Positions 1 to 64,000 of a DNA stretch of 64,000 bases are shown here, one piece after another (positions within the stretch are counted from its first letter, which is position 1; every line of letters starts with the position of its first letter). This stretch comes from Schmidtea polychroa. Taxonomy: Eukaryota. The stretch spans positions 46,190,001 to 46,254,000 of the forward strand of contig CM097888.1 of the NCBI GenBank assembly GCA_044892525.1, in the 5' to 3' direction. The notes beneath the pieces are model-generated. The model was not told the DNA's origin, did not search any database, and saw only the letters and a program-made list of their open reading frames with translations. The position numbers and the translations under genes were made by a program.

Positions 1-823
1 TTAAAAAGCAATTTTATCCATCTACGCCTAAATGTCTTAAAAAATAAATGTGTTTGGTGATTATTTTATTTCTTTTTAGTTAAAAATATATATAACTTAC
101 ATTTTATTGAAATAATTCCAAATTCATAACATATCATAAAATACCTAAAAAAGCACCTGAAATTTAATTATCAATATATTATAAATGCTGATTACAAGTA
201 ATATTTAAGAGCTTGAAATCAAAATTCAAGCCTTAAAATATACTTAAATTTAAAAAACTTACTTCTAAAGCCATAAATAAAATTGAATTGAAAACGAAAA
301 AATGAAATAAACATTCTCATAAATGGTGAGTCATCGATTGATGAACACACCAACATGTATTATAGAGACTTTTAACATCTGGAATTAGGTGTAGGTGTAA
401 TAAAACTTTTAACTTTCGGAACATTAAATTTTTGCACACAGGTAAGTTTGTGCGTTATTATAGTATAATTTTATCGATTTTTTTTTAAATTATAGAAACT
501 TATATTTCGGATTAAGGTGTAAATAAAGAATTTGTGTGTCATATTCACGTCACATATTTTGTGGTTAAATAGAAAATACACCATAATACAATTAAATAAA
601 TATACTGTGCACATTTGTGATTTTGAAGATTGTAGAGATAATTTTCCATGTGTTTCGTGATCCTGACTACATGTCATTAAAACGTATGCATGCATCTATC
701 CGGTAGTATACATATTTTTTTGAATATGGAAATGGTGTAATAATATTCGATTTTAATTGTATTTTAGCTTTATTTTATCTTTCTCATTTACATTCCTTGT
801 ATCTTTTCATACTTTTTGAATAG

Positions 824-824
<1 letters not shown>

Positions 825-873
<49 letters not shown>
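825..873. repeat. (TA)n microsatellite, ~24 units
   Basis: Perfect TA run read directly. Confidence 0.95.
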
Positions 874-876
<3 letters not shown>

Positions 877-961
877 AATGCCAAAAGCCTTGCTCATGTT
901 TTCTGTCATTCATAAAATCAGTTTAAACAATATTAAGGGCTAGTTATTTTATTTTTTTCAG

Positions 962-1168
962 ATAAAACAGTGACGAATGTTGATGGTGATTACAAATCAT
1001 GTTTTAAATCCGATATTAAACCAGAAAGAGATGATAGTCATATGCATTACAATGATTGCGATTTTGCTGAAAAAACCTCTCACATTTCTGTTCAAGGAGA
1101 AGGCTTATTAAAAGCTTTTGAAAATATACCTGCTGAAATTCTCATAATCACAAATGGTCAAGGAACAG
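962..1168 (+). CDS. FLN: Filamin-like gene, first exon identified in window (gene probably starts further upstream)
   Basis: AG at 960-961, GT at 1169. Ends ISVQGEGLLKAFENIPAEILIITNGQGT, the start of a filamin Ig repeat. Phase 1 joins the next exon. Confidence 0.75.
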
Positions 1169-1751
1169 GTGAGTTTAATAGACTCATTAAATTTAAGTTT
1201 TTCATTAGTTTTTTTATTTAAAACATTTTTTTAATTCAAGTTTAAATTTTCAACAATTCCTTCAATAGTCATTGCACCAATGCTGCTTTTGTTATTGAAA
1301 TATTGTAATTTTCTTGAATTTTGACTCTAATTTTATTTAGAAATAAAGTACAATCTTCATCGATCAATCTCTTTATCATATGTTTTTCTGTTCATTGAGA
1401 TTTGTATTTCTTTCACCCCACTTGTCTTTGTAACTACTCGTATATTTTTCAATTATATCATAAATTGTAGTTCTTTACTGATGCAGTTGATACAATAATA
1501 CTGACTTGATTTCCATAGGGATATGATTCAATAACTCTTTGGCGAGCATCATTGTTTATAGTATTGTTTTTGCTGGCTCTAGAGACTTGATTTGCTATTC
1601 GAGTATCATGTAATCCATTGTCAATTTGTTGGAGTTCTGGTGTAATATCATGAATTGTATTGATAATATCCTTAATATTAGTTAGTTAAAAATAATTGTT
1701 TCCCAAAAAGTATATTAAGTACTTTTAATTTAATTAATTACAATTTATATA

Positions 1752-2630
1752 CAGGGCCGGTCCTAGAACATGCGGGGACCAAGGCAGCAAACGATGAGCG
1801 GGGCACATTCCCAAGGCAACAGACGAGGAGCGAGACCCTTGTGAAAATATTTTACATATATTAAAATAGTGGGAAATAAAAAATTAAATTACTTAAATTT
1901 TTATTCTATAACAGCGTTGCCACATCAATAATTACAGTTTTATTCATTTAACTGAAGATCATAAAACTCAAAAAAAATTAATAATTAAAATGTTTTGTTT
2001 TGGCATGCTAATTGACAGTTCATATATAACTCTACATTATAAACTATATACACTATAGCGTTGGTTTGGTTGTATCTTCTACTTCTACCTTGTTTTTACA
2101 ACTTACAAGCAAATCTTGCGAGCTTTGGTGGCTGCAAATCTGCAATAATTTTATTATTGTCAAGATCCTTAGCAACATCATTCTCAATTGACAAAATAGC
2201 TAAGTTACTGAGCTGATCTTGAATCATTGTTGATCCCATATAGGTTTTAATAAGTTTTAGTTTAAAAAACGCTAACTTTTTGATTAATGATTTCCAGCTC
2301 TGAAATCAATATTCACATAAGGCCCGGTATGGATAAAGTGCTATGCCAGTACGCCCCATGCTTATAATCTTAATATTAATGGTAATATTTCTAAATAAAT
2401 GTCATAATTGTCAGTGACAGATCGCAGATATTTAATTTTATTATATTAGTACGCTATTTTTCTAATTATTTTATCCTGAAAATTAAATATAGTTTTCTTG
2501 ATACTGTTGTTATATAAAAGACAAGTATTACGTAAAAGTATTAAAAATGTAAAAAGTAGTAAAAAATGCTTAGTCAAAGCGTGGGGCCCAAGGTGGTTGC
2601 TTTGTTCGCCTTGCTCTAAGGCCGGGCTTG
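1752..2630 (-). mobile_element. Non-autonomous hAT DNA transposon (internally deleted)
   Basis: Imperfect TIRs (CAGGGCCGGTCCTAGA vs revcomp CAAGCCCGGCCTTAGA); 8-bp TSD TTTATATA at 1744-1751 and 2631-2638; decayed hAT dimerisation motif KLKLIKTYMGSTMIQDQLSNLAILSIEN at ~2150-2270 on the minus strand. Confidence 0.85.
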
Positions 2631-2911
2631 TTTATATAAACTGGCTTTAATATTGTCTAAATTGATTTGAATATATTTGAATAAATTGAATTAAAAATTA
2701 GTTTAATTGACTTGAAAACCCATGTAAAAATCTTGTAATTTTCTGCAAAAATAATTTCTAAATATCATTAAAATTTATAGTTATTTTAGTTTAATTTGCT
2801 GAAAATGTTTGCTAGTAATTCAATATTGTAAATATTTGTAATATTTTTCTTGTTGAATATTTGATTATTCGATTATATTTTCTCCGTATTATGAAATAAA
2901 ACATTTTCTAG

Positions 2912-3085
2912 AAGGAATATCATTAACTATTGAGGGTCCATCAAAAACTGAAATAGAAACTACTAATTTAACTGATGGAAACTGTAGAATTGTATACGTT
3001 CCTCAATCACCTGGAGATTATGTACTTACCATTCAACAATATGATGAGCATATCAGTGGTTCTCCTTTTAGAATTACAGTAAAAC
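2912..3085 (+). CDS. FLN: Filamin-like exon (Ig repeat, resembles FLNA repeat 19)
   Basis: EGISLTIEGPSKTEIETTNLTDGNCRIVYVPQSPGDYVLTIQQYDEHISGSPFRITVK; AG/GTAAGT boundaries, phase 1/1. Confidence 0.9.
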
Positions 3086-3339
3086 GTAAGTAAATTGTTT
3101 TTGAAAATGAAGTAATTATGGCAGTAGTATAGTTAGAATTTTTCCCGCCCCTTTCATTGCAGATAAAATTTAGACATAGCAGTGATACTAAGTGATTTCG
3201 TCCCCCTATAATAAATTATTGTTGCGCCTCCCCTTTAAATTGGTTTCATAAAGTAAAAATTAAAAACGAGATTAAGAATGCAATTGATAACTTTATTTCC
3301 ATTTCACGTGTGAAAACAATGTTTTCTTAATCCAGTGCA

Positions 3340-4058
3340 ATGATTAAAGACAGAAATTTATAGAAAATCAGCTAAAACTGGTCTTTGTACTTATCCGGAA
3401 AGGTTTCGTAAATTTAAGTATAACAGAAATATGGTGAAAGAATTAATTTATCGTTCATTTTCTCCATAATCTAATTTTGCAAATTTAGTAAATAATGTTG
3501 AAAAATTGGTTGAATTGTTGAAGAAGAATGGGTATTCAAATTTTTTCATATTAATGATGATAAAAGAGACTGTTGATAAGTGTATTAAGAGTACTAATGA
3601 TCCATGTTTGAGAACGTCTCGGTGTAATTCGATTAGTGTGTAAATTAGATGATGAGTGTGTAAGGATGATGAGCCTAAATTTGTATGTTTTACAGATTGT
3701 AAGATAAACAAGTGGTTCAGCAATTTAAATTATAAGATTGTCGATAATTTATGTAAATCGCGCAACATGTTTAATAATAAATCTCAAATTCCATTTGGAT
3801 TATGTTCGGATCTCATTTATTAATTTACAATTTAATGGTTGTAATTCAAAATACCTCATCTATGTACTTGAGTTCTTGATCACTATTGATTGAAAGAATT
3901 GATCAATATTGGTGTAAACAATAATAAGGCCGTATGAGTAAAATAAGTATGGCTGGTTTTAAAATTTTATATAAATGTTTTAATAATTATTGAGAACGTG
4001 GGATGTGTGAAGCTTTGTTGATAGAATAGTTGACTCAGTAAAATAATGTGAAAAATAC
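3340..4058 (+). pseudogene. Decayed Penelope-like retroelement remnant (RT C-terminus/GIY-YIG region), interrupted by a Gypsy insertion
   Basis: Clear nucleotide similarity to the minus-strand Penelope at 10.3-11.3 kb (TEIYRK, KLVELLKKNGYS); many stops; 3' tail resumes after 7699. Confidence 0.7.
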
Positions 4059-7000
4059 TGTAATTACATAATTAAATTTGTTTTAATATGCTCAATTTAT
4101 GATTAAAATAGAATTTAAAAAACGTGTGTTTTCTTCTTGTCAATAAAACTACAAGCTATCGCGGCCATGTCATAGATAAGATGATACCTATTTTCAAAGG
4201 AGAAAGTGACATTCAACAGTGGATTCAGAAAGTGAAGCTAGTGGCAAAAATTCAAAAAATCGTGGAGGTGGAATCAATAATTCCTTTATACCTATATGGA
4301 CCAGTATATCAGCATTTGAGCGCGTAAGACAAGGGCAACGCATTGAAGATCGAAGATGCCTTAATCGATGTCTATTTGATAGATATGTTCCAAGCATATG
4401 ACCGATTCCGTGAACGAAAGTAGTGCAATGAGCCAATAGATGTCTATTTGAATGATCTCAAAAACTTAGCATCTCTGGCCAAGATAGAAAACGAGATCAT
4501 ACTTAAAAGAGCATTTATCATGGGTTTGCCAGTAGTGTCGTCACAATAGTTACGATCCAATGCCAATATTCGGCAGATGTTTCTTGTTGAGGTCTTGAAA
4601 CTGTCTCGTGTTTTAGTAAACTGTGACAGTATGGAACTGTGTTCGGATGTCGTGGGAAAATAAGACAAGCAAAAGAAATGCTCGTATTGCGGAAAGAATG
4701 ACCATTTAGAAGAACGTTGTTTCAAGAAACAAGGAAAAAGTGTTGGTTATGTGAAGAAGAGGGCCACATTGCAAAGGAGTGTACCAGGAATTCAGAGTCG
4801 GGAAATGCCAAAGGAGTAGCACGTGCACCAGCGTCTACTCTAGTACGAATACAATGGTGCTGCAATTTATTTCAGCCATAATCAATTGGGAGTCCGTGAA
4901 AGCATTGAACGACTCGGGATGTTCCAAATCAGTTGTGTCAGCCAGAATTACGAAAAAACGATTTATACTGAATGGGAGTATCATGACTGCAAATGGATCA
5001 CTAGTCAAGTGTATGCGTGATGTGAAAGTTCAGCTGATTGTTGGTGGTAGTTTATTGAGTTTTAATTGTGTCTCGTTGAAGCTACCACTTAATGTTGAAA
5101 TTATTTTAGAAATGGACGTAATAGAGATGCTGGGAGTTCTTAAAATTGACAAGACCGGTGTATCTTTTCCAGGTATTTCAGACGTATCGTGCGTGGCTGA
5201 GAATCAGTTAAATGAGAATTTGCGGATTGAAGATGGTGATTTTTCGGCAGCATTCAGTGACGGCAAGTGGACCGTGAAGTGGAAATGGAAAGCAAAACCA
5301 TCTGTACTATTGAATAGAATTTCAAATTATAAAATCGGAGGTTGAACGGTGGATTCAAGAAGGATGGCTAATTCCAACGAAAGACGTCGAGTATGGAAAA
5401 ATCCCGTTTTTGGCAATAGAGCAAGTAAATAAAGGAAAGTTCGTACGGTAATGGATTTTCGAGAACTAAATAAATATGTTAGTAGCCATATTGGACAAAG
5501 TGATGTATGTGGTCAATCATTAAGGCGATGGCGAATGATGGGCGAACAGGTTATGTTAATTGATCTTAAAAATTCTTATCTTCAGATCCATGTTGATGAA
5601 GACCTATGGGAGCACCAAAGGGTTAGTTACAAAGGGGATAGATACTTTCTAACGAGACTCGGTTTTGGTAAAAATGTGACTCCGGAAATAATGTCAGCGA
5701 TATTACGGAGGTACTGTGTTTGAGATAAGACATCAGGAAAGCAACGGATAGTTATATTGATGACATTATTGTCAACCAGTCAAGAATAAACGTCAATGAA
5801 TAAGCCATTAATAAGCCATTTAGCAGCATACAAGCTAATTGCAAAGCCACCAGAAGAGTTTGATGATGCAAGAGTGCTAGGTCTCCAGCTTCAAACAAGT
5901 ATTAACTGTCGTACGTGGTATCGTGGAAACATTTTGCCACACAGTGCGTTTACAACTATGTCACGAAGGGAGTTATTTTCCCTCTGCGGTCAACTCGTTG
6001 GGCACTATCCCGTTGCTGGATGGTTAACAGTATCAAGTAGCTATATAAAACGACACAGTGCTGGCAGTAAGTGGGATGATACGATTGGAAAAATCGCGTT
6101 AAAAATGGTTAACGAAATGAAGTATCGTGTGAAAGAGAACGGTGTCTAGTGAGTGGCACGTAAACAAGGAAGGATCTACGATTGTCTGGTGCGATGCGAG
6201 CAATCTAGCATTAGGAATAGTGTTAGAAATACCAGGAAAATTCGTCGAAAATGCATTATGGAAAAACGATTTTACTTATATAAACCTTGCAGAGTTAGAC
6301 GCTGTGATAAAGAGAATTAACTTAGCCATCAGCTGGGAAAAAGCAACTTAGTTGTAGTAACAGATTCCGCTACAGTCAGAAGTTAGATAGATTCAGTTTT
6401 AACGGATACTGTCAGAATCCGAACTCATGCAATTGCTGAGATGCTAGTCCGAAGACGTCTGTAGATCATTTGTGAATTACGAAAAAGCTATGACTTAACG
6501 ATCTCGGTTGAGTTTGTCCCGACAGATAAAGACAAAGCAGATGCACTCACAAGAGTCAGTAATAAATCTCTGGCATGGGTTAAATCGTGTGCCGAACCAA
6601 CTACAAGTACCGTAGCTGTTGTAAGCGAAGTGCTACGAGAAAGTCATAGACAGAACCATTTCGGTGTCAAGAAGACGTTGTATTTTGCAAAGCAACTTTG
6701 CCCGGACGCTACACTTGAGGATGTAAAGGCTATAATTGATGAATGTTCAGAATGTCAATCTATGGATCTGGCGCCTGTAAAATGAAAGCATGGAGAGCTG
6801 AGCGTTAAGGAGACGTGGAAGAGACTGGCTATGGATGTTACACACTATCTAAGTAAGCCTTATTTAACTATGATTGATTGTGGACCGAGTCGTTTCGCTA
6901 TGTGGAGAGAAATAAGAGTTGAAGACGCAGAGACCATTACACGGAATCTTGAACAGATCTTTAGAGAACGAGGTTCCCCTGATGAGCTGTTGATTGATAA

Positions 7001-7694
7001 TGCGACATCATCTCGGTTGATACAAATGAAAGTACTGTGTCGCAAATGGGATGTGAAATGTGTATTTCGATGTGCTTATCGGCCATCAGGCATAATAGAA
7101 CGAAACCATCGTACAATTAAACGCATGGCAGAAAGAACCAACAAGGGAATATTGGAAATGTTATATTGGTATAACCTAGCACCCAATGACAAGTGCAGAA
7201 CATCGCCGTCTTCATCCGTGTTTTCATATCGGTGGAGAGGAGTTGGCGCTTGTTATACAGAAGAGAAGACACAGGACACGTCATTCCAAGTTGACGATGC
7301 AGTTTACGTTAAACCACCAAACGCGAAGTGCACATCGACATTGAGCGAGGGGATTGTAACAAGGTAAATTCATCGACCAACTTCGACATCAACGGGATTC
7401 CGCGCCATTATTCCGACATACGACTGGGTGTCAACGAAGTATCAGTGGAGAACAACGACGATGATGGATTAACAGAGGTAGTCAATTCTATATTCAACTC
7501 ACTGCGCCGAGATGAACGTAGAGGCAGGGCCTGAAGACCTCGATATCTTGATTTTTTTGAAACCAGTTTTATCGAGAACGAAGAAGAAAATCACGCGGAG
7601 ATATAATTGCATAATTAAATTTGTTTTAATATGCTCAATTTGTGATTAAAATAGAATTTTAAAAACGTGTTTTCTTCTTGTCAATAAAACTACA
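4059..7694 (+). mobile_element. Degenerate Gypsy-type LTR retrotransposon with ~95-bp LTRs
   Basis: LTRs 4059-4153 and 7602-7694 (4 substitutions and a 2-nt indel); 5-bp TSD AATAC; purine tract before the 3' LTR; fragmented Gag with CCHC knuckles, PR (DSG), RT (YIDD ~5753), RNase H (WCDAS) and IN (ORF 6831-7367). Confidence 0.9.
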
Positions 7695-7914
7695 AATACT
7701 GTGAAAATTTTGTTTTAGAATGTTTTCAAATGTATTGAATTATTAAATTATTATGTTAAATAATTTCGTTTTCTAATAATTTTTAAAGTTTATAGATTGA
7801 TAGTTAAAATTAAAATTATTTTTTGTGTGCGAATGTTTAATAGTTTAATAATTTAATAGTTCTTTTAAATAACAATAATAATAGATTTGTAATTTGTTTA
7901 ATAAATCTATAATA

Positions 7915-10047
7915 CAGTGTGGTCTCTCGTATCCGCTCATCCTCGTATCCACCACGCTCTAATAACCGCCACATGAAAAAATTTTATATGAGAAAATTCT
8001 GATATCCACCTGTTTCTAATAATCGCCACACTTCTCTCGTATTTTTAACATAAAATTTCTTAAATTAATTTAAATGGATGGAATTTTCATTCTTTTTGTT
8101 ATAATATTATTAATTTCCTTGTTAATTGCATAATTTAAATTTAAATATTTAATTTTAACATTGTTGTTTCCATCTATTATTATTTACATTAATTTTTTTC
8201 ATTTTAGCCTAAAGATGACAAAAAGAAAATGTACAAGGTTGTCGATAAAAGAGAAAATTGATGTTCTGCGATATCTAAACATGAATAAACAGATATCTGA
8301 TAGTAAAGTTGCAGAGATATTTTCGATCAAGTTTAAAAAAACTATTTCTCGGCGCACAATTAATGACATTAAAAGAAATGAAAAAAAATTTTTATCAGAT
8401 ATAAATTCAGAATATGTAAATAATCATAAAATGCCTATCTTAAAGTATGAGTCCATTGACAGGCGTTTATCAGAATGGATAAATGAATTAGAGAAAGTGG
8501 GTGCAATTTTAAATGACGATTTATTGACTAATAAAGCATTAAAAATTGCCAACGATCTGAAAATAACAGAATTCAAAGCATCAAAAGGTTGGCTAAGAAA
8601 ATTTAAAGCACGTCACAGTTTGAAACTCAGAAGATTACATGGAGAATCATATGGTCAGGTTTCATCTGATTATAACAATTTTCTCGATTTCCTTTCAAAA
8701 AATATTAGTGAATATGGTAAAGAAAATGTTTACAATGCAGATGAAACGGGTCTTTTTTATAAATTAATTCCATCGAAAACAGTGTGTAAAAACATCCGAA
8801 CAGGTTTTAAATTATTAAAAGATCGACTTTCAGTGCTATTCTGTGTCAACATGACTGGCACCCACAAACACCAGCCTTTAGTCATTGGAAGATTTGAGAA
8901 ACCTCGTTGTTTCAAAAACTTTGATCCTTCATTTTTTGTAAATTATAAACATTCTATCAGATCCTGGATGACAGCTAAAATTTTTAACAACTGGCTTTTA
9001 GAATGGGATTTCAAATTAGGAAAAATATCTAAAAAGGTTTTATTGATAATTGACAATTGTCCTGCTCATAGAATAGACGTTGAATTAAAATCGATAGAGG
9101 TTATTTTTTTACCTCCTAATGCAACTGCTAAAATTCAACCATTGGATCAAGGTATAATTAAATCTTTTAAAACTCTGTTCTTATCTAAAAAGTTATGTGA
9201 CATTATAGAAAAAGTCGAAAGTGGAGTGGACACTTGTAATGCCTATAAAAAGCTATCCATCAAAGATGCTATACTTTTTATTTATTTTTCATGGAAGGAA
9301 GTTACCGAAATGTGTATCATCAATTGTTTTAGACATGCAAATTGGTACATGTCAGAGATAATTGAAAGTTCAAGTTTAGCTGAGGATTGTCATATTGAAA
9401 ATTACGATGAGTTCATTTCCATAGCTAATGTAACTGATCCTATAGGGGAAGATGAGTTTCTTCAAATAGAATTTAATGAAAATGATGTCTTATTAGAAGA
9501 AATAAACAATTTTGAGGAGGGTAATATTACAAGTGTCTGTGCTGATAAAAATGAGGTTGATGATTTAGCGGAAGATAAAGACACTGGTAATCCAAAAAAT
9601 ATCACTAAAAAAGAAGCTTATCAAGCTTTTCAAGTAATCAAAGATTTTTTCAATCAACCAGGAAAATTTGACGTTAATGGTGTTATTGGATTAAATGAAA
9701 TAAGCAAGGCCTTGAAAAAGGACGAAAAATGCAATTTAAGAAATTGGGTGATTAGAAAATAAATATTGCACAGTTAACACTTATTTTTATAAAAATGTAC
9801 ATAATTATTTCATAACAATCACGCATTTTTTGTAAAAATAAAATACGTTATTCATAAAATCGATTGGTTTTACCCAGATGAATAAATAAAGCAATTGATA
9901 TTATTAAATAAACTTTTGAATTTTGATTCGATTTTGTTATCTCAACATTTTTAAAAATGTTTTTTCGGATTCTAATATCCGCTATTTTCTAATATCCGCC
10001 ACGTTTTTTCAAAGTCCCATTTTTGGCGGATGTGAGAGACTTCACTG
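7915..10047 (+). mobile_element. Full-length pogo/Tigger-family DNA transposon
   Basis: ~22-bp imperfect TIRs CAGTGTGGTCTCTCGTATCCGC / CAGTGAAGTCTCTCACATCCGC; TA TSD; subterminal TATCCGC-like repeats. Confidence 0.92.
8215..9762 (+). CDS. pogo/Tigger transposase (CENP-B-type HTH and DDE_1; DD30D), 515 aa
   Basis: Uninterrupted ORF from ATG 8215; motifs FKASKGWLRKFKARH, YNADETGLF, LIIDNCPAH, IQPLDQGII. Confidence 0.92.
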   Translation: MTKRKCTRLSIKEKIDVLRYLNMNKQISDSKVAEIFSIKFKKTISRRTINDIKRNEKKFLSDINSEYVNNHKMPILKYESIDRRLSEWINELEKVGAILNDDLLTNKALKIANDLKITEFKASKGWLRKFKARHSLKLRRLHGESYGQVSSDYNNFLDFLSKNISEYGKENVYNADETGLFYKLIPSKTVCKNIRTGFKLLKDRLSVLFCVNMTGTHKHQPLVIGRFEKPRCFKNFDPSFFVNYKHSIRSWMTAKIFNNWLLEWDFKLGKISKKVLLIIDNCPAHRIDVELKSIEVIFLPPNATAKIQPLDQGIIKSFKTLFLSKKLCDIIEKVESGVDTCNAYKKLSIKDAILFIYFSWKEVTEMCIINCFRHANWYMSEIIESSSLAEDCHIENYDEFISIANVTDPIGEDEFLQIEFNENDVLLEEINNFEEGNITSVCADKNEVDDLAEDKDTGNPKNITKKEAYQAFQVIKDFFNQPGKFDVNGVIGLNEISKALKKDEKCNLRNWVIRK

Positions 10048-10289
10048 TATATATAGTTTTTTTATCCTATATTATGATGACAGTGTAACTGTCAAAATGT
10101 ATCGTAAACGTTTGCTTCGGTGACACTTTCTAATAATTAAAATATTATCATTTTTAATTCAATATTTGTTAGTTAATTTAGTGAAAATTTTTAAACAATT
10201 ATTATTTTTAAATAATTTTTAATAATCAATTATATTTAAACTTTTAAAATTATTAAAAATATTATTTTAATTATTTTTTTAATTATTTA

Positions 10290-11345
10290 ACATAACTGTT
10301 ATTCAATATACATCAACATACAAAAACTTAATTAAAACATTCAACACACATGTATTCACTGCATTCTGCACATTGATTTTAGAATTAAAAGTTCTTATCA
10401 ATAATGCTTCACATATCACACGCTCAAAACAATTATCAAATTTTTTGATAAGATTTTAAAATCAGACATTCCTAATTCATCCATACAGACTTTATTGTGA
10501 TCCTTAATATTGGACACTCCCTTCGGTCGACAGTGTTCTTGAACTCGAGTACAGAGATAACGGGAAGTCTCTCCAATGTATGTGGCATTACACCCATTAC
10601 ATGTGAATTGATAAACGAGATCCGAACACAATCCAACCGGCGTTTGAGATTTACTAACAAACATACTACGTACTTTGCACGATTATGAAACAATTCTATA
10701 ATTCAATTTACCCAGCTGTTTACCAATCTTTCTTTTGAAATCTTTATATCCTTCAGAATACGGCAATACCATCGTATATTTTGGCTCATCTTGTTTTTTA
10801 GTATCAATACTCATATTCACTACATCATTAGACATATTAGTCAATTTACATTCATTCATACTACGATCCTTAGCATTATTCATACATTTATCAACAGTCT
10901 CTTTCAACGTTAACAATAAAAACCATTTTGAGTAGCCATTCTTCACCAGTAATTCAACTAATTTATCTACACTTTTTACTGAATTTTTAAAAGTGGAAGA
11001 TAAGCACCATGATCGATAAACCAATCCTTTCACCATGTTTCTTTTATATTTAAATTCACAAAAACTCTCTGGGGTAGTATAGAGGCCTGTATCTGTTGGT
11101 TTTCTGTAAATTTCTGTCTCATATTGTTCATTTGTTTCTTTCAATGGGACATTAGTAAATAAACTACATACATCAAACGAAACCATATACTCATTAACAT
11201 TATTTTTATTCAATTGTCCTGTACATGATGCAAATTCAAAACTGCCCTTACATTCAAACTCAGATTTTATTAAGGGTTTTAATAATCCATCTAAATACTT
11301 CGCTATTTTATACTGTCAACTCATTTTTTTTAATTCTTCACATTT
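10290..11345 (-). mobile_element. Penelope-like element remnant (RT fragment and GIY-YIG endonuclease)
   Basis: VSFDVCSLFTNVPL fused by deletion to TEIYRKPTDTGLY; GIY-YIG motif LVYQFTCNGCNATYIGETSRYLCTRVQEH. Confidence 0.88.
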
Positions 11346-11415
11346 AGACATTGAATTTAATTTATTTCTTACTAAAATATTGTTGACAAATGATTGAAAA
11401 ATTCTTTGATTATAG

Positions 11416-11603
11416 CGAATGATATTGATAAAACCATGATCAGCACAATTTCAACAAGTAAAAAGGCTAAAGCTGAAGGGCAAGGACTAACTGATGCAGT
11501 TGTTGATTTTCCCAATCACTTTAACATCTATACAAAAGAAGCTGGTCCAGGTGGTTTATCATTATCTATTGAAGGGCCAAGTAAAGCTATCATTGAATTT
11601 AAG
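11416..11603 (+). CDS. FLN: Filamin-like exon (N-terminal half of repeat-21-like Ig)
   Basis: KAKAEGQGLTDAVVDFPNHFNIYTKEAGPGGLSLSIEGPSKAIIEFK; phase 1 acceptor, phase 0 donor GTAATT. Confidence 0.9.
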
Positions 11604-13259
11604 GTAATTTTAGTCACATTACACTCGTTTGCATGGAATAAAAAGTTATCGAAACACACAAACTTGCCCTGGTGTAAAAATTACATGTTCCAAGGAAAGG
11701 CTGAATTTTATAATTTTTATAATGAAATAATGAAATAATTTATTTAAATTTACGAATTGTGAATTTCTTTCTGCAAATTCTAATGGATTGTAATTTATTG
11801 AATAAATCTTAAATTGTCAGATTTCCACCTTCGCGAAAAGGCAATGTATCCTGAGAAATATCTGTAAATCTAAAGAGTTTATATTTTAAATTATTTTATA
11901 ATTGAATTTTACGATGTATTTTCTTCTTTTTCTCTGAAGCTCAATGTAGAGCTGTCGGATTCTAAATTAAAAGTATTTTCCTACAAAACTTTTTAATAAT
12001 TTCAAAATAATTATATTTTAACAATATGTTAACAATATGTTAATGGTTATTTATTTCGGAACAAAAAAAGCTCTAATAAATTTGCATGCATTTTTCATTA
12101 TGTATTTTGTGTTGGTGTGTTCAATTATTTTTCTCTCACTTTCACAAATCCTATAATAAAGCTTTTAGTGGTGGTTGGCGTGTAGAGCAATTGCTCACTT
12201 ACCAATTTAATGAATTTCATTTACTGAATTACTCATCATGAATGTACATGAATGTATTTTGGAAATTTATTTTAGCCATTTTACAAATGGCTTCCAGGTA
12301 AGATGTTTAATTTTAAGTAAATTTTAAGGCTTGAATTTTGATCCATATATGTATGAGATCATTTTGCAAGTTCTTAAATATTACTTTTAGTCAACAGTAG
12401 TTTTTTTAGGAATTTTATGACATATATTTTGAAACATTTTGGAATTATTTCGATATAATGTGAGTCAGATATATTTTTAATTATAATTAAATAAATAAAT
12501 CAATCACCAAAAATAAGTATTTTTCTAAAATATTTTGGGAAAAATCGCCCAGTATGAATAAAATAATTTTTTTAATATTTTCTGAGCTCAATATGAAGGG
12601 CTTCTTTCAGGAAATCAAATCTGGATTTAAAAGACATTGAACAAAATTCATCTACTCTTGATATTTTCATTAAAAATTTTTTTTAAAAATTTTCAGCGAT
12701 CATTTTTTTCTAAAAATTGTCTAAAATAAAGTTATTATAGGAAACGAATCTCAGTGGAGTTTGGCGTACACCGGTTTTCATGGAAATAACCACGGTGTAC
12801 AAACCAACTATGTTAATCATCATTTTTGTGATTATGTTTCTCAATTAGGAATTTTTTTAAACCATTTGCGAAAAGTATTTTTCATTATTCAATCGCGTAA
12901 ATATTACTTTTAAATTTTTAAAAATTTTAAATTAATTGTAACTTAATGAATAAATTACGTAATCATCTATTCGCTTTCGCAAGAGGGCAAAGTTTTTCCG
13001 AAATTTCAAAAATATCTGAAATGTTAAATTATTAAATCTATTAAAACTGTAAAATAAATCTTGCGAAGTTTGACTTTCTTCTACAAATGCGGAATTCCTT
13101 CCACTAGCAAATGATTGGCTGATTTTTTAAGGGTAAAAAGTAAATATTAAATAAAAATATTACAAATAAATAATTAATTAAAAAAATACAAATAAATTAA
13201 AATTGCAAAATAATAACTAATTATTTAATTATAAAATAGATTAATGTCAAAAATAATTT

Positions 13260-13701
13260 CAGTAAAAGTTGTTTTCTTAATCCTTTGACACCACATAAAT
13301 TTCTTCTTTTGGCCTTCATTTATATATTTTCAACTCTGTTTGTTTTTGCGTGTGTAATTGGATTAACAAAATTAACAAACACGCCATAAATCAGAAACAA
13401 TTGTGGTCCCAAGTAAAATTAACTTTTGAATTATTGGGAGTAGTGTAGCTTAGTCTATCCCGCCAAATATCCACTGTTCTATTACAAGACGTTCAACATT
13501 GTACTTTCTTTTTACAAAGAGACTTTCATCTATTTGAATAACACGCAAATTATTGCCAAGTATTACTGGATTGGCAAGTAATTTCAAAATTAAAATTTCC
13601 CTCAAATAATTCTTCCAGTCTGTTATAGCTTCTTTTCCAATCCCTAGCTCCCTCTTTTTTTTGTGAGCATTCCTCATAAACTCAATAATTAGGGTTTCCA
13701 C
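13260..13701 (-). pseudogene. Merlin (IS1595/ISXO2-like) transposase remnant
   Basis: IQIDESLFVKRKYNVERLVIEQWIFGGID, and downstream NFVNPITHAKTNRVENI; deleted and frameshifted. Confidence 0.8.
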
Positions 13702-14150
13702 CTCTCCGAGTTTCAGTGAGTTATCTCCGGGCTCCGGGTTTAACTATTATTTTTTATTATTATTAAAATGAAAAAGTAAGAAATAATATAATTAAATTTG
13801 TATTTTGAGACAATTTCATTAATTTGTTAAAATCAAAATCAAAATGGATTTGATATTTCACATGATTTTGTCAAAAAATTTCAATATAATTGAAATAATG
13901 GTACAAAAGAAATAACTGGGAATTTTTTGTTAAATAAGTTACAAAAAATTAAGAATTAATATAACAGAAATGTAGGCTTTATATATATTTAGTATTTTTT
14001 AAAAAACATTAAACCCTATTTTAAAAACTAAGGTGTTCGAAATTTTACTAAGCTTTCTTGAGGATTATGTGCGGAAAAAAATATTTGCTTATAAACCAAA
14101 CCATTAAAAAAGAAACCATGTCATCTGCGCGGACGTCAATTGCGCGGGTC

Positions 14151-14379
14151 NNNNNNNNNNNNNNNNNNNNNNNNNNNNNNNNNNNNNNNNNNNNNNNNNN
14201 NNNNNNNNNNNNNNNNNNNNNNNNNNNNNNNNNNNNNNNNNNNNNNNNNNNNNNNNNNNNNNNNNNNNNNNNNNNNNNNNNNNNNNNNNNNNNNNNNNNN
14301 NNNNNNNNNNNNNNNNNNNNNNNNNNNNNNNNNNNNNNNNNNNNNNNNNNNNNNNNNNNNNNNNNNNNNNNNNNNNNNN
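14151..14379. other. Assembly gap (229 N)
   Basis: N run; it truncates the 3' LTR of the adjacent Gypsy element. Confidence 1.
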
Positions 14380-14522
14380 ATCCATCTTTAAATTTGCAGC
14401 AAAAATCTTGAAACTAACAATATATATTTAATCAAAGAATTTCTAAATAACAAGTTTTAATTAATTCGCAAAACCGCCAATTCCAAATTATTTAAACAAA
14501 CAGATATCTAACTCTCCCCTTC

Positions 14523-17500
14523 TTAAGAATTTTTCCACTTCTTCAGCCACTCGATTCTTCTTTCTTTCGTTCCTTCTTGTGAATGTAGTTCGACTCGATG
14601 AGGTGATAGAAATCTGGCGATTTTATATGGGCCATCGTATTGCATACCATCCTTGTGCCTGTTCTGCGGCTCTTTACGTACGAGTACCTCCTCCCCCACC
14701 TCGAAAACACGAGTGCCCCTCTTTGTCTTATCCATGGCTCTCATAGTGTCTGCGGCTTTACTCGAATTAAATCTCGCGTCTTCGATTCTTTCGCTTCTTG
14801 ATATCTCGGCTTGTTTCAGGTTAGAGTGTAGGTTAACACTCCGTCCATAGATTATCTCAAATGGTGATAAACCTGTAGCACTTTGTCGACTGCTATTTAT
14901 AGTGAACTCTATTCTGGGTAGAAGTTCGTGCCAGTTTCTCTCTTCACATCCGCCTGCCAATGTTGCTGTAATAAGATCTCTTATCGTTCGTATGGCTCTT
15001 TCGGCTAAACCATTTGATTGGTGCTGATAAGGTGAGCTGAATTCCTGTTTGATTCCAAGTTTCTGTAGCTTCTGTCTTAGGAAATTCCCTTCGAAATTTC
15101 GGCCTCTACCAAATCGATAGATCCAACTATTAAGTATTGTTTTGAAAATGGTCCCTTCGTCTTGCTTTGTGATTGCAGTTAAAGAAATCAGTTTGCTAAA
15201 ACGGTCCACCATTACTACCATATATTTTTTCATGGCGTTTATTTCCATGTAAGCCACATCTAAAACAATCTGTTCTAGGAATTCAGAGCTATATCTAGGA
15301 ATAAATGTTTCCTTGGTTCTTGTCTGATCGATCTTTCTCTTAGCGCAGATCTCGCAACATCGTAAACAGAGTTGGATTGTTTCTTGCATTTTCGGCCAAT
15401 AAAATATCTTTTCCATATAATGAAATAATTTCTTAACTCCAATGTGACATAGTTCTTCATGTAGTGTTGTTGTTAACAGGCCTGCAAATGTTTCTGGGAC
15501 TAACATTAAGATATTTTTGTTCTTTTCTACTGTTATTAATCCTCCATCAATTCGTGTATTTTTTACGTTAAAAGGAAAACAATTCTTTTTCTCCCGTGTA
15601 CATCCATTTTCCAATATCTCTCGCAGCTCTTGAAACCGAATGTCCTTTTGTTGTTGTTCCCATACTTTTTCCATAGCTTCTGTTCTTTGGATAGTATATA
15701 TATATCTAATCTTTGATTTTCCTTGCTTAGCTTCTTCATGTCTTGTTTGACACTGGGTGCAAATCATACTTTTTAATCTTGATAGTCCATCTGCATTCGA
15801 GTGTTCTTCTCCTTTCCGATATTTTAGTTCAAAATCATATTCCGAGAGGTTAGCTAACCATGTTTGGAACTGCGGACTGATTGGCGTTTTTGTAGTGTTC
15901 ATGAAAACCAATGCCTTGTGGTCGGTGCGAATTATGAATTTTTTTCCGTACAGATATTCTCTAAAATGCATGACGTATTCATGTACGGCGAGCAGTTCTT
16001 TCCTGGTTACACAGTATCCCTTTTCATGTGATGACATATGTCTCGAGCCATAAGCTATGACCGATTCTTCTCCATCTTCTGTAATTTGACTCAAAACTGC
16101 ACCAATGGCTCCAAAACTAGCGTCTGTGTCTAAGATAAAAGTCCTATCTTCTCTTGGAAAATCAAGGATAGGTGCTTCGCACAACCGTCTCTTCAGAGTT
16201 TGGAAGCTCTCATTGCATTCTTTAGTCCAATTTATATCTTTATCGCATCCAGATGTTGCAGCGTATAATGGTTCGGCGATTTTGGCATAGTCTTTGATGA
16301 ATCTTCTATAGTAGTTCGTTAATCCGAGAAACGATCTCAATTGTTTTGAACATTTTGGTACTTCTGCTTTCTCGATCTCTTCCACTTTCTTCCTGTTTGT
16401 CTGTATACCCTTCTCGTTAATTGTGTGACCAAGGAAACACAATTCTGTTTTATTGAATTTGCATTTTTCTGGATTTATCTTCAGTCCTGCCACTTGAATT
16501 CTTCTGAATATTTCCCTTAATAGCTCATCGTGGTCTTTTTGACTTTTACCATATACCAAGATATCATCTAGATAAACTACTACTCCCTTGAATAGCATTC
16601 CTTCTAGCACTGTGTGCATCAGTCTCTGGAATGTTGCAGGAGCTGTTGCTAAGCCAAATGGTAGTCTATTGAAGCAAAATTGTCCTTCTCTTGTACTGAA
16701 TGCAGTCATCTCTTGAATTTCTGGAGCTAACTCCACTTGATAATACGCCTGACCTAAATCGATTGACGAAAATATTTTTGCATTCGCGAGACAGTCTAGT
16801 AAGAAATTGGTATTAGGCATCGGAAATGACTCTTTTTCTGTTATGGAATTTAATCCACGATAATCTACACACATCCTGATAGATCCATCTTTCTTCCCTA
16901 CTATCACTAACGGGGCATTCCAAGGACTCTTGCAACACCGAATAACATTTGCTTTCATTAACTCTTTTATCAGTTCTTCAATCTTTTTCTCCATGTGCAT
17001 TGGTTGACGTCGAGGATGTTGCATTATTGGGCCTCCTGTTATCCGCATCTCATGTCGAACTAAGTTTGTAAATCCCAGATCGAATTTCGATGCCATAAAA
17101 ATTCCGCCGAATTCCCTGATCATTCCTTCAATATCTTTATTATTCTCACCTGCCATCGCCACTAGTGCTTTATTTATTCTTTCTTCATCAGTGTAAATTT
17201 TGTTTATCAATGACGTTTCTATATTATTGATTTTCATTAACTTTACTCCAAACTCTTTCATTGTATCAATGCCCCCTATGAATTCGGGTTTGATCTCTTT
17301 TACCACTACTACTGTGATCATTTTGGTCTTCTGATTCCACGTGGCCGGTATAGTCATGTATCCCATTGCTTCTTCACCTCCAGTTGAAAAAACTCCGCAC
17401 AATAATATCATACAACGTTTAAGTTCTGGTTTGCCTATTTTCTCCCACAAATTCTTGCTCATAACTGTTACTGATGCTCCAGAATCCCATAACATCTCTG

Positions 17501-17558
17501 TTTCGGCATTATTCAACATTATTTTACTCCAATTTCTTCCATCTTTCGTCTGGTACAT
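14523..17558 (-). CDS. pol: Gypsy Pol (PR-RT-RNase H-IN); integrase lacks the second catalytic Asp region
   Basis: LWDSGAS, YLDD, DASFGA, H-H-C-C zinc motif, LDVAY, AERAI, GPY. The usual RFGxPxxIxxDxGxNF reads RFGRGRNF. The frame is open upstream to ~17690. Confidence 0.92.
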   Translation of the reverse strand: MYQTKDGRNWSKIMLNNAETEMLWDSGASVTVMSKNLWEKIGKPELKRCMILLCGVFSTGGEEAMGYMTIPATWNQKTKMITVVVVKEIKPEFIGGIDTMKEFGVKLMKINNIETSLINKIYTDEERINKALVAMAGENNKDIEGMIREFGGIFMASKFDLGFTNLVRHEMRITGGPIMQHPRRQPMHMEKKIEELIKELMKANVIRCCKSPWNAPLVIVGKKDGSIRMCVDYRGLNSITEKESFPMPNTNFLLDCLANAKIFSSIDLGQAYYQVELAPEIQEMTAFSTREGQFCFNRLPFGLATAPATFQRLMHTVLEGMLFKGVVVYLDDILVYGKSQKDHDELLREIFRRIQVAGLKINPEKCKFNKTELCFLGHTINEKGIQTNRKKVEEIEKAEVPKCSKQLRSFLGLTNYYRRFIKDYAKIAEPLYAATSGCDKDINWTKECNESFQTLKRRLCEAPILDFPREDRTFILDTDASFGAIGAVLSQITEDGEESVIAYGSRHMSSHEKGYCVTRKELLAVHEYVMHFREYLYGKKFIIRTDHKALVFMNTTKTPISPQFQTWLANLSEYDFELKYRKGEEHSNADGLSRLKSMICTQCQTRHEEAKQGKSKIRYIYTIQRTEAMEKVWEQQQKDIRFQELREILENGCTREKKNCFPFNVKNTRIDGGLITVEKNKNILMLVPETFAGLLTTTLHEELCHIGVKKLFHYMEKIFYWPKMQETIQLCLRCCEICAKRKIDQTRTKETFIPRYSSEFLEQIVLDVAYMEINAMKKYMVVMVDRFSKLISLTAITKQDEGTIFKTILNSWIYRFGRGRNFEGNFLRQKLQKLGIKQEFSSPYQHQSNGLAERAIRTIRDLITATLAGGCEERNWHELLPRIEFTINSSRQSATGLSPFEIIYGRSVNLHSNLKQAEISRSERIEDARFNSSKAADTMRAMDKTKRGTRVFEVGEEVLVRKEPQNRHKDGMQYDGPYKIARFLSPHRVELHSQEGTKERRIEWLKKWKNS

Positions 17559-17605
17559 CTCTTCTTCTGCCTCGTCTCTTCGTTGTCCATTTCCTATTTC
17601 ACAAT

Positions 17606-18912
17606 TTATTGTCTTGACTCCACCGACGAAATGAAACCCATGGAGTCGCTGATGTTTTTTCCGTCTTCTCTCAATATAGTATATTTCTCAGGGACATTGT
17701 ATCTATCTTCCATATTGCTGTGATCCATTCTGAAATCCTGGCTGTTCTCGGTGTAATCTCTTGTTTCAGATTTTGAATCTTCTTCTTCTATGCACGCTAT
17801 TCTTTGATATCGTTGTGGAACATCTTTCCGTAACGAAAAACAATCTCGGAACCCGTGTCCTTCCTTGCCACATATCAGACATTTATTTCCCAGTGGACAC
17901 TCATACCTTCTATGTCCCCTTTCGCCACAGCAAAAACAATCACCTACCGTTAATTTTGGGACCGATGCTTGTGGTAGTCCCCTACTTTCATTGTACAGCC
18001 TCCTTGCAATATTCTTCATGGATATTGTTGGCAGCTTCCTTTCTGAGCTATTCGGGATTCTCGCATTTCTCAAGAATTGTTGTCTTGGAGATTGTTCTCG
18101 ACGACCATGGTTATTTCCTTCGTATTGTATTGGTCCGCGTATAGGATGTTCGTCTCTTCTTGATCTGTGGTGACTAAATTGGTCCTCTGGTAGTCTTCTT
18201 TGTGATGATGTATGCATGGGATCTTGGGTATTCTTTTGAATTCTCATCTTCCCTCCCTCAGTCACGCTAGCGTATGTTCTTTGACCGATTGCTTTAATAA
18301 ATTCTGTTTTATGGTTTCCATTTTTGTTACTTTCAAAATTTTCGCCAATGATCTCGTTTCTTCAATTTTTGTTTCTGGTTTCGTCAATAGTATCTCTCTC
18401 AGTCTCGCATCGCGTGCTTTATTTGCGATGAGATCTTGAACAATATCTTCTTCTGATCGTCCTGAATTTATAACTTCAGCTAAAGCTTTCCTTAGCCGTA
18501 TTTCAAAAGCTGCAAACCTTTCATCATCTTCCTGTTCCATAGCTGCCAATTCTCTGATTTTGTCAGTTATTGATTTTGTAATTGTGAACGTATTTAAGAA
18601 CCACGCTTTGGCTTTTACATCTGTTGTTTCTGTTTCTCTGACGTTTCCCCACAATGTCTTTGCTTCTGCCACTAATCACACATCGAAAGTGCTTGTCAAT
18701 CGCTGTCCATTTGTCAGCAACCATTCTTCTATATCCCTGATCCATTCTTCGGCTTCTTTCAAACCTCGTCCATCATATCGTCTGATGTTCAATGTGAGCA
18801 TGTCTTGGCATGATTTCGGTAGGCATTCCATTAGCGATTTTGTCGATTTTGAAATGGCGTTGATATTTTGATTTTCGGTGTGGTCGCCAGTTAAATCCAT
18901 CTTTAGATCCAT
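17606..18912 (-). pseudogene. gag: Gypsy Gag, disrupted (in-frame TGA at 18676-18678; frameshift at ~18265)
   Basis: Three consecutive ORF pieces give a capsid-like region and two CCHC knuckles (CFCCGERGHRRYEC, CLICGKEGHGFRDC). Confidence 0.85.
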
Positions 18913-20611
18913 CTTTAAATTTGCAGCAAAAATCTTGAAACTAACAATATATATTTAATCAAAGAATTTCTAAATAACAAGTTTTAATTAATTCGCAAAA
19001 CCGCCAATTCCAAATTATTTAAACAAACAGATATCTAACTATTATTATTAGTATTATTATTATTAGTATTAATCTATATACTCCGAGTCTATCCGACAAA
19101 ATATTTTGTCCCCCTATGGGTAATGCTCACAAGGGTACTGCTCACGCTCAACAACTCACAAGGGTATTATTAAACAATTGACTACCCGCGCAATTGCCTA
19201 CCGCGCAGTTGGAACCGCGCAATTGGCGTCCGCGCAATTGACGTGCTACGTTAAAAAATTTATGTATTTATTTATATTGTCTCAAAAATACACGTTTATA
19301 TTAATTTATTTTTATTCTAGACACATACTGTCCCTCCACCCCGATGAGTATGTAAGCGTATACTCGTCGAGTGGAGTCTTTTTTTAAAAAGATAATTGTC
19401 TATTTTTTTAATAGTTTGTGAACTCATATACGTTTCGCACTTTTTAAAAATCTTTCACAATTTAATCTACTTTTTAGCTACTTTTATCTCTTATTTAATA
19501 TTTTTAACCAAAATAAATTCAAAGGTTTTTATTTACATTTTATAACATTTTAAATATTTCAAATAAATTCAGATCGATTGGACAGAATTAAAATTTTCTT
19601 CATCGTGAGTTCTAAATTTTCCGTGCCCCTCGGTTCAGAAGTACTTTTCGAAATTCTCAACATTGGTAGTAGAATTCCTGAATTAGTTCTCGTTGATACA
19701 TTCAGCCTTGTTTTATTTCCTTTTGGTACCTGAAATTCTTTCTGAACTTTATGATCAAGATGAAGAAACTATTTTAAAAAAGGAAATCTTAACTGAAAAT
19801 TAAATGGAGTTGTTTGCATTTTCTAGTCTATTCGACAAAAAGATTAATCTAATTGTTTTAAATGATTATATATTCGAAAAATGTATTTTATTCAATGGGT
19901 GTGATTCTTCAACTAAAACTATAACAATGGTGAAATTTAAGGATAATTTTGGATACATGAAATGAATATCAATATTATTTTTTTAAATTATTGATTTTTT
20001 ATAATAATCTTTATGAAAGTTAGAAATCTTAAAATTTTGTAGATTAATATGTTGATAATGAACTGTATTTTAACGCGCATTCTAATTACGAATTTAAATA
20101 GAAAATTTATTTTTCACAATTTCAATGCACCTTTTTATAATAGATTGCCCGCGCAATCTATTCAATTATAATGTGCGCGCATAGGTAGGCTTGTTTAAGT
20201 TCAATTTCTTTATCAACCTTATTTTGTGTAAGCCCTGGAAACTGTTCAAATTTTGTTTTTATAAGTCCAGTGGTCGCTATTATTTTAAGGTCAAGATGCC
20301 TTTCTGTAATTTTCCACAACACGATTGAATGCAACTTCTAGATTGTTTCACTAATGAGACAACAACGTCGTTAGACTTATCCTTTGACACTGCAAATATT
20401 AAATTGTTTACCTAAAATTGGAGTATTTCAAGAATGATTCAAATATTAATATAAGTAATGAAAATGATTAAAAAATATTATTCTAATATAATACAAAGAG
20501 ATTCCAGAACCTCATGATAATCTAATTCAACTTTAGGATTGCTTACAAATAAAAGTGAAATATTAATTTACTAATTTTAATCCTCATTTTTTAATGTGCA
20601 TTTTAAAATAG

Positions 20612-20806
20612 GACGCAAAAAATGGTGTATGTGGCGTCACTTATAGAGTCACTGAGCCTGGATTATACACTTGCATTGTAAAATTTAATAGAAAGCATAT
20701 AATGGGTTCTCCATTTGCTATAAATGTAAACCCCAAGCAAATCATTGGAAATAGCAGGTCAAATGAAATCCCAACAAAATTAGAGCCGTACCGACAAATG
20801 TATCAG
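20612..20806 (+). CDS. FLN: Filamin-like exon
   Basis: DAKNGVCGVTYRVTEPGLYTCIVKFNRKHIMGSPFAINV continues the previous exon in phase 0. Confidence 0.9.
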
Positions 20807-20849
20807 GTTTTTAAAACATTATTAAAATTATTTTTTACTACTGGTTAAG

Positions 20850-21189
20850 ATCGGGAAAAAGTCAATTTTTAAAACAAAATTAAATAAAATACATCTTGAT
20901 CCCAAAATCATGTGGTTTGCGTTTCTTCATTCCCCATCTGGTGATAAAAAAGAAGTTTATATCAACTATGATTACAAAAATGATATCATATGGGCTGAAT
21001 TTGTACCAAATGAAATTGGAATTCACTGGCTGGCATTTATGTATGAATCAGACAAGCATTTGCCCATAAATCATGACACTTCTTTCCAAATAATTGTGGA
21101 AGAAATCGATAATTTTGATTTAACTAAATTTCACAGAGAATTAGAATCGATTAAAGTTTTTGGTAAAGGTTTGGTAAGAGGCAAAGCCG
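20850..21189 (+). CDS. FLN: Filamin-like exon (divergent repeat-22-like Ig)
   Basis: Follows a 43-nt intron; HSPSG...EFVPNEIGIHWL...KVFGKGLVRGKA. Confidence 0.85.
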
Positions 21190-21239
21190 GTAGGTTTCAT
21201 TTAATTTGCTAATTTTTCTAAATTGAATTGCAAAACAAG

Positions 21240-21445
21240 GAACTCCTAATTCCTTTCAAATTGAGATAGGGGAATCGGTTAGTGGTGCTTTAAATGTTAC
21301 TGTAGATGGACCAAGCAAAGTAGAAATCAAATGCAATGAAACTGAAAAAGGTTTCCGATTTTCATACATTCCTGCTATACAAGGAGATTATTTAGTAACC
21401 ATTAAATATGGTGGGGAATATCAAATCAAGGGTTCTCCTTTTCAA
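21240..21445 (+). CDS. FLN: Filamin-like exon (repeat-23-like Ig)
   Basis: Follows a 50-nt intron; GALNVTVDGPSKVEIKC...YIPAIQGDYLVTIKYGGEYQIKGSPFQ, then GTATGT. Confidence 0.9.
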
Positions 21446-24400
21446 GTATGTATTAATTGGTTTTATAATCAAAAATATTGTTAATGATTATTTACTTATT
21501 AATCTGGGACTTAAGGATTTCACATGAAACAATAAGCAATAGAACAAGAAATTGTGTAGCAAATTATGGACAAAATAGAGAAAATTAAAATCATAGCACT
21601 AAGTATTTCATGTTAAACTATTGCAACCCATTAAAATATACACAGTTCTATTTTATTGGTCCTTTAATCGATTTACTTTTTTGATGCAAAGGAAGGATCA
21701 GAATCCTGTGGAACATTTCTCTTGCAATAAAATATACTATAACTTCATTTTTTCAGGCTACAGATCAATATAAATAAAAATATTGATTGGTAATCTAAGA
21801 AATGAAGATAAAGGAAATTGAAAATGAAAATAGATTAATGCCGGAAAATATAAAAGATTTTATTGATTTCAATAAATTGAAATTTTTGGTAAATAATCAA
21901 TAATATTTGTGCATTTATTGATTGTCGTTATTTATAGGAAATAATATGTACTTAAATACCCGTTTTATTATATCTGAATCATATCCCATTTACTAAATAG
22001 ACAACAAATACTTAATAATCTAAATATTTCGCTTACACTCAATATTTTTGGTACTAAATGGTTCAGATTCAAACTTTTTTCTTCATAATTATTTATTTTG
22101 TACATTGCGGCTTATTTTCAACAAATTTCATTCAACAAAATCAATAATAACATTTAATAAAAACATGCTTAAGTGATTATTCCGGATTATATTTACCATC
22201 TACTTCAATTACTGCTTCCAGTTTGCTGGGCACTCAGTCATTTGATTTCATGGGCAAAGAAATTGCTTTTCTTAGAGGCAACATACTCTTTGGCGACGAC
22301 CAACAAGTTATCCAAGTCATCGTAAACTTAGTTTACGCGCCGATTTTTAGCGATCGATTGATGTGGTAGTCCATAGACTCTTCAGTGGGAGGATATTGTT
22401 GATGAGGATGATTGTCGTTCCCAGCCATTATTAGAGATATATTCGACAACACGACGCTCAATATGCAGACGCGCATTTTCCTGTGGAAGACAATATGGTT
22501 CTTTGTTCTTGTTCTTTTCGTCTCGATTGCAGCGTGAGTGTGGTCAAGTTGAATCAGATGGAAGTCGATGTTGATATTAATTTACCACTTGTCGTTGTTG
22601 TCCGATATCCTATATCCAATACCAAATCCCGTTTGAGATGATTTCCCATTTGACAATTCTACTTTTATTTTTCATTAAGAGCAACATATTCATCTAAAAA
22701 GGTATCTCTAATGGGTCTTGCAAAATTTTAAATATCAAAAGATTGAAATGGAACGTCTTTTTCAAATCCCACGTTGATACGAAATTCTATCTCTACAGAA
22801 TCAATTTCTGTTATAACATTATTGAATTCATTAATGAAATAATGAATTTGAATTTACGTTAATTACAACCATTTTAATTATGTGATTTACGTAAATTGTA
22901 TTCATATCATTTTTAAAGTCAGCATCGTCTTCAAAATCAAAGAAAGTAGTAGTCTGATTATTATTTAAATTTTCTTTAAATATTTGAAATAATAGTAGGT
23001 AATTCAAAAATTTATTTTTTCATTAACAAATTAAATTGACCTAAATGATCTTTATGTTGATCATAAAAGTCAAAATAATTTAATTTTACTGTCAATTTAC
23101 ATACGGGACAAACAAAATAAATAACAACGTTACGGGATTCATCATAATATTTTCCCATTGTTTAATGAAATTTTTCTTCATAGAACCGTGGGTGAAAGGC
23201 CTAAATTTCAAAATAAAGAAAAAAGAATAAATATAAATAATAATGAATATTTAAAACATGATAAAGTTGATTGATAACATATGAAGAATCATACAATTAA
23301 ATAAATGTAGTCTGAAAAATAAAATCTGATTGGTCAAATTTATTTATAAAAAATTTAGTATATACCAAGTATATAATGATAAAATTATTATATTTATTGA
23401 TGCGACCATAGAAGTAATTTTATTATCTTTATTTAGTATTGCTTAATCATTTTTTAGAAGCCTCAGTAAAAATGGAGAAACAGTTAAATTTAGATATTAT
23501 CTTTAAAATATTTTAGGTATATTACTGCCTATGGTGGATAGTCAATTCAATAAAAATTTTACATTTATGAATAAGATAGATATAGATTTGCTTTCAAAAA
23601 TATTAAAAATGAAAATTCACAATTCCTGATAAAAATTCAAATTCAGGGTTTTAAGTTAAAAATTGCAAATTTTACAGACCAGACGTTGATCGGTCCAGTT
23701 TTATTTCATAAGTGGATAACCGATCATAGTTTAATAAATACATGACTAAAAGGCAGAACTGGGTCAGGGTGCCGCCATGCAGTTTGCAGAGCATCTGGGG
23801 CACATTTTTAATGAGATTCAGAGCTGGTCGGATCAAAATTTACGAACGCGATAATTAATGAGGTCGAATAGATCAATAGACTTGGTGGCGTTTCCATAGG
23901 CCGAGTGCTTCATGCGCTAGAGGTACAATCTTTGGCATGACGCAGATGTGCAGACGTTTATATATTCGTTTTTGATTCAAATTTTATGAAACACGTCTAG
24001 TTGGGAAGCCCCCCTGCAAGATTTTCAAAATGGCCCCAATACAACCAATGTAAATTTGATAGATAATATTTTTATATTATAAAAAACTATTTTATTAATT
24101 TATTTAAAGAAACTTTAAATAAATATCAACAACAACGGCTGACGGAAACTTGGCAATGAGACTAATGACGTCAGCATAGATCAAAGATGGGAAGTAAAAC
24201 AAATAGAGTGAATTAACTGTAAATTCCAACGTCATCTGGATTTATAATTTGCATTCGAGTCTGAATCACTGCTCACTAGCTTAAAACAGATCCTAAAACT
24301 ATGCGCCGACCGCGCGTCAATAGTAATATTCTAAATCAGCTGCATGCCTGCATGATTTATTAATTTTGCTAGGATTACAATGAGTTTCGGTTTCCAGCTT

Positions 24401-25038
24401 TCTGCTGTGTTAATTAATTAAAATATTTCATTTTTACAGTTATGAAAATGGACCCCTTTTGCATGGGCTCCGCAGTTGAGGGTCCATAGTTACGCTACTG
24501 ATAGTGGGCATAAAGTAAAATTATTACGTTGTACTATGTATCCATGGTTATTTGGATTGGACTATACTCCTTATTTCTCACTACTACTAATAGTTACAAG
24601 GAATTGATTTCTCAAAAATTAATAGAAGTATGCAGACAAAACATGATGAACAACGTTTCCAAAAATGCTTCAACTTTCGAATAATAACTTCATTCACTGA
24701 GTTAGAGGTCGTAAAACAAAAAGTTGAAGATAGAATTTTCTATAAAGGTGTAAAGAAACTATTAGATCATAATATCATTAAAAGAAAATATGTCTTGGAT
24801 TTTTTTGAAATTGCGGCTTCTTAATCAGCATCACTTGATCAGTTTATGAATCAATTTGGCATTAAGGATTCTTTTTAAAATTAAGAGTCAAAAATTTATG
24901 AATTCTAATAACACAACAAGCCATTGTCAACATTTCTATATTTCATTATCAAGTACAAAAACAATTATATAATTAAAAAAGAGCAATCAGAATTCTTTAA
25001 CATTTAAATCTGATTTACAAAATATGGGTCAGTAAATC

Positions 25039-27090
25039 TAAGGTGACCAACTATTTTTTGTTCAAAAAGAGTACACTTTGCAAGTATTTCGTAGGTGAAA
25101 AAAAGAAGAAAAACCGATAAAAACTTTATTTTCTTTTTAAAACATATTTTCTTAGGAGTGGATTTTTTTGCTAAATGTTCGTCTAATAATGTAGCCACAT
25201 CCTAACAACTTTCGTTTTGCATATTAAATTTGACCGTTAAGACGGCAGATAATGTTTTTACAGAAAGTTGCGACTTCTCACTGCTCCAATAATCATTCCC
25301 TAGTGAAAATACCCTTTCAACAGCAGCATTAGTGCCTGGACAACATAAGGAAATTTCTATTAAAACTTTTAAATTTCCATGTGGGATATTTTCTACTCTA
25401 AAATGCCAAAAGATTTCTACCCATATTTTGTCAAGTTCTATTTTCTCATCGTTCCATTTCTTCAATTTTTCTTCATTTAAATATAAATTTACTCTTCGAA
25501 TTTCTTCAAAGGGAAAATTGTCATTGATAACAATATCTTTTACTTCCTTCATTACAAATTCGACTGCTGAAGAAACTTCTTTCAATTCAATTTTACTATT
25601 TAGAAGGGTCCATTTGAAACTATTTAATGCTCTAAAGTTCACTATCATTCTTCGATATAGTAATAGCAAATTTTATAAAAAATTTTAACTTTTAAAAATT
25701 CATTTTTTATTCCGGGATTGGAATCTTCCAAAACGGTCAGTTTATCCTTTAGAATTAGTGGTAAAAATCCATCATTAAATTTTGATTTCATTGCAATATG
25801 AAATCGTTTAATATAATACAAACTTCTGCTGCTGAAATTTTATCTCCTTCAATTTGTAGAGTAATTTTATGAAATAACGACGCCTGACTGAATAAAATAA
25901 AGCATAGGTTCTGACATATCGTTTTGAAAGAATTTCTTCAAAATGGTAGGACATTTGTCAAGGCTTAAAAAATATGAAAGTAGTGGATCATATGCTGTAT
26001 TGATGACATTTGATATAATGTGAGCATTATAACCAATTTCCAAAATATTTCGTTTCAGAAGATCTTGTAATTTTGTGTACACATTATTGACACCTTTACG
26101 GGTGCGTCCTCCAAAATTAGTATTTGTGTTATCAGCCGAGAGCACCAAATTTTTTTTATTTAAATGCTTGTCTGTTATAACTCGAAATAAGTGATTAGAC
26201 AAAATGTCTGATGTTAGCCCTTCGATTGATTCTAAATTTAAAATCTTAATTTGAATACCGTTCTTAATATCGAAATACCTTACTAAAATTGGATAAAGTT
26301 TTATTTCAATGTGATTCGATGTATCTGATAGAATAGATATATATGATGCAGAATCCAGATTTTCTGATAGCATTTTCTCGAAGTATTCATTAAATACATT
26401 GGTTACGATAGACTCACATTTTGTTCGCGCACAAGAAAATTTTTTTAATAATTTAGTAGTACAAGCCATGCTGCGAAAACTTTGATTATGGATTATTGTG
26501 TGAAAAGCTAAAGTACCTTCCATAACTGCCAATTTTTTTCATTAGTTCCAAAAGTATTCCCTTTAAAAAATGCTGTCAGTCTGGAAGTTGATGCTGCTGC
26601 GTCATGAGACGTTTTATGTACTTTAGTTTCAATGTGTGCCATTATTGCATTACGTCCATGAATTGTAATTGAAAATTTCATATTGCAGATTGTGCATTTA
26701 ACCAAGGAGTCATGATTTCCATTTCTAACTACAATGAACGGAAACTCTTTTTAAATTTTCGTTTAAACGATTTTCACTTCTTTTTTTATCGCTCATATTT
26801 GAATTAATAATCTAAAAATTATATTGGTAATATATTTTTTATTTTGATTTTAAATAAATATTATAATCTGATATTATTTAAGTAAAATGAAAATTAAACT
26901 ATAAAAAATGAAATCACTGTCAAAATAATTTTAAATATTTAATTAATAAAATTGAAATAAAATAATCTAAATACAAATGAGTATAAAATTATACAAATGA
27001 GTACTTTCAGAGTACAGGATTTGAAAATAGTACGGTTTGCGAAAAAAGAGTACAAAACTTAGTAAATTAGTATAGTTGGTTGTCACCTTA
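25039..27090 (-). mobile_element. Decayed hAT DNA transposon
   Basis: TIRs TAAGGTGAC(C)AACTA; 7-bp direct repeat GTAAATC on both flanks; BED finger (CTIC...HIETKVH), catalytic fragments and dimerisation motif CCPGTNAAVERVFS. Confidence 0.87.
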
Positions 27091-27793
27091 GTAAATCGCA
27101 TTGTATTATGGTACCACAAGGGTAATCAATTTTATGAACAATAAAATTACGTGGATAAGTAAATGTGAAGTGTTTTTTATCAATGTTTTCTTAATTTTAA
27201 TGGGATTCTATTAATTCTCTTCTCTCTACTTAATTGAATTTTTTACCAAATAAAAGCGCGGTTATATTATAGCAGTTAAAAATTATAGTTAATATAAAAG
27301 AACGCATAAAATAAAAATGATTTAGGTTTATAAAATCTTTTTATAGTACTTGCAGGTATAGAAATTAATATAAAATGTTCCAACCAAGCCATCTTCAACT
27401 TGAAAGTGATTGAAGACTGAAAATACAAAGTTGAGAAATACTATCAATATTATTCAACAATACCAACATTTCTGTAATTGTGAATAGTGCAAATTTTTCA
27501 CTATTTATTTTTATGAATTTTTCTTAAATATAAAAAGGTTTATATTTTCTTCTGTCTTACACGAGTTCTCTTTGTAATAAGACCTGAATTCTCATGTTCA
27601 GGAATATAATTACAATTGATTTCACAATTTCCAATCGAAGAACATAATTCAATACCGTTCTTACTTCTAAATTACATAACTATGTTGGACTCAAGATTCA
27701 AATATTGAAAATGCAATAGTACTATTATAACTTTGGCTAATTATTATTATGATTTAACTTGACATTATTTGTAATAGATTTTTCTATTTTAAG

Positions 27794-28004
27794 GTGAAAA
27801 TTTCATCGACAAATAAAGTACAAAACAAAATGACCATAAGCAAAAAAAGAATATCATCGTCTCCGATGTCACAATCAAGTAACAATGAATTATCCACAAT
27901 CACAAATACTTCGGATCTTTCATCTATTTTATGTTACGGTTCAGGACTAGCTAAGGCTCATTTATACACTTGGATGGACTTTTATATCGATGCTTCGAAA
28001 AATA
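27794..28004 (+). CDS. FLN: Filamin-like exon (hinge and start of repeat 24)
   Basis: Phase 0 acceptor; S/T-rich hinge, then SDLSSILCYGSGLAKAHLYTWMDFYIDASK. Confidence 0.85.
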
Positions 28005-28047
28005 GTATATAAATTTATATAATAAAATAATTACAAAGTTTGCTTAG

Positions 28048-28235
28048 AAATCAATCATTTGCTAGTTGGAATAATCGGTCCAAATGAACCTTGTGAGGAG
28101 ATTAGAATATTATATATAGAAAACAACAGATATTTAGTGTCATACAAGCCGAAAGAAAAAGGCAAACACATCATAATAATTAAGTGGGGTGAAACACACT
28201 TATGCTGTAGTCCAGTTGAAATAGATGTAGAATAA
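28048..28235 (+). CDS. FLN: Filamin-like terminal exon (repeat 24, dimerisation domain)
   Basis: Follows a 43-nt intron; NHLLVGIIGPNEPCEEIRI...YKPKEKGKHIIIIKWGETHLCCSPVEIDVE, stop TAA 28233-28235. Confidence 0.9.
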
Positions 28236-28404
28236 AAACAAGACACTTAATGATATAATATTCTGTAAACAGATTTATGTAAAACTATATAAATTGTTAA
28301 GACTAATATATAAATATTTAATAAAATCACAACAATACAACAAATAATAAATATTATAATCATTTGCAAACATCAAAAATAAATCATAATAAAACATCAA
28401 TTTT

Positions 28405-31400
28405 TTACATCTTCTTGCTTCTTGTTCTGGTTTGAACTCCTGAAAATTCTGAATTTCCTGTGTTTTTATTCTCAGTTAAAATATTAATACGGGACATTTT
28501 TATTGGAATTTCACTGTCATCGGGAATTTTTGATTGACCCCTCTTTTTCGGTATTGATTTTAAATTTACTGTCTCGCTATCACTCAATTTAGATTGATTT
28601 TCAATAATTTTCACTGCTGATCTGGTTTTTTTCTGTGCTCCATTTTTATTTATAATAACATTTTCTTTATCGTTAAAATTTTTTACGTTTTCTACAACAT
28701 GTATATTTCGAGTGCTTTTTTTACTTCTATTATCAATATCTTCTTGTATCGATTCAAATGTTACACTCTGTGCTGTGGAAGAGCTTTCAGAACTGGTGAT
28801 GATATTGGTTTCATTTGTTTTTTTCTTATAATTTCTTTTGATTACTGTAGGCGGCTTTTTGAATTCATCAAAATTGATATTTGATAAAAAAATATCCCCA
28901 GTTATTTCATCATTAGACAAAACATTATTCCCAATCGATTTCTTTTGTCGTCCTCTTTTATTTTTGGGAATAACAATTTCAGCTTTATTTATGTCACTTA
29001 TATTTTCATCGGTAATCGATTTTGAATTGTCGGATATATCGATATTTTTACGCGCACGAGTTGTACGTACCGGTAAAGAATTGACAATTTCATTTTGATT
29101 ACTATTTACTCTATTTTGTACAATCTCTTGATTCACCTTTTCATCCGCTTTCTCTTTGTATTCACCTCGTGTTTTTGGAATATATTGATTATTTTCAATA
29201 GGTTCAATGGTTTCTGTAGCACTTTCGATAATTGGTTTCTTTTGTCTGCCACGAGTTCTCTTTGTAATTACAACTGGATTCTCATCTTCCACAAGGTTAT
29301 TTTCATCTCCTTTTCCATTATTGATTTCACTTTCCAATGCACTTTGTGCATCCGCATTTTCATTGACTTGTTTCTTTTGTCTGCCACGAGTTCTCTTTGT
29401 AATAACAATTGGATTCTCATCTTCCACAAGGTTATTTTCATCTCCTTTTCCATTATTGATTTCACTTTCCAATGCACTTTGTGCATCCGCATTTTCATTG
29501 ACTTGTTTCTTTTGTCTGCCACGAGTGCCCTTTGTAATAACAATTGGATTCTCATTTTCCACAAGGTTATTTTCATCTCCTTTTCCATTATTGATTTCAC
29601 TTTCCAATGCACTTTGTGCATCCGCATTTTCATTGACTTGTTTCTTTTGTCTGCCACGAGTTCTCTTTGTAATAACAATTGGATTCTCTTCTTCCACAAG
29701 GTTATTTTCATCTCCTTTTCCATTATTGATTTCACTTTCCAATGCACTTTGTGCATCCGCATTTTCATTGACTTGTTTCTTTTGTCTGCCACGAGTGCCC
29801 TTTGTAATAACAATTGGATTCTCATTTTCCACAAGGTTATTTTCATCTCCTTTTCCATTATTGATTTCACTTTCCAATGTACTTTGTGCATCCGCATTTT
29901 CATTGACTTGTTTCTTTTGTCTGCCACGAGTTCTCTTTGTAATAACAATTGGATTCTCATTTTCCACAAGGTTATTTTCATCTCCTTTTCCATTATCGAT
30001 TTCACTTTCCAATGCACTTTGTGCATCCGCATTTTCATTGACTTGTTTCTTTTGTCTGCCGCGAGTTCTCTTTGTGATTACAACTGGATTCTCATGTTCA
30101 AGAATAGAATCACTATTTCCAATCGAAGAACATAAATCAATAATGATCTCACTTCTTAATGAGCTTATATCATTAACACTTTCATTCACTTGTTTCTTTG
30201 GACGACCTCGAGTTCTCTTTGTAATTGCCAGTGAACTTGTTTCTATGTCCTCATGAATCGATTCATTATTGATTTCACTATTTGCAATCGAAACCGAATA
30301 TTTGATTTCACTTTCCAATGCACTTTGCGCATCCACATTTTCATTGATTTGTTTCTTTGGTCTGCCGCGAGTTCTTTTTGAATTTTCGATAATTGATTTA
30401 TTCACTTCACTATTAGCAATTGATTGATTTGTTTCAATATTTCGATCGATTGGGTTTTTAGCATTTTTCCATCTACCACGAGTAGATTTGACTTGCTGTG
30501 ATTCCACTGGAATGACTTGGCCATAGTCGACTGCATTTTCATTATTTCCAGCAGATATTAACAATCTCTTTGGTGCTGGGAAATCTGATTGGTCGTCGTT
30601 TGGCCTCTTACTGCGAGGTGATTTTGTAGATATTTCCAAGGAATCTCCCGCTTTTTGATTATTATAATCTTGTTCCTCCACTGATATGATTGCTTCTGCA
30701 GTCATCGACTTTTGTGATATTTCTAATTGATTTTCTGAAGATTCCTCTGTTTCTTGAACTATTTCATCTTCTGATTGGATCATTACTGAAGCTATTGATT
30801 TCTTTGACTTTATGTCGCCCTTCGTTTTTATTGATACTTCCAATTGATTATCTACTAGATCAATTTCAACCTGATCCGCATCTGATTGGATCATTTCTGA
30901 TACTTCCAATTGATTTTCAACTTGATCCAATTCGGATTGCGTCATAACTGGATCTATTGATTTTTTCATTTTTTGTGATAATTCCAATTGATTTTCTGAA
31001 GACTCTTGGACTTCTTGATCAATATCGAATAACTTCTCTTCTGATTGAATCAAAACATGATCTACTGATTTCATTGACTTTCTGCTGCGTTTCGATTTTT
31101 GTGATATTTCCAATGGATTTTCTACTAAATCAATTTCAACTTGATCCTCATATGATTGGATCATTTCTGATACTTCCAAATGATTTTCTACTTGATCAAT
31201 TTCAACTTGATCCGCATCTGATTGGATCATTTTTGATACTTCCAATGGATTTTCTACTTGATTAATTTCAACTTGATCCGCATCTGATTGCAGGATTTCT
31301 GATACTCCCAATTCATTTTCTACGTGATAAATTTCATCGTGATCCTCTTCTATTTGGCTAGTTACGGGATCTATTGATTTTTTCGATTTTCTTCCCCGCG

Positions 31401-34400
31401 CCGATTTCTCTGATGACTCAAATTGGCTTTCTAATTGATCAATTTCATCTTGATCTTCCTCTGATTGGATCATTACTGGGCCCAATGATTTTTTCGATAT
31501 TCTGCCACGCTTCGATTTTTGCGATACTTCCAATTGATTTTCTATTTGATCCATTGATTCTTCGGCTTCTTGAGCCAATTCTAATAATTCCTCTTCTGAT
31601 TGATTCATTACTAGACCAATTGATTTTTTCGATTTTCTGCTGCCCTTCGACTTCTGTGATACTTCAAATTGATTTTCTACATAATCAATTCCATCTATTA
31701 ATTGATTTTCTATTTGATCAATTTCATCTTGTTCCTCTTCTAATTGGATCATTACTGGGCCAATTGATTTTTTCGACTTTCTCCCGCGCTTCGATTTTTG
31801 TGATACTTCCAATTGATTTTCTAAAGATTCCTCAGTTTCTTGATCAATTCCATCTATTAATTGATTTTCTATTTGATCAATTTCATCTTGTTCCTCTTTC
31901 GATTGGATCATTACTGGAGCCATTGATTTTTTCGATTTTCTTCCGCGCTTCGATTTCTGTGATATTTCCAATTGATTTTCTAAAGATTCCTCAGCTTCTT
32001 GATCAATTCCATCTATTAATTGATTTTCTATTTGATCAATTTCATCTTGTTCCTCTTCTAATTGGATCATTACTGGGCCAATTGATTTTTTCGATTTTCT
32101 CCCGCGCTTCGATTTTTGTGATACTTCCAATTGATTTTCTAAAGATTCCTCAGCTTCTTGATCAATTCCATCTATTAATTGATTTTCTATTTGATCAATT
32201 TCATCTTGTTCCTCTTTCGATTGGATCATTACTGGAGCCATTGATTTTTTCGATTTTCTTCCGCGCTTCGATTTCTGTGATATTTCCAATTGATTTTCTA
32301 AAGATTCCTCAGCTTCTTGATCAATTCCATCTATTAATTGATTTTCTATTTGATCAATTTCATCTTGTTCCTCTTCCGATTGGATCATTACTGGAGCCAT
32401 TGATTTTTTCGATTTTCTTCCGCGCTTCGATTTCTGTGATATTTCCAATTGATTTTCTAAAGATTCCTCAGCTTCTTGATCAATTCCATCTATTAATTGA
32501 TTTTCTATTTGATCAATTTCATCTTGTTCCTCTTCTAATTGGATCATTACTGGGCCAATTGATTTTTTCGACTTTCTCCCGCGCTTCGATTTTTGTGATA
32601 CTTCCAATTGATTTTCTAAAGATTCCTCAGTTTCTTGATCAATTCCATCTATTAATTGATTTTCTATTTGATCAATTTCATCTTGTTCCTCTTTCGATTG
32701 GATCATTACTGGAGCCATTGATTTTTTCGATTTTCTTCCGCGCTTCGATTTCTGTGATATTTCCAATTGATTTTCTAAAGATTCCTCAGCTTCTTGATCA
32801 ATTCCATCTATTAATTGATTTTCTATTTGATCAATTTCATCTTGTTCCTCTTCTAATTGGATCATTACTGGGCCAATTGATTTTTTCGATTTTCTCCCGC
32901 GCTTCGATTTTTGTGATACTTCCAATTGATTTTCTAAAGATTCCTCAGTTTCTTGATCAATTCCATCTATTAATTGATTTTCTATTTGATCAATTTCATC
33001 TTGTTCCTCTTTCGATTGGATCATTACTGGAGCCATTGATTTTTTCGATTTTCTTCCGCGCTTCGATTTCTGTGATATTTCCAATTGATTTTCTAAAGAT
33101 TCCTCAGCTTCTTGATCAATTCCATCTATTAATTGATTTTCTATTTGATCAATTTCATCTTGTTCCTCTTCCGATTGGATCATTACTGGAGCCATTGATT
33201 TTTTCGATTTTCTTCCGCGCTTCGATTTCTGTGATATTTCCAATTGATTTTCTAAAGATTCCTCAGCTTCTTGATCAATTCCATCTATTAATTGATTTTC
33301 TATTTGATCAATTTCATCTTGTTCCTCTTCCGATTGGATCATTACTGGAGCCATTGATTTTTTCGATTTTCTTCCGCGCTTCGATTTCTGTGATATTTCC
33401 AATTGATTTTCTAAAGATTCCTCAGCTTCTTGATCAATTTCATCTTGTTCGTCTTCTGATTGAATCATTACTTGAGCCATGGATTCTTTCGACTTTCTAC
33501 CGCGCTTCGATTTTTGTGATACTTCCAATTTATTATCTACATCAATTTCATCTTGATCATCTTCAGATTGGATCATAACTAAAGCCATTGATTTTTTCGA
33601 CTTTCTGCCGCGCTTCGATTTCCGTGATACTTCCAATTGAATTTCTGAATATTCCTCAGCTTCTTGATCAATTTCGAACAATTCCTCTTCTGATTGGATC
33701 ATTACTGGGCCTATTGAAATTTTCGATTTTCTTCCACGCTTCGATTTCTGTGATACTTCCAATTGATTTTCTACTTCGACAATTTCATCTTGTTCGTCTT
33801 CTGATTGGATCATTACTGGAGCTATCGATTTTTTCGATTTTCGTCCGCGCTTCGTTTTCTGTGATACTTCCAATTGATTTTCTACTTCGACAATTTCATC
33901 TTGTTCGTCTTCTGATTGGATCATTACTGGAGCTATTGATTTTTTCGACTTTCTGCCGCGCTTCGTTTTCTGTGATACTTCCAATTGATTTTCTACTTCG
34001 ACAATTTCATCTTGTTCGTCTTCTGATTCCATCATTACTGGAGCTAAATATTTTTTCGATTTTCGTCCGCGCTTCGTTTTCTGTGATACTTCCAATTGAT
34101 TTTCTACTTCGACAATTTCATCTTGTTCGTCTTCTGATTGGATCATTACTGGAGCTATTGATTTTTTCGATTTTCTTCCGCGCTTCGATTTCTGTGATAT
34201 TTCTAATTGATTTTCTGATGATTCCTCAGGTTCTTGCTCCATTTCGAACAATTCCTCTTCTGATTGGATCATTACTGGAGCTATTGATTTTTTCGATTTT
34301 CTTCCGCGCTTCGATTTCTGTGATATTTCTAATTGATTTTCTGACGATTCCTCAGGTTCTTGCTCCATTTCGAACAATTCCTCTTCTGATTGGATCATTA

Positions 34401-37158
34401 TTGGAGCTATTGATTTTTTTGACTTTCTGCCAGGCCTCGATTTCTGAGATACTTCCAATTGATTTTCTGAAAATTCCTCAGCTTCTTGCTCCATTTCGAA
34501 CAATTCCTCTTCTGATTGCATCATTACTGGAGCCATAGATTGTTTCGACTTTCTACCGCTCTTCGATTTTTGTGAAACTTCCAACTGATTATCTACTTCG
34601 ACAATTTCATCTTGTTTGTCCTCTGATTGGATCATTACTGGATCAATTGATTTTTTCGATTTTCTACCACGCTTCGATTTTTGTGATACTTCCAATTGAT
34701 TATCTACTTCATCAATTTCATCTTGTTTGTCCTCTGATTGAATCATTACTGAAGCCATTAATTTTTTCGACTTTCTGCCGCGCTTCGACTTCTGTGATAC
34801 TTCCAATTGAATTTCTGACGATTCCTCAGCTTCTTGGTCAATTTCGAACAATTCCTCTCCTGATTGGATCGTTACTGAAGCCATTGATTTTTTCGATTTT
34901 CTTCCGCGCTTCGATTTTTGTGATATTTCAAATTGATTTTCTGACGATTCGCCAGCTTCTTGCTCCATTTCGAACAATTCCTCTTCTGATTGCATCATTA
35001 CTGGAGCCATAGATTGTTTCGACTTTCTACCGCGCTTCGATTTTTGTGAAACTTCCAACTGATTATCTACTTCGACAATTTCATCTTGTTTGTCCTCTGA
35101 TTGGATCATTACTGGAGCTATTGATTTTTTCGATTTTCTTCCGCGCTTCGATTTCTGTGATACTTCCAATTGATTTTCTACTTCGACAATTTCATCTGGA
35201 TCATCTTCAGGTTGGATCATTACTGAAGCCATTGATTTTTTCGACTTTCTGCCGCGCTCCGATTTCTGTGATATTTCTAATTGAATTTCTGACAATTCCT
35301 CAGCTTCTTGGTTAATTTCGAACAATTCCTCTCCTGATTGGATCGTTACTGGAGCCATTGATTTTTTCGATTTTCTACCACGCTTCGATTTTTGTGAAAC
35401 TTTCAATTGATTTTCTTGTTCACCTTCTGATTGGACCATTACTTGAGCCATAGATTGTTTCGACTTTCTGCCGCGCTTCGACTTATATGATACTTCCAAT
35501 TGAATTTCTGACGATTCCTCAGCTTCTTGGTCAATTTCGAACAATTCCTCTTCTGATTGGATTATTACTCGACCAATTGATTTTTTCGATTTGCTAACGC
35601 GCTTAGATTTTTGTGAAACTTCTAATTGATTATCTACTTCATCAATTTCATCTTGTTCCTCTTCTGATTGAATCATTACTTGAGCCATGGATTCTTTCGA
35701 CTTTCTACCGCGCTTCGATTTTTGTGATACCTCCAATCGATTATCTACTTCATCAATTTCATCTTGTTCCTCTTTTGATTGGATCATTACTGAAGCCATT
35801 GATTTTTTCGACTTTCTGTCACGCTTCGATTTCGATACTTCCAATTGATTTTCTGAAGATTCCTCAGCTTCTTGATCGATTTCGAACAATTCCTCTTCTG
35901 ATTGGATTATTACTGGGCCTAATGAATTTTTCGGCTTCCTACCGCGCATTGAGTTTTGTGATAATTCCAATTTATTTTCTACTTTATAAATTTCATCTTG
36001 ATCATGTTCTGATAGAATCATTACTGGAGTTATTGATTTTTTCGATTTTCTTCCGCGCTTCGATTTTTGTGATAATTCCAATTTATCTGCCGTGAACTGT
36101 CTCGCGTCTTGGTCCATGTCATGGATGGACTCCGGGATGTCAAACAGCTCCCGTATTCCTTGCAGATTTAACGACTTCCTCGTATCGGATTGGCGTGAAT
36201 TCTGTGAACTGATGGGATGGGCAAATCTATTATCTGCTGTCAGTTCCCCGGCGCCTGGGATCATATCGATATCGGTATGCAATGCAGAATTTGTATTTCT
36301 CGACGACCTGATGAGTTGCCTGAATTTCGTTAGACTATTTGAAAGTGGAAAGTCGATATCCTTTGATTTTCGATTAATGATCTGCAATATTTTCTGCTTC
36401 TGTTCCTTTTCCATTGCCTTAATGTTGTTCAGATTTACACTTTCATTAGCACTGTCCAACTGGCCTACACTTCGGATTGATCTGGAATCTGTGAGAATCG
36501 GTTGGTTCCGTTTGATCTCGTCAGCGGATATCGAATGCTCGTGTTCCTCGGAATATTCATAGGGATCTGTCGAGGTCCTTTGCAATATTCTGCGTTTTGC
36601 CGGTACCATGTAATGTATTGGCGACTCAATATTCGATAGGCGAGCTTTTGCCATTGCTTTGTCAGTGAACGAATCATTGATTGGCTCGTTGTCAGAAAGC
36701 GAGAATGATGAAATGGAATTATCGTCGTTAATAATTCCCACAGAACTTCCACGTGGTACAATACTGTATTTCCTTTTTGTGACTTTGCTACTGTCGGAAT
36801 CAACGGTTGTCATCGGCGTTGCACCTTTTTTAATTGGTTGAGCCGGTGGCATTTCCTGATCAAATGTTTCCGGGCTTAAATTCGGCCCAAATGATACACT
36901 TTTCAACAATTTGTTGTCTATTTTGCTTTTCCTTTTATTTTTGTCAATCGATTTATTGTGAATTGGAGTTATAAATGGACGGACATTCAATCGTTTGACC
37001 GGTAATATTGTGCTAATTTTTGTATTTGTGAACGTTATTGGTGAAACAGTTGGACTATTTGTCCTGTGACAATGTACTAAATACATTGGATGTTTTGGTG
37101 TTGACATAGCTAACGAAGTTGGAAACTGTTGACCAAGATGCCCCTTTATTTTACTATC
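28405..37158 (-). CDS. MKI67: Ki-67-like gene, giant terminal exon (PP1-binding motif, tandem repeats, basic C-terminus); total protein ~3029 aa
   Basis: Acceptor TTTAG at 37159, in frame with the 2900-aa ORF. KSVSFGPNLSPETFDQEMPPAQPIKKGATP matches the Ki-67/RepoMan PP1-binding domain; LQGIRELFDIP resembles the FKELF Ki-67 motif; ends TRTRSKKM. Confidence 0.82.
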   Translation of the reverse strand, partial: DSKIKGHLGQQFPTSLAMSTPKHPMYLVHCHRTNSPTVSPITFTNTKISTILPVKRLNVRPFITPIHNKSIDKNKRKSKIDNKLLKSVSFGPNLSPETFDQEMPPAQPIKKGATPMTTVDSDSSKVTKRKYSIVPRGSSVGIINDDNSISSFSLSDNEPINDSFTDKAMAKARLSNIESPIHYMVPAKRRILQRTSTDPYEYSEEHEHSISADEIKRNQPILTDSRSIRSVGQLDSANESVNLNNIKAMEKEQKQKILQIINRKSKDIDFPLSNSLTKFRQLIRSSRNTNSALHTDIDMIPGAGELTADNRFAHPISSQNSRQSDTRKSLNLQGIRELFDIPESIHDMDQDARQFTADKLELSQKSKRGRKSKKSITPVMILSEHDQDEIYKVENKLELSQNSMRGRKPKNSLGPVIIQSEEELFEIDQEAEESSENQLEVSKSKRDRKSKKSMASVMIQSKEEQDEIDEVDNRLEVSQKSKRGRKSKESMAQVMIQSEEEQDEIDEVDNQLEVSQKSKRVSKSKKSIGRVIIQSEEELFEIDQEAEESSEIQLEVSYKSKRGRKSKQSMAQVMVQSEGEQENQLKVSQKSKRGRKSKKSMAPVTIQSGEELFEINQEAEELSEIQLEISQKSERGRKSKKSMASVMIQPEDDPDEIVEVENQLEVSQKSKRGRKSKKSIAPVMIQSEDKQDEIVEVDNQLEVSQKSKRGRKSKQSMAPVMMQSEEELFEMEQEAGESSENQFEISQKSKRGRKSKKSMASVTIQSGEELFEIDQEAEESSEIQLEVSQKSKRGRKSKKLMASVMIQSEDKQDEIDEVDNQLEVSQKSKRGRKSKKSIDPVMIQSEDKQDEIVEVDNQLEVSQKSKSGRKSKQSMAPVMMQSEEELFEMEQEAEEFSENQLEVSQKSRPGRKSKKSIAPIMIQSEEELFEMEQEPEESSENQLEISQKSKRGRKSKKSIAPVMIQSEEELFEMEQEPEESSENQLEISQKSKRGRKSKKSIAPVMIQSEDEQDEIVEVENQLEVSQKTKRGRKSKKYLAPVMMESEDEQDEIVEVENQLEVSQKTKRGRKSKKSIAPVMIQSEDEQDEIVEVENQLEVSQKTKRGRKSKKSIAPVMIQSEDEQDEIVEVENQLEVSQKSKRGRKSKISIGPVMIQSEEELFEIDQEAEEYSEIQLEVSRKSKRGRKSKKSMALVMIQSEDDQDEIDVDNKLEVSQKSKRGRKSKESMAQVMIQSEDEQDEIDQEAEESLENQLEISQKSKRGRKSKKSMAPVMIQSEEEQDEIDQIENQLIDGIDQEAEESLENQLEISQKSKRGRKSKKSMAPVMIQSEEEQDEIDQIENQLIDGIDQEAEESLENQLEISQKSKRGRKSKKSMAPVMIQSKEEQDEIDQIENQLIDGIDQETEESLENQLEVSQKSKRGRKSKKSIGPVMIQLEEEQDEIDQIENQLIDGIDQEAEESLENQLEISQKSKRGRKSKKSMAPVMIQSKEEQDEIDQIENQLIDGIDQETEESLENQLEVSQKSKRGRKSKKSIGPVMIQLEEEQDEIDQIENQLIDGIDQEAEESLENQLEISQKSKRGRKSKKSMAPVMIQSEEEQDEIDQIENQLIDGIDQEAEESLENQLEISQKSKRGRKSKKSMAPVMIQSKEEQDEIDQIENQLIDGIDQEAEESLENQLEVSQKSKRGRKSKKSIGPVMIQLEEEQDEIDQIENQLIDGIDQEAEESLENQLEISQKSKRGRKSKKSMAPVMIQSKEEQDEIDQIENQLIDGIDQETEESLENQLEVSQKSKRGRKSKKSIGPVMIQLEEEQDEIDQIENQLIDGIDYVENQFEVSQKSKGSRKSKKSIGLVMNQSEEELLELAQEAEESMDQIENQLEVSQKSKRGRISKKSLGPVMIQSEEDQDEIDQLESQFESSEKSARGRKSKKSIDPVTSQIEEDHDEIYHVENELGVSEILQSDADQVEINQVENPLEVSKMIQSDADQVEIDQVENHLEVSEMIQSYEDQVEIDLVENPLEISQKSKRSRKSMKSVDHVLIQSEEKLFDIDQEVQESSENQLELSQKMKKSIDPVMTQSELDQVENQLEVSEMIQSDADQVEIDLVDNQLEVSIKTKGDIKSKKSIASVMIQSEDEIVQETEESSENQLEISQKSMTAEAIISVEEQDYNNQKAGDSLEISTKSPRSKRPNDDQSDFPAPKRLLISAGNNENAVDYGQVIPVESQQVKSTRGRWKNAKNPIDRNIETNQSIANSEVNKSIIENSKRTRGRPKKQINENVDAQSALESEIKYSVSIANSEINNESIHEDIETSSLAITKRTRGRPKKQVNESVNDISSLRSEIIIDLCSSIGNSDSILEHENPVVITKRTRGRQKKQVNENADAQSALESEIDNGKGDENNLVENENPIVITKRTRGRQKKQVNENADAQSTLESEINNGKGDENNLVENENPIVITKGTRGRQKKQVNENADAQSALESEINNGKGDENNLVEEENPIVITKRTRGRQKKQVNENADAQSALESEINNGKGDENNLVENENPIVITKGTRGRQKKQVNENADAQSALESEINNGKGDENNLVEDENPIVITKRTRGRQKKQVNENADAQSALESEINNGKGDENNLVEDENPVVITKRTRGRQKKPIIESATETIEPIENNQYIPKTRGEYKEKADEKVNQEIVQNRVNSNQNEIVNSLPVRTTRARKNIDISDNSKSITDENISDINKAEIVIPKNKRGRQKKSIGNNVLSNDEITGDIFLSNINFDEFKKPPTVIKRNYKKKTNETNIITSSESSSTAQSVTFESIQEDIDNRSKKSTRNIHVVENVKNFNDKENVIINKNGAQKKTRSAVKIIENQSKLSDSETVNLKSIPKKRGQSKIPDDSEIPIKMSRINILTENKNTGNSEFSGVQTRTRSKKM
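29225..30100 (-). repeat. Coding tandem repeat, 135-bp (45-aa) unit, ~6.5 copies
   Basis: ACGAG anchor recurs at 29251, 29386, 29521...; unit TKRTRGRQKKQVNENADAQSALESEINNGKGDENNLVEDENPIVI. Confidence 0.93.
31650..33430 (-). repeat. Coding tandem repeat, 159-bp (53-aa) unit, ~11 near-identical copies; shorter related units continue to ~36050
   Basis: Unit ENQLEISQKSKRGRKSKKSMAPVMIQSEEEQDEIDQIENQLIDGIDQEAEESL; period confirmed at 31688/31847. Confidence 0.93.
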
Positions 37159-37261
37159 CTAAATAAATACGAATTATAAATATACATAGTTTAATAATTC
37201 AAATTTATGAAATGTAAATCATAAAATGATTTGAATTTAATAGAATGAAAATGAATGTCAC

Positions 37262-37502
37262 CTCTTTTCTATACCAGTTTGATGTTTGTGGATATTGAAA
37301 ACGAATAAAAGATTTTCCAACTGTGAAAACTGAATTATGATTTAGTATACAAGATTTAGTAATTTCAATATCGTCTAAAAATGTTTTATATTGATTTGAT
37401 CCTACATGTGTTAAAGATGCTTGTTCATCTTTTAATAGTTTTAAAGTGCAATGCTTAGTATCAATTGATTCAGATAAAATACAAATATCACAATCATCGT
37501 GG
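37262..37502 (-). CDS. MKI67: Ki-67-like gene exon 2 (FHA domain)
   Basis: HDDCDICILSESIDTKHCTL...ILNHNSVFTVGKSFIRFQY resembles the Ki-67 FHA (CDIRIQLPVVSKQHC...LKHGDVITIIDRSFRYE); phase 0 donor. Confidence 0.82.
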
Positions 37503-37545
37503 CTAAAATGACATGAAAAAGTGGTAATGTTAAAAAACCTGTTAC

Positions 37546-37640
37546 CTTCCAATTGTGAATGTCGATTTATACCATTTTATTGTTGCACCTTCTAATCCTT
37601 CTTGGTTTAGAAATGTTAGTTGTCCATTTACCTTCTCCAT
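37546..37640 (-). CDS. MKI67: Ki-67-like gene exon 1 (start of FHA domain)
   Basis: MEKVNGQLTFLNQEGLEGATIKWYKSTFTIG, then phase-2 donor GTAACAG and a 43-nt intron. Confidence 0.8.
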
Positions 37641-40600
37641 CTAATATTTTTGAAATTAAATTAAAAGATAGTTTAAAATAAAAAGAAATTTACCTAAAAT
37701 GAAATAAAGATTATAAATAAATATTACTAAAATCGAAATAAATTTATATTTGGTGTATTAAAACAAAACTTTGTTAGTTAAATAAAGAAAACTTTTAAAC
37801 ATTATTTTTAAATTTCGAAAATTTATTAATAACTTGCGAAATTCAATTTTTCAAAATCAGAATATATTCAATTTACAGTTTTCAGAATTTCAAAGTTTTG
37901 TGTTAATTTAAAAAAGCAATTTTAGCTTAAAAGAAAATTATTATTTTGAAAAAATTGGAAAAAAACACAAAAAATTTATTGATGCTCAATTTAATATTCA
38001 ACTCCTAACAAACTTCACTTTTCAATTGCTCGCAAGTTCTATAGCACTTCACAAGATATTTGTCTTCAGAGAATAAAAGGTTCTGTTATATTGCGGCACT
38101 CAACGGATTTACTAATCATTTAGTCTATTAGTTTATTAATAGCAAGTCTGGAAAGGACACATTTCCAACTTAGAAAGGTTTTAATAAGTGAATAATTTAA
38201 TTACCCTTTAAGTTTTGTTCTTTTTTTATTAAATATAATTTTTTAAAGTTTTAATATTTGTCCTAAAATTTTTATTAAAAGTTACAAAAGTTTCGTACAT
38301 TTTGCAGTCTAAATGATAATATCAATAGAACATTTTCAAAACTAATAGATATTATTTAAAATTACTATTTTATTATTTAACAAGATTTATATTTGTAATA
38401 TTAAAGTTCGTAGCATGTGTTTTTCACAATTTTAAAAGGGGCCTCATTTAATTGGTTTTCAAGTATGGATGGTATATGCATGTATTAATATATAGTACTT
38501 GTATGACAGCATGTAAAAGTAAATTCATAGGTAGAAATTATATCGACTCTATTTTAAGTGCGGGTTAAATGTGAAAAATTTTACCTTTTATGGAAGTTAT
38601 TGAAATTTATAAGGTGCGGGTAATACGCAAGAAATTACTGTAAATAAAAGTTGGGTGATCATTATTAATAATTTCCATAAAAGTTACAGTTATGAATATT
38701 ATTGTAAAGATTGCTATAAATTATTATGTGAAATATATGATATTTATATGTAATCAAAATGTATAATTACTTTCGTACTTACAACTATAGCTTTTGTTGA
38801 TTGATTCTAACGGTTTTATATTTATTATTTAGATATTAATTATTAGTAAAAACCTTGAAGACTATGAATCAGTAAATATATCAAAAGCATCGATATATTT
38901 ACTGATTCGAGATTTTTAACTATATACAATAGAAAAGAAATCTGTGGTGAAATTTGTACAAAAAGTTCTTATAATACTAGTAAATTGTTAAAAATATTAT
39001 TTCTATAAATATTTCGATATGTTATCTCTGATTATAATTACAATTTCGTAATTTCCGGTACTTTTGTTGATGTTAATTATGACAAATAAACAGTTTTGCA
39101 TGTCTTTTTTATATACTTTAGTGAGAAAATGGCCGCATATTCTTTATTTATGATCATTTCTAGGTTTGACGTGCTAGATTTACTTCAGGTTTCCTCTTTA
39201 CGATCACTACTGACAGTTCTAGATATCCATTTAATCGTCTATCAGTTTGTGGAACCATGAGCATTGAAACTGAAATCTGATTCCAAAGTTCAGCACAGAA
39301 CCTTGCCAGATCTGTTTCTCCAAATGTATCCTCCGATATTCGGTGCTCTAAATATATACACAAACATATCAATAAGGTGACTCCATCTCGTTTTCCATAT
39401 ACAATCTGTAATAATTTGCTATGAAAGTCATAAAAAAAGCAGTACAGAAAATCAATAAATAACTAATTTTTAGAATTTGAATTTTGAAAATGAGTTAAGG
39501 ATAGATAAACTTATATTTAATAACACATTGAAAATGGATTGATTCTAAAACATTTAGAATAGTTCGGAACATTAAAAGTACTAACAAAACAAAATCTGAT
39601 TCATTAATAAATTAAGAAAAACAGAAAACAAAGGGAGGAACTGCAATGACAGAATCACAGAACTTTGGGGGTTGTCAATAAGTAAATTATTACCAAAAGT
39701 ATAAAAGAGTGGTAGAAATTTCAGAAATTCGATAAATTTTTTCGATATGGTAGAAAAATTTAGTAAATCAAGTTGAATTTTCAAATATATTTAAAACGAA
39801 TAAAAAGAGCGGCAAAACAAAAAGGATCGATCTATTTCAGTAAGAAATTAGATTATTAAAAAACAACGGTTATTGTTGTACAAACTAAAGTCATGCCATT
39901 TCATAACAAAGCTCATTCAAACAGTTAAGGAACCTATATTTTTCATTAGTAGGTATTAGTGAAATGTATATTTTACTCGTCATTTGTAATATAAACTGGA
40001 ATATAAACATTCCTTGAGAGACTAATTGTCTATTTTATTAGATGAACATGAAGAGTCATAAGAAATTTGACTTCACTAATTTATCACTTAAAAATCAAAA
40101 ATTTTATTAATCACGCGAGGAATCATATTTATAACATTGAAAAGCTTTGCAAATGTCTTTAGGGTTTTTCGTCATATTTAGGCAACAAATGATAATTTTA
40201 ATTTGTTCTATTTGAAGGTTATAAAATTTTCGTACTTGTAAAACACATATTATTAAAAATTGAACAATTGTAAATAATATAAAAGTAATTTTTGAAGCAT
40301 ATTTGACATGCTAAATAAGTTATTTTAATAATTGAAAATTTTGAAAATTAGAAGTTAAAATGAACAAAGAACTTTAGTTTGTTTATATATAACTCAATTT
40401 ACAAAGTCTTCATTTTAGTTAAATGAACTAATAATTTTATATTTATTTTTTATTTAGAATACATTTTCATTTCTCTGAAGTTTTGAAGAATTCTTAAATA
40501 TTTTATCAGTAGGTTTATAGTAAAATTTCGCTTTATACGATATCAATATGAATAAAACAAAGTAAACTTTTACAAAAGTTACTAATGCTTTTAATTTTGA

Positions 40601-42734
40601 ACTAGAATTCAAATAAGCTAATTTTGAAATTGAAATTTGATGGTATTAGTACGTATTTTATTTAGAAAACTAAGTGAACTATTATTCAACTAAGAATCGA
40701 TGTTTCTTAAGGTTATGTTTATTTTATTTTTATCAGATTATTAAACTCAATATAATTTATCTTTATTGTTTTCTTTATTATAAAAATTATTTTTTGTTCG
40801 TTGAATATTTAAAATTGCGTGTTTGATTTAATCGTTTATTTTGTAAGCGTGATATATATGATTGCCAATTTTTGGCTATCTCTTAAACACTTATTAATAT
40901 TTTTGGCGATCGATAATTTACCAGTATTTATCTAACAAGATTCCGAGTGGTCGTTCCCGAGACATAGAGTTAGATAGATAGTGAACTGGTTCTTTTGACG
41001 AATGTGATCTGATTCTTTACTTAACATTGTTTTAGATTAATTTTAAACTCATTGGTATTTCCAATTGATTCAAGAGCTTCAATAGACAAATATTCTAAAA
41101 TATTTTCAATTTGTCATACACAACGTTAATATATCAAATAAATTATACATATCTCTATAAATTGCGCAAAACTTGTGATACGTGAATCAAATATATAGGT
41201 TTCAATAATTAAGATTGAATTTCTATAGCAATATTGACTTCAATTCGTTGGTTGATTAAGATGTAGAATATCAAGATTTGATACTCATCAATAAATACAT
41301 CTAATGCTTATATAATGAAACTGAATTGGATATAATTATACTAGATCAGACATGCAAATAATTTTCATTGTTCCACAAAACTTGTGCCAAGAAAATTAAT
41401 AATCTAAATGGATGAAATTTCATTCGAATAAATTATTCAATTCAATAGTTATTTATAATGAATTTTCCAAAACAGTTAGGTTAAGAATGCTTATTGATTA
41501 AATTCGTTTTCAATCTTTACTCAAAATTCAAAGGTCCAATACTATATTAATATATCATCATACATATAAATGACGTAATAATATCGAAGTTACTTAACGT
41601 CATACTCGCAGGGGTACCCCACATAAATATTACATGATACTATATATCATGAGATATATCAATATTAGGGATTCTTTAAGTTTGTCATTCAAATTCCCGC
41701 ATTGTGACCTGTAAATATGAATTCCAATGTATCCTAATGGTTTTCGCATTTCTATTCTTATTTCATGTCATTTTTTATGATATCTATATTTTCTGTTATT
41801 TTTTGATTGTTTATCCCTGCTAATAGTTTTATTTTTTTAATCCTTGTTTATCTGGTACTATCACTTGCTTTTTAAAATTAAATTTCTCTCTCGTCATCTT
41901 TCTATTTGAGTACTTCCATTACCTACTAATATCCAAGCCTTTTGGTGGGTTACAGGTGGTCAGACATTTCACCCTTTCGTGCTGTTTCCAGCGTAACCCA
42001 GAATACAAGCTTGATTTTGCCAATTGACACCCGATGAGCGATCACCGTTGGTACTGTGTCAACTGGGTGAGTACTCCCAAGAAGTGAGTGCACTACTTGC
42101 ACTATAATTGTCAAGCACTCTTTGGGTCCACGGACTATCGGTAGAAGATTTGTGTCCGATTTCATTGGTCCCCTACTTCTATTGTTTTCCCAAAAACGGC
42201 ATGCACATCTCATCACTCATCTTCATCATTCAACATACAAGAATTCAACTTCAACTATCTACACTTTTATTTCTATCCATCGGTCCTGTACATGAACCGT
42301 CAAGTAGCACTGACTTTCTTGCCTCTTCTTCTAGTCTTTGTTCTGCTAGCCTCAGTCGTTTGAGTCCCTGTCCTTCCGGAGTCCTTCGAACAGTTTGTAC
42401 ACTGAATTGAAATATATAATCAACCGACTTTTACCGTATTTTTATCTCCTTATAATTGCCGGTCCCTATGAAACGAAACTCGGGTACCCATATCCGAGGA
42501 ACTACGCCCATTTGAGTGGAATATAACACTAAAGTCCTACGGGTGAGTATAATTTCTCCGTCGAGTTGATAGTCAAGATGATAACGCCTCGATTAGCATA
42601 ACTTTCGCAAAGTAAATTATTAAAATAATAACATGTAGATTGACATAACGAAACAAAGAAAACAATACGTTTATTAAGCAAAGGGTCGTGGAAAATCACT
42701 AAAGTCAAAATGAAATGGACGACCGTCCCCGAGA

Positions 42735-43088
42735 TCACCGAGATCTCAGTTTCGGGGAGCCTTCTTGCGGGGTCGGCCCCACTTCCTCTATTGGCCGACC
42801 AGTTTCGACGGCACGGAGCTGAGCCTCGATCAGACGAAGTTCACACTGAGCTCTAATAATGGCACTCATGGTCCGGTCTCTGGCCTCGACGATCCAATTG
42901 TTGTCCGGCTCGGTCTTTACCCACACCGGTGCGTTTGTCTCGGGGCCTCCCCGGATCACTCGATTTGTGCAATCCAGGTCCCGTCCCTGGCTCCACCGGT
43001 GGATGTGGTGCCAAATGTACCTGGAGAGGAGGCGCTCATCCGTTGCCTCACATTGATCAACTTCACTTGGCGCTCTGGAGTTTGACAT
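42735..43088 (-). CDS. Unknown 117-aa ORF in a GC-rich, LTR-like island
   Basis: ATG preceded by GC-box and TATA-like sequence (GGGCGTGGTTAAAAAG) and followed by AATAAA; no recognisable domain. Confidence 0.35.
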   Translation of the reverse strand: MSNSRAPSEVDQCEATDERLLSRYIWHHIHRWSQGRDLDCTNRVIRGGPETNAPVWVKTEPDNNWIVEARDRTMSAIIRAQCELRLIEAQLRAVETGRPIEEVGPTPQEGSPKLRSR

Positions 43089-43304
43089 TCTAAATGGTTA
43101 TGGATAAATATCTTTCTAATTCCGGTGATCGACTTTTTAACCACGCCCTTTTGCCCCTTACATAATCTTTATATATAATATATACTATTATACTTATACT
43201 ACTTATAAAATTACAATTTAATTACATATTAATTCATTTATATGTAGGACCCATTAGGTTTAAGAAATAAAGATTATGTAAGGGGCAAAAGGGCGTCTTA
43301 TATA

Positions 43305-43580
43305 TACTATATATAATTAATATACAAATAAGTTACAATTTCTATAAGTAGTATAGGTGTAGTAGTGTAAATGAATAACATGTAATTAAATTGTAATTTT
43401 ATAAGTAGTATACGTATAATAGTATATATAATTAATATACAAATAAGTTACAATTTTTATAAGTAGTATAGGTCTAGTAGTGTAAATTATTAATATGTAA
43501 TTAAATTGTAATTTTATAAGCAGTATAAGTATAATAGTATGTATAATTAATATACAAATAAGTTATAGTTTTATAAGTAG
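43305..43580. repeat. AT-rich tandem repeat, ~118-bp unit, ~2.3 copies
   Basis: Recurring TATAATTAATATACAAATAAGTTAC...GTAATTAAATTGTAATTTTATAAG. Confidence 0.75.
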
Positions 43581-44581
43581 TGTATGCCAAATATAAGTTG
43601 GAAAGAGGGGATAGGTAATTTGCAAGTATGAAAATTTATGTTTCCCATTGGTATCAGTAGGATAAATATAAGTGTAGGTTTATGAGGGCTTATAAAAATA
43701 AGGGGATGTGATTGAAGTTTATAATTTCTCAGAAACATATACCTACAAACAGCATACCTCGGTAATATTAGTATGGATGAATTGGTAAAATCAATTTTAC
43801 AAATGATAAGTACACTAATACCATTATGAATGGCTACATATTGCTGGTTATGAGGACACTCTATAAAATCGCCAACTATAAATTTTTTACCAAAATACAG
43901 ATTAAGTAGTAGTTTGCTTAAGTAACATGAATGGTTGGAGATAGGGTACTATAGGGTTAATCGGTAAACTTATGGTTTGTATATAACATGATCATATTTA
44001 GGTATAGATGGTTAATGGACTTTATAGGCGATATATATGTATAATTTATGGGTTTATTAATAGTTACAAAGAACTTGTGAATTTTATAAGCAATATGTAT
44101 AGTAAAATATTTATGAATACTCTTAGAGGATTTATGAGTTCCATAAGTAAGGTATGTATAATGAATAAACTGATTTGCAATTTTATAAGTAAAAATATAT
44201 GTACAGTAATCTTTTAGTAGTAGTCGTAGATGATCTATAGGTTTTATAAATAAGGTACATATAATTAATATATTTATTAATAGACGTGAATAAGCAATAC
44301 ATTTAATACTAATTCTAGGGGGTTGGTGGGTTTATGAGGGATGCAGGATTGCAATTTATACTTTTATTATAAGTTTTTATAATTTATATTTTTATGAAAA
44401 CCAATTAGTTTAATTTTATAGTTTATATATCAAATTGTAGGTTTTTTATATATGTTTACAATTTATACTTTTATTATAAGTTTTTACAATTTACATTTTT
44501 ATGACTTCCAATTAGTATAATTGTATAAGTTTTATATTTTACTTTTTATGACATCCAATGAGTATGAGGTTATAATTTATA

Positions 44582-45154
44582 TATCAAGTTGTTGGGCTGA
44601 GTCGAAGGGTAGTTGGGAATTAGGGAAACTGAACTAAAATAAAATAAAAAATAAAAACAAATAAATTGACAAATAAAATAGAATAAAACATAAGAAAAAC
44701 AATAATTAGAAAATAAGAATTAAAACAAAAATATAAAGATGAGAAAAATTAAAATAAGACAATAGAATGACAGAAAACAACGTAAAATATAGTAAATACT
44801 AAGAAAATTAAGGAAAATAAATAAAAACATAATTTTAATAAAGAAAGTAAGAAGAAATAACTCGAAAACAAAGAAAATAAATTAAATTAATAAAATTAAG
44901 CGGTACTCAATTCTAATTGGTCCGCGCAAACAAAAAATTAATATATAAGCAGACATTAAAAACATAACAATTACTGTTAATCAAACCACCTCAATAGGTA
45001 AATCTATTCTACGACGGAACAGAACTCCAGCAACTAACGCACGATAACTCACGAGGACAATTCCAAGATTCAAAAGATTTTTACAGAACTAGACGACACT
45101 CGAGCATTAACTGATTCGACATAGTACCCTTTTCGACTCAGCCCATACTTGTAT
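44582..45154. mobile_element. MITE-like element, or LTR-internal inverted repeat, ~570 bp
   Basis: ~30-bp imperfect inverted repeats CAAGTTGTTGGGCTGAGTCGAAGGGTA / TACCCTTTTCGACTCAGCCCATACTTG; non-coding A-rich interior. Confidence 0.45.
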
Positions 45155-47400
45155 CAATCATTCGGTAAGGATTTTTGATTGCTTATTTTGGATTTTTAAG
45201 TAATGCGTATAGTTCAATAATATTCTTAATTTAAAAAATGGTTTTTCTTTTCGTTTGATGTTAGAATGCTTTATTTAAATTAATAATTTGCTTAATAATA
45301 AATGATTTGCTCGTTCAGAATTATCGATCTTTTATGAATTAATTTTTATGAATTATTATTGGAGACCATTCAATTTGGCGAGAAACGTGGCGTTGAGATA
45401 CTCTATGTCATGGTGTGAGGTGCCTTCGGGAGCTCCACCGGTGGACATAGGGTATTTCAATCACGCAGCTAGATTGGGCCGAAATGTGAGGGCTTCTTCA
45501 CGGGTCCAATCGCTGAAGGTGCGACTAAAATCTATAGGTAAATGGGAGCCGAAATTGATAGTCATGTAGTGATTGAAAACAAAGATATGTAATAAAGGAA
45601 TCGGAAAATTTTGATATATTCGCGTAGTGATTGAGGGTGTCACACTATCGTCTTCGAATATCGGTTTTGCTAAGCCTAAATTTTCTCTATCATCAATTTA
45701 AGTCGTGTGTCAAAAATTGTTCAAACCTTAGTGAGGCTATCTGTGACATATCTTCGATGTTCATACTTTTCACTCAGAATCTGTTCCGACCAATTTTTAG
45801 CCTATGACCTTCGGAACTGTTATTCCGTTCATCTAAAAGTTCTCTTAAAGACATAGTTGCCAGGAAGTCAAAGTAGATTGCTTCATACAAGTATTAGGTT
45901 TACTCGAAATGACTGCTTGTAAATAAAGAGTAGAATCAGGTAAAATGATTTAATCCAAATAGTTATTCAGAATTGCATAAAACGAGTTCGTTCCAAATAA
46001 AAGTTTAAATTACATAAAATGATTCGCTATCATAATTTTTTAGAATTTTATATAAAAGGAGTTACATACAATTAATTATCATAATCACATAAACTATTGG
46101 CATCAAATAATTTAAAATTGAAAAATGCAACCAATGCGAGCCACGAAAAATATATTTCTTCAAGTTAGCCGATGATCTTGTTAATTAAATATAAAATTCC
46201 AGTATTTCGTGGGGTTGGCAATCCAGCAGGGATAGGTAGAAATCCTCCAGCACTTAGAGAGTAGATCGATAAACTAGGTTTGAGGAATTAAAGACGAAAA
46301 ATCCACCCTTGGAGCAAGCTATATCCAACATTTGCAATACAGATAATTATAATTTTTCCAATAATCCGGTGAGAATTAGTAAATCAGCGCCATATGCAGG
46401 AGAATTGTGAGTGATTACGCGATAGATAAAATTCTGAGAAAATGACATCTTGCAAACATTTAACACCTACAATTGTAGTATAATTAAGTGTGTGACAGCA
46501 CACCCTGCATGCGTCAGCAGTTACAGACTCACCTAGTGGCCAAGTACAGTGGGCAAAGTCACACACGCCTCTACTCAGGAAAAATCCGACGAACATACCA
46601 GATGGAATTTCTATTAACCAATTAGACTACCGACAGGTATCATATTTCACCGCTCCGGATTAATAGTCAACCACCGGGCTGACATTTCCTTATCTACCTA
46701 GCAGGAATGGTCGGCTACTAGCTCACATTGATACTGTGCTCAGTTATCATAAAGACAATATTTTTTTTTTGTGCTAAACCCGATCGTAATTATGATTATT
46801 CTCTCTTTATTATCGTAGAATGAATGGCACGGAAATTATGTCATTTTTGACATAATTATCATTAATATTAATGTCGAATATTATTAATAAATAATATTTA
46901 AACCAGGCAAAACACATGTGAATAATTAGAGAGAATGAATAAATAATTAAAAATTTAAATAGCCTTCCGTTTATCCTGTAGGAATTAATCAACAGACATT
47001 ATGGACCCCTTTTCCATAGATAGTCACTCGACCCCAGTACATGATACCCTCATCAAAATCACTCGTACGGGGGGAGAAGTCAACAAGGTAACTCGATTCT
47101 CGGTAAACGTGAAATAATGACTTCAAGCGGATTGACTAAATAATCAATTTTCGTCGATCTAGAATTCCTCTCACTAATAGTATTACCTTCCTTTCCGTGT
47201 ACGGAATCTGGTTTGATCGATTTATCTTCTTATAATCAAAGACCCAAAAGGTATGAGAATCCATCGTGCAGTAGTACTTGTCTTGACTGGTAAACTCATA
47301 TTTTTGTCTATGATCAGTAAAGTATGAATGGGGTCAGATGGTGACACTCCCGTTGAGTTAATTATTTTCATTTTTCATTTTTTTTCACAGTCACTCAAAA

Positions 47401-48147
47401 ATGTTGCCAAATTCCAAGACCGTTCTTCGACCTTGTTTTTCTTGCTCCGACAAGAATTCAATTATCAAAGAGCTCCAGGCCCAAATCGGAAAGCACAAAA
47501 GAAGGATAGATGAGTTGGAGGGGACATGGTTTAGTCCCACCCAGATGAAGGAGGCTCAGAAGAAGCTGCATCGAAGCGAGCACTGTAGAGACGCGTTGAT
47601 TTCCGAGAGTCGGGCGCAGAGGAGCCTGATAAAAGAGCAGTCGGAGGCGCTGCACAAATTATACGTTGCAGCAGCTACAAGGAGGATCGCGAAGATCCCA
47701 ATTAATGAAGCCAGTAATCTTTTCCCAGCACATCATGATATCTCTGGCGGATCTTCTTCTCCAGTCGGAAAGTCCTGCCATGGGTGCGTAGAGACCGAGC
47801 TCTCACCTAAAGAACCAGAAATCATCTTTACCGGAACCAGTAAAGCGTTACCTGTGATGGCATCTACCTCTGCAGCACCCCCGACCAATCCAACGGCATC
47901 GAAGCCAAAGCGTCGGCAATTATCGAGAGCCGAACGCAAAAGGAAACAGCGGGAACGCGTAACCGCCAAACAGAACCAGCAATCGTCGGATCATCTAATC
48001 AAAGTCATCAACCCTCCTGCAGTAATCGATTTAGCATCAGTGATCTCAGGGCGAATCATCTCCGCCGCTGGGGTTTCCTGGGAGGAAAATGCCTCTGAAT
48101 TTTTCGACTTGGAAGATCTGTTGGCAGACTCAGAGTGGGAGAAATGA
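47401..48147 (+). CDS. LTR-encoded 248-aa protein (coiled coil, basic NLS-like stretch, acidic tail), unknown function
   Basis: Strong polypyrimidine-CAG acceptor ending 47390, just before the ATG; KRRQLSRAERKRKQRER; AATAAA at 48284. Confidence 0.6.
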   Translation: MLPNSKTVLRPCFSCSDKNSIIKELQAQIGKHKRRIDELEGTWFSPTQMKEAQKKLHRSEHCRDALISESRAQRSLIKEQSEALHKLYVAAATRRIAKIPINEASNLFPAHHDISGGSSSPVGKSCHGCVETELSPKEPEIIFTGTSKALPVMASTSAAPPTNPTASKPKRRQLSRAERKRKQRERVTAKQNQQSSDHLIKVINPPAVIDLASVISGRIISAAGVSWEENASEFFDLEDLLADSEWEK

Positions 48148-48283
48148 GAACTTCTCCGTAACAAGTCTTCGTTCACTGAAATGACCCGAACATTGTCGGA
48201 TAACATTTTTACCTTTGTTTCTTTTCCTGTGGTCGTAACTTTTATTGTATAGGTGTTAGGTATATTTGTGTGATAATCTTAAT

Positions 48284-48289
48284 AATAAA
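48284..48289 (+). terminator. Putative LTR polyadenylation signal
   Basis: AATAAA followed by a GT/T-rich downstream element, ~420 bp upstream of the LTR end. Confidence 0.5.
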
Positions 48290-48719
48290 CCATTTTGTCT
48301 GCATACGTTTCCTTTTGTGTTCATCCTAGGACAGTTGAGTTGAAATTGGTGAAGGGTATTGAGAGTCATAAAACTAGGAGGAGCATTAGTCAGTTGGCAA
48401 ACTCAGCTAGAAACATTGCGATGGGGCGACGGAATGAGTAGACGTAAGTCCTTCTATCGGCAGTCAGGGTTGGGAAGTCGAGGCCCCAGTAAGGAGTAGT
48501 CCGGAGGAGCTGGTTCACCTGCTTACTGGCGTCTCGCCGGCATAGCACAGTTCCAACGTGAAGCAATTCACGGGTGCTATGTTGGAGTGTAAGTTATGTA
48601 CGGGTCCCGCTCGGCGATGACCAAATAAATGATGGGCGAAATCGAGGTGGCATTCATCCTCTAGACTAAAGTTGCACTAGAAAGGGGTCATCCGAGTAGT
48701 GTACCCGCAACATAATTTT

Positions 48720-48737
48720 TGGGGGCTCAGCCGGGAT
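48720..48737 (+). promoter_or_regulatory. Primer-binding site, tRNA-Pro type
   Basis: TGGGGGCTCAGCCGGGAT matches 16/18 of the canonical MLV Pro PBS TGGGGGCTCGTCCGGGAT; it lies 7 nt after the CA LTR end. Confidence 0.8.
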
Positions 48738-49035
48738 ATAGATTGAAATTTCCATTGGTCAGTGTAAACTGGATAAGGATGTTATTGAGTGAATTTCTGT
48801 CGAATAGAGTGAACTCACCGGGGTAAGTGATTCCAATGGGTTAGCGAGTGCAAATTGACTAATGCTTATCGAATCTTATTATAAATCACGAATAGAAAAT
48901 AATAAAATTAAAAATATAAATAAAGCAAATTTAATGATGGAGAAATAAGATAAAAGTAAAATAACGATAACGAGTTAGATAAGAGAATGTCCGACGAAAC
49001 GAAGTCATATACTACTGAAACATTTTTTTTTAGAC

Positions 49036-49521
49036 ATGACGGAATTCAATGATCAGATACAACAACTAATCAACTTCATAAACATCGAGAATGACTCCCT
49101 TAAAACGCTGACACAAAAGAGAGAAAGAATTAACATCATACTACTCCAAGCAATCGGGCAAACACCAGCCGTCCCCAACCACATGTTATTAGCCACAGGA
49201 CTAAGTCACCCAGATGGGAAGGTAAACCCGGAAACCGTGTACCAATGGTATCAAGAGAGATTGAACCACCCAGCATTAAATCTTGATTATCAACGTATAA
49301 AAGATCCCTTAAATACCATATCAGATACAATCGAGCGGAAAATACAAGAAAAACTGACTCTACTACGAACTTGCCTTGCTTGTAAACTTCGTCCTATTCG
49401 CGTACTGTTTTTGCCGTGTGGACACCTCAGTCACTGCGAAGAATGCGGGAACGAGCTAACAAGATGCACGATATGTAAGCACGAGATAAAAGAAACTCAT
49501 ATGGTCTACTATGGTGAATGA
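49036..49521 (+). CDS. 161-aa protein with a C-terminal IAP-type C3HC4 RING finger (putative E3 ligase), no BIR
   Basis: CLACKLRPIRVLFLPCGHLSHCEECGNELTRCTICKHEIKETHMVY; splice acceptor TTTTTTTTTTAG 2 nt before the ATG. Confidence 0.88.
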   Translation: MTEFNDQIQQLINFINIENDSLKTLTQKRERINIILLQAIGQTPAVPNHMLLATGLSHPDGKVNPETVYQWYQERLNHPALNLDYQRIKDPLNTISDTIERKIQEKLTLLRTCLACKLRPIRVLFLPCGHLSHCEECGNELTRCTICKHEIKETHMVYYGE

Positions 49522-50158
49522 ATAGTGAAAGATACAGTAACATCTAGGAACATTGAATTTACACGGCTATTGAATGAGAATAAGTGTAATTGATGTGTGA
49601 AAATTGATTAAAGTTTTAATTTTTATTTTTTATGGTGAATAAATTTTTGTTATGAACTGAGTAATTATGGCTTTTAATCCTATTTTATAATTGTTTTTTG
49701 AATCAAACGAAAAGAAAACCGAACTAACGTGGAATTAGTCCCAATATAGGCTGTAAGGGTACAAACCGAGCCACCTTAGGGCGGTACGTTCTATCATACG
49801 ATAAAACCAATTGGGAGGGGATAACCGATCAACCTAAGTGAGGAGCGTAGGGCGGGGTACCATCGCAAATGATGAGAAGTTTCTGCGGCATGACTGATCA
49901 CCATGCCAATGTAGAAATGGATCATCGCGATCGTCGTGCGTTTTGAGCAAGGGGGGAAAGGGGACACACTCCCGTGCGGTAAAGATTAAGCCAACAAATT
50001 AAAAATAGACAGAGAAAATGGTAATCTTGAGTAAAAGAAGAAAGAGAGAAGTAGAAGGATGCAGAGTAAAGAATGTTAAAGCCGAGCTGTAAAATAGTCC
50101 AGCCGGTCAAGGGAAACGAAAACTGAGCTGTGAAAAGTCCAGCCAGTTCGGAGATATT

Positions 50159-50456
50159 AAGATCGAGTTGTTGAATAGTCCAACCGATCAGAAGGAGGAA
50201 GATTGAGCTGTTGAATAGTGCCAGCCAGTCGTAAGATCGAGTTGTTGAATAGTCCAACCGATCAGAAGGAGGAAGATTGAGCTGTTGAATAGTGCCAGCC
50301 AGTCGTAAGATCGAGTTGTTGAATAGTCCAACCGATCAGAAGGAGGAAGATTGAGCTGTTGAATAGTGCCAGCCAGTCGTAAGATCGAGTTGTTGAATAG
50401 TCCAACCGATCAGAAGGAAGAAGATTGAGCTGTTGAATAGTGCCAGCCAGTCGTAA
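50159..50456 (+). repeat. Tandem array of 4 x 74 bp (each two ~37-bp related halves) in the retroelement leader
   Basis: GATCGAGTTG recurs at 50161, 50235, 50309 and 50383; degenerate half-units at ~50080-50150. Confidence 0.95.
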
Positions 50457-51168
50457 AGGCCTAGAAAAGCGAGAGATAGCAGTTAAGCTACAATGAGGTA
50501 ATATTTAAATTACTAGTGAAATGGAATATTAAAGCTAGCTAGAACAAATAGAAGGTAATTACGAAAATTTGAGTTTAGAGAGGAAATAAACGAGCTCGTG
50601 GAAAAGATAATAAGATTATAATGAAAAAGGAAAGGGAAGAAGGAAACGAATTAAAGAGATAATGGAAAATAAAGAATAGGCGAAACGATGATAATGAGTA
50701 AAGAGGAAAGTAACCAACTAATTAAAGGGACCCCAGTGAAGTAGAGAAACTCTACGGAATAATATTTTTCTTTTTTGGGCGAAGCGGGAGAATATATTTT
50801 ATTGGTTCCAGAGTAGAACCGAGTGAGATAATAGTAAATACGAAAAGTAAAACAGCGACAACCGCGCAAAAAGGACTAGGAAAACGAAAGGGGGGTAATA
50901 AGCAGTGACCGACAACGACCTATTCCTATTATAAGTGATAAAAATAGATAATTATTACGACTCTATAGATAATTGTTACTACCCCATATAGATAATTTAA
51001 AATCGACGAAAATTTCGGGCTGATGGGAGATTATAACCCGCGGAAGTAATTGCATAAAAAATAGGGGAAGCATAAACAGAACCTAAAAGGTGTCTGTGTT
51101 TGAATGTTGCAGAAAGAATGATGAAGTCGTGTAAGCAGATGCAACACGAGATCATTTTTTCATTTTAG

Positions 51169-51489
51169 ATATCAAACCAATCCAGTCAACCAAGACAATC
51201 CAGAACCCGCACAAAAGGAATTCGAAGAAATCGACAATCGACCAAGAATAAATCCATTCAGAACCCGCACCGAGAGACACAGCAACCGGAAGACTCCAGA
51301 ACGGAAGAAGATACAGATAGCGACATCTCCAACTTCGAACGAATCATCGATATATTCAACCTCATAGTATTAGCAGCCATCTGTCAAGGACTAGTAAATC
51401 TCCTCAGAATCACAGTAGCAGATTCATACAGAATACTTATCGAAGGAAACACAATCAGAACTGAACTCGTCCAATTCAGTAGCCGCTAA
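51169..51489 (+). CDS. ATG-less 106-codon open frame, probably a spliced exon of the retroelement
   Basis: Begins at a TTTTTTCATTTTAG acceptor; R/Q/S-rich region, acidic patch, then hydrophobic IIDIFNLIVLAAICQGLVNLL; stop TAA at 51487. Confidence 0.4.
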   Translation: MSNQSSQPRQSRTRTKGIRRNRQSTKNKSIQNPHRETQQPEDSRTEEDTDSDISNFERIIDIFNLIVLAAICQGLVNLLRITVADSYRILIEGNTIRTELVQFSSR

Positions 51490-51827
51490 TTACCAAGAAG
51501 CGTAAGAAAGGAATCACGGATAAACCCAATCTTAGATCTTCAAGTAAGCCAGGAGACGTATTATTTTCAGGAGACGAATTACAACAACTCAAAAGAGGAC
51601 GATCTATTAAACATCAAAGAGGAATATCACAAGGATCAAGAAGAACCAATCAAGTACCTATATTTGACCAAGAAAATCTCGGATACACCCCTAGCCGATC
51701 TCGAAGCAGAGAAAGTCTGTCCGACATCACTAATAGTTTAGCAACGTCAACCGAGGAATTATCAGCCCAAAATTTAGTCACGTCACCGGATAATTTAAAA
51801 GAAACCGACGAATCTAGAACACCAATC

Positions 51828-54800
51828 ATGACGAATGTCGTAAAAACCGACGAGTATAAAGAAAAGTTCCGAGGAGAACCGTTCAATGGAAATGCAAACA
51901 AGCTAGCAACGTTCATAACTAATTTTGAAGTTTATATCACTGTGTGTGGATGGACACCCGAAGCAATTAGTAAAAGGATGCCGTTGTTTTTGTGCGATAG
52001 CGCATTAGAAGTATATTTAGAAGCTAAAGAGAGAGATACGAAATTAGAAAAGTGGGAAGATATCAAAACATTCCTGAAGAAAACCTTCGGAGCCAGTAAG
52101 CCAATCAACCAGGCGTTGGGCGAACTAGCAAATAGGAAACAAAGAGCAAATGAATCCATCACGTTATATGCCAGTGAATTGCGGAGATTGGCAAAGAAAG
52201 CAATGAATGGGAAATTACCAGAAGAAAATTTGATCGGTTATTTCATAGAGGGATTACGCCGAGAAGAAGTAAGAGCCTCAGTAGGTTGTCAAATGTGCAA
52301 AACATTAGAGGAAGCCATAGATTGGGCTACAAGATGCGAGCTCCACCTTCCAGCTCAAATGAATATTATGCAAGAGGAGGGAAGGATAATGACAGCAATA
52401 GCGAAAGCGGATAACGGAGATAACAACAATCAAGAACCGAAAATGAATCAATTTATACCAGGAGCGCACCAAATTTTCAAACCACCACAAGGACGATCAA
52501 ATGGGAATAATGGTAATCGTAACAACCCGAATAATGAGAACAATTTTAATAATCGACGAAATATGAACGATAACAAGCAGTGTCGAACATGCGGTAAACC
52601 AGGACACTGGGACAGAGATTGCTATAGAAATTCAAATTGTAATCGTTGCGGACGGCGTGGACATACCGAAAATGTATGCCAATTGAGAGGTTGTTTTAAC
52701 TGTGGTCAGCCAGGTCACATCTCCAGAGATTGCCGAGAAAGGGGCCAACAACAACGACCACCACAGCGAAATAATAATTATATGGCGAATCCGCAACGAC
52801 AAAGTAACCCTAGCGAAGGAAAACAAATGAACGTTATGCAGGAAATCTCGCAGATGAAACAGATGATGCAACAAATGATGAGACCGAGACCGGAATCAGC
52901 ACCACAACAAACCCAGAATATACGTATGATGAGGAGTACCGAAAATCTCAACAATTATGAAGTGCATCAACATGTACAAGAATGGCAAAGACTACAGGCC
53001 GAGGAAGAGAGGATAAAACAAGAACGCAACCAACAACGACAAGAACAACCATTGCGAATTAATATGATGAAGTTAGTAAAAGACATGAAAAGCCAGTATT
53101 GCTACAATTACGGGAAAAACCCAAGGGTAGTACCCATGACTGAACCAGAAAAGGTAACAGAAACAACAACGGAAATGAAAACAGAGAATTCAACCACGAT
53201 TTTAAAAGGAAACCCGAGAATTCAGAAAATATTCTGGAAAAAGATAAAAGATAAAATCGAAAAAGAACATAATAAAGCGAAAGCCGAGACAGAAGATGAA
53301 AATAACAAGAGCAAGGAACAAACCAGTCAACTAAACCACCAAATGCTACAAGAATTAGAATCAGAAGAAACAACGATATTCGAAAGAAAGAAACTAAAGA
53401 GAGTACCAAGGATGAGAAATTTGCAAATCAATATGATGAAAAGGACAAAAGATGTAGCATCGTCAGACGAAGAAGAAGACTATGTAAGTAGTTTGGGTGG
53501 AGAAATACTACAGCTAAATGAAATAAGCGAACCTCCAAAAGGGGAAATCAAAGAGGAAGAAAGCGAAAGCGAGATAACAAGTGGAAGTGAAGACGAGGAT
53601 ATCGAAATAAAGTTGAGAAAAGCAAGGGAGGAAGCGATAAAACAGGTAGCCGAAATACTCCCGGCGGTAGTGAGAAACCAAGAGTTCATCGACGTAATAC
53701 CATTCAGGCGATTCGTGCAAAAAGTGATGAAATTGGAAAGAAACGAGAAAGATTTAATACCAAACGAGGAAAAATCAATTATAAAAAAGTATATGGAAAA
53801 AATGAAGCAGGCCGATACCACGCGGTATGTAATAAAAATCGGAACGAGCAGAGGACTTGAAAGAATGTGGATCAAAAGTACAGTCACCGACGAACTTTTC
53901 GATTGGATACGAGAACATTTGGGAAATTCGAGAAAGAAAGAATATCTGTATCAATACCAAGGAGAACAGATCAAACCAGATATGCACTTAGTAGATGCAC
54001 TAATATGGCCAGGAGAAACGCAAATACTGAAGTTGCATAAAGAAAAACAACCAGCCAACCTTTACGATTGGGCTAAAGATGCCAAGGCAGAATATGATTT
54101 TAATATCAAATTGAAATTAGAACAAATAAAACAATGTACTCTGAGACGAAACCTGGATAAGCTGATCAAACAAATTCAAGAACAAGTAGAAGACAACTGG
54201 GAATTACTCATCACCAGACGAGCCCCAGCCATGTACGAACTAATGAGCCGATTGCGAGATACAGAAATGCTCCGGATGAGTGATTGGAGAACCATAAATT
54301 TGATCCACAAATATGGAAGGTTAAAAGAAACCCAGCCACAGAGGTTGGAAATAACCATATGGTTACCGAACGAAGAAAAACGACGAATAAAAATGAGCAA
54401 TCGGAGTACAGTGGATGACTTGGTATCAAAGATAAACCAAGAGATAACGGAAAAGGTACGTAGCGAAAGTAGTGATGGTATGGTGGATGATGTAGTCATG
54501 ATGTACGATAAAATAATATTACGAGCAGAAGACGACACCTCGTTAAGCGAATTGGGTATGTGGAACAATCATCAGATCATCAGGATAGTACCAATGGATG
54601 AATTTCGAACAAGAGATGTAATCTATCAAAAAGAAATACGAGACCGGATGAAAACGTTATATCAAAAATCTACAGAAATAATTGAAATCCACCAACAATG
54701 GTTAAAAGAAAAAGAACTACAAGGAAAAATCACGAAATTAAGCACCAGATCCTGCAGACGAACCCCATGGGAAAGAGTGTGGAATGCAGAAAATAAGGAA

Positions 54801-57800
54801 TGGGAAATCCGGAAAGGAATCTTCGTAGAAACAGACATTGGTGAGACAGAAAGTGAATCGGAGGAAGAAGAAGAGGAACCTCCAGAATATGAAGAGGAAG
54901 CAAGGGGACAGACATCAGATGACGAAAGCGAGACGGATGTCACATCAGAAAGCGAAAATGAAGCGAGACATATTCATGCAATGAGGAAAAAGGAACGTGA
55001 ATATGCTGATATGGACGGCGAGGAAGCGACGGAAGCAAGAGAACGAGAAGAGAAAGAAAGATATAAACAATTAGGCGATATCTTAGCAATGGGAGCGAAA
55101 AATCAAAAACGCCAAGTAGTAGCGTTGGCTAACATCATCTTAAAGACATCAGAGAACATCCACAATCTGAGAGGAATGGCAAAGGCAATAGAGGAATACC
55201 GGCAATATAATGAATGGTATCCAGAACAGCTAGAACAAATTATTCGAAAATGGAGAAATCAGGAATGGGCACAAGACACTCAGGAGAGGAATCACATCCG
55301 AATCAAGTATCCGGACAAGAGCATCGAGGAACTAGAGGTGCATCCAACAACAAAGATTAGAGAATTAAAAAAGAAATTAGCATATGAAACTCCATTCCAT
55401 CTGCAACTGTTCGGAAAATCACTAGACGATAATGCAGACGTCGGAATAACACCCATGAGATTGGAAGAGACAAATGTGTTAACAATGGCAGAAACGTTGG
55501 GAAAGCCGTTAAAAAGGAAAAGTAAAATTACTAAACCAACAAAAAGCAGTTTGAGTACTCCAAGTCCGAACAAAGCACCAAGTAAATCTAATGAAACTGA
55601 AGAAGTTGAAGAGATAATCCTGGAAGATAGTGACGATGAACCAGGAGAAAGATCACCGCTATTAGTAAGATGGCCGACAGGAGCCGAAATGTGGACTAAT
55701 AACCAGCCATCAACGAGTTATCAACAACCAACGAAACTAAACATCAAAGAAATCATCGACAACACTACGGAAACCGAAACGGATGAACAATTCCAGAAGC
55801 AAAGAGAACCAACGAAAGTAACACCAGAAGGTCAAACCGATAAAATAATAGATGAATGGAATGAGTGGCTAAGAAATAACGATAGCTCATTACCCAGAAC
55901 GGATAACGAAAGAAATCCGAATTACGAAAATACCAGAGAAGCCGGAACGATGATGGAAAAACGGGCAAAAGGAAGACCTAAGAAACAAGGAGAAAAGTCT
56001 GAGTTCAAAACCAAAGAACAATTAAAGCAAGAACAAGGGCAAGTTCGATTAGAAAAATTGGATAAAATAGTATGGGATCTAAAGGAAGCCCAACCAACGA
56101 TCGAAAGAGGAGAAAAATGGATACGAGAATTGATCAAAGATATGTTAATAATAACAAACCCACAACTTAGACGTTTGTGGCAACGGAAAGTAGCCAGTAC
56201 GGAAGCTAGACAATTATGGCACATCGTTTCGGGGATAATCCCAAAGTTAATCAAAGAGAAAACGAAAACCACCAAAACGGATTGGGATGAAACGAAGAGA
56301 GTGATTGCACAACTCACGACAAATGCAAATGATGACGAACATCATCTAGTGGTAATCACGTATTTGATGTATAATTTGATGGGACTAGCTGCGAGGAAAA
56401 TACCAAATAAACAGTTTGCAAATCATGTGGAAATGACCGTTTCAATCATAGAAAATACTATTGAACCACATATTATTCGTGCCGGAGGATGGAAAAGACT
56501 GATACAAGCGCCACGAAAAAATGAGCAAGAAAGGTCGATGCAAGTTAGATTGAAAAAACTGTTAAATGAACTAGAATGGGAACTACCGATGAAAGATCCC
56601 GCAAGCAGAAAAGCATCAATAAATTCGTTAATGATGACTATGATGATATGGATGTTGTGCACAAGTGGAGCAACGGGTTTTACCATCTACGATTGTGATA
56701 ATATGATAATGAGAGATATATACTCATTGAGAGACATAGAAGAATGCAGACAAGCATCACCCAACAAATTAGACATAGTAAGAACAAAAGTTACTTACCA
56801 TGTATATCAGGAATCAGATTTCATCAGAACGCAAGCAAGGGAATGCGTGGTATCAAAAAAGGTACTCGCATATTACTGTGGACAATATTCGTATTCGACT
56901 CTTATACTACCCGGCCTGGACAAAGAAATCGTATCAATACAACGAGAGGACTGTAAAGAGCTATTTAGAACCGGAGCGTTAAAAATGCATAACGGAGTGA
57001 CGATTCACGGACAAACTGGAATGATTAAAACCGAAAGTGTTTACGTATCCGGAAAAGTAAAATCATCAGATGGGTCATGTAACGGAGGTACGTATACGAT
57101 CCGAGGCGAGGTAATATCGGGAGTAGTAGTGATCGAGTCTTATACGGTTGAATTAAAAGAATACGAAGCGCAATTTGACGCAAATAATTACCAAATGAAG
57201 ACCAACCCAGCGTGTAGGGCTACAGAAAACGTATGCAGGACAGGAGTATCAACTATAATCTATGAAGCTAATACCCAAAAATGCCGACTCCAACTGTTAA
57301 AAAGTGCCTTGTTCAATGAAGTAAAAGGAGAAATATATGAGAACGAGAACGACGAGGATGGAAACGACAGGGTGAGAATGCGAAATGGAAAACCAATGCC
57401 ACCATCTCCCAGAGAAAAGAGACTTTCAACGCAGAAGACACCAACAGCATTAATCACAGACGATCCAGATCTAGGTATGAGATTTATCAAAGAGAAAGAA
57501 ACCACCAAATGTGACAGTATAGTATATAAAACCAATTACGCAGGCATCTATATGTCGAGACAAATAATCGATAGAGCAGTGGGAAAGATAGCAACGGAGG
57601 ACGTAAAACTATACTTATATGCAAATAATAAAATGGATTTTCTATTTCATCGCGGACAAACGACCTTGCAAAAAGTATATTACGATCTGATACAAAACGA
57701 TTGTTCATTGAATAAAGAAATATTGAAAACAAAGCTAGCTATTGCGATAACGCACCCAGATAACACGATGCCATCACTCCCATTACCGGATGGACATTTT

Positions 57801-60800
57801 GGTAGAATGGTAGGAGAAGTAATGTACACATACCAGTGTACCAAGACGTATGCACGAATGCCAGAAAAATCTATACTACCCGAAAAGAGATGTGCAAATG
57901 AATTAGAAATCCGTTATAAAGGACAAAATCGATTCGTCCAACCAGTCACTAGAATTATGAATCCAGTGGGTTTCTACCCAAATCTCTTTAACTGTTCTAA
58001 TGCATACGGACCTTTGTATGAAAGGCCCGATGGGAAATGGATGATGTTACCGGGAAAAACCATATCCGAGGAGCCCAAGAAATTTGGATTAATAGAACTC
58101 GCCACAGAGCTGGATTTCAAACCTATAGACGTGTCAAACGGTGGTATGTATTCCCCAGAAGATCTAGAAACAGCACGACTTAACGTACTCTTCCCAGCCA
58201 GACGAGAATCCATTTTGTCAAATATGGTTACAATAACGGGGGGAACAAATTATCAATCAGGCCCGAATTACGAACTGCTACTATCGCCAGACCATTTTCA
58301 ACAAGCCACGTCAAACATGATGAAAGCAATGTGGGGAAGATTCTTAGTTTTTGGACAAATGATGGCCGGGATATTAGGGATCATACTCATAATTCAGATA
58401 GTCAGGGTAATATTAACACAAATGTTAGCTTGTTTTGATATATACAAGCGGGAAAAGAAAGTAAATTGGAAAATGATAGTAGGCTTTCTACCATTTTTAG
58501 CAAAAACCATGGTATTACATGGTCACTCAAAAGACATTCATCGGATAAAGCGATTGATTAAAATATTAACAAAGATTAAAGGAACCGACGAAGAAGTAGG
58601 CAGACGATTCCGGAAAGTAATGTACGATGAAGCAACAAGACGACAATTGAAAAAGAATAAGCCAAAATTCTTGGACCGATTTAGAAGCCAATCATCTAAC
58701 AGCGATAGTGACGACGATGATAACGGGAACGACAAATGTCTATATCCAAACAGAAACCCAAACGAAAAACCAATGGAAACGGCACCATATTGGGAAAAGG
58801 AAAAGACAAATACCTGGATCGCCAATGGAAGCTACATACCACCGGATATCGTGGGACCACAAGCAGCTTTGACCATGACACAAAATATGTATCCGCAATT
58901 ACCAAGTCAACCCGGTATGCATTATATGCCAACACGACGTACCAAAAGTGTAGATCAAGCAGATGACGTAAGAACAATAGCAGCGATGAGTCTACCTGGA
59001 GGTCCAGCAGTAACAGTTATGATTCGAATCAATGGTAAAGAAACCAATGCTATGATAGACACCGGAGTTAATGTATCAGCGATAGCGATTAATCAAATCC
59101 CCAGTAAACACTGGAAAGATATCGAATCAACAACAATTCACATCATAGCATGTAGTAAAGAAACAGTGGACGTGGTCGGAAGATGGTGGACTACTTTGAG
59201 ATACCAGGACAACGAAATTGAAACGTATTTGGCAGTAATACCAAAACTTAGCGTACCATGCATAATCGGAACGGATTTGATGCCAGAATTGTTAAAAGAA
59301 GTCGTAATTGACTTAACAACCATGTGTTTAAAAGACAAAACCGGTAGAATATGCAAAATGAATGCAGTCATCAGATGTCCAGAAAAAATAATAGTACCAG
59401 CAAAATCGCAGATGATTTGTCAGATAAAAGTGGATACGGGTATGGAAGGAGAAGTTATCTTTGAACCAAGCAAGTCATTTGAAAAGCGACGAGAATTACC
59501 ACTCGCAAGAGAAATAATCACAATAAACCAAGAAGGAGTGATACCGCTCAACATCACGAATTTCGAAGAGGAAGACAAAATCATTTATGAGAACGAAAAA
59601 TTGGGAAGATTGACCCCAATGATGGACATAGAATTACCGAAAATGACCAACGAGATGAGCAAAGATGATGAATTATGGACAATAGATAGTATGTTGTTGA
59701 CGAATGATGAAAAGAAAAAATTGCACCGATTGTTGGTAGAATATAAAGATATATTCGCCATCTCAGATTTAGACTTGGGTACATGCGATGTTACCCTACA
59801 TGCAATACCCCTCATAGATGAAACTCCAATTGCATTAAGACCATACAAGCTAGCAGAAATGCAAAAAGAAATAGCCGAAGCAGAAGTACAAAAGATGCTG
59901 GACGCAAAAGTAATCGAACCGAGTTGCTCACCCTGGCAATTCCCAGTGGTCATGGTAAAAAAGAAAGATGGCACCCAACGATTCTGTATCGATTATCGGA
60001 AGTTAAACGCAGTAACCAAGAGAGATACCTATCCATTGCCGGACATCAATGAGATGTTATTGATGTTGCAAGGGGCAGCATATTTTACTTCTTTAGATCT
60101 TAAAAGTGGATACTGGCAAATTAAAGTCAAAGATGAGGACAAAGAGAAAACAGCTTTCACGTTGGGACGAGATCTATATCAATTCAGGAAAATGCCATTC
60201 GGACTAACCAACGCACCAGCATCATTTCAACGATGTATGAACTTTGTCACTCATGGAATCAAACAATGTATGGTATATATTGATGATTTACTAATCTATT
60301 CAGCGACATTTGAACAACATCTGGAAGATATCCGAAACGTATTTATTAGATTAAGACAGTGGAAACTCAAACTCAAACCATCAAAATGCGATTGGGCAAA
60401 GGAAAAAGTCACGTTTTTGGGACACATAGTGTCAGCTAAAGGAAAGGAGCCAGATCCAAGAAACATTGAGAAAATAAAAACATGTCCAGCACCGAAAACT
60501 GTCACCCAAGTTCAGGAATTTCTAGGATTATGCGGATACTATCGCAAATTTATCAAAAATTATGCAGGAATTGCAAAACCAATCCAGGAATTAGTAAAGA
60601 AGGACATTTCGTTCATTTGGGGGAAGGAACAACAAGAGGCGTTTGAAACGCTGAGAGATAAACTAATCGAAGCACCTATCCTCGTACACCCAGATTTTAA
60701 GAAGCCATTTCTATTGGCAACGGATGCAAGCGGGTACGCGGCAGGCGCGATTCTGGGACAATTAGACGATGAAGGAAAAGAGAGAGTAATCGGGTATTAC

Positions 60801-63800
60801 AGTCGAACATTCAAAAAGCACGAAAAGAACTATTCGGTAACAGAACGAGAAGCATTGGCTATAATACAAGCTATCAAACACTTCCGATACTTACTATGGG
60901 GACATGAGATATGTATAACCACAGATCATCAACCATTAGTGTGGTTATGGCAACATAAAGAAGCGTCCAGTAGACTGATGAGATGGGCCATGCAATTGCA
61001 AGAATACTCCCCATTTATAAAATTCAAAGCGGGAAGAGCAAATGCCAACGCCGATTGTATGTCAAGATTTATTTTTCCAGATTTGGTAGATTCAGAAATG
61101 CAAAGCATATGCTTAATAGTAGCGGAAGATTTGGATTTCTGTCAATTGCGAAAGGACCAACAAGAGGACGCGGAATTAAAACAAATTATCGATTATGTAA
61201 AAACCGGAAAGACAGATGTATATGCGAAAGACCAAAAATTAAAAGAACATATGGATAAACACCAACACCGATATATTATAGAGAAAGATTGGTTGCTGAT
61301 AATGGATGGGGAAAAACGATTAATGTGTATACCGGAAAACCGACGAAAAGAGTTGTTAACGCAATATCACGATGGGAGATTGGGAGGACATATGTCATCG
61401 AAAAAGACGTTAGCAAGAATGAAACAGAAATATTTTTGGCCTACGTTAACCGAAGACGTAACCGAATGGGTAAAAAATTGCCTAACTTGTGCGACCAGGA
61501 AAAATACTGGATCGAAATGGAAAGCACCTTTGACGCCAATGCCGGTACCAATAGAGCCGATGACGATGATATCCATGGACGTAGTTGGTCCACTACCAGA
61601 GTCAGATAAAGGAAATATTTACATTTTAGTGATTACCGACTTTCTCACGAAATTTCCAGAAGCATTCGCGATGCCAGACCAAAAAGCTAAAACAATCGCA
61701 AAAATTTTGGTAGAAGAGATATGTTGCCGATATGGAACACCAAAACAGATATTAACCGATCAGGGAACTAATTTTATGAGTGAGATAATGAGCGAAGTAA
61801 CGAACTATTTCAAAATCGCAAAATTGAGAACAGCACCGTATCATCCTCAAACCAATGGGATGACGGAAAGATTTAATGGAACACTTATACAAATGTTATC
61901 AAACTACGTCGACCGTCACCAACGAGATTGGGACGAATATATAAACCTATGTCTTATGGCGTACAGAATGTCGATTCACGCATCAACGAAAATGAGCCCA
62001 TTCAAATTAATGTACGGAAGAGAATGTAATATGCCAATGGACCTGGAATACCAACCACCGATATCGCAGTATATGGAGATCGATGATTATGTTACGAAAT
62101 TCAAGGAAAGAATGCAAGAAATTTGGGAAACTGCGAAATTAAATATCAAGTTCTACCAGGAAAGTTATAAAGATTTACACGATCGAAAGAAAAACGTGAA
62201 GCAACATACGTTTCAAACAGGTGATTGGGTAATGATAGAAACCCCGGAATTAATTCCAGGAACCACAAAAAAGTTACAACGCAACGGAAAAGGACCATAT
62301 GAGATCTTATTCGTAGGCGAAACCAATGTAAGAGTGAAATTGGTAAATAATCCATTCACCAGGCCAATATACGTAAACGTGGCACGATGTAAATCAATTC
62401 CAAAAACCGCCACCAGTCAACCGGAAGGTCGAACATTAACCACACGTTCGCAAACCTACAAAATGAACATGATGCAACAACTCGCAGAACCGATCACTGG
62501 ACGATTGGTCATACAACCATCGGAAGCGGAAAAAATCGTACGAGAGGTAAAGACAAAATTACCCGGATGGGCAAAAGATCGATTAGATTTCGAAATATTA
62601 GGAGGATTATTGACGATGATCGAAAACTATGCAAATAGAGAAAGGACACACCCATTATTGCGAGTAGTCAAAAGCCAATGGCCAATATTATTCACAATAA
62701 CAGATCATTATGGAGACACACCATTACACAAACTCATGAAAGTAGGTAACAACGAGCAAATACTGGAAACAATAGAAGCATTTCACGACTGCAAGCGATC
62801 AACAGAACAAGAAAACAACCAAGGTTACACACCATTAATGATAGCAGCAAACAGAGGCAAAACAAAAGACATCATAACCGCATTACTTGATACTGGATCA
62901 AAAATAACTACACAAGATCGCGAGCGGAAAAACGCACTACATCATGCTATCGAAGGGAAAAGTACCGAAGCGTTCACATCGTTGATGGAGTTACTATCAT
63001 ATGAGGACAATCAAGAAGTTGGAAACATGTATGATGGATTATTAACAGCGATCAAAGAGAAACTGACAACAATTACAGGAGTATTAATCACTTGGAGAAA
63101 CCCAATTAGAAATAATTATATGATCAACGTAAACGAAGCATTCACGAAAGGGGAGAACACGCTTATGAGAGAAGCTATGAAAGGACATCATTTATTCGAA
63201 ATCCCGAATCAATTGTTAGAACGAGGGATAACATTCACAAATCATAAGGATGAGCAGTTATTAAAAAAGCGAATAGACGCATTCGAAAAATCAATATTCC
63301 AATTTACTAACCAAGTACGGAATAAATATTGGGAAACGGTAAGTGTGTTATATATGATGGACACAATGAATAACATCCGCGAGAATTACCTGGATATTAT
63401 CCAAATACTTACAGCAGAGGAACGAATCAATAATCCAAACGGAAAGAAAACGAAAATAAGGTATGGGAAATCAAGGGAACCAAAGTCGACAACGAACCAA
63501 ACGGTCACAAACAACGTCATCGAAACCAAATCAATGAGTATAGATCAAGAGGCAATAATACGCAAAGCAAAAGAAGTATTCTTCGAGGAAACGCTAGAGC
63601 TGTCAGACGAAATAATATTGTCAAAAATAATAAAAGCCGTACACACATACGCAAGAGATCAAACCACGGGTTTAGATATCGGGAAAATCAAAACCTTCTT
63701 GCCTCGAGCATTTACGATGGTGACGAAAGATTCAAGAACACCATTACAACAAGCAATACTAGCTGCAAAAGAGAATAGAGCAATAACGATCATAAGAATC

Positions 63801-64000
63801 CTTGGGGATATGGGCGAGGAAACCAACACGAAAAATGAACAAGGCGAAACCGCCATGATGTATGCAGCTATAACAAAAATACACCCAAAAACACTCCACA
63901 TCCTACATCAATCAGGATCGAGACTAGACGAAAAATCAAACGAAGGGAACTCCACATTGGACTGGGCAACCATACAGCCAAACTTGGAAATGATCAGATT
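51828..64000 (+). CDS. Giant polyprotein, >4057 aa, 3'-partial: Gag CA, 3xCCHC, 3xUBL, Bcl-2-like, signal peptide, fusion glycoprotein, TM, PR, dUTPase-like fold, RT, RNase H, IN, ankyrin repeats
   Basis: Same frame checked at ATG 51828, FTIYDC 56679, DTG 59058, YIDD 60276, IN D61578/D61758/E61866 (D-35-E) and the window end. The ORF track lists no terminated ORF in this frame. The frame is open upstream to 51483. Confidence 0.93.
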   Translation, partial: MTNVVKTDEYKEKFRGEPFNGNANKLATFITNFEVYITVCGWTPEAISKRMPLFLCDSALEVYLEAKERDTKLEKWEDIKTFLKKTFGASKPINQALGELANRKQRANESITLYASELRRLAKKAMNGKLPEENLIGYFIEGLRREEVRASVGCQMCKTLEEAIDWATRCELHLPAQMNIMQEEGRIMTAIAKADNGDNNNQEPKMNQFIPGAHQIFKPPQGRSNGNNGNRNNPNNENNFNNRRNMNDNKQCRTCGKPGHWDRDCYRNSNCNRCGRRGHTENVCQLRGCFNCGQPGHISRDCRERGQQQRPPQRNNNYMANPQRQSNPSEGKQMNVMQEISQMKQMMQQMMRPRPESAPQQTQNIRMMRSTENLNNYEVHQHVQEWQRLQAEEERIKQERNQQRQEQPLRINMMKLVKDMKSQYCYNYGKNPRVVPMTEPEKVTETTTEMKTENSTTILKGNPRIQKIFWKKIKDKIEKEHNKAKAETEDENNKSKEQTSQLNHQMLQELESEETTIFERKKLKRVPRMRNLQINMMKRTKDVASSDEEEDYVSSLGGEILQLNEISEPPKGEIKEEESESEITSGSEDEDIEIKLRKAREEAIKQVAEILPAVVRNQEFIDVIPFRRFVQKVMKLERNEKDLIPNEEKSIIKKYMEKMKQADTTRYVIKIGTSRGLERMWIKSTVTDELFDWIREHLGNSRKKEYLYQYQGEQIKPDMHLVDALIWPGETQILKLHKEKQPANLYDWAKDAKAEYDFNIKLKLEQIKQCTLRRNLDKLIKQIQEQVEDNWELLITRRAPAMYELMSRLRDTEMLRMSDWRTINLIHKYGRLKETQPQRLEITIWLPNEEKRRIKMSNRSTVDDLVSKINQEITEKVRSESSDGMVDDVVMMYDKIILRAEDDTSLSELGMWNNHQIIRIVPMDEFRTRDVIYQKEIRDRMKTLYQKSTEIIEIHQQWLKEKELQGKITKLSTRSCRRTPWERVWNAENKEWEIRKGIFVETDIGETESESEEEEEEPPEYEEEARGQTSDDESETDVTSESENEARHIHAMRKKEREYADMDGEEATEAREREEKERYKQLGDILAMGAKNQKRQVVALANIILKTSENIHNLRGMAKAIEEYRQYNEWYPEQLEQIIRKWRNQEWAQDTQERNHIRIKYPDKSIEELEVHPTTKIRELKKKLAYETPFHLQLFGKSLDDNADVGITPMRLEETNVLTMAETLGKPLKRKSKITKPTKSSLSTPSPNKAPSKSNETEEVEEIILEDSDDEPGERSPLLVRWPTGAEMWTNNQPSTSYQQPTKLNIKEIIDNTTETETDEQFQKQREPTKVTPEGQTDKIIDEWNEWLRNNDSSLPRTDNERNPNYENTREAGTMMEKRAKGRPKKQGEKSEFKTKEQLKQEQGQVRLEKLDKIVWDLKEAQPTIERGEKWIRELIKDMLIITNPQLRRLWQRKVASTEARQLWHIVSGIIPKLIKEKTKTTKTDWDETKRVIAQLTTNANDDEHHLVVITYLMYNLMGLAARKIPNKQFANHVEMTVSIIENTIEPHIIRAGGWKRLIQAPRKNEQERSMQVRLKKLLNELEWELPMKDPASRKASINSLMMTMMIWMLCTSGATGFTIYDCDNMIMRDIYSLRDIEECRQASPNKLDIVRTKVTYHVYQESDFIRTQARECVVSKKVLAYYCGQYSYSTLILPGLDKEIVSIQREDCKELFRTGALKMHNGVTIHGQTGMIKTESVYVSGKVKSSDGSCNGGTYTIRGEVISGVVVIESYTVELKEYEAQFDANNYQMKTNPACRATENVCRTGVSTIIYEANTQKCRLQLLKSALFNEVKGEIYENENDEDGNDRVRMRNGKPMPPSPREKRLSTQKTPTALITDDPDLGMRFIKEKETTKCDSIVYKTNYAGIYMSRQIIDRAVGKIATEDVKLYLYANNKMDFLFHRGQTTLQKVYYDLIQNDCSLNKEILKTKLAIAITHPDNTMPSLPLPDGHFGRMVGEVMYTYQCTKTYARMPEKSILPEKRCANELEIRYKGQNRFVQPVTRIMNPVGFYPNLFNCSNAYGPLYERPDGKWMMLPGKTISEEPKKFGLIELATELDFKPIDVSNGGMYSPEDLETARLNVLFPARRESILSNMVTITGGTNYQSGPNYELLLSPDHFQQATSNMMKAMWGRFLVFGQMMAGILGIILIIQIVRVILTQMLACFDIYKREKKVNWKMIVGFLPFLAKTMVLHGHSKDIHRIKRLIKILTKIKGTDEEVGRRFRKVMYDEATRRQLKKNKPKFLDRFRSQSSNSDSDDDDNGNDKCLYPNRNPNEKPMETAPYWEKEKTNTWIANGSYIPPDIVGPQAALTMTQNMYPQLPSQPGMHYMPTRRTKSVDQADDVRTIAAMSLPGGPAVTVMIRINGKETNAMIDTGVNVSAIAINQIPSKHWKDIESTTIHIIACSKETVDVVGRWWTTLRYQDNEIETYLAVIPKLSVPCIIGTDLMPELLKEVVIDLTTMCLKDKTGRICKMNAVIRCPEKIIVPAKSQMICQIKVDTGMEGEVIFEPSKSFEKRRELPLAREIITINQEGVIPLNITNFEEEDKIIYENEKLGRLTPMMDIELPKMTNEMSKDDELWTIDSMLLTNDEKKKLHRLLVEYKDIFAISDLDLGTCDVTLHAIPLIDETPIALRPYKLAEMQKEIAEAEVQKMLDAKVIEPSCSPWQFPVVMVKKKDGTQRFCIDYRKLNAVTKRDTYPLPDINEMLLMLQGAAYFTSLDLKSGYWQIKVKDEDKEKTAFTLGRDLYQFRKMPFGLTNAPASFQRCMNFVTHGIKQCMVYIDDLLIYSATFEQHLEDIRNVFIRLRQWKLKLKPSKCDWAKEKVTFLGHIVSAKGKEPDPRNIEKIKTCPAPKTVTQVQEFLGLCGYYRKFIKNYAGIAKPIQELVKKDISFIWGKEQQEAFETLRDKLIEAPILVHPDFKKPFLLATDASGYAAGAILGQLDDEGKERVIGYYSRTFKKHEKNYSVTEREALAIIQAIKHFRYLLWGHEICITTDHQPLVWLWQHKEASSRLMRWAMQLQEYSPFIKFKAGRANANADCMSRFIFPDLVDSEMQSICLIVAEDLDFCQLRKDQQEDAELKQIIDYVKTGKTDVYAKDQKLKEHMDKHQHRYIIEKDWLLIMDGEKRLMCIPENRRKELLTQYHDGRLGGHMSSKKTLARMKQKYFWPTLTEDVTEWVKNCLTCATRKNTGSKWKAPLTPMPVPIEPMTMISMDVVGPLPESDKGNIYILVITDFLTKFPEAFAMPDQKAKTIAKILVEEICCRYGTPKQILTDQGTNFMSEIMSEVTNYFKIAKLRTAPYHPQTNGMTERFNGTLIQMLSNYVDRHQRDWDEYINLCLMAYRMSIHASTKMSPFKLMYGRECNMPMDLEYQPPISQYMEIDDYVTKFKERMQEIWETAKLNIKFYQESYKDLHDRKKNVKQHTFQTGDWVMIETPELIPGTTKKLQRNGKGPYEILFVGETNVRVKLVNNPFTRPIYVNVARCKSIPKTATSQPEGRTLTTRSQTYKMNMMQQLAEPITGRLVIQPSEAEKIVREVKTKLPGWAKDRLDFEILGGLLTMIENYANRERTHPLLRVVKSQWPILFTITDHYGDTPLHKLMKVGNNEQILETIEAFHDCKRSTEQENNQGYTPLMIAANRGKTKDIITALLDTGSKITTQDRERKNALHHAIEGKSTEAFTSLMELLSYEDNQEVGNMYDGLLTAIKEKLTTITGVLITWRNPIRNNYMINVNEAFTKGENTLMREAMKGHHLFEIPNQLLERGITFTNHKDEQLLKKRIDAFEKSIFQFTNQVRNKYWETVSVLYMMDTMNNIRENYLDIIQILTAEERINNPNGKKTKIRYGKSREPKSTTNQTVTNNVIETKSMSIDQEAIIRKAKEVFFEETLELSDEIILSKIIKAVHTYARDQTTGLDIGKIKTFLPRAFTMVTKDSRTPLQQAILAAKENRAITIIRILGDMGEETNTKNEQGETAMMYAAITKIHPKTLHILHQSGSRLDEKSNEGNSTLDWATIQPNLEMIR

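Follow-up and report, generated by a model that had tools for sequence, protein, structure and literature searches.

The 161-amino-acid open reading frame (ORF) at positions 49036-49521 of a 64,000-nucleotide stretch of Schmidtea polychroa DNA (the window, to whose numbering positions refer) is a real accessory gene of a Burro-type retroelement, conserved across copies, and a separate gene from the published B-IAP of such elements. We call it the leader RING, and use family A for the family of the window element and family B for a sister Burro family. Positions for E2 binding appear lost, dimer positions appear kept and the gene is under purifying selection; on these grounds we give a probability of about one half to the reading that the leader RING is an MDMX-like RING partner of low catalytic activity, which would dimerise with host IAPs and tune their ubiquitination.

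A RING gene in the leader of a Burro-type element

The gene had initially been described as retroelement-encoded, and it does lie inside an element with an LTR (44590-48712), a primer-binding site (PBS) and 4-bp target site duplications (TSDs). The features of the element and of the gene are as follows.

44590..48712, + strand: 5' LTR of a Burro-type giant Gypsy, 4,123 bp, TG...CA, with a 5' border common to copies
47401..48147, + strand: 248-aa ORF inside the LTR, without a Pfam match, open in divergent copies too
48444..48449, + strand: candidate splice donor in the LTR; the same 9-mer stands about 560-610 nt before the ATG in 13/16 copies inspected
48720..48737, + strand: PBS, starting 7 nt past the LTR end
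49005..49033, + strand: pyrimidine tract and YAG, likely splice acceptor, 2 nt before the ATG
49036..49521, + strand: leader RING ORF, ATG at 49036, TGA at 49521, 161 aa
49036..49371, + strand: predicted helical N-terminal region, residues 1-112, AlphaFold pLDDT about 48-88 by block, omega about 0.24
49372..49476, + strand: C3HC4 RING of IAP/IDOL type, residues 113-147, from Pfam, PDB matches and structure superposition
49477..49521, + strand: C-terminal tail, then stop, with Tyr158 at the cIAP1 Phe616 position
51483..64000, + strand: polyprotein (gag, Ubl-like, Bcl-2-like, fusion glycoprotein, PR, RT, RH, IN, ankyrins), extending beyond the window

The LTR has its 3' end at 48712-48722 in nine of the 12 copies fetched, similarity being lost earlier in three divergent ones, and the TSD was found in 8/8 copies tested. 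The PBS, presumably of the tRNA-Pro type, has a core motif that is present in 64/64 family-A and 20/20 family-B copies. The leader RING gene lies 316 nt 3' of the PBS, in the leader upstream of gag and outside the LTR. The idea that the RING might be inside the LTR, which came from three copies 26,181 bp apart, was rejected, since the locus proved to be a tandem array with the LTR ending at 48712.

Downstream of the leader RING, the polyprotein exceeds 4,100 aa, and accessory ORFs including a TRAF come after it. A gag-env-pol polyprotein, Ubl, Bcl-2-like and ankyrin modules, long LTRs and the TSD together identify the window element as a Burro giant Gypsy. It resembles Burro/GYPSM1 of planarians in its one polyprotein, in which env separates gag from pol, its multi-kb LTRs and its Ubl, Bcl-2-like, ankyrin and TRAF cargo (PMC6431247; this and all other papers are cited from those parts of their text that were available). 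That text describes a BIR and an AIR1 motif, but the part available names no IAP-type RING as an ORF of its own in the PBS-gag interval, and family A is without a BIR. The preliminary description had seen in the neighbouring Bcl-2-like, ubiquitin-like and ankyrin domains a coordinated cell-death and ubiquitin toolkit. The ankyrin matches held up, whereas the Bcl-2-like (E 0.063) and ubiquitin-like (E 0.66) domains stayed below the Pfam cut-off; the toolkit idea had already been published for Burro elements (PMC6431247; B-IAP cited in PMC13465017). We found no description of the leader RING ORF in the literature searched, although the Burro papers and their supplements may annotate it; the available parts of PMC7831173 and PMC11410931 hold nothing that bears on the gene.

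A YAG stands before the ATG in 64/64 family-A and 20/20 family-B copies. In the latter the acceptor AG abuts the ATG (20/20), and its phase differs from that of family A (0 nt versus 2 nt). Between the PBS and the start there are 4-8 upstream ATGs in family A (16 copies inspected) and 19-30 in family B, and the family-A number argues against scanning of unspliced RNA. The leader RING is therefore likely to be translated from a predicted spliced RNA in which a non-coding LTR leader would be joined to the acceptor. A strong donor at 48824 was discarded, its core being present in just 3/64 leaders. No GT-AG junction onto the acceptor occurred in the contigs of six runs, three of which are only guessed to be RNA, a result that is uninformative either way.

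An IAP-type RING without a BIR

The zinc ligands of the leader RING follow the pattern C113-x2-C116-x11-C128-x-H130-x3-C134-x2-C137-x6-C144-x2-C147. The IAP-type spacing, the LFLPCGH motif and the extreme C-terminal position of the RING, all pointed out at first inspection, are there in the sequence, and in the HMMER search proposed at that stage Pfam zf-C3HC4_3 matched with E 3.9e-11, above the cut-off. The top matches in a PDB sequence search were the cIAP2 and cIAP1 RINGs (E 4e-10). In an AlphaFold model built from a 12-row alignment the RING has a pLDDT of about 90 and superposes on the RINGs of cIAP2, IDOL and BIRC7 with an rmsd of 1.0-1.3 Å; the N-terminal region is predicted, with less certainty, as a helical bundle and a long helix that runs into the RING. 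An earlier model from a 7-row alignment was poor outside the RING. By its C3HC4 spacing, terminal position and fold this is an IAP-type RING (PF13920), and it shares ligand spacing, a pre-RING helix, a tail aromatic and fold with the RINGs of cIAP1, cIAP2, XIAP, BIRC7 and IDOL. It differs from them in having no BIR or CARD and in E2 and ubiquitin contacts that appear eroded.

There is no Pfam BIR within the leader RING ORF, as had been stated. Since an IAP (BIRC) protein is defined by at least one BIR domain, the leader RING does not count as an IAP. The BIR profile also found no match in the six frames of window positions 44000-64000, in the rest of the window element, in the fetched stretches of two further family-A members or at the Maverick loci scanned; as positive controls, the same profile recovered the BIRs of B-IAP and of two intron-containing host genes. 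Host BIR+RING genes are present in the same genome. Since family A and the scanned Mavericks are without a BIR gene, an IAP partner would have to come from the host or from another element.

Purifying selection across copies

The genome carries at least 150 copies of the leader RING, the best 150 of 3,484 candidates having been scored (75-100% identical). Of these, 144 have no internal stop, a figure that is biased by the ranking. For the analysis of selection, 64 loci gave 63 full-length ungapped sequences and 48 unique ones, of which six with stops were dropped and 42 used. The codon model for these 42 intact unique family-A copies returned an omega of 0.178 (lnL -2554.4 against -2674.0 at omega 1), which excludes neutral decay among copies, named beforehand, together with a lack of E3 activity, as what would speak against the initial proposal. 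Both the N-terminus and the RING are constrained, and pairwise dN/dS between subfamilies is 0.04-0.26 with synonymous distances reaching above 1.

A gene separate from B-IAP

Burro1 is reported to protect planarian stem cells through its B-IAP (Lee et al., Dev Cell 2026, as cited in PMC13465017). Like the leader RING, B-IAP is an element-borne IAP-type RING, and its context is anti-apoptotic. Family B, whose RT is 90% identical to that of family A, has a 392-aa BIR+RING gene 3' of its TRAF, at the 3' end of the element, with a canonical Pro-x-Cys-Arg loop; we take this gene to be the B-IAP, on the basis of the available text of PMC13465017. Family B also has a 160-aa RING ORF after its PBS (three copies inspected), at the same leader position and in at least 150 copies. 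The 160-aa protein is an orthologue of the leader RING, 26% identical to it over the whole length, and the pre-RING parts of the two proteins align on their own (hhalign 93%).

The identity between the leader RING and B-IAP is 35% across the RING. B-IAP combines BIR and RING, lies 3' of TRAF and groups with host IAPs; the leader RING, a gene of its own without a BIR, occurs in both families and has Maverick-borne relatives, and it fell in another clade in three trees, although a joint clade was not rejected (AU p 0.077). A degenerate B-IAP was rejected: the leader RING has no BIR, family B carries both genes and the two occupy separate tree clades. The leader RING is thus a second IAP-related gene in both Burro families, including the one without B-IAP, and Burro knock-down phenotypes may reflect the loss of both B-IAP and the leader RING.

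A BIR-less RING family common to Burro elements and Mavericks

When 1.84 billion representatives were searched with a profile, a sister-type protein was the one full-length match, and RING-driven matches followed it. Among the latter, five short unnamed proteins, picked by eye and score, also resemble the N-terminal part; this link is of moderate strength (the best pairings reach 49-79%, family A alone stays below 1%). One of the five, searched against the genome, returned at least 150 scored matches. The genomic relatives that we inspected adjoin PolB, and their elements also encode a packaging ATPase and an integrase, which makes these elements Maverick/Polintons, and two metagenome contigs (L215 and L216) have relatives within Burro-like accessory regions. 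On contig L216 the BIR-less RING stands directly before the TRAF ORF, with an exonuclease-like ORF after it.

In a RING tree of 62 columns, from which one relative with a broken RING (L214) was left out, 18 BIR-less rows were split off together by one branch (97/90), and B-IAP joined the host IAP-like RINGs (97/95). The BIR-less grouping was kept with four long branches removed under a mixture model (93/92) and with six E2-face columns dropped (91/88), B-IAP plus host reaching 98-99 in both cases. The RING trees rest on 56-62 columns, and in an AU test a single clade of leader RING plus B-IAP was not rejected (p 0.077). The phylogeny that the preliminary description had proposed against IAPs thus groups the leader RING with BIR-less Maverick and Burro-like relatives (support 91-97); it is B-IAP that sides with host IAPs. 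We conclude from sequence comparison that the leader RING belongs to a BIR-less RING family common to the Burro elements and, in the same genome, the Maverick/Polintons, an unrelated class of DNA elements. In 17 Maverick-borne relatives omega was 0.32 (lnL -1418.0 against -1433.7).

It is possible, though we hold it only tentatively, that BIR-less pseudo-ligase RINGs were exchanged between LTR retroelements and Maverick/Polintons and kept by both as decoys or scaffolds that rewire host IAP dimers; this shared control of stem-cell death would predate B-IAP, a captured gene, and not depend on it.

Other searches added little. A word search with the window protein gave 19 candidates, none significant; a search for longer proteins with the N-terminus of the sister protein fused in gave 63 candidates, none significant, which is weak evidence; viral contigs searched with P0067 gave no match; and the ESM Atlas gave RING clusters only. 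Small RING proteins of iridoviruses, ascoviruses and giant viruses, found as BFVD matches, are similar in size (130-210 aa) and in their C-terminal IAP-like RING, but their match to the leader RING is confined to the RING or has a high rmsd.

The N-terminus had been called novel and helical. It is predicted to be helical; it is not wholly novel, since it is common to the Maverick/Polinton relatives and those on other contigs. The UBA of IAPs is a three-helix domain with an MGF-like loop that precedes the RING. In the relatives the N-terminus contains a helix-GY/F-helix-helix stretch that weakly matches the UBA segments of invertebrate IAPs (hhalign 21-33%; the score was 21, whereas shuffled controls reached 10.7 at most). 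Direct comparison of the leader proteins with IAP UBAs gave about 1%; the UBA resemblance is weak and transitive. A structure search with the N-terminus found generic helical bundles (Z 8 or less) and no UBA among the 50 matches listed, and the relatives' N-terminal profile had no match in the PDB. An origin of the leader RING as a 5'-truncated IAP (UBA-helix-RING) is plausible but tentative on these comparisons.

Eroded E2 contacts and a conserved dimer face

cIAP1 binds E2 through a core around Val573 and Met575 and contacts the donor ubiquitin through Ile604 and the linchpin Arg606, with the tail Phe616 required in trans (PMC6349121). In cIAP2, V568E abolishes dimerisation and L585A/I590A abolishes E2 binding (PMC3172091, in which IAP RING heterodimers were proposed). 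We tallied the corresponding residues in 13 BIR-less lineages and 17 BIR-type IAPs; the 13 lineages are related, so that the tallies are descriptive and do not count independent events. The Val573-type hydrophobic residue occurs in 3/13 BIR-less against 17/17 BIR-type sequences, the Met575 type in 2/13 against 15/17, the proline at cIAP1 603 (a mapping made in this analysis) in 0/13 against 15/17, the Ile604 type in 6/13 against 17/17 and the arginine linchpin in 1/13 against 16/17. The residues that replace them vary between lineages, as expected from relaxed constraint. On the dimer side, the cIAP2 Val568-type position is kept in 12/13 against 15/17 and the tail aromatic in 13/13 against 11/17.

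In family A, Leu124 and Tyr158, the equivalents of cIAP2 Val568 and cIAP1 Phe616 as judged from sequence, occur in all 42 intact unique copies. Among the E2 and ubiquitin contacts of the window copy, Ala115, Lys117 and Thr145 are non-canonical, Leu141 and Ile146 (equivalent to cIAP2 L585 and I590) are kept and Lys148 is a partial match. The linchpin is lysine in 30 and arginine in 10 of the 42 family-A copies, and aspartate in 17/17 unique family-B copies. In RNF38, lysine is among the best linchpin substitutes and supports some activity, and XIAP functions with tyrosine there, the preference having been tested with one E2 only (PMC12326332). The dimer face, with an omega of 0.076, is the best-conserved non-zinc set tested in family A, compared with 0.31-0.43 for the E2 face and 0.03 for the zinc ligands; these codon sets are small and partly post hoc, having been picked after the column table had been viewed. 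The name E3 ligase, given to the protein at first, is not supported by this family-wide pattern, in which E2- and ubiquitin-contact positions appear eroded, and the conserved dimer surface fits the predicted heterodimerisation with IAPs.

A possible partner of host IAPs, and alternatives

If the leader RING is an MDMX-like partner, a non-coding LTR leader would first be spliced to the acceptor before its ATG. The protein would then dimerise through its pre-RING helix, RING core and Tyr158 tail, and the heterodimer would receive the leader RING tail in trans with little added E2 binding. Most probably the partner IAP would then ubiquitinate itself less and be turned over more slowly, which would help the cell that hosts the replicating element to survive; which way this effect runs is the least secure step. 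RING heterodimers with an inactive scaffold have been noted (PMC12326332), and MDMX-type scaffold RINGs resemble the leader RING in the proposed mode, with a dimer tail kept and weak E2 recruitment of their own (PMC12326332; PMC6349121). The analogy is functional only, as the leader RING is not of the MDM2 family; if it holds, the leader RING would be a mobile-element counterpart of MDMX that acts on IAPs. Against a weak ligase stand the Leu141, Ile146 and lysine linchpin of the window copy, the omega below 1 of the E2 face, the relatedness of the lineages, the AU p of 0.077 and trees of 56-62 columns.

A less probable but serious alternative is that the leader RING is an active homodimeric E3, perhaps with a non-UBE2D E2, whose helical N-terminus would recruit substrates, for instance restriction factors, IAPs of the host or proteins encoded by the element. 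The protein retains Leu141, Ile146, the tail tyrosine and the full set of eight zinc ligands, 40/42 copies have a lysine or arginine linchpin, the linchpin preference is known for one E2 only (PMC12326332), and large DNA viruses have small RING proteins annotated as ubiquitin ligases. This reading has to accommodate loss and scatter at five E2/ubiquitin contacts across the family and the aspartate linchpin in 17/17 family-B copies.

It is rather unlikely that the protein is a ubiquitin-independent dimerisation scaffold, acting through its N-terminal helices in replication of the element or in TRAF/Bcl-2-like signalling. The selection on the N-terminus would suit such a role, as would the positions of relatives, which immediately precede the TRAF ORF on two Burro-like contigs and neighbour PolB in Mavericks. 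However, retroelements and Mavericks share integrase alone among replication proteins, which makes a common host target the simpler account, and the tail aromatic is known to function in ubiquitin transfer (PMC6349121).

We consider it very improbable that the ORF represents a shortened Burro1 B-IAP or the terminal exon of a BIR-RING protein made by splicing. The splice acceptor before the ATG, the 35% identity to the RING of B-IAP and the AU p of 0.077 would fit, but the acceptor phase differs between families (2 nt versus 0 nt) while the ATG is fixed, family A has no BIR, family B has both genes and B-IAP groups with host IAPs (support 97-99). A neutral relic spread by recent amplification is the least credible reading: there are many near-identical copies, and the best-scoring ones come first in a search, but dN/dS is 0.04-0.26 between subfamilies at synonymous distances up to above 1, length and position are the same in a family only 26-27% identical, and the codon model refutes it.

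Other features of the elements and the window

The window copy opens a tandem array (LTR-internal-LTR-internal-LTR-partial) of 26.18-kb units that are 99.7-100% identical; the third unit ends within gag, and the array is either a genuine tandem or an assembly duplication. At two further fetched loci (L039 and L047) internal sequence flanks an LTR on both sides. The LTR segment at 45373-45529 is about 91% identical between subfamilies otherwise 72-77% alike and resembles a structured RNA, and a 74-bp tandem repeat lies at 50083-50456, between the leader RING gene and gag. The 3' accessory TRAF-like ORF of the window element (positions 3226-4662 of the fetched stretch L031) is complete (RING, coiled coil and MATH) and 30% identical to its family-B counterpart, compared with 90% for RT.

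Elsewhere in the genome, C1:8681499-8729989 and C2:188141033-188165955 are arrays in which units of about 1 kb repeat in tandem, every unit carrying a Maverick-type BIR-less RING frame, the C1 array being flanked by oppositely facing PolB frames; at C3:20294001-20324000 three divergent BIR-less RING members lie within 16 kb among Maverick remnants. On the minus strand of the window, positions 28405-37107 hold a repeat-rich 2,900-aa ORF with a PP1-binding domain (E 5e-10), a host gene that we take to be Ki-67-like. Other transposons in the window are a decayed LTR element (4755-7367), an intact Tc5/pogo-type DDE transposase (8215-9762), a small Gypsy (14523-18675) and hAT fragments (25202-26538).

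Follow-up and report, generated by a model that had tools for sequence, protein, structure and literature searches.

The window, a 64,000-nucleotide stretch spanning positions 46190001-46254000 of contig C4 of Schmidtea polychroa, very probably carries a Burro-type Ty3/gypsy LTR retroelement of 30 kb that belongs to a young, high-copy family. The element combines a gB-type Env with the other products in a single Gag-cargo-Env-Pol polyprotein, is likely reverse-transcribed from a tRNA-Pro primer and likely integrates with duplication of 4 bp. All features described below lie on the forward strand, and those beyond the window are given at window-equivalent positions.

The giant polyprotein and its domains

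Translation of the window reveals an ORF running from an ATG at 51828 to 64000, i.e., 4,057 residues, within a stop-to-stop frame that opens at 51483 and is still open at the window end. At the given base composition, a stop-free run this long would arise with a probability of about 1e-126. The frame of the window copy continues to a stop at window-equivalent position 64304, 304 bases past the window, yielding a product of 4,158 aa; in most sister copies examined the product has ~4,617 aa. A preliminary description had claimed a giant single ORF of >4050 aa that continues beyond the window, and both parts of this claim are borne out, with computational translation of 51828-64000 finding no in-frame stop. 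Its absence from the ORF track would be accounted for if the program discards frames that have no end inside the window. The A-rich character ascribed to the coding strand in that description is likewise evident from base counts: A makes up 40.7% and T 20.2% of the strand, and A occupies 44.9% of third codon positions.

The domains follow one another in the order capsid, three CCHC knuckles, three ubiquitin-like (Ubl) domains, a weak Bcl-2-like domain, a class III Env, protease-reverse transcriptase-RNase H-integrase (PR-RT-RH-IN) and ankyrin repeats. Pfam matches in the polyprotein comprise Retrotrans_gag, zf-CCHC, Monjiviricetes_fusion (9e-70), RVP, RVT_1, RNase H, integrase and ankyrin; their order places Env in frame between Gag and the pol enzymes and the ankyrin repeats in the same frame, as the preliminary description had it.

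In Gag, the capsid (Retrotrans_gag, 51981-52262; Pfam 1e-10) is followed by a nucleocapsid with three CCHC zinc knuckles detected by Pfam at 52581-52733 (beginning at 52581 and 52638, with the last at 52692-52733), which corrects slightly the 52582-52735 first given for them. The pol region comprises an aspartic protease (59016-59291, with DTG at 59058), RT plus RNase H (59955-61007, with YIDD at 60276) and an integrase with a GPY motif (61329-62387), all recognized by Pfam, and the ankyrin-repeat region matched by Pfam spans 62751-64000. DTG, YIDD, the D/E/D/D residues of RNase H, and the HHCC and D,D,E motifs of the integrase, which we take to be the catalytic motifs, are all present, in agreement with the earlier reading of a complete PR/RT/RH/IN with intact catalytic residues. 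Between PR and RT lies a conserved spacer domain (59355-59747) that can be aligned across four families and occupies the place where Burro has a dUTPase-like domain; Pfam and further searches returned no dUTPase match for it. The PR-RT-RH-IN order, the TG...CA LTR ends, the tRNA primer site and the target duplications seen in sister copies are features of Ty3/gypsy elements (Metaviridae).

The Env ectodomain (56658-58427) is preceded by a predicted internal signal peptide at 56607-56657, suggested by a weak hydrophobicity peak (1.62) at residue 1600, contains a furin-like REKR motif at 57411, and ends in a transmembrane helix at about 58359-58427 (~residue 2180). A search among 1.84 billion representatives gave 1,063 matches, with retroelement-sized proteins first and then many of ~650 aa. 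A sequence search against solved structures gave 0 matches, and it was the fold search alone that recovered them: using a model with pLDDT 88 (117-row alignment), the best solved structures were those of herpesvirus gB (4e-13), and the best viral models those of chu-like virus glycoproteins (3e-34, TM 0.64). The Env cysteines are conserved. Hence, by its modelled fold, Env is a class III fusogen, with fusion activity as a prediction. A class III ectodomain between a predicted signal peptide and a TM helix, together with multiple near-identical intact copies, are features of gB-type GAG-ENV-POL elements. Eight database polyproteins share this Env at 37-40% identity, and Env stands ahead of pol in all five that were scanned. 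A search of the genome with PF24664 scored only a different, more compact family.

Cargo and accessory genes

The region between Gag and Env carries ubiquitin-like and Bcl-2-like cargo, in line with the apoptosis and ubiquitin modulators of the preliminary description, albeit with a weak Bcl-2 match. Ubl1 (53811-54071) and Ubl2 (54336-54623) are detected through a joint profile of nine Ubl segments, which matches ubiquitin/ISG15 with single-stretch matches down to 2e-9; alone, neither segment has a ubiquitin match in Pfam. Ubl3 (55281-55511), which is likewise covered by the profile, also scores singly (Pfam ubiquitin, E 0.015; a ubiquitin variant in the PDB, E 0.04), and because only this domain does so, the other two are less sure. 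The diverged Bcl-2-like domain (56100-56522; Pfam E 0.06) has no usable match in the protein atlas. A profile built from four families picks up Bcl-2/Bcl-xL in all 60 matches listed (best E 0.008), the match being confined to the last ~25 positions, i.e., the C-terminal BH2-like end. A fold model of the 991-aa cargo region (7-row alignment) reached a pLDDT of 35.6, too poor for use.

Upstream of the polyprotein, the leader encodes a predicted E3 ligase (49036-49521) that lacks a BIR and has a C-terminal RING of the IAP type (Pfam zf-C3HC4_3, 4e-11), whose best solved relatives are the RINGs of cIAP2/cIAP1 (4e-10). It is matched in 8 of 8 sister leaders and has a homologue in the leader of the sister family discussed below. 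The idea that it is a relic of a lost IAP was rejected, because the IAP-bearing sister family has a leader RING of its own. The leader also contains a tandem repeat with a 74-bp unit (family D12, 50084-50527). Within the LTR lies a further ORF (47401-48147; 261 codons stop to stop from 47362) that matches no Pfam family and has homologues in other elements.

Past the window follow, in order, a frameshifted membrane-protein tail, a 128-aa ORF, a TRAF, a 368-aa ORF, a 253-aa ORF, a small ORF and the next LTR. The TRAF is complete, with RING, zinc fingers, coiled coil and MATH, and the 368-aa and 253-aa ORFs read as coiled-coil-like. The scanned ORFs of the 30.3-kb unit have no BIR, and Pfam finds no MATH inside the window polyprotein. 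An acceptor-like AG lies 0-10 nt upstream of the ATG in all six accessory genes checked (10 nt before that of the LTR ORF, in a T-rich context, and 2 nt before that of the leader RING gene); of these sites, only two show a clear T-run. In full-length copies, the C-terminal ~460 aa are predicted to form a second membrane protein: this extra tail of a sister copy shows two hydrophobic peaks, one signal-like and one anchor-like, and late hydrophobic peaks recur in 4 of 4 distant polyproteins. The tail module matches no Pfam or PDB family.

Element unit, priming and tandem arrangement

The element unit measures 30,304 bp, with LTRs of 4.1 kb. The 5' LTR (44590-48712; 4,123 bp, TGTTG...CAACA) recurs at window-equivalent 70721, so that extension past the window, as proposed in the preliminary description, recovered the 3' LTR. 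The two differ by 2 substitutions and one 50-bp indel, all within the first 1.3 kb. Seven nucleotides behind the LTR starts an 18-nt primer-binding site (48720-48737), an exact complement of the 3' end, with CCA added, of the host tRNA-Pro(TGG). Across the genome, the tRNA-type pattern is matched 2,164 times, and the first 100 matches on the list belong to a 475-bp array.

The same extension did not yield the polypurine tract that had been expected and that is usual, though not strictly defining, for Ty3/gypsy elements: none precedes the 3' LTR at the window locus, at 10 family junctions or in the sister family, and its place is taken by a conserved G+C-rich motif. In this respect the sequence does not fit the standard plus-strand priming step. 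A hairpin considered as a substitute for the tract proved non-significant, being no better than shuffles (z -1.3), and was discarded.

In the assembly, the locus is laid out as LTR-internal-LTR-internal-LTR-partial with a period of 26,181 bp, and the window unit is the first. Units 1 and 2 show 100% identity across all internal blocks compared, break sites included. The third unit breaks off within gag, and next to it lies a high-copy repeat that includes a piece of the sister family's LTR in inverted orientation; because the last unit is cut off and then gives way to the repeat, no target duplication can be read here. At a second tandem (C4:69.9 Mb) three identical LTRs lie inside one 4-bp duplication, for a third (C1:72.67 Mb) the evidence comes from the positions of junctions and primer sites, and RT spacing suggests two further ones. 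The tandem at the window locus likely arose by unequal recombination between two LTRs. Assembled contigs of 4 of 4 runs cover the element.

Age, intactness and selection

The description of the element as young is upheld at the level of the family. Of eight single copies for which both LTRs are available, seven are flanked by target duplications of 4 bp, two of these lying in simple repeats. Many frames are full-length, and the LTR pairs are 0-0.27% apart in 10 of 10 cases, a range that overstates youth because the copies were chosen as the closest to the window copy. Among the 150 RT matches listed, 56 lie in a stop-to-stop frame of 4,732 codons, equal to 4,617 aa when counted from the ATG, and 64 are in frames of 4,700-4,800 codons; the window copy and its tandem twin have a frame of 4,273 codons. 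When 10 sisters were read stretch by stretch, 7 were open through residue 4,057, and 8 of 10 examined run beyond the stop of the window copy to the family end (~4,617 aa). Relative to all six aligned sisters, the window copy as assembled carries three small deletions, at most 500 bases past the window edge, through which it loses the last ~460 aa of the family. Accordingly, the absence of lesions asserted earlier holds inside the window and for the family, but not for the window copy as a whole, which is frameshifted just beyond the edge.

Summed pN/pS values for the window copy versus 7-8 sisters, which are not independent because all sisters were compared with one reference copy, are lowest in the capsid (0.01), Env (0.03), IN (0.03) and RT-RH (0.05). 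Intermediate values are seen in the Ubl domains (0.07-0.19, with Ubl3 at 0.07), the Bcl-2-like domain (0.10), ankyrins (0.12), TRAF (0.13), tail (0.15), leader RING (0.20), 368-aa ORF (0.23) and 128-aa ORF (0.26), and high ones in the 253-aa ORF (0.42) and PR plus spacer (0.49). Every domain measured is under purifying selection.

Proposed expression and life cycle

These features can be assembled into a model in which the element RNA would be read as a single ~4,600-aa chain. The internal signal near residue 1600 and the stop-transfer helix at ~2180 would thread only Env into the ER, with Gag/cargo and Pol staying cytosolic; the C-terminal membrane protein would enter by the same route, through a signal/anchor pair of its own. 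Spliced RNAs that use the AG just before each ATG may supply the products of the accessory RING, TRAF and coiled-coil genes.

The motif [I/M/V]-x-[M/A/I/V/L]-[M/L], which recurs at domain edges, would be the cleavage site of the element protease. Such cleavage-like motifs follow the capsid, the knuckles and the integrase and also precede the Ubl modules, and like words flank the protease. The pattern [IM][NRH][IVMA]M, which was picked post hoc, is found at 7 places where 0.56 are expected, a number reached in 0 of 2,000 shuffles, and the looser pattern [ILMV].[ILMVA]M shows no enrichment (127 of 2,000 shuffles). Of ten aligned positions tested in the sister family, one of which is no motif site in the window, seven carry a like motif; the sites after PR and after IN are not kept. 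On account of this conservation in the sister family the motifs are probably protease sites, and the conserved domain-edge motif offers a testable processing map for the 4,600-aa chain.

The Ubl, Bcl-2-like, RING, TRAF and ankyrin cargo would likely dampen host cell-death and innate signalling. Infectivity is suggested as a possibility by the intact, conserved Env, and the chances that the fusogen would let particles enter other cells appear about evenly balanced. A more far-reaching version, which we consider doubtful, is that of an infectious, actively spreading retrovirus-like flatworm agent that would derive two surface proteins from a single polyprotein, with the gB-like fusogen occupying its middle and a type I membrane protein acting as partner at its C-terminal end, and that would prime its plus strand without a polypurine tract.

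Alternative explanations

The element could alternatively spread within cells only, with Env being kept for intracellular budding or a host-side benefit and no infectious particle being formed. A second-hand report of Burro1 mutualism, according to which Burro1 supports stem-cell survival via its IAP (PMC13465017), lends this some plausibility; the published finding that Burro1 RNAi gave no rescue of a smedwi-2 phenotype (PMC8532177) is neutral on infectivity. However, Env is as constrained as RT and IN, has a confident full class III fold with conserved cysteines, and belongs to a family without the very IAP behind Burro1's reported host benefit, all of which render this explanation improbable. 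Another possibility is that the element is a distinct, undescribed kind that is Burro-like in size only. We found no identical published family, the database polyproteins are only 37-45% identical, and the closest published Env segment, that of Smed_errantivirus_5, is ~55% identical by eye. Against this, the domain order fits the published Burro description (PMC6431247), and the same genome harbors a sister family with 87% RT identity on a 100/100 branch which possesses the MATH and BIR-RING described for Burro1. This makes a separate kind very unlikely.

The possibility that the long frame or the tandem is a product of the assembly, be it a chimera or a falsely duplicated unit, draws on the 100% identity of tandem units 1 and 2 and on the fact that no read or contig spans the locus. 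Yet dozens of loci, spread over four large contigs, carry the same frame, and unrelated database proteins have the same domain order; further, LTR1 differs from LTR2, and elsewhere a tandem has its three LTRs within one target duplication. Taken as a whole this explanation is scarcely credible, and the long frame is no artefact; for the tandem alone, an assembly artefact is a small but real prospect. The reading of the locus as a copy of a young Burro-type element with a gB-type Env is therefore preferred.

Relationship to known elements and viral glycoproteins

The Env domain links the element to two groups of viral proteins. Chuvirus/Monjiviricetes glycoproteins share with it the PF24664 match and have the closest predicted folds, and herpesvirus gB has the class III fold in common with it. 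These viral glycoproteins, at ~20% identity, are encoded by stand-alone genes, unlike the window Env, which is embedded in a retroelement polyprotein. Among retroelements, flatworm GAG-ENV-POL elements have been filed as HSV/gB-type errantiviruses, namely Smed_errantivirus_1-6, with listed spans of 14.5-18 kb (PMC13524379). The window family shares with them the position of Env before pol, the gB-type class III fold and the presence of multi-copy intact elements. The Env domain I-II segments are homologous, with Smed_errantivirus_5 being the closest (102 of 187 residues identical in an ungapped by-eye count), and by eye the window Env matches none of the six exactly. Their tRNA primer is listed as "none" (PMC13524379), in contrast to the exact tRNA-Pro site of the window family. 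In the main text of that paper the words ankyrin, accessory, polyprotein, fibronectin and polypurine are absent.

In section 7 of PMC6431247, Burro is described as an element of >30 kb with long LTRs and a 4,873-aa chain in which env lies in frame between gag and pol, and its domains as a gag with three CCHC knuckles, Ubl, Bcl-2, a dUTPase-like domain, ankyrins, MATH and BIR. In terms of that account, the window family has in common with Burro a size of >30 kb, long LTRs, a polyprotein of >4,000 aa, a Gag with three CCHC knuckles, Ubl and Bcl-2-like domains, an in-frame env, ankyrins, accessory ORFs and TRAF-related cargo. The resemblance to the giant planarian Burro elements noted in the preliminary description, in size, long LTR and single ORF, hence stands, and the domain order agrees as well (PMC6431247). 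Whether the combination of domains was novel had been left for checking, and it is not: it has already been described (PMC6431247), with the gB-type GAG-ENV-POL class covered in PMC13524379. The window family is thus a new family with an already published architecture, and its discovery enlarges a known kind without introducing a new concept. Neither section 7 of PMC6431247 nor the main text of PMC13524379 mentions the lack of a polypurine tract or the second membrane protein, and a literature search on these points returned no paper; other Burro literature may cover them.

Several differences set the two apart. The chain of Burro1 has 4,873 aa versus ~4,617 aa in the window family; Burro1 has a MATH in its polyprotein and a BIR/IAP gene, whereas the window family lacks both and instead encodes a full TRAF in a separate downstream ORF and, in the leader, a RING protein without BIR. 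For the Burro Env, a 2019 HHpred match suggested the gypsy Env/baculovirus F type, with mononegavirus matches too (PMC6431247), whereas the window Env folds as class III. Given the lack of MATH and BIR, the window family is a Burro-type family but not Burro1, a comparison made with Burro as published.

The sister family in the same genome (loci L096-L105, L113, L118 and L119; loci L120-L122 matched nothing) is 87% identical in RT-RH and grouped with the window family at 100/100 in an 18-row tree. The two share the primer site, leader RING, three Ubl domains, Bcl-2-like domain, Env, 128-aa ORF, TRAF, coiled-coil ORFs and the non-purine motif at the 3' junction. The sister family differs in having a MATH that separates Ubl2 from Ubl3 and, behind TRAF, a BIR-RING gene of IAP type, neither of which is found in the window family; BIR matches number at least 150 in the genome. 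The sister family is likely the counterpart of Burro1. Two families this close in RT that differ by MATH and an IAP gene constitute a natural comparison, which could be used to learn if Burro1's reported benefit to stem cells requires the IAP, and which is useful because the window family reached many intact copies without one.

LTR junctions, primer site and tandem arrangements

In the Burro-type window family, the LTR is separated from the primer-binding site by a spacer of 7 nt. The tRNA matched by this site is the tRNA-Pro(TGG) encoded by a tandem gene array with a 475-bp period in the genome, G000, at contig C1 (L129; G000:C1:130.90-130.95 Mb), and the corresponding tRNA-Pro(TGG) pattern has 2,164 matches across G000. 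At the opposite internal junction, both the window family (locus L001:8680-8720) and its sister family (locus L105:5155-5195) present a conserved non-purine motif in the position of the polypurine tract. Separately, AT-rich repeats of 57/115 bp, in direct and inverted arrangement, lie at window 43170-43593, about 1 kb 5' of the LTR of the window element.

In addition to the window locus, an LTR-sharing tandem of the window family was fully verified at G000:C4:69.86-69.92 Mb. A further such tandem is recognized by its junctions at G000:C1:72.65-72.70 Mb, and others are indicated by spacing only at G000:C2:177.69-177.72 Mb and on contig C158.

Other elements and a candidate host gene in the window

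Inspection of the remainder of the window shows an open frame of 2,917 codons on the minus strand (28405-37158), which contains long arrays of 111-, 135- and 159-bp repeats and a Pfam match to PP1_bind (5e-10). The frame appears to be the repeat exon in a host gene of the Ki-67 type, a name suggested by the Pfam match. A small ordinary gypsy element, also on the minus strand (14380-19040; gag 17606-18361, pol 14523-17687), carries two identical copies of a 134-bp repeat, one at 18907 and the other at 14380 next to a run of Ns (14151-14379), and is placed outside the Burro-type clade in the RT-RH tree. Further, a plus-strand frame of 542 codons (8134-9762), identified through Pfam as a Tc5/pogo-type DDE transposase, is flanked by inverted repeats (3348-3611 and 10856-11119) that may be the ends of the element carrying it.

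Comparison with the sister family and distant polyproteins

In the sister family, TRAF is directly followed by the BIR-RING IAP gene (loci L098, L104 and L105; G000:C1:201.10-201.12 Mb). BIR matches in G000 number at least 150, occupying every scored row, and most of these scored matches reside in frames of 392-393 codons. The database proteins P0002-P0009 are distant Gag-Env-Pol polyproteins, several with two or three protease-like domains; in P0007 the ankyrins sit between Env and PR, rather than after IN.

Follow-up and report, generated by a model that had tools for sequence, protein, structure and literature searches.

The stretch of DNA analysed here, 64,000 nucleotides from Schmidtea polychroa (the window), carries an envelope glycoprotein (Env) embedded in the giant polyprotein of a Burro-type element. 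We hold it to be probable that this Env, a class III fusogen by its predicted fold, enters the ER by means of an internal signal and aids the passage of particles or RNA from cell to cell. Its position in frame between Gag and the protease, claimed in an earlier note on this DNA, was confirmed: Gag with its zinc knuckles lies upstream (51981-52736), and protease (PR), reverse transcriptase (RT), RNase H (RH) and integrase (IN) lie downstream (59016-61847), an arrangement that is real and far beyond chance. The layout is odd but already known, and the novelty ascribed to it did not hold, as it is in print for the planarian element Burro (PMC6431247) and, in the part of PMC13524379 considered here, for gB-type errantiviruses of GAG-ENV-POL order.

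The features of the element are collected in Table 1. It is likely a Burro-type Ty3/gypsy LTR retrotransposon. From the start of the 5' LTR to the end of the next LTR it spans 30.3 kb with an internal region of about 22 kb, within the size of Burro elements (more than 30 kb in total, internal region up to 25 kb). As expected of Ty3/gypsy elements, the LTR has TG...CA ends and is followed by a likely primer-binding site, which we take to resemble the tRNA-Pro site of murine leukaemia virus. A Pfam scan gave the Pol order PR-RT-RH-IN with gypsy-type profiles (RVP, RVT_1, RT_RNaseH, Integrase_H2C2 and rve, together with Retrotrans_gag), and no BEL/Pao-type family was among its 17 hits. The accessory ORF with a RING lacks a BIR.

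Table 1. Features of the element in the window.
Feature	Position	Strand	Remarks
5' LTR	44590..48712	+	4,123 bp; ends TGTTG...CAACA; boundary set where the alignment with an unlinked copy's 3' LTR stops
Likely primer-binding site	48719..48736	+	immediately 3' of the LTR end
Accessory ORF, C-terminal IAP-type RING	48979..49521	+	180 aa; PF13920 E 3.8e-11
Single polyprotein ORF	51483..64000, continuing past the window	+	first Met 51828
Gag: Retrotrans_gag and three CCHC zinc knuckles	51981..52736	+	PF03732 E 1.3e-10, PF00098
Ubiquitin-like stretch, weak	55296..55400	+	PF00240 E 0.021, below cut-off
Bcl-2-like segment, weak	56340..56492	+	PF00452 E 0.063, below cut-off
Predicted internal signal peptide	~56628..56678	+	ends in small residues ahead of the mature start FTIYDC
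Class III (gB-fold) Env ectodomain, predicted	56679..58340	+	554 aa, 14 conserved Cys, one sequon
REKR, furin-like	57411..57422	+	family-specific variable loop, low model confidence
Membrane-proximal helix and transmembrane anchor	58341..58436	+	core 58359-58415; model helix 537-585
Conserved weakly hydrophobic segment after the anchor	58461..58517	+	KD19 1.31
Aspartic protease	59016..59291	+	PF00077 E 2.4e-8
Reverse transcriptase and RNase H	59955..61007	+	PF00078 E 1.2e-35, PF17917 E 5.7e-39
Integrase, H2C2 finger and core	61329..61847	+	PF17921, PF00665
Ankyrin repeats, two groups	62751..63995	+	PF12796 E 4.8e-15, PF13637

The family is young and high-copy. Identity between the 5' LTR and the next LTR is 99.7-100%, and the corresponding figure for the 5' and 3' LTR stretches of the two other copies checked is 99.9-100%. 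The next unit of the array, 26,181 bp downstream, shows 100.000% identity over 10 kb; the third unit is truncated, so that no target-site duplication could be read. Such a perfect twin could stem from duplication during assembly, and the in-frame fusion of Env might be suspected of being an assembly or annotation artefact as well. However, Env lies in long frames in 78 scored copies, which are spread over four large contigs, and a second family and unrelated records have the same layout. As an account of the layout the artefact is therefore refuted, its probability being practically nil, and doubt remains for the tandem twin only.

The polyprotein ORF runs without a single stop through 4,172 codons from 51483 to the end of the window and thus encodes at least 4,172 aa. 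From stop to stop it has 4,273 codons, 459 fewer than the common length of 4,732 codons found in 44 of the 78 scored copies. The order of its domains is Gag, the ubiquitin-like and Bcl-2-like segments, signal, Env, transmembrane anchor (TM), PR, RT, RH, IN and ankyrins. At the place equivalent to the Bcl-2-like segment, the relative P0006 gave a better match (E 0.00096). Neither BIR nor MATH was found inside the polyprotein by the Pfam scan, and MATH/TRAF is encoded by a separate ORF downstream. In full-length copies the ankyrins are followed by an additional C-terminal protein with a second signal and TM, which had no Pfam match. A motif resembling [IM]N[IMV]M, a pattern picked post hoc, recurs at the domain junctions, with 5 occurrences as against 0.18 in shuffled sequences (none of 2000 shuffles scored as high), and may mark protease cleavage sites.

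All nine Env motifs quoted in the earlier note are present and read in the same frame as the giant ORF, starting at 56679 (FTIYDC), 56724 (SLRDIEEC), 56871 (YYCG), 57072 (GSCNGGTY), 57411 (REKR), 57618 (YANNKMDF), 57813 (GEVMYTYQC), 57900 (ELEIRY) and 57933 (FVQPVTRI). The ectodomain of about 550 aa described there as Cys-rich has 2.5% Cys, compared with 1.3% elsewhere. Each of the 14 Cys is present in 94% or more of the alignment rows having a residue at the position, which fits an oxidising lumen. The single N-glycosylation sequon was found in only 3 of 103 rows. Env matches PF24664, the Monjiviricetes fusion glycoprotein family, with an E value of 4.1e-72 and 243.5 bits against a curated cut-off of 27. 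The furin-like REKR is present as claimed, but among 16 close rows the query alone has the pattern RX[KR]R, and none of 72 other rows that carry residues at this place has it; it is private to the query family, which rules out furin cleavage as a family trait.

With the 103 alignment rows, AF2 gave an Env model with a pLDDT of 88.4 and a pTM of 0.68 (pLDDT 34 from the single sequence), and the model has a gB-like fold with a long central helix. All 38 rows shown from a Foldseek search against PDB were herpesvirus gB (E 1e-13 to 8e-11), and the top match in BFVD was the G protein of Tacheng tick virus 4 (E 2.8e-36, TMq 0.64); the comparison that the note had suggested thus matched both chuvirus G and gB. 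In the VIA structure comparison the top five rows were also gB, with HSV gB at Z 10.3 and rmsd 8.6 over 433 aligned residues, and the TM-scores of the model to gB were about 0.4. Searches of PDB by sequence gave no hit with phmmer and weak gB matches with a profile (best E 0.0075). The modelled fold is class III, and the PF24664 match and the predicted fold agree in supporting the assignment to chuvirus/Monjiviricetes-like class III glycoproteins.

Two membrane crossings that leave Gag and Pol cytosolic had been proposed, and the predicted signal and TM are indeed in the right places for this topology, which we infer from them. The call of the internal signal peptide, by which the two-crossing topology is supported, rests on hydropathy and conservation: only one 11-aa window of the polyprotein is more hydrophobic than this segment, which is identical in 26 of 26 copies, and in 12 of 13 relatives the mature Env start is preceded by a hydrophobic stretch. 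Within the polyprotein a strong 19-aa hydrophobic window occurs only once (58359-58415, KD 2.53), inside the proposed TM. The conserved segment that follows it, with KD19 of 1.0-1.7 in 11 of 16 relatives (those where the anchor pattern located the segment), could complicate the topology, and it likely rests along the membrane rather than across it. Neither the signal peptide nor the single sequon nor this segment features in the earlier note.

On this topology, the internal signal peptide would open translocation of Env into the ER, signal peptidase would free the Env N-terminus at FTIYDC, and the TM would stop transfer, so that Pol is synthesised on the cytosolic side. Until the protease of the element releases them, likely by cutting the [IM]N[IMV]M-like junction motif, the Gag precursor would be bound to the membrane through the cleaved signal, and Pol through the tail of Env. 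Such tethering would bring capsid, enzymes and Env together at a single membrane. A bolder extension, which we offer tentatively and think rather unlikely, is that enveloped particles infectious from cell to cell are made by a non-retroviral route, in which the polyprotein makes four membrane crossings (at the signal, at the Env TM, and at the second signal and TM, those of an extra surface protein behind the ankyrins), Gag and Pol are from the outset attached to the membrane that bears Env, no myristoylated matrix is needed, and the protease of the element releases them at [IM]N[IMV]M.

A Gag:Env:Pol ratio of 1:1:1 would follow only if splicing, early termination and selective decay play no part. 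Capsids require much more Gag than Pol, and among single-ORF retrotransposons copia uses splicing and Tf1 uses Pol decay; these precedents suggest that one of the three processes could yield an excess of Gag here, leaving the complete two-crossing polyprotein a minor product. We regard this as a serious possibility, though with less than an even chance, as the stretch from Gag to IN has neither stop nor frameshift in the window copy. All contigs of four sequencing runs of unknown library type, when aligned, cover the stretch 50500-64000. Among 15 of the 22 joints listed for these runs, one skips most of Env, at a depth of 35 against about 150,000 and with non-canonical ends.

To assess selection on Env, 30 loci were picked by the upstream region; after removal of 3 with misregistration in Env and of the identical twin, 26 copies remained. 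The pN/pS of Env among them is 0.035 over 1,449 bases, and the shared variants comprise 60 synonymous and 3 non-synonymous changes. The Env protein is under strong purifying selection, and mere upkeep of an open frame for Pol does not explain so low a value. These data also bear on whether Env has lost fusion and is kept as a membrane scaffold that anchors Gag and Pol for intracellular assembly. The single ORF that links Env to both in cis and the poor conservation of the furin site would suit a scaffold. So would the polar second (residues ~125-136) of the putative fusion loops, which were placed from secondary structure alone; the first is aromatic and conserved. A mere anchor, however, would require the signal and TM alone, whereas the ectodomain throughout, with its 14 Cys and its CG-x-[YH]-S-[YH] loop, is conserved and shared with free viral G proteins under the constraint given above, and we consider the loss of fusion improbable.

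A full HMMER search found 993 relatives of Env at E<=0.001; word-index homologue searches at near and longer lengths returned no relatives. In 11 of the 25 relatives scanned Env is followed by an in-frame protease, and in 3 of these 11 Gag or a knuckle also lies ahead. Another Env-bearing family in the same genome has only 36% identity to the window Env, and a locus of this genome (L021) is near-identical by eye to the Env of Smed_errantivirus_2 printed in the part of PMC13524379 considered. An unrooted FastTree tree was built from 101 of the best 150 of the 993 matches, rows thus picked by similarity to the query; in it the 17 top rows cluster with one other row (SH 99), apart from an 83-row group that contains the G of Tacheng tick virus 4.

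The homology with negative-strand RNA virus glycoproteins, from which capture had been deduced, is clear. The direction of transfer is less so, since the retroelement-embedded Envs form a deep group of their own in the unrooted tree. A recent capture from a chuvirus-like virus into the element lineage would accord with chuvirus-type G being the closest named free proteins among the matches listed, and the part of PMC10084718 considered reports a BEL/Pao element that took up a chuvirus G. Yet Env is just 18-25% identical to standalone G, its group stands apart from the Tacheng tick virus 4 group, the second family of the same genome has already diverged as described, and the part of PMC13524379 considered favours an ancient association of Env with Pol. 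We therefore give a recent capture little credence.

Being young, high-copy, under strong selection on Env and resident in a tractable animal, the window family offers a clean test case. It could be used to ask whether the gB-type envelopes of retrotransposons are fusogenic, and how one polyprotein yields capsid, envelope and enzymes.

The window Env resembles herpesvirus gB in overall predicted fold and the long central helix, but it is shorter and only about 10% identical. Herpesvirus gB requires the partners gH/gL, which have no evident counterpart in the window element. Flavivirus and alphavirus polyproteins contain internal signal and stop-transfer segments, through which glycoproteins come to lie in the lumen while the products on either side of them are cytosolic; the likeness is one of working only, without homology, and their fusogens are class II. 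With the G of chuviruses (Jingchuvirales) and the G captured by BEL/Pao elements (Anakin), Env shares PF24664, the Cys frame and the predicted fold at about 20% identity, but those proteins come from a standalone gene or one after the integrase, in contrast to the position between Gag and protease here.

The gB-type elements of GAG-ENV-POL order were catalogued in 2026 from flatworms, nematodes and bryozoans, in the part of PMC13524379 considered, where neither a single polyprotein nor its topology is taken up. Smed_errantivirus_1-6, as described there, share with the window element a Ty3/gypsy Pol, a gB-fold Env ahead of Pol and a flatworm host, and their furin site is likewise not always conserved. 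None of their six printed domain I-II sequences is identical to the window Env, the nearest by eye being that of _5 (about half identical).

A close likeness in layout is to Burro, described in 2019 as carrying an env that sits in frame between the gag and pol parts and has homology to mononegavirus glycoproteins (PMC6431247); the part of that paper considered traces the giant planarian Ty3/gypsy elements Burro and GYPSM1 to Jurka 2007 and Grohme et al. 2018. Like the window element, Burro exceeds 30 kb with LTRs and has one giant ORF, a Gag with three CCHC knuckles, ubiquitin-like and BCL2-like modules, a mononegavirus-matching env in frame between BCL2 and PR, ankyrins after IN, and RING and MATH/TRAF cargo (PMC6431247). 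The window element has the single giant ORF with three-knuckle Gag, weak BCL2-like segment, env, Pol and ankyrins, and the planarian host. Burro env was likened to the F protein of gypsy and baculoviruses in PMC6431247, whereas the predicted fold of the window Env is class III (gB). Burro1 has an ORF1 of 4,873 aa, against 4,732 codons from stop to stop in the window family, and it carries a BIR, and MATH_TRAF_C within ORF1, whereas the window element is without BIR and has MATH/TRAF in a separate ORF. BIR is carried by a different high-copy family, and the 4 of 6 fetched BIR loci that were tested had no DNA match to the window element. The missing BIR, the placement of MATH and the lack of a match at these loci rule out identity with Burro1/GYPSM1; the window family is likely a sister of Burro1.

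On the forward strand, a single stop-free frame runs from position 51483 to the window end (4,172 codons), and the polyprotein frame of this copy closes about 100 codons beyond it, at a total of 4,273 codons. The nine motifs that an earlier note had cited for a Chuvirus/Monjiviricetes-type fusion glycoprotein all lie in this giant frame, each where that note had placed it, and the identity was borne out by a Pfam match to PF24664 (Monjiviricetes_fusion, E 4e-72). The ectodomain of this glycoprotein (Env; 56679-58340) is 554 aa long, contains 14 Cys and carries a single N-glycosylation sequon; the transmembrane segment (TM) proposed at 58341-58436 contains the sole strong transmembrane window of the polyprotein, 58359-58415. 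The placement between Gag and protease also held: Retrotrans_gag and zinc knuckles precede Env, and the Pfam order on its 3' side is protease, RT, RNase H, integrase and ankyrins.

A full HMMER search returned 993 relatives of Env at E<=0.001, and the best 150 were taken further. Among these 150, the best relatives (27-46% identity) are mostly long polyproteins, and the weaker matches, about 650 aa in length, are standalone proteins. An in-frame protease was found behind the glycoprotein in 11 of 25 scanned relatives, 3 of which also have Gag or a knuckle ahead of it. Among ten weaker matches that were looked up, one bears the name Tacheng tick virus 4 glycoprotein, another is a cluster with beetle genome proteins, and the remainder are unnamed or hypothetical. 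Three further observations concern single relatives. P0008 is a retroelement polyprotein catalogued under a Flavobacteriaceae MAG, likely through contamination; P0150 has Ig domains fused to the PF24664 domain; and P0054 has DUF5641 ahead of PF24664, an arrangement that we take to be BEL/Pao-like.

An AlphaFold model of Env, built on a 103-row alignment (pLDDT 88.4, pTM 0.68), matched both chuvirus G and herpesvirus gB, two of the three structures with which the earlier note had proposed comparison. Foldseek against PDB gave herpesvirus gB in all 38 matches listed (best E 1.2e-13, TM about 0.4), and against viral structures its top rows were chuvirus-type G (E 2.8e-36, TMq 0.64). In VIA-align, five gB chains rank first (Z 10.3, rmsd 8.6, 433 aligned), and Bourbon virus Gp and Chandipura G appear at Z 5.6-5.7, amid unrelated helices. 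Each of the 14 cysteines is retained in 94-100% of rows. Because Foldseek, VIA-align and cysteine conservation agree, we concluded that the modelled fold is class III, of gB type. Of the predicted fusion loops, the first is conserved and aromatic and the second polar. In a FastTree tree of the 103 rows, the top 17 rows and one more form one group (SH 99), separate from an 83-row group containing named chuvirus G; since the tree is unrooted and its rows were picked by similarity to the query, it gives deep separation and not direction. Env may plausibly have been captured from a negative-strand RNA virus.

Variation in Env was counted at loci chosen by their upstream region, so that copies were not selected by Env itself; of 30 loci, three (misregistration) and an identical twin were left out, leaving 26 copies. 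Across 1,449 bases of Env, pN/pS is 0.035, shared variants being 60 synonymous versus 3 non-synonymous and singletons 37 versus 24. Since upkeep of an open frame for Pol would purge stops and not amino-acid changes, this pattern indicates that the Env protein itself counts for propagation of the element.

The topology proposed earlier, with Gag and Pol cytosolic on either side of Env, requires an internal signal. Ranked by hydrophobicity, the 11-residue window immediately before FTIYDC comes second in the polyprotein; it has small residues at its end, and a hydrophobic stretch occupies the corresponding place in 12 of 13 relatives, the 13th being not anchorable; by its sequence, this window is the predicted signal. 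Translation would likely start in the cytosol, where Gag and cargo are made first; the signal would then probably open translocation, signal peptidase would be expected to release the Env N-terminus, and the TM would likely halt transfer, Pol being synthesised in the cytosol. The Gag and Pol precursors would remain tethered to the membrane until protease cleavage. After the TM there is a conserved, weaker hydrophobic stretch, with KD19 of 1.31 in the window's copy and 1.0-1.7 in 11 of 16 relatives, where located (TM, 1.9-2.5). We infer that it runs along the membrane without crossing, because a third crossing would place Pol in the lumen. The 1:1:1 ratio of Gag, Env and Pol proposed earlier would hold only for an unspliced RNA whose products are of equal stability. 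The furin-like REKR site was not upheld as a conserved feature: it lies in a loop with pLDDT 52-66 that is missing or altered in relatives, and RX[KR]R at this place is confined to 1 of 16 close rows, namely the query itself, and 0 of 72 others; REKR is kept in 26 of 26 copies of the window's family.

Five instances of the motif [IM]N[IMV]M were counted: one behind the capsid domain, one behind the knuckles, two in the next linker and one behind integrase. Shuffled sequences gave a mean of 0.18 and none of 2000 was as high, an optimistic figure as the pattern was picked after inspection. Similar words flank the protease on either side, and the motif is a likely candidate site for the element's protease.

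In a longer copy, another predicted signal and TM close the ORF; therefore the full-length polyprotein would span the membrane four times. In full-length copies this second predicted type I membrane protein has a signal, an ectodomain of about 250 aa, a TM and a short tail ending S-R-I, which presumably fits the class I PDZ-binding pattern; a Pfam scan of it gave no match. In the window's copy it is out of frame with the polyprotein, whose frame ends 459 codons early, past the ankyrins.

Features of the element and of the surrounding window
Feature	Position	Strand	Remark
LTR, TG...CA	44590-48712	+	likely primer site directly after
IAP-type RING-only accessory ORF	48979-49521		outside polyprotein
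Short tandem repeat in leader	50083-50456		units of ~74-81 bp
[IM]N[IMV]M-like motif	52359, 52827, 53058, 53427, 62463; also 52920, 54972, 58977, 59358		
TRAF-like accessory ORF	L011:3226-4662		RING, zinc fingers, MATH; E 3e-26; L011 is the window's copy beyond the window
Second predicted type I membrane protein	L044:1769-2782; window's copy L011:1364-2668		L044, another locus of the genome
Separate high-copy BIR family	L082-L087		BIR domain in 392/393-codon ORF
Env-less conventional gypsy element, decayed gypsy pieces, CENP-B/pogo-like transposase ORF, hAT-like fragments	14523-18361 (-); 4755-7367; 8134-9762; 25202-26538		named by eye, from translations
Open frame of basic/acidic repeats	28405-37158	-	2,917 codons; SKRGRKSKK and KRTRGRQKK units; probably exon of a host chromatin protein

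From the LTR start to the end of the next LTR the element measures 30.3 kb. The TRAF-like and RING-only ORFs are immune and cell-death cargo, and coiled-coil ORFs also lie outside the polyprotein beyond the window. Among 78 scored copies, the best of 2,769 candidates and thus biased toward intact ones, the Env protein is 99-100% identical and a 4,732-codon frame is present in 44; in each of 2 copies compared, the paired LTRs share 99.9-100% identity. We concluded that the family is young and abundant. Just 5' of the ORF, one contig of run X4 (library type unspecified) skips 52 bases with GT..AG ends at 51393-51446. From 44590 onward there is a tandem array with shared LTRs (L011, L012, L048, L080); its second unit lies 26,181 bp further along, matches the first at 100.000% across 10 kb and has an equally shortened frame, reflecting either very recent duplication or assembly duplication, and its third is broken off inside Gag. 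Another pair lies 26,212 bp apart (C2:177689696 and C2:177715908). Four other copies (L043, L045, L046, L047) have about 98% DNA identity around Env and LTRs strongly divergent from that of the window (91-96% in one copy, only short 75-91% patches in another); the two LTR stretches of each match one another, a sequence pattern that suggests LTR swapping between subfamilies.

PMC6431247 describes Burro elements as exceeding 30 kb and containing a single ORF with three knuckles and Ubi/SUMO-like and BCL2-like modules. BURRO1 RNA rises on SMEDWI-2 loss (PMC8532177), and Burro1 is cited second-hand in PMC13465017 as bearing a RING-BIR protein that aids regeneration. Because a BIR is lacking in the window's element and present in the separate high-copy family, the former is probably sister to Burro1. 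The BIR ORF of the latter is likely the Burro1 B-IAP. Among the papers listed by the literature searches, no title or abstract opening deals with the topology or processing of this polyprotein, which other papers may cover. Chuvirus G in arthropod genomes is treated in PMC10084718. GAG-ENV-POL elements of gB type are catalogued for nematodes, bryozoans and flatworms in PMC13524379, which cites Sacco et al. 2022 for nematodes and includes six in Schmidtea mediterranea. By eye, the window's Env equals none of these six errantiviruses as printed there. The Env of a second env-bearing family in the same genome (Env 36% identical, same Bcl-2-like/Env/protease order) is, also by eye, near-identical to Smed_errantivirus_2, a likeness by which the genome was assigned to that planarian species. 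We concluded that the window's Env is a real, well-conserved class III Env within a Burro-type polyprotein, a layout already described in the literature.
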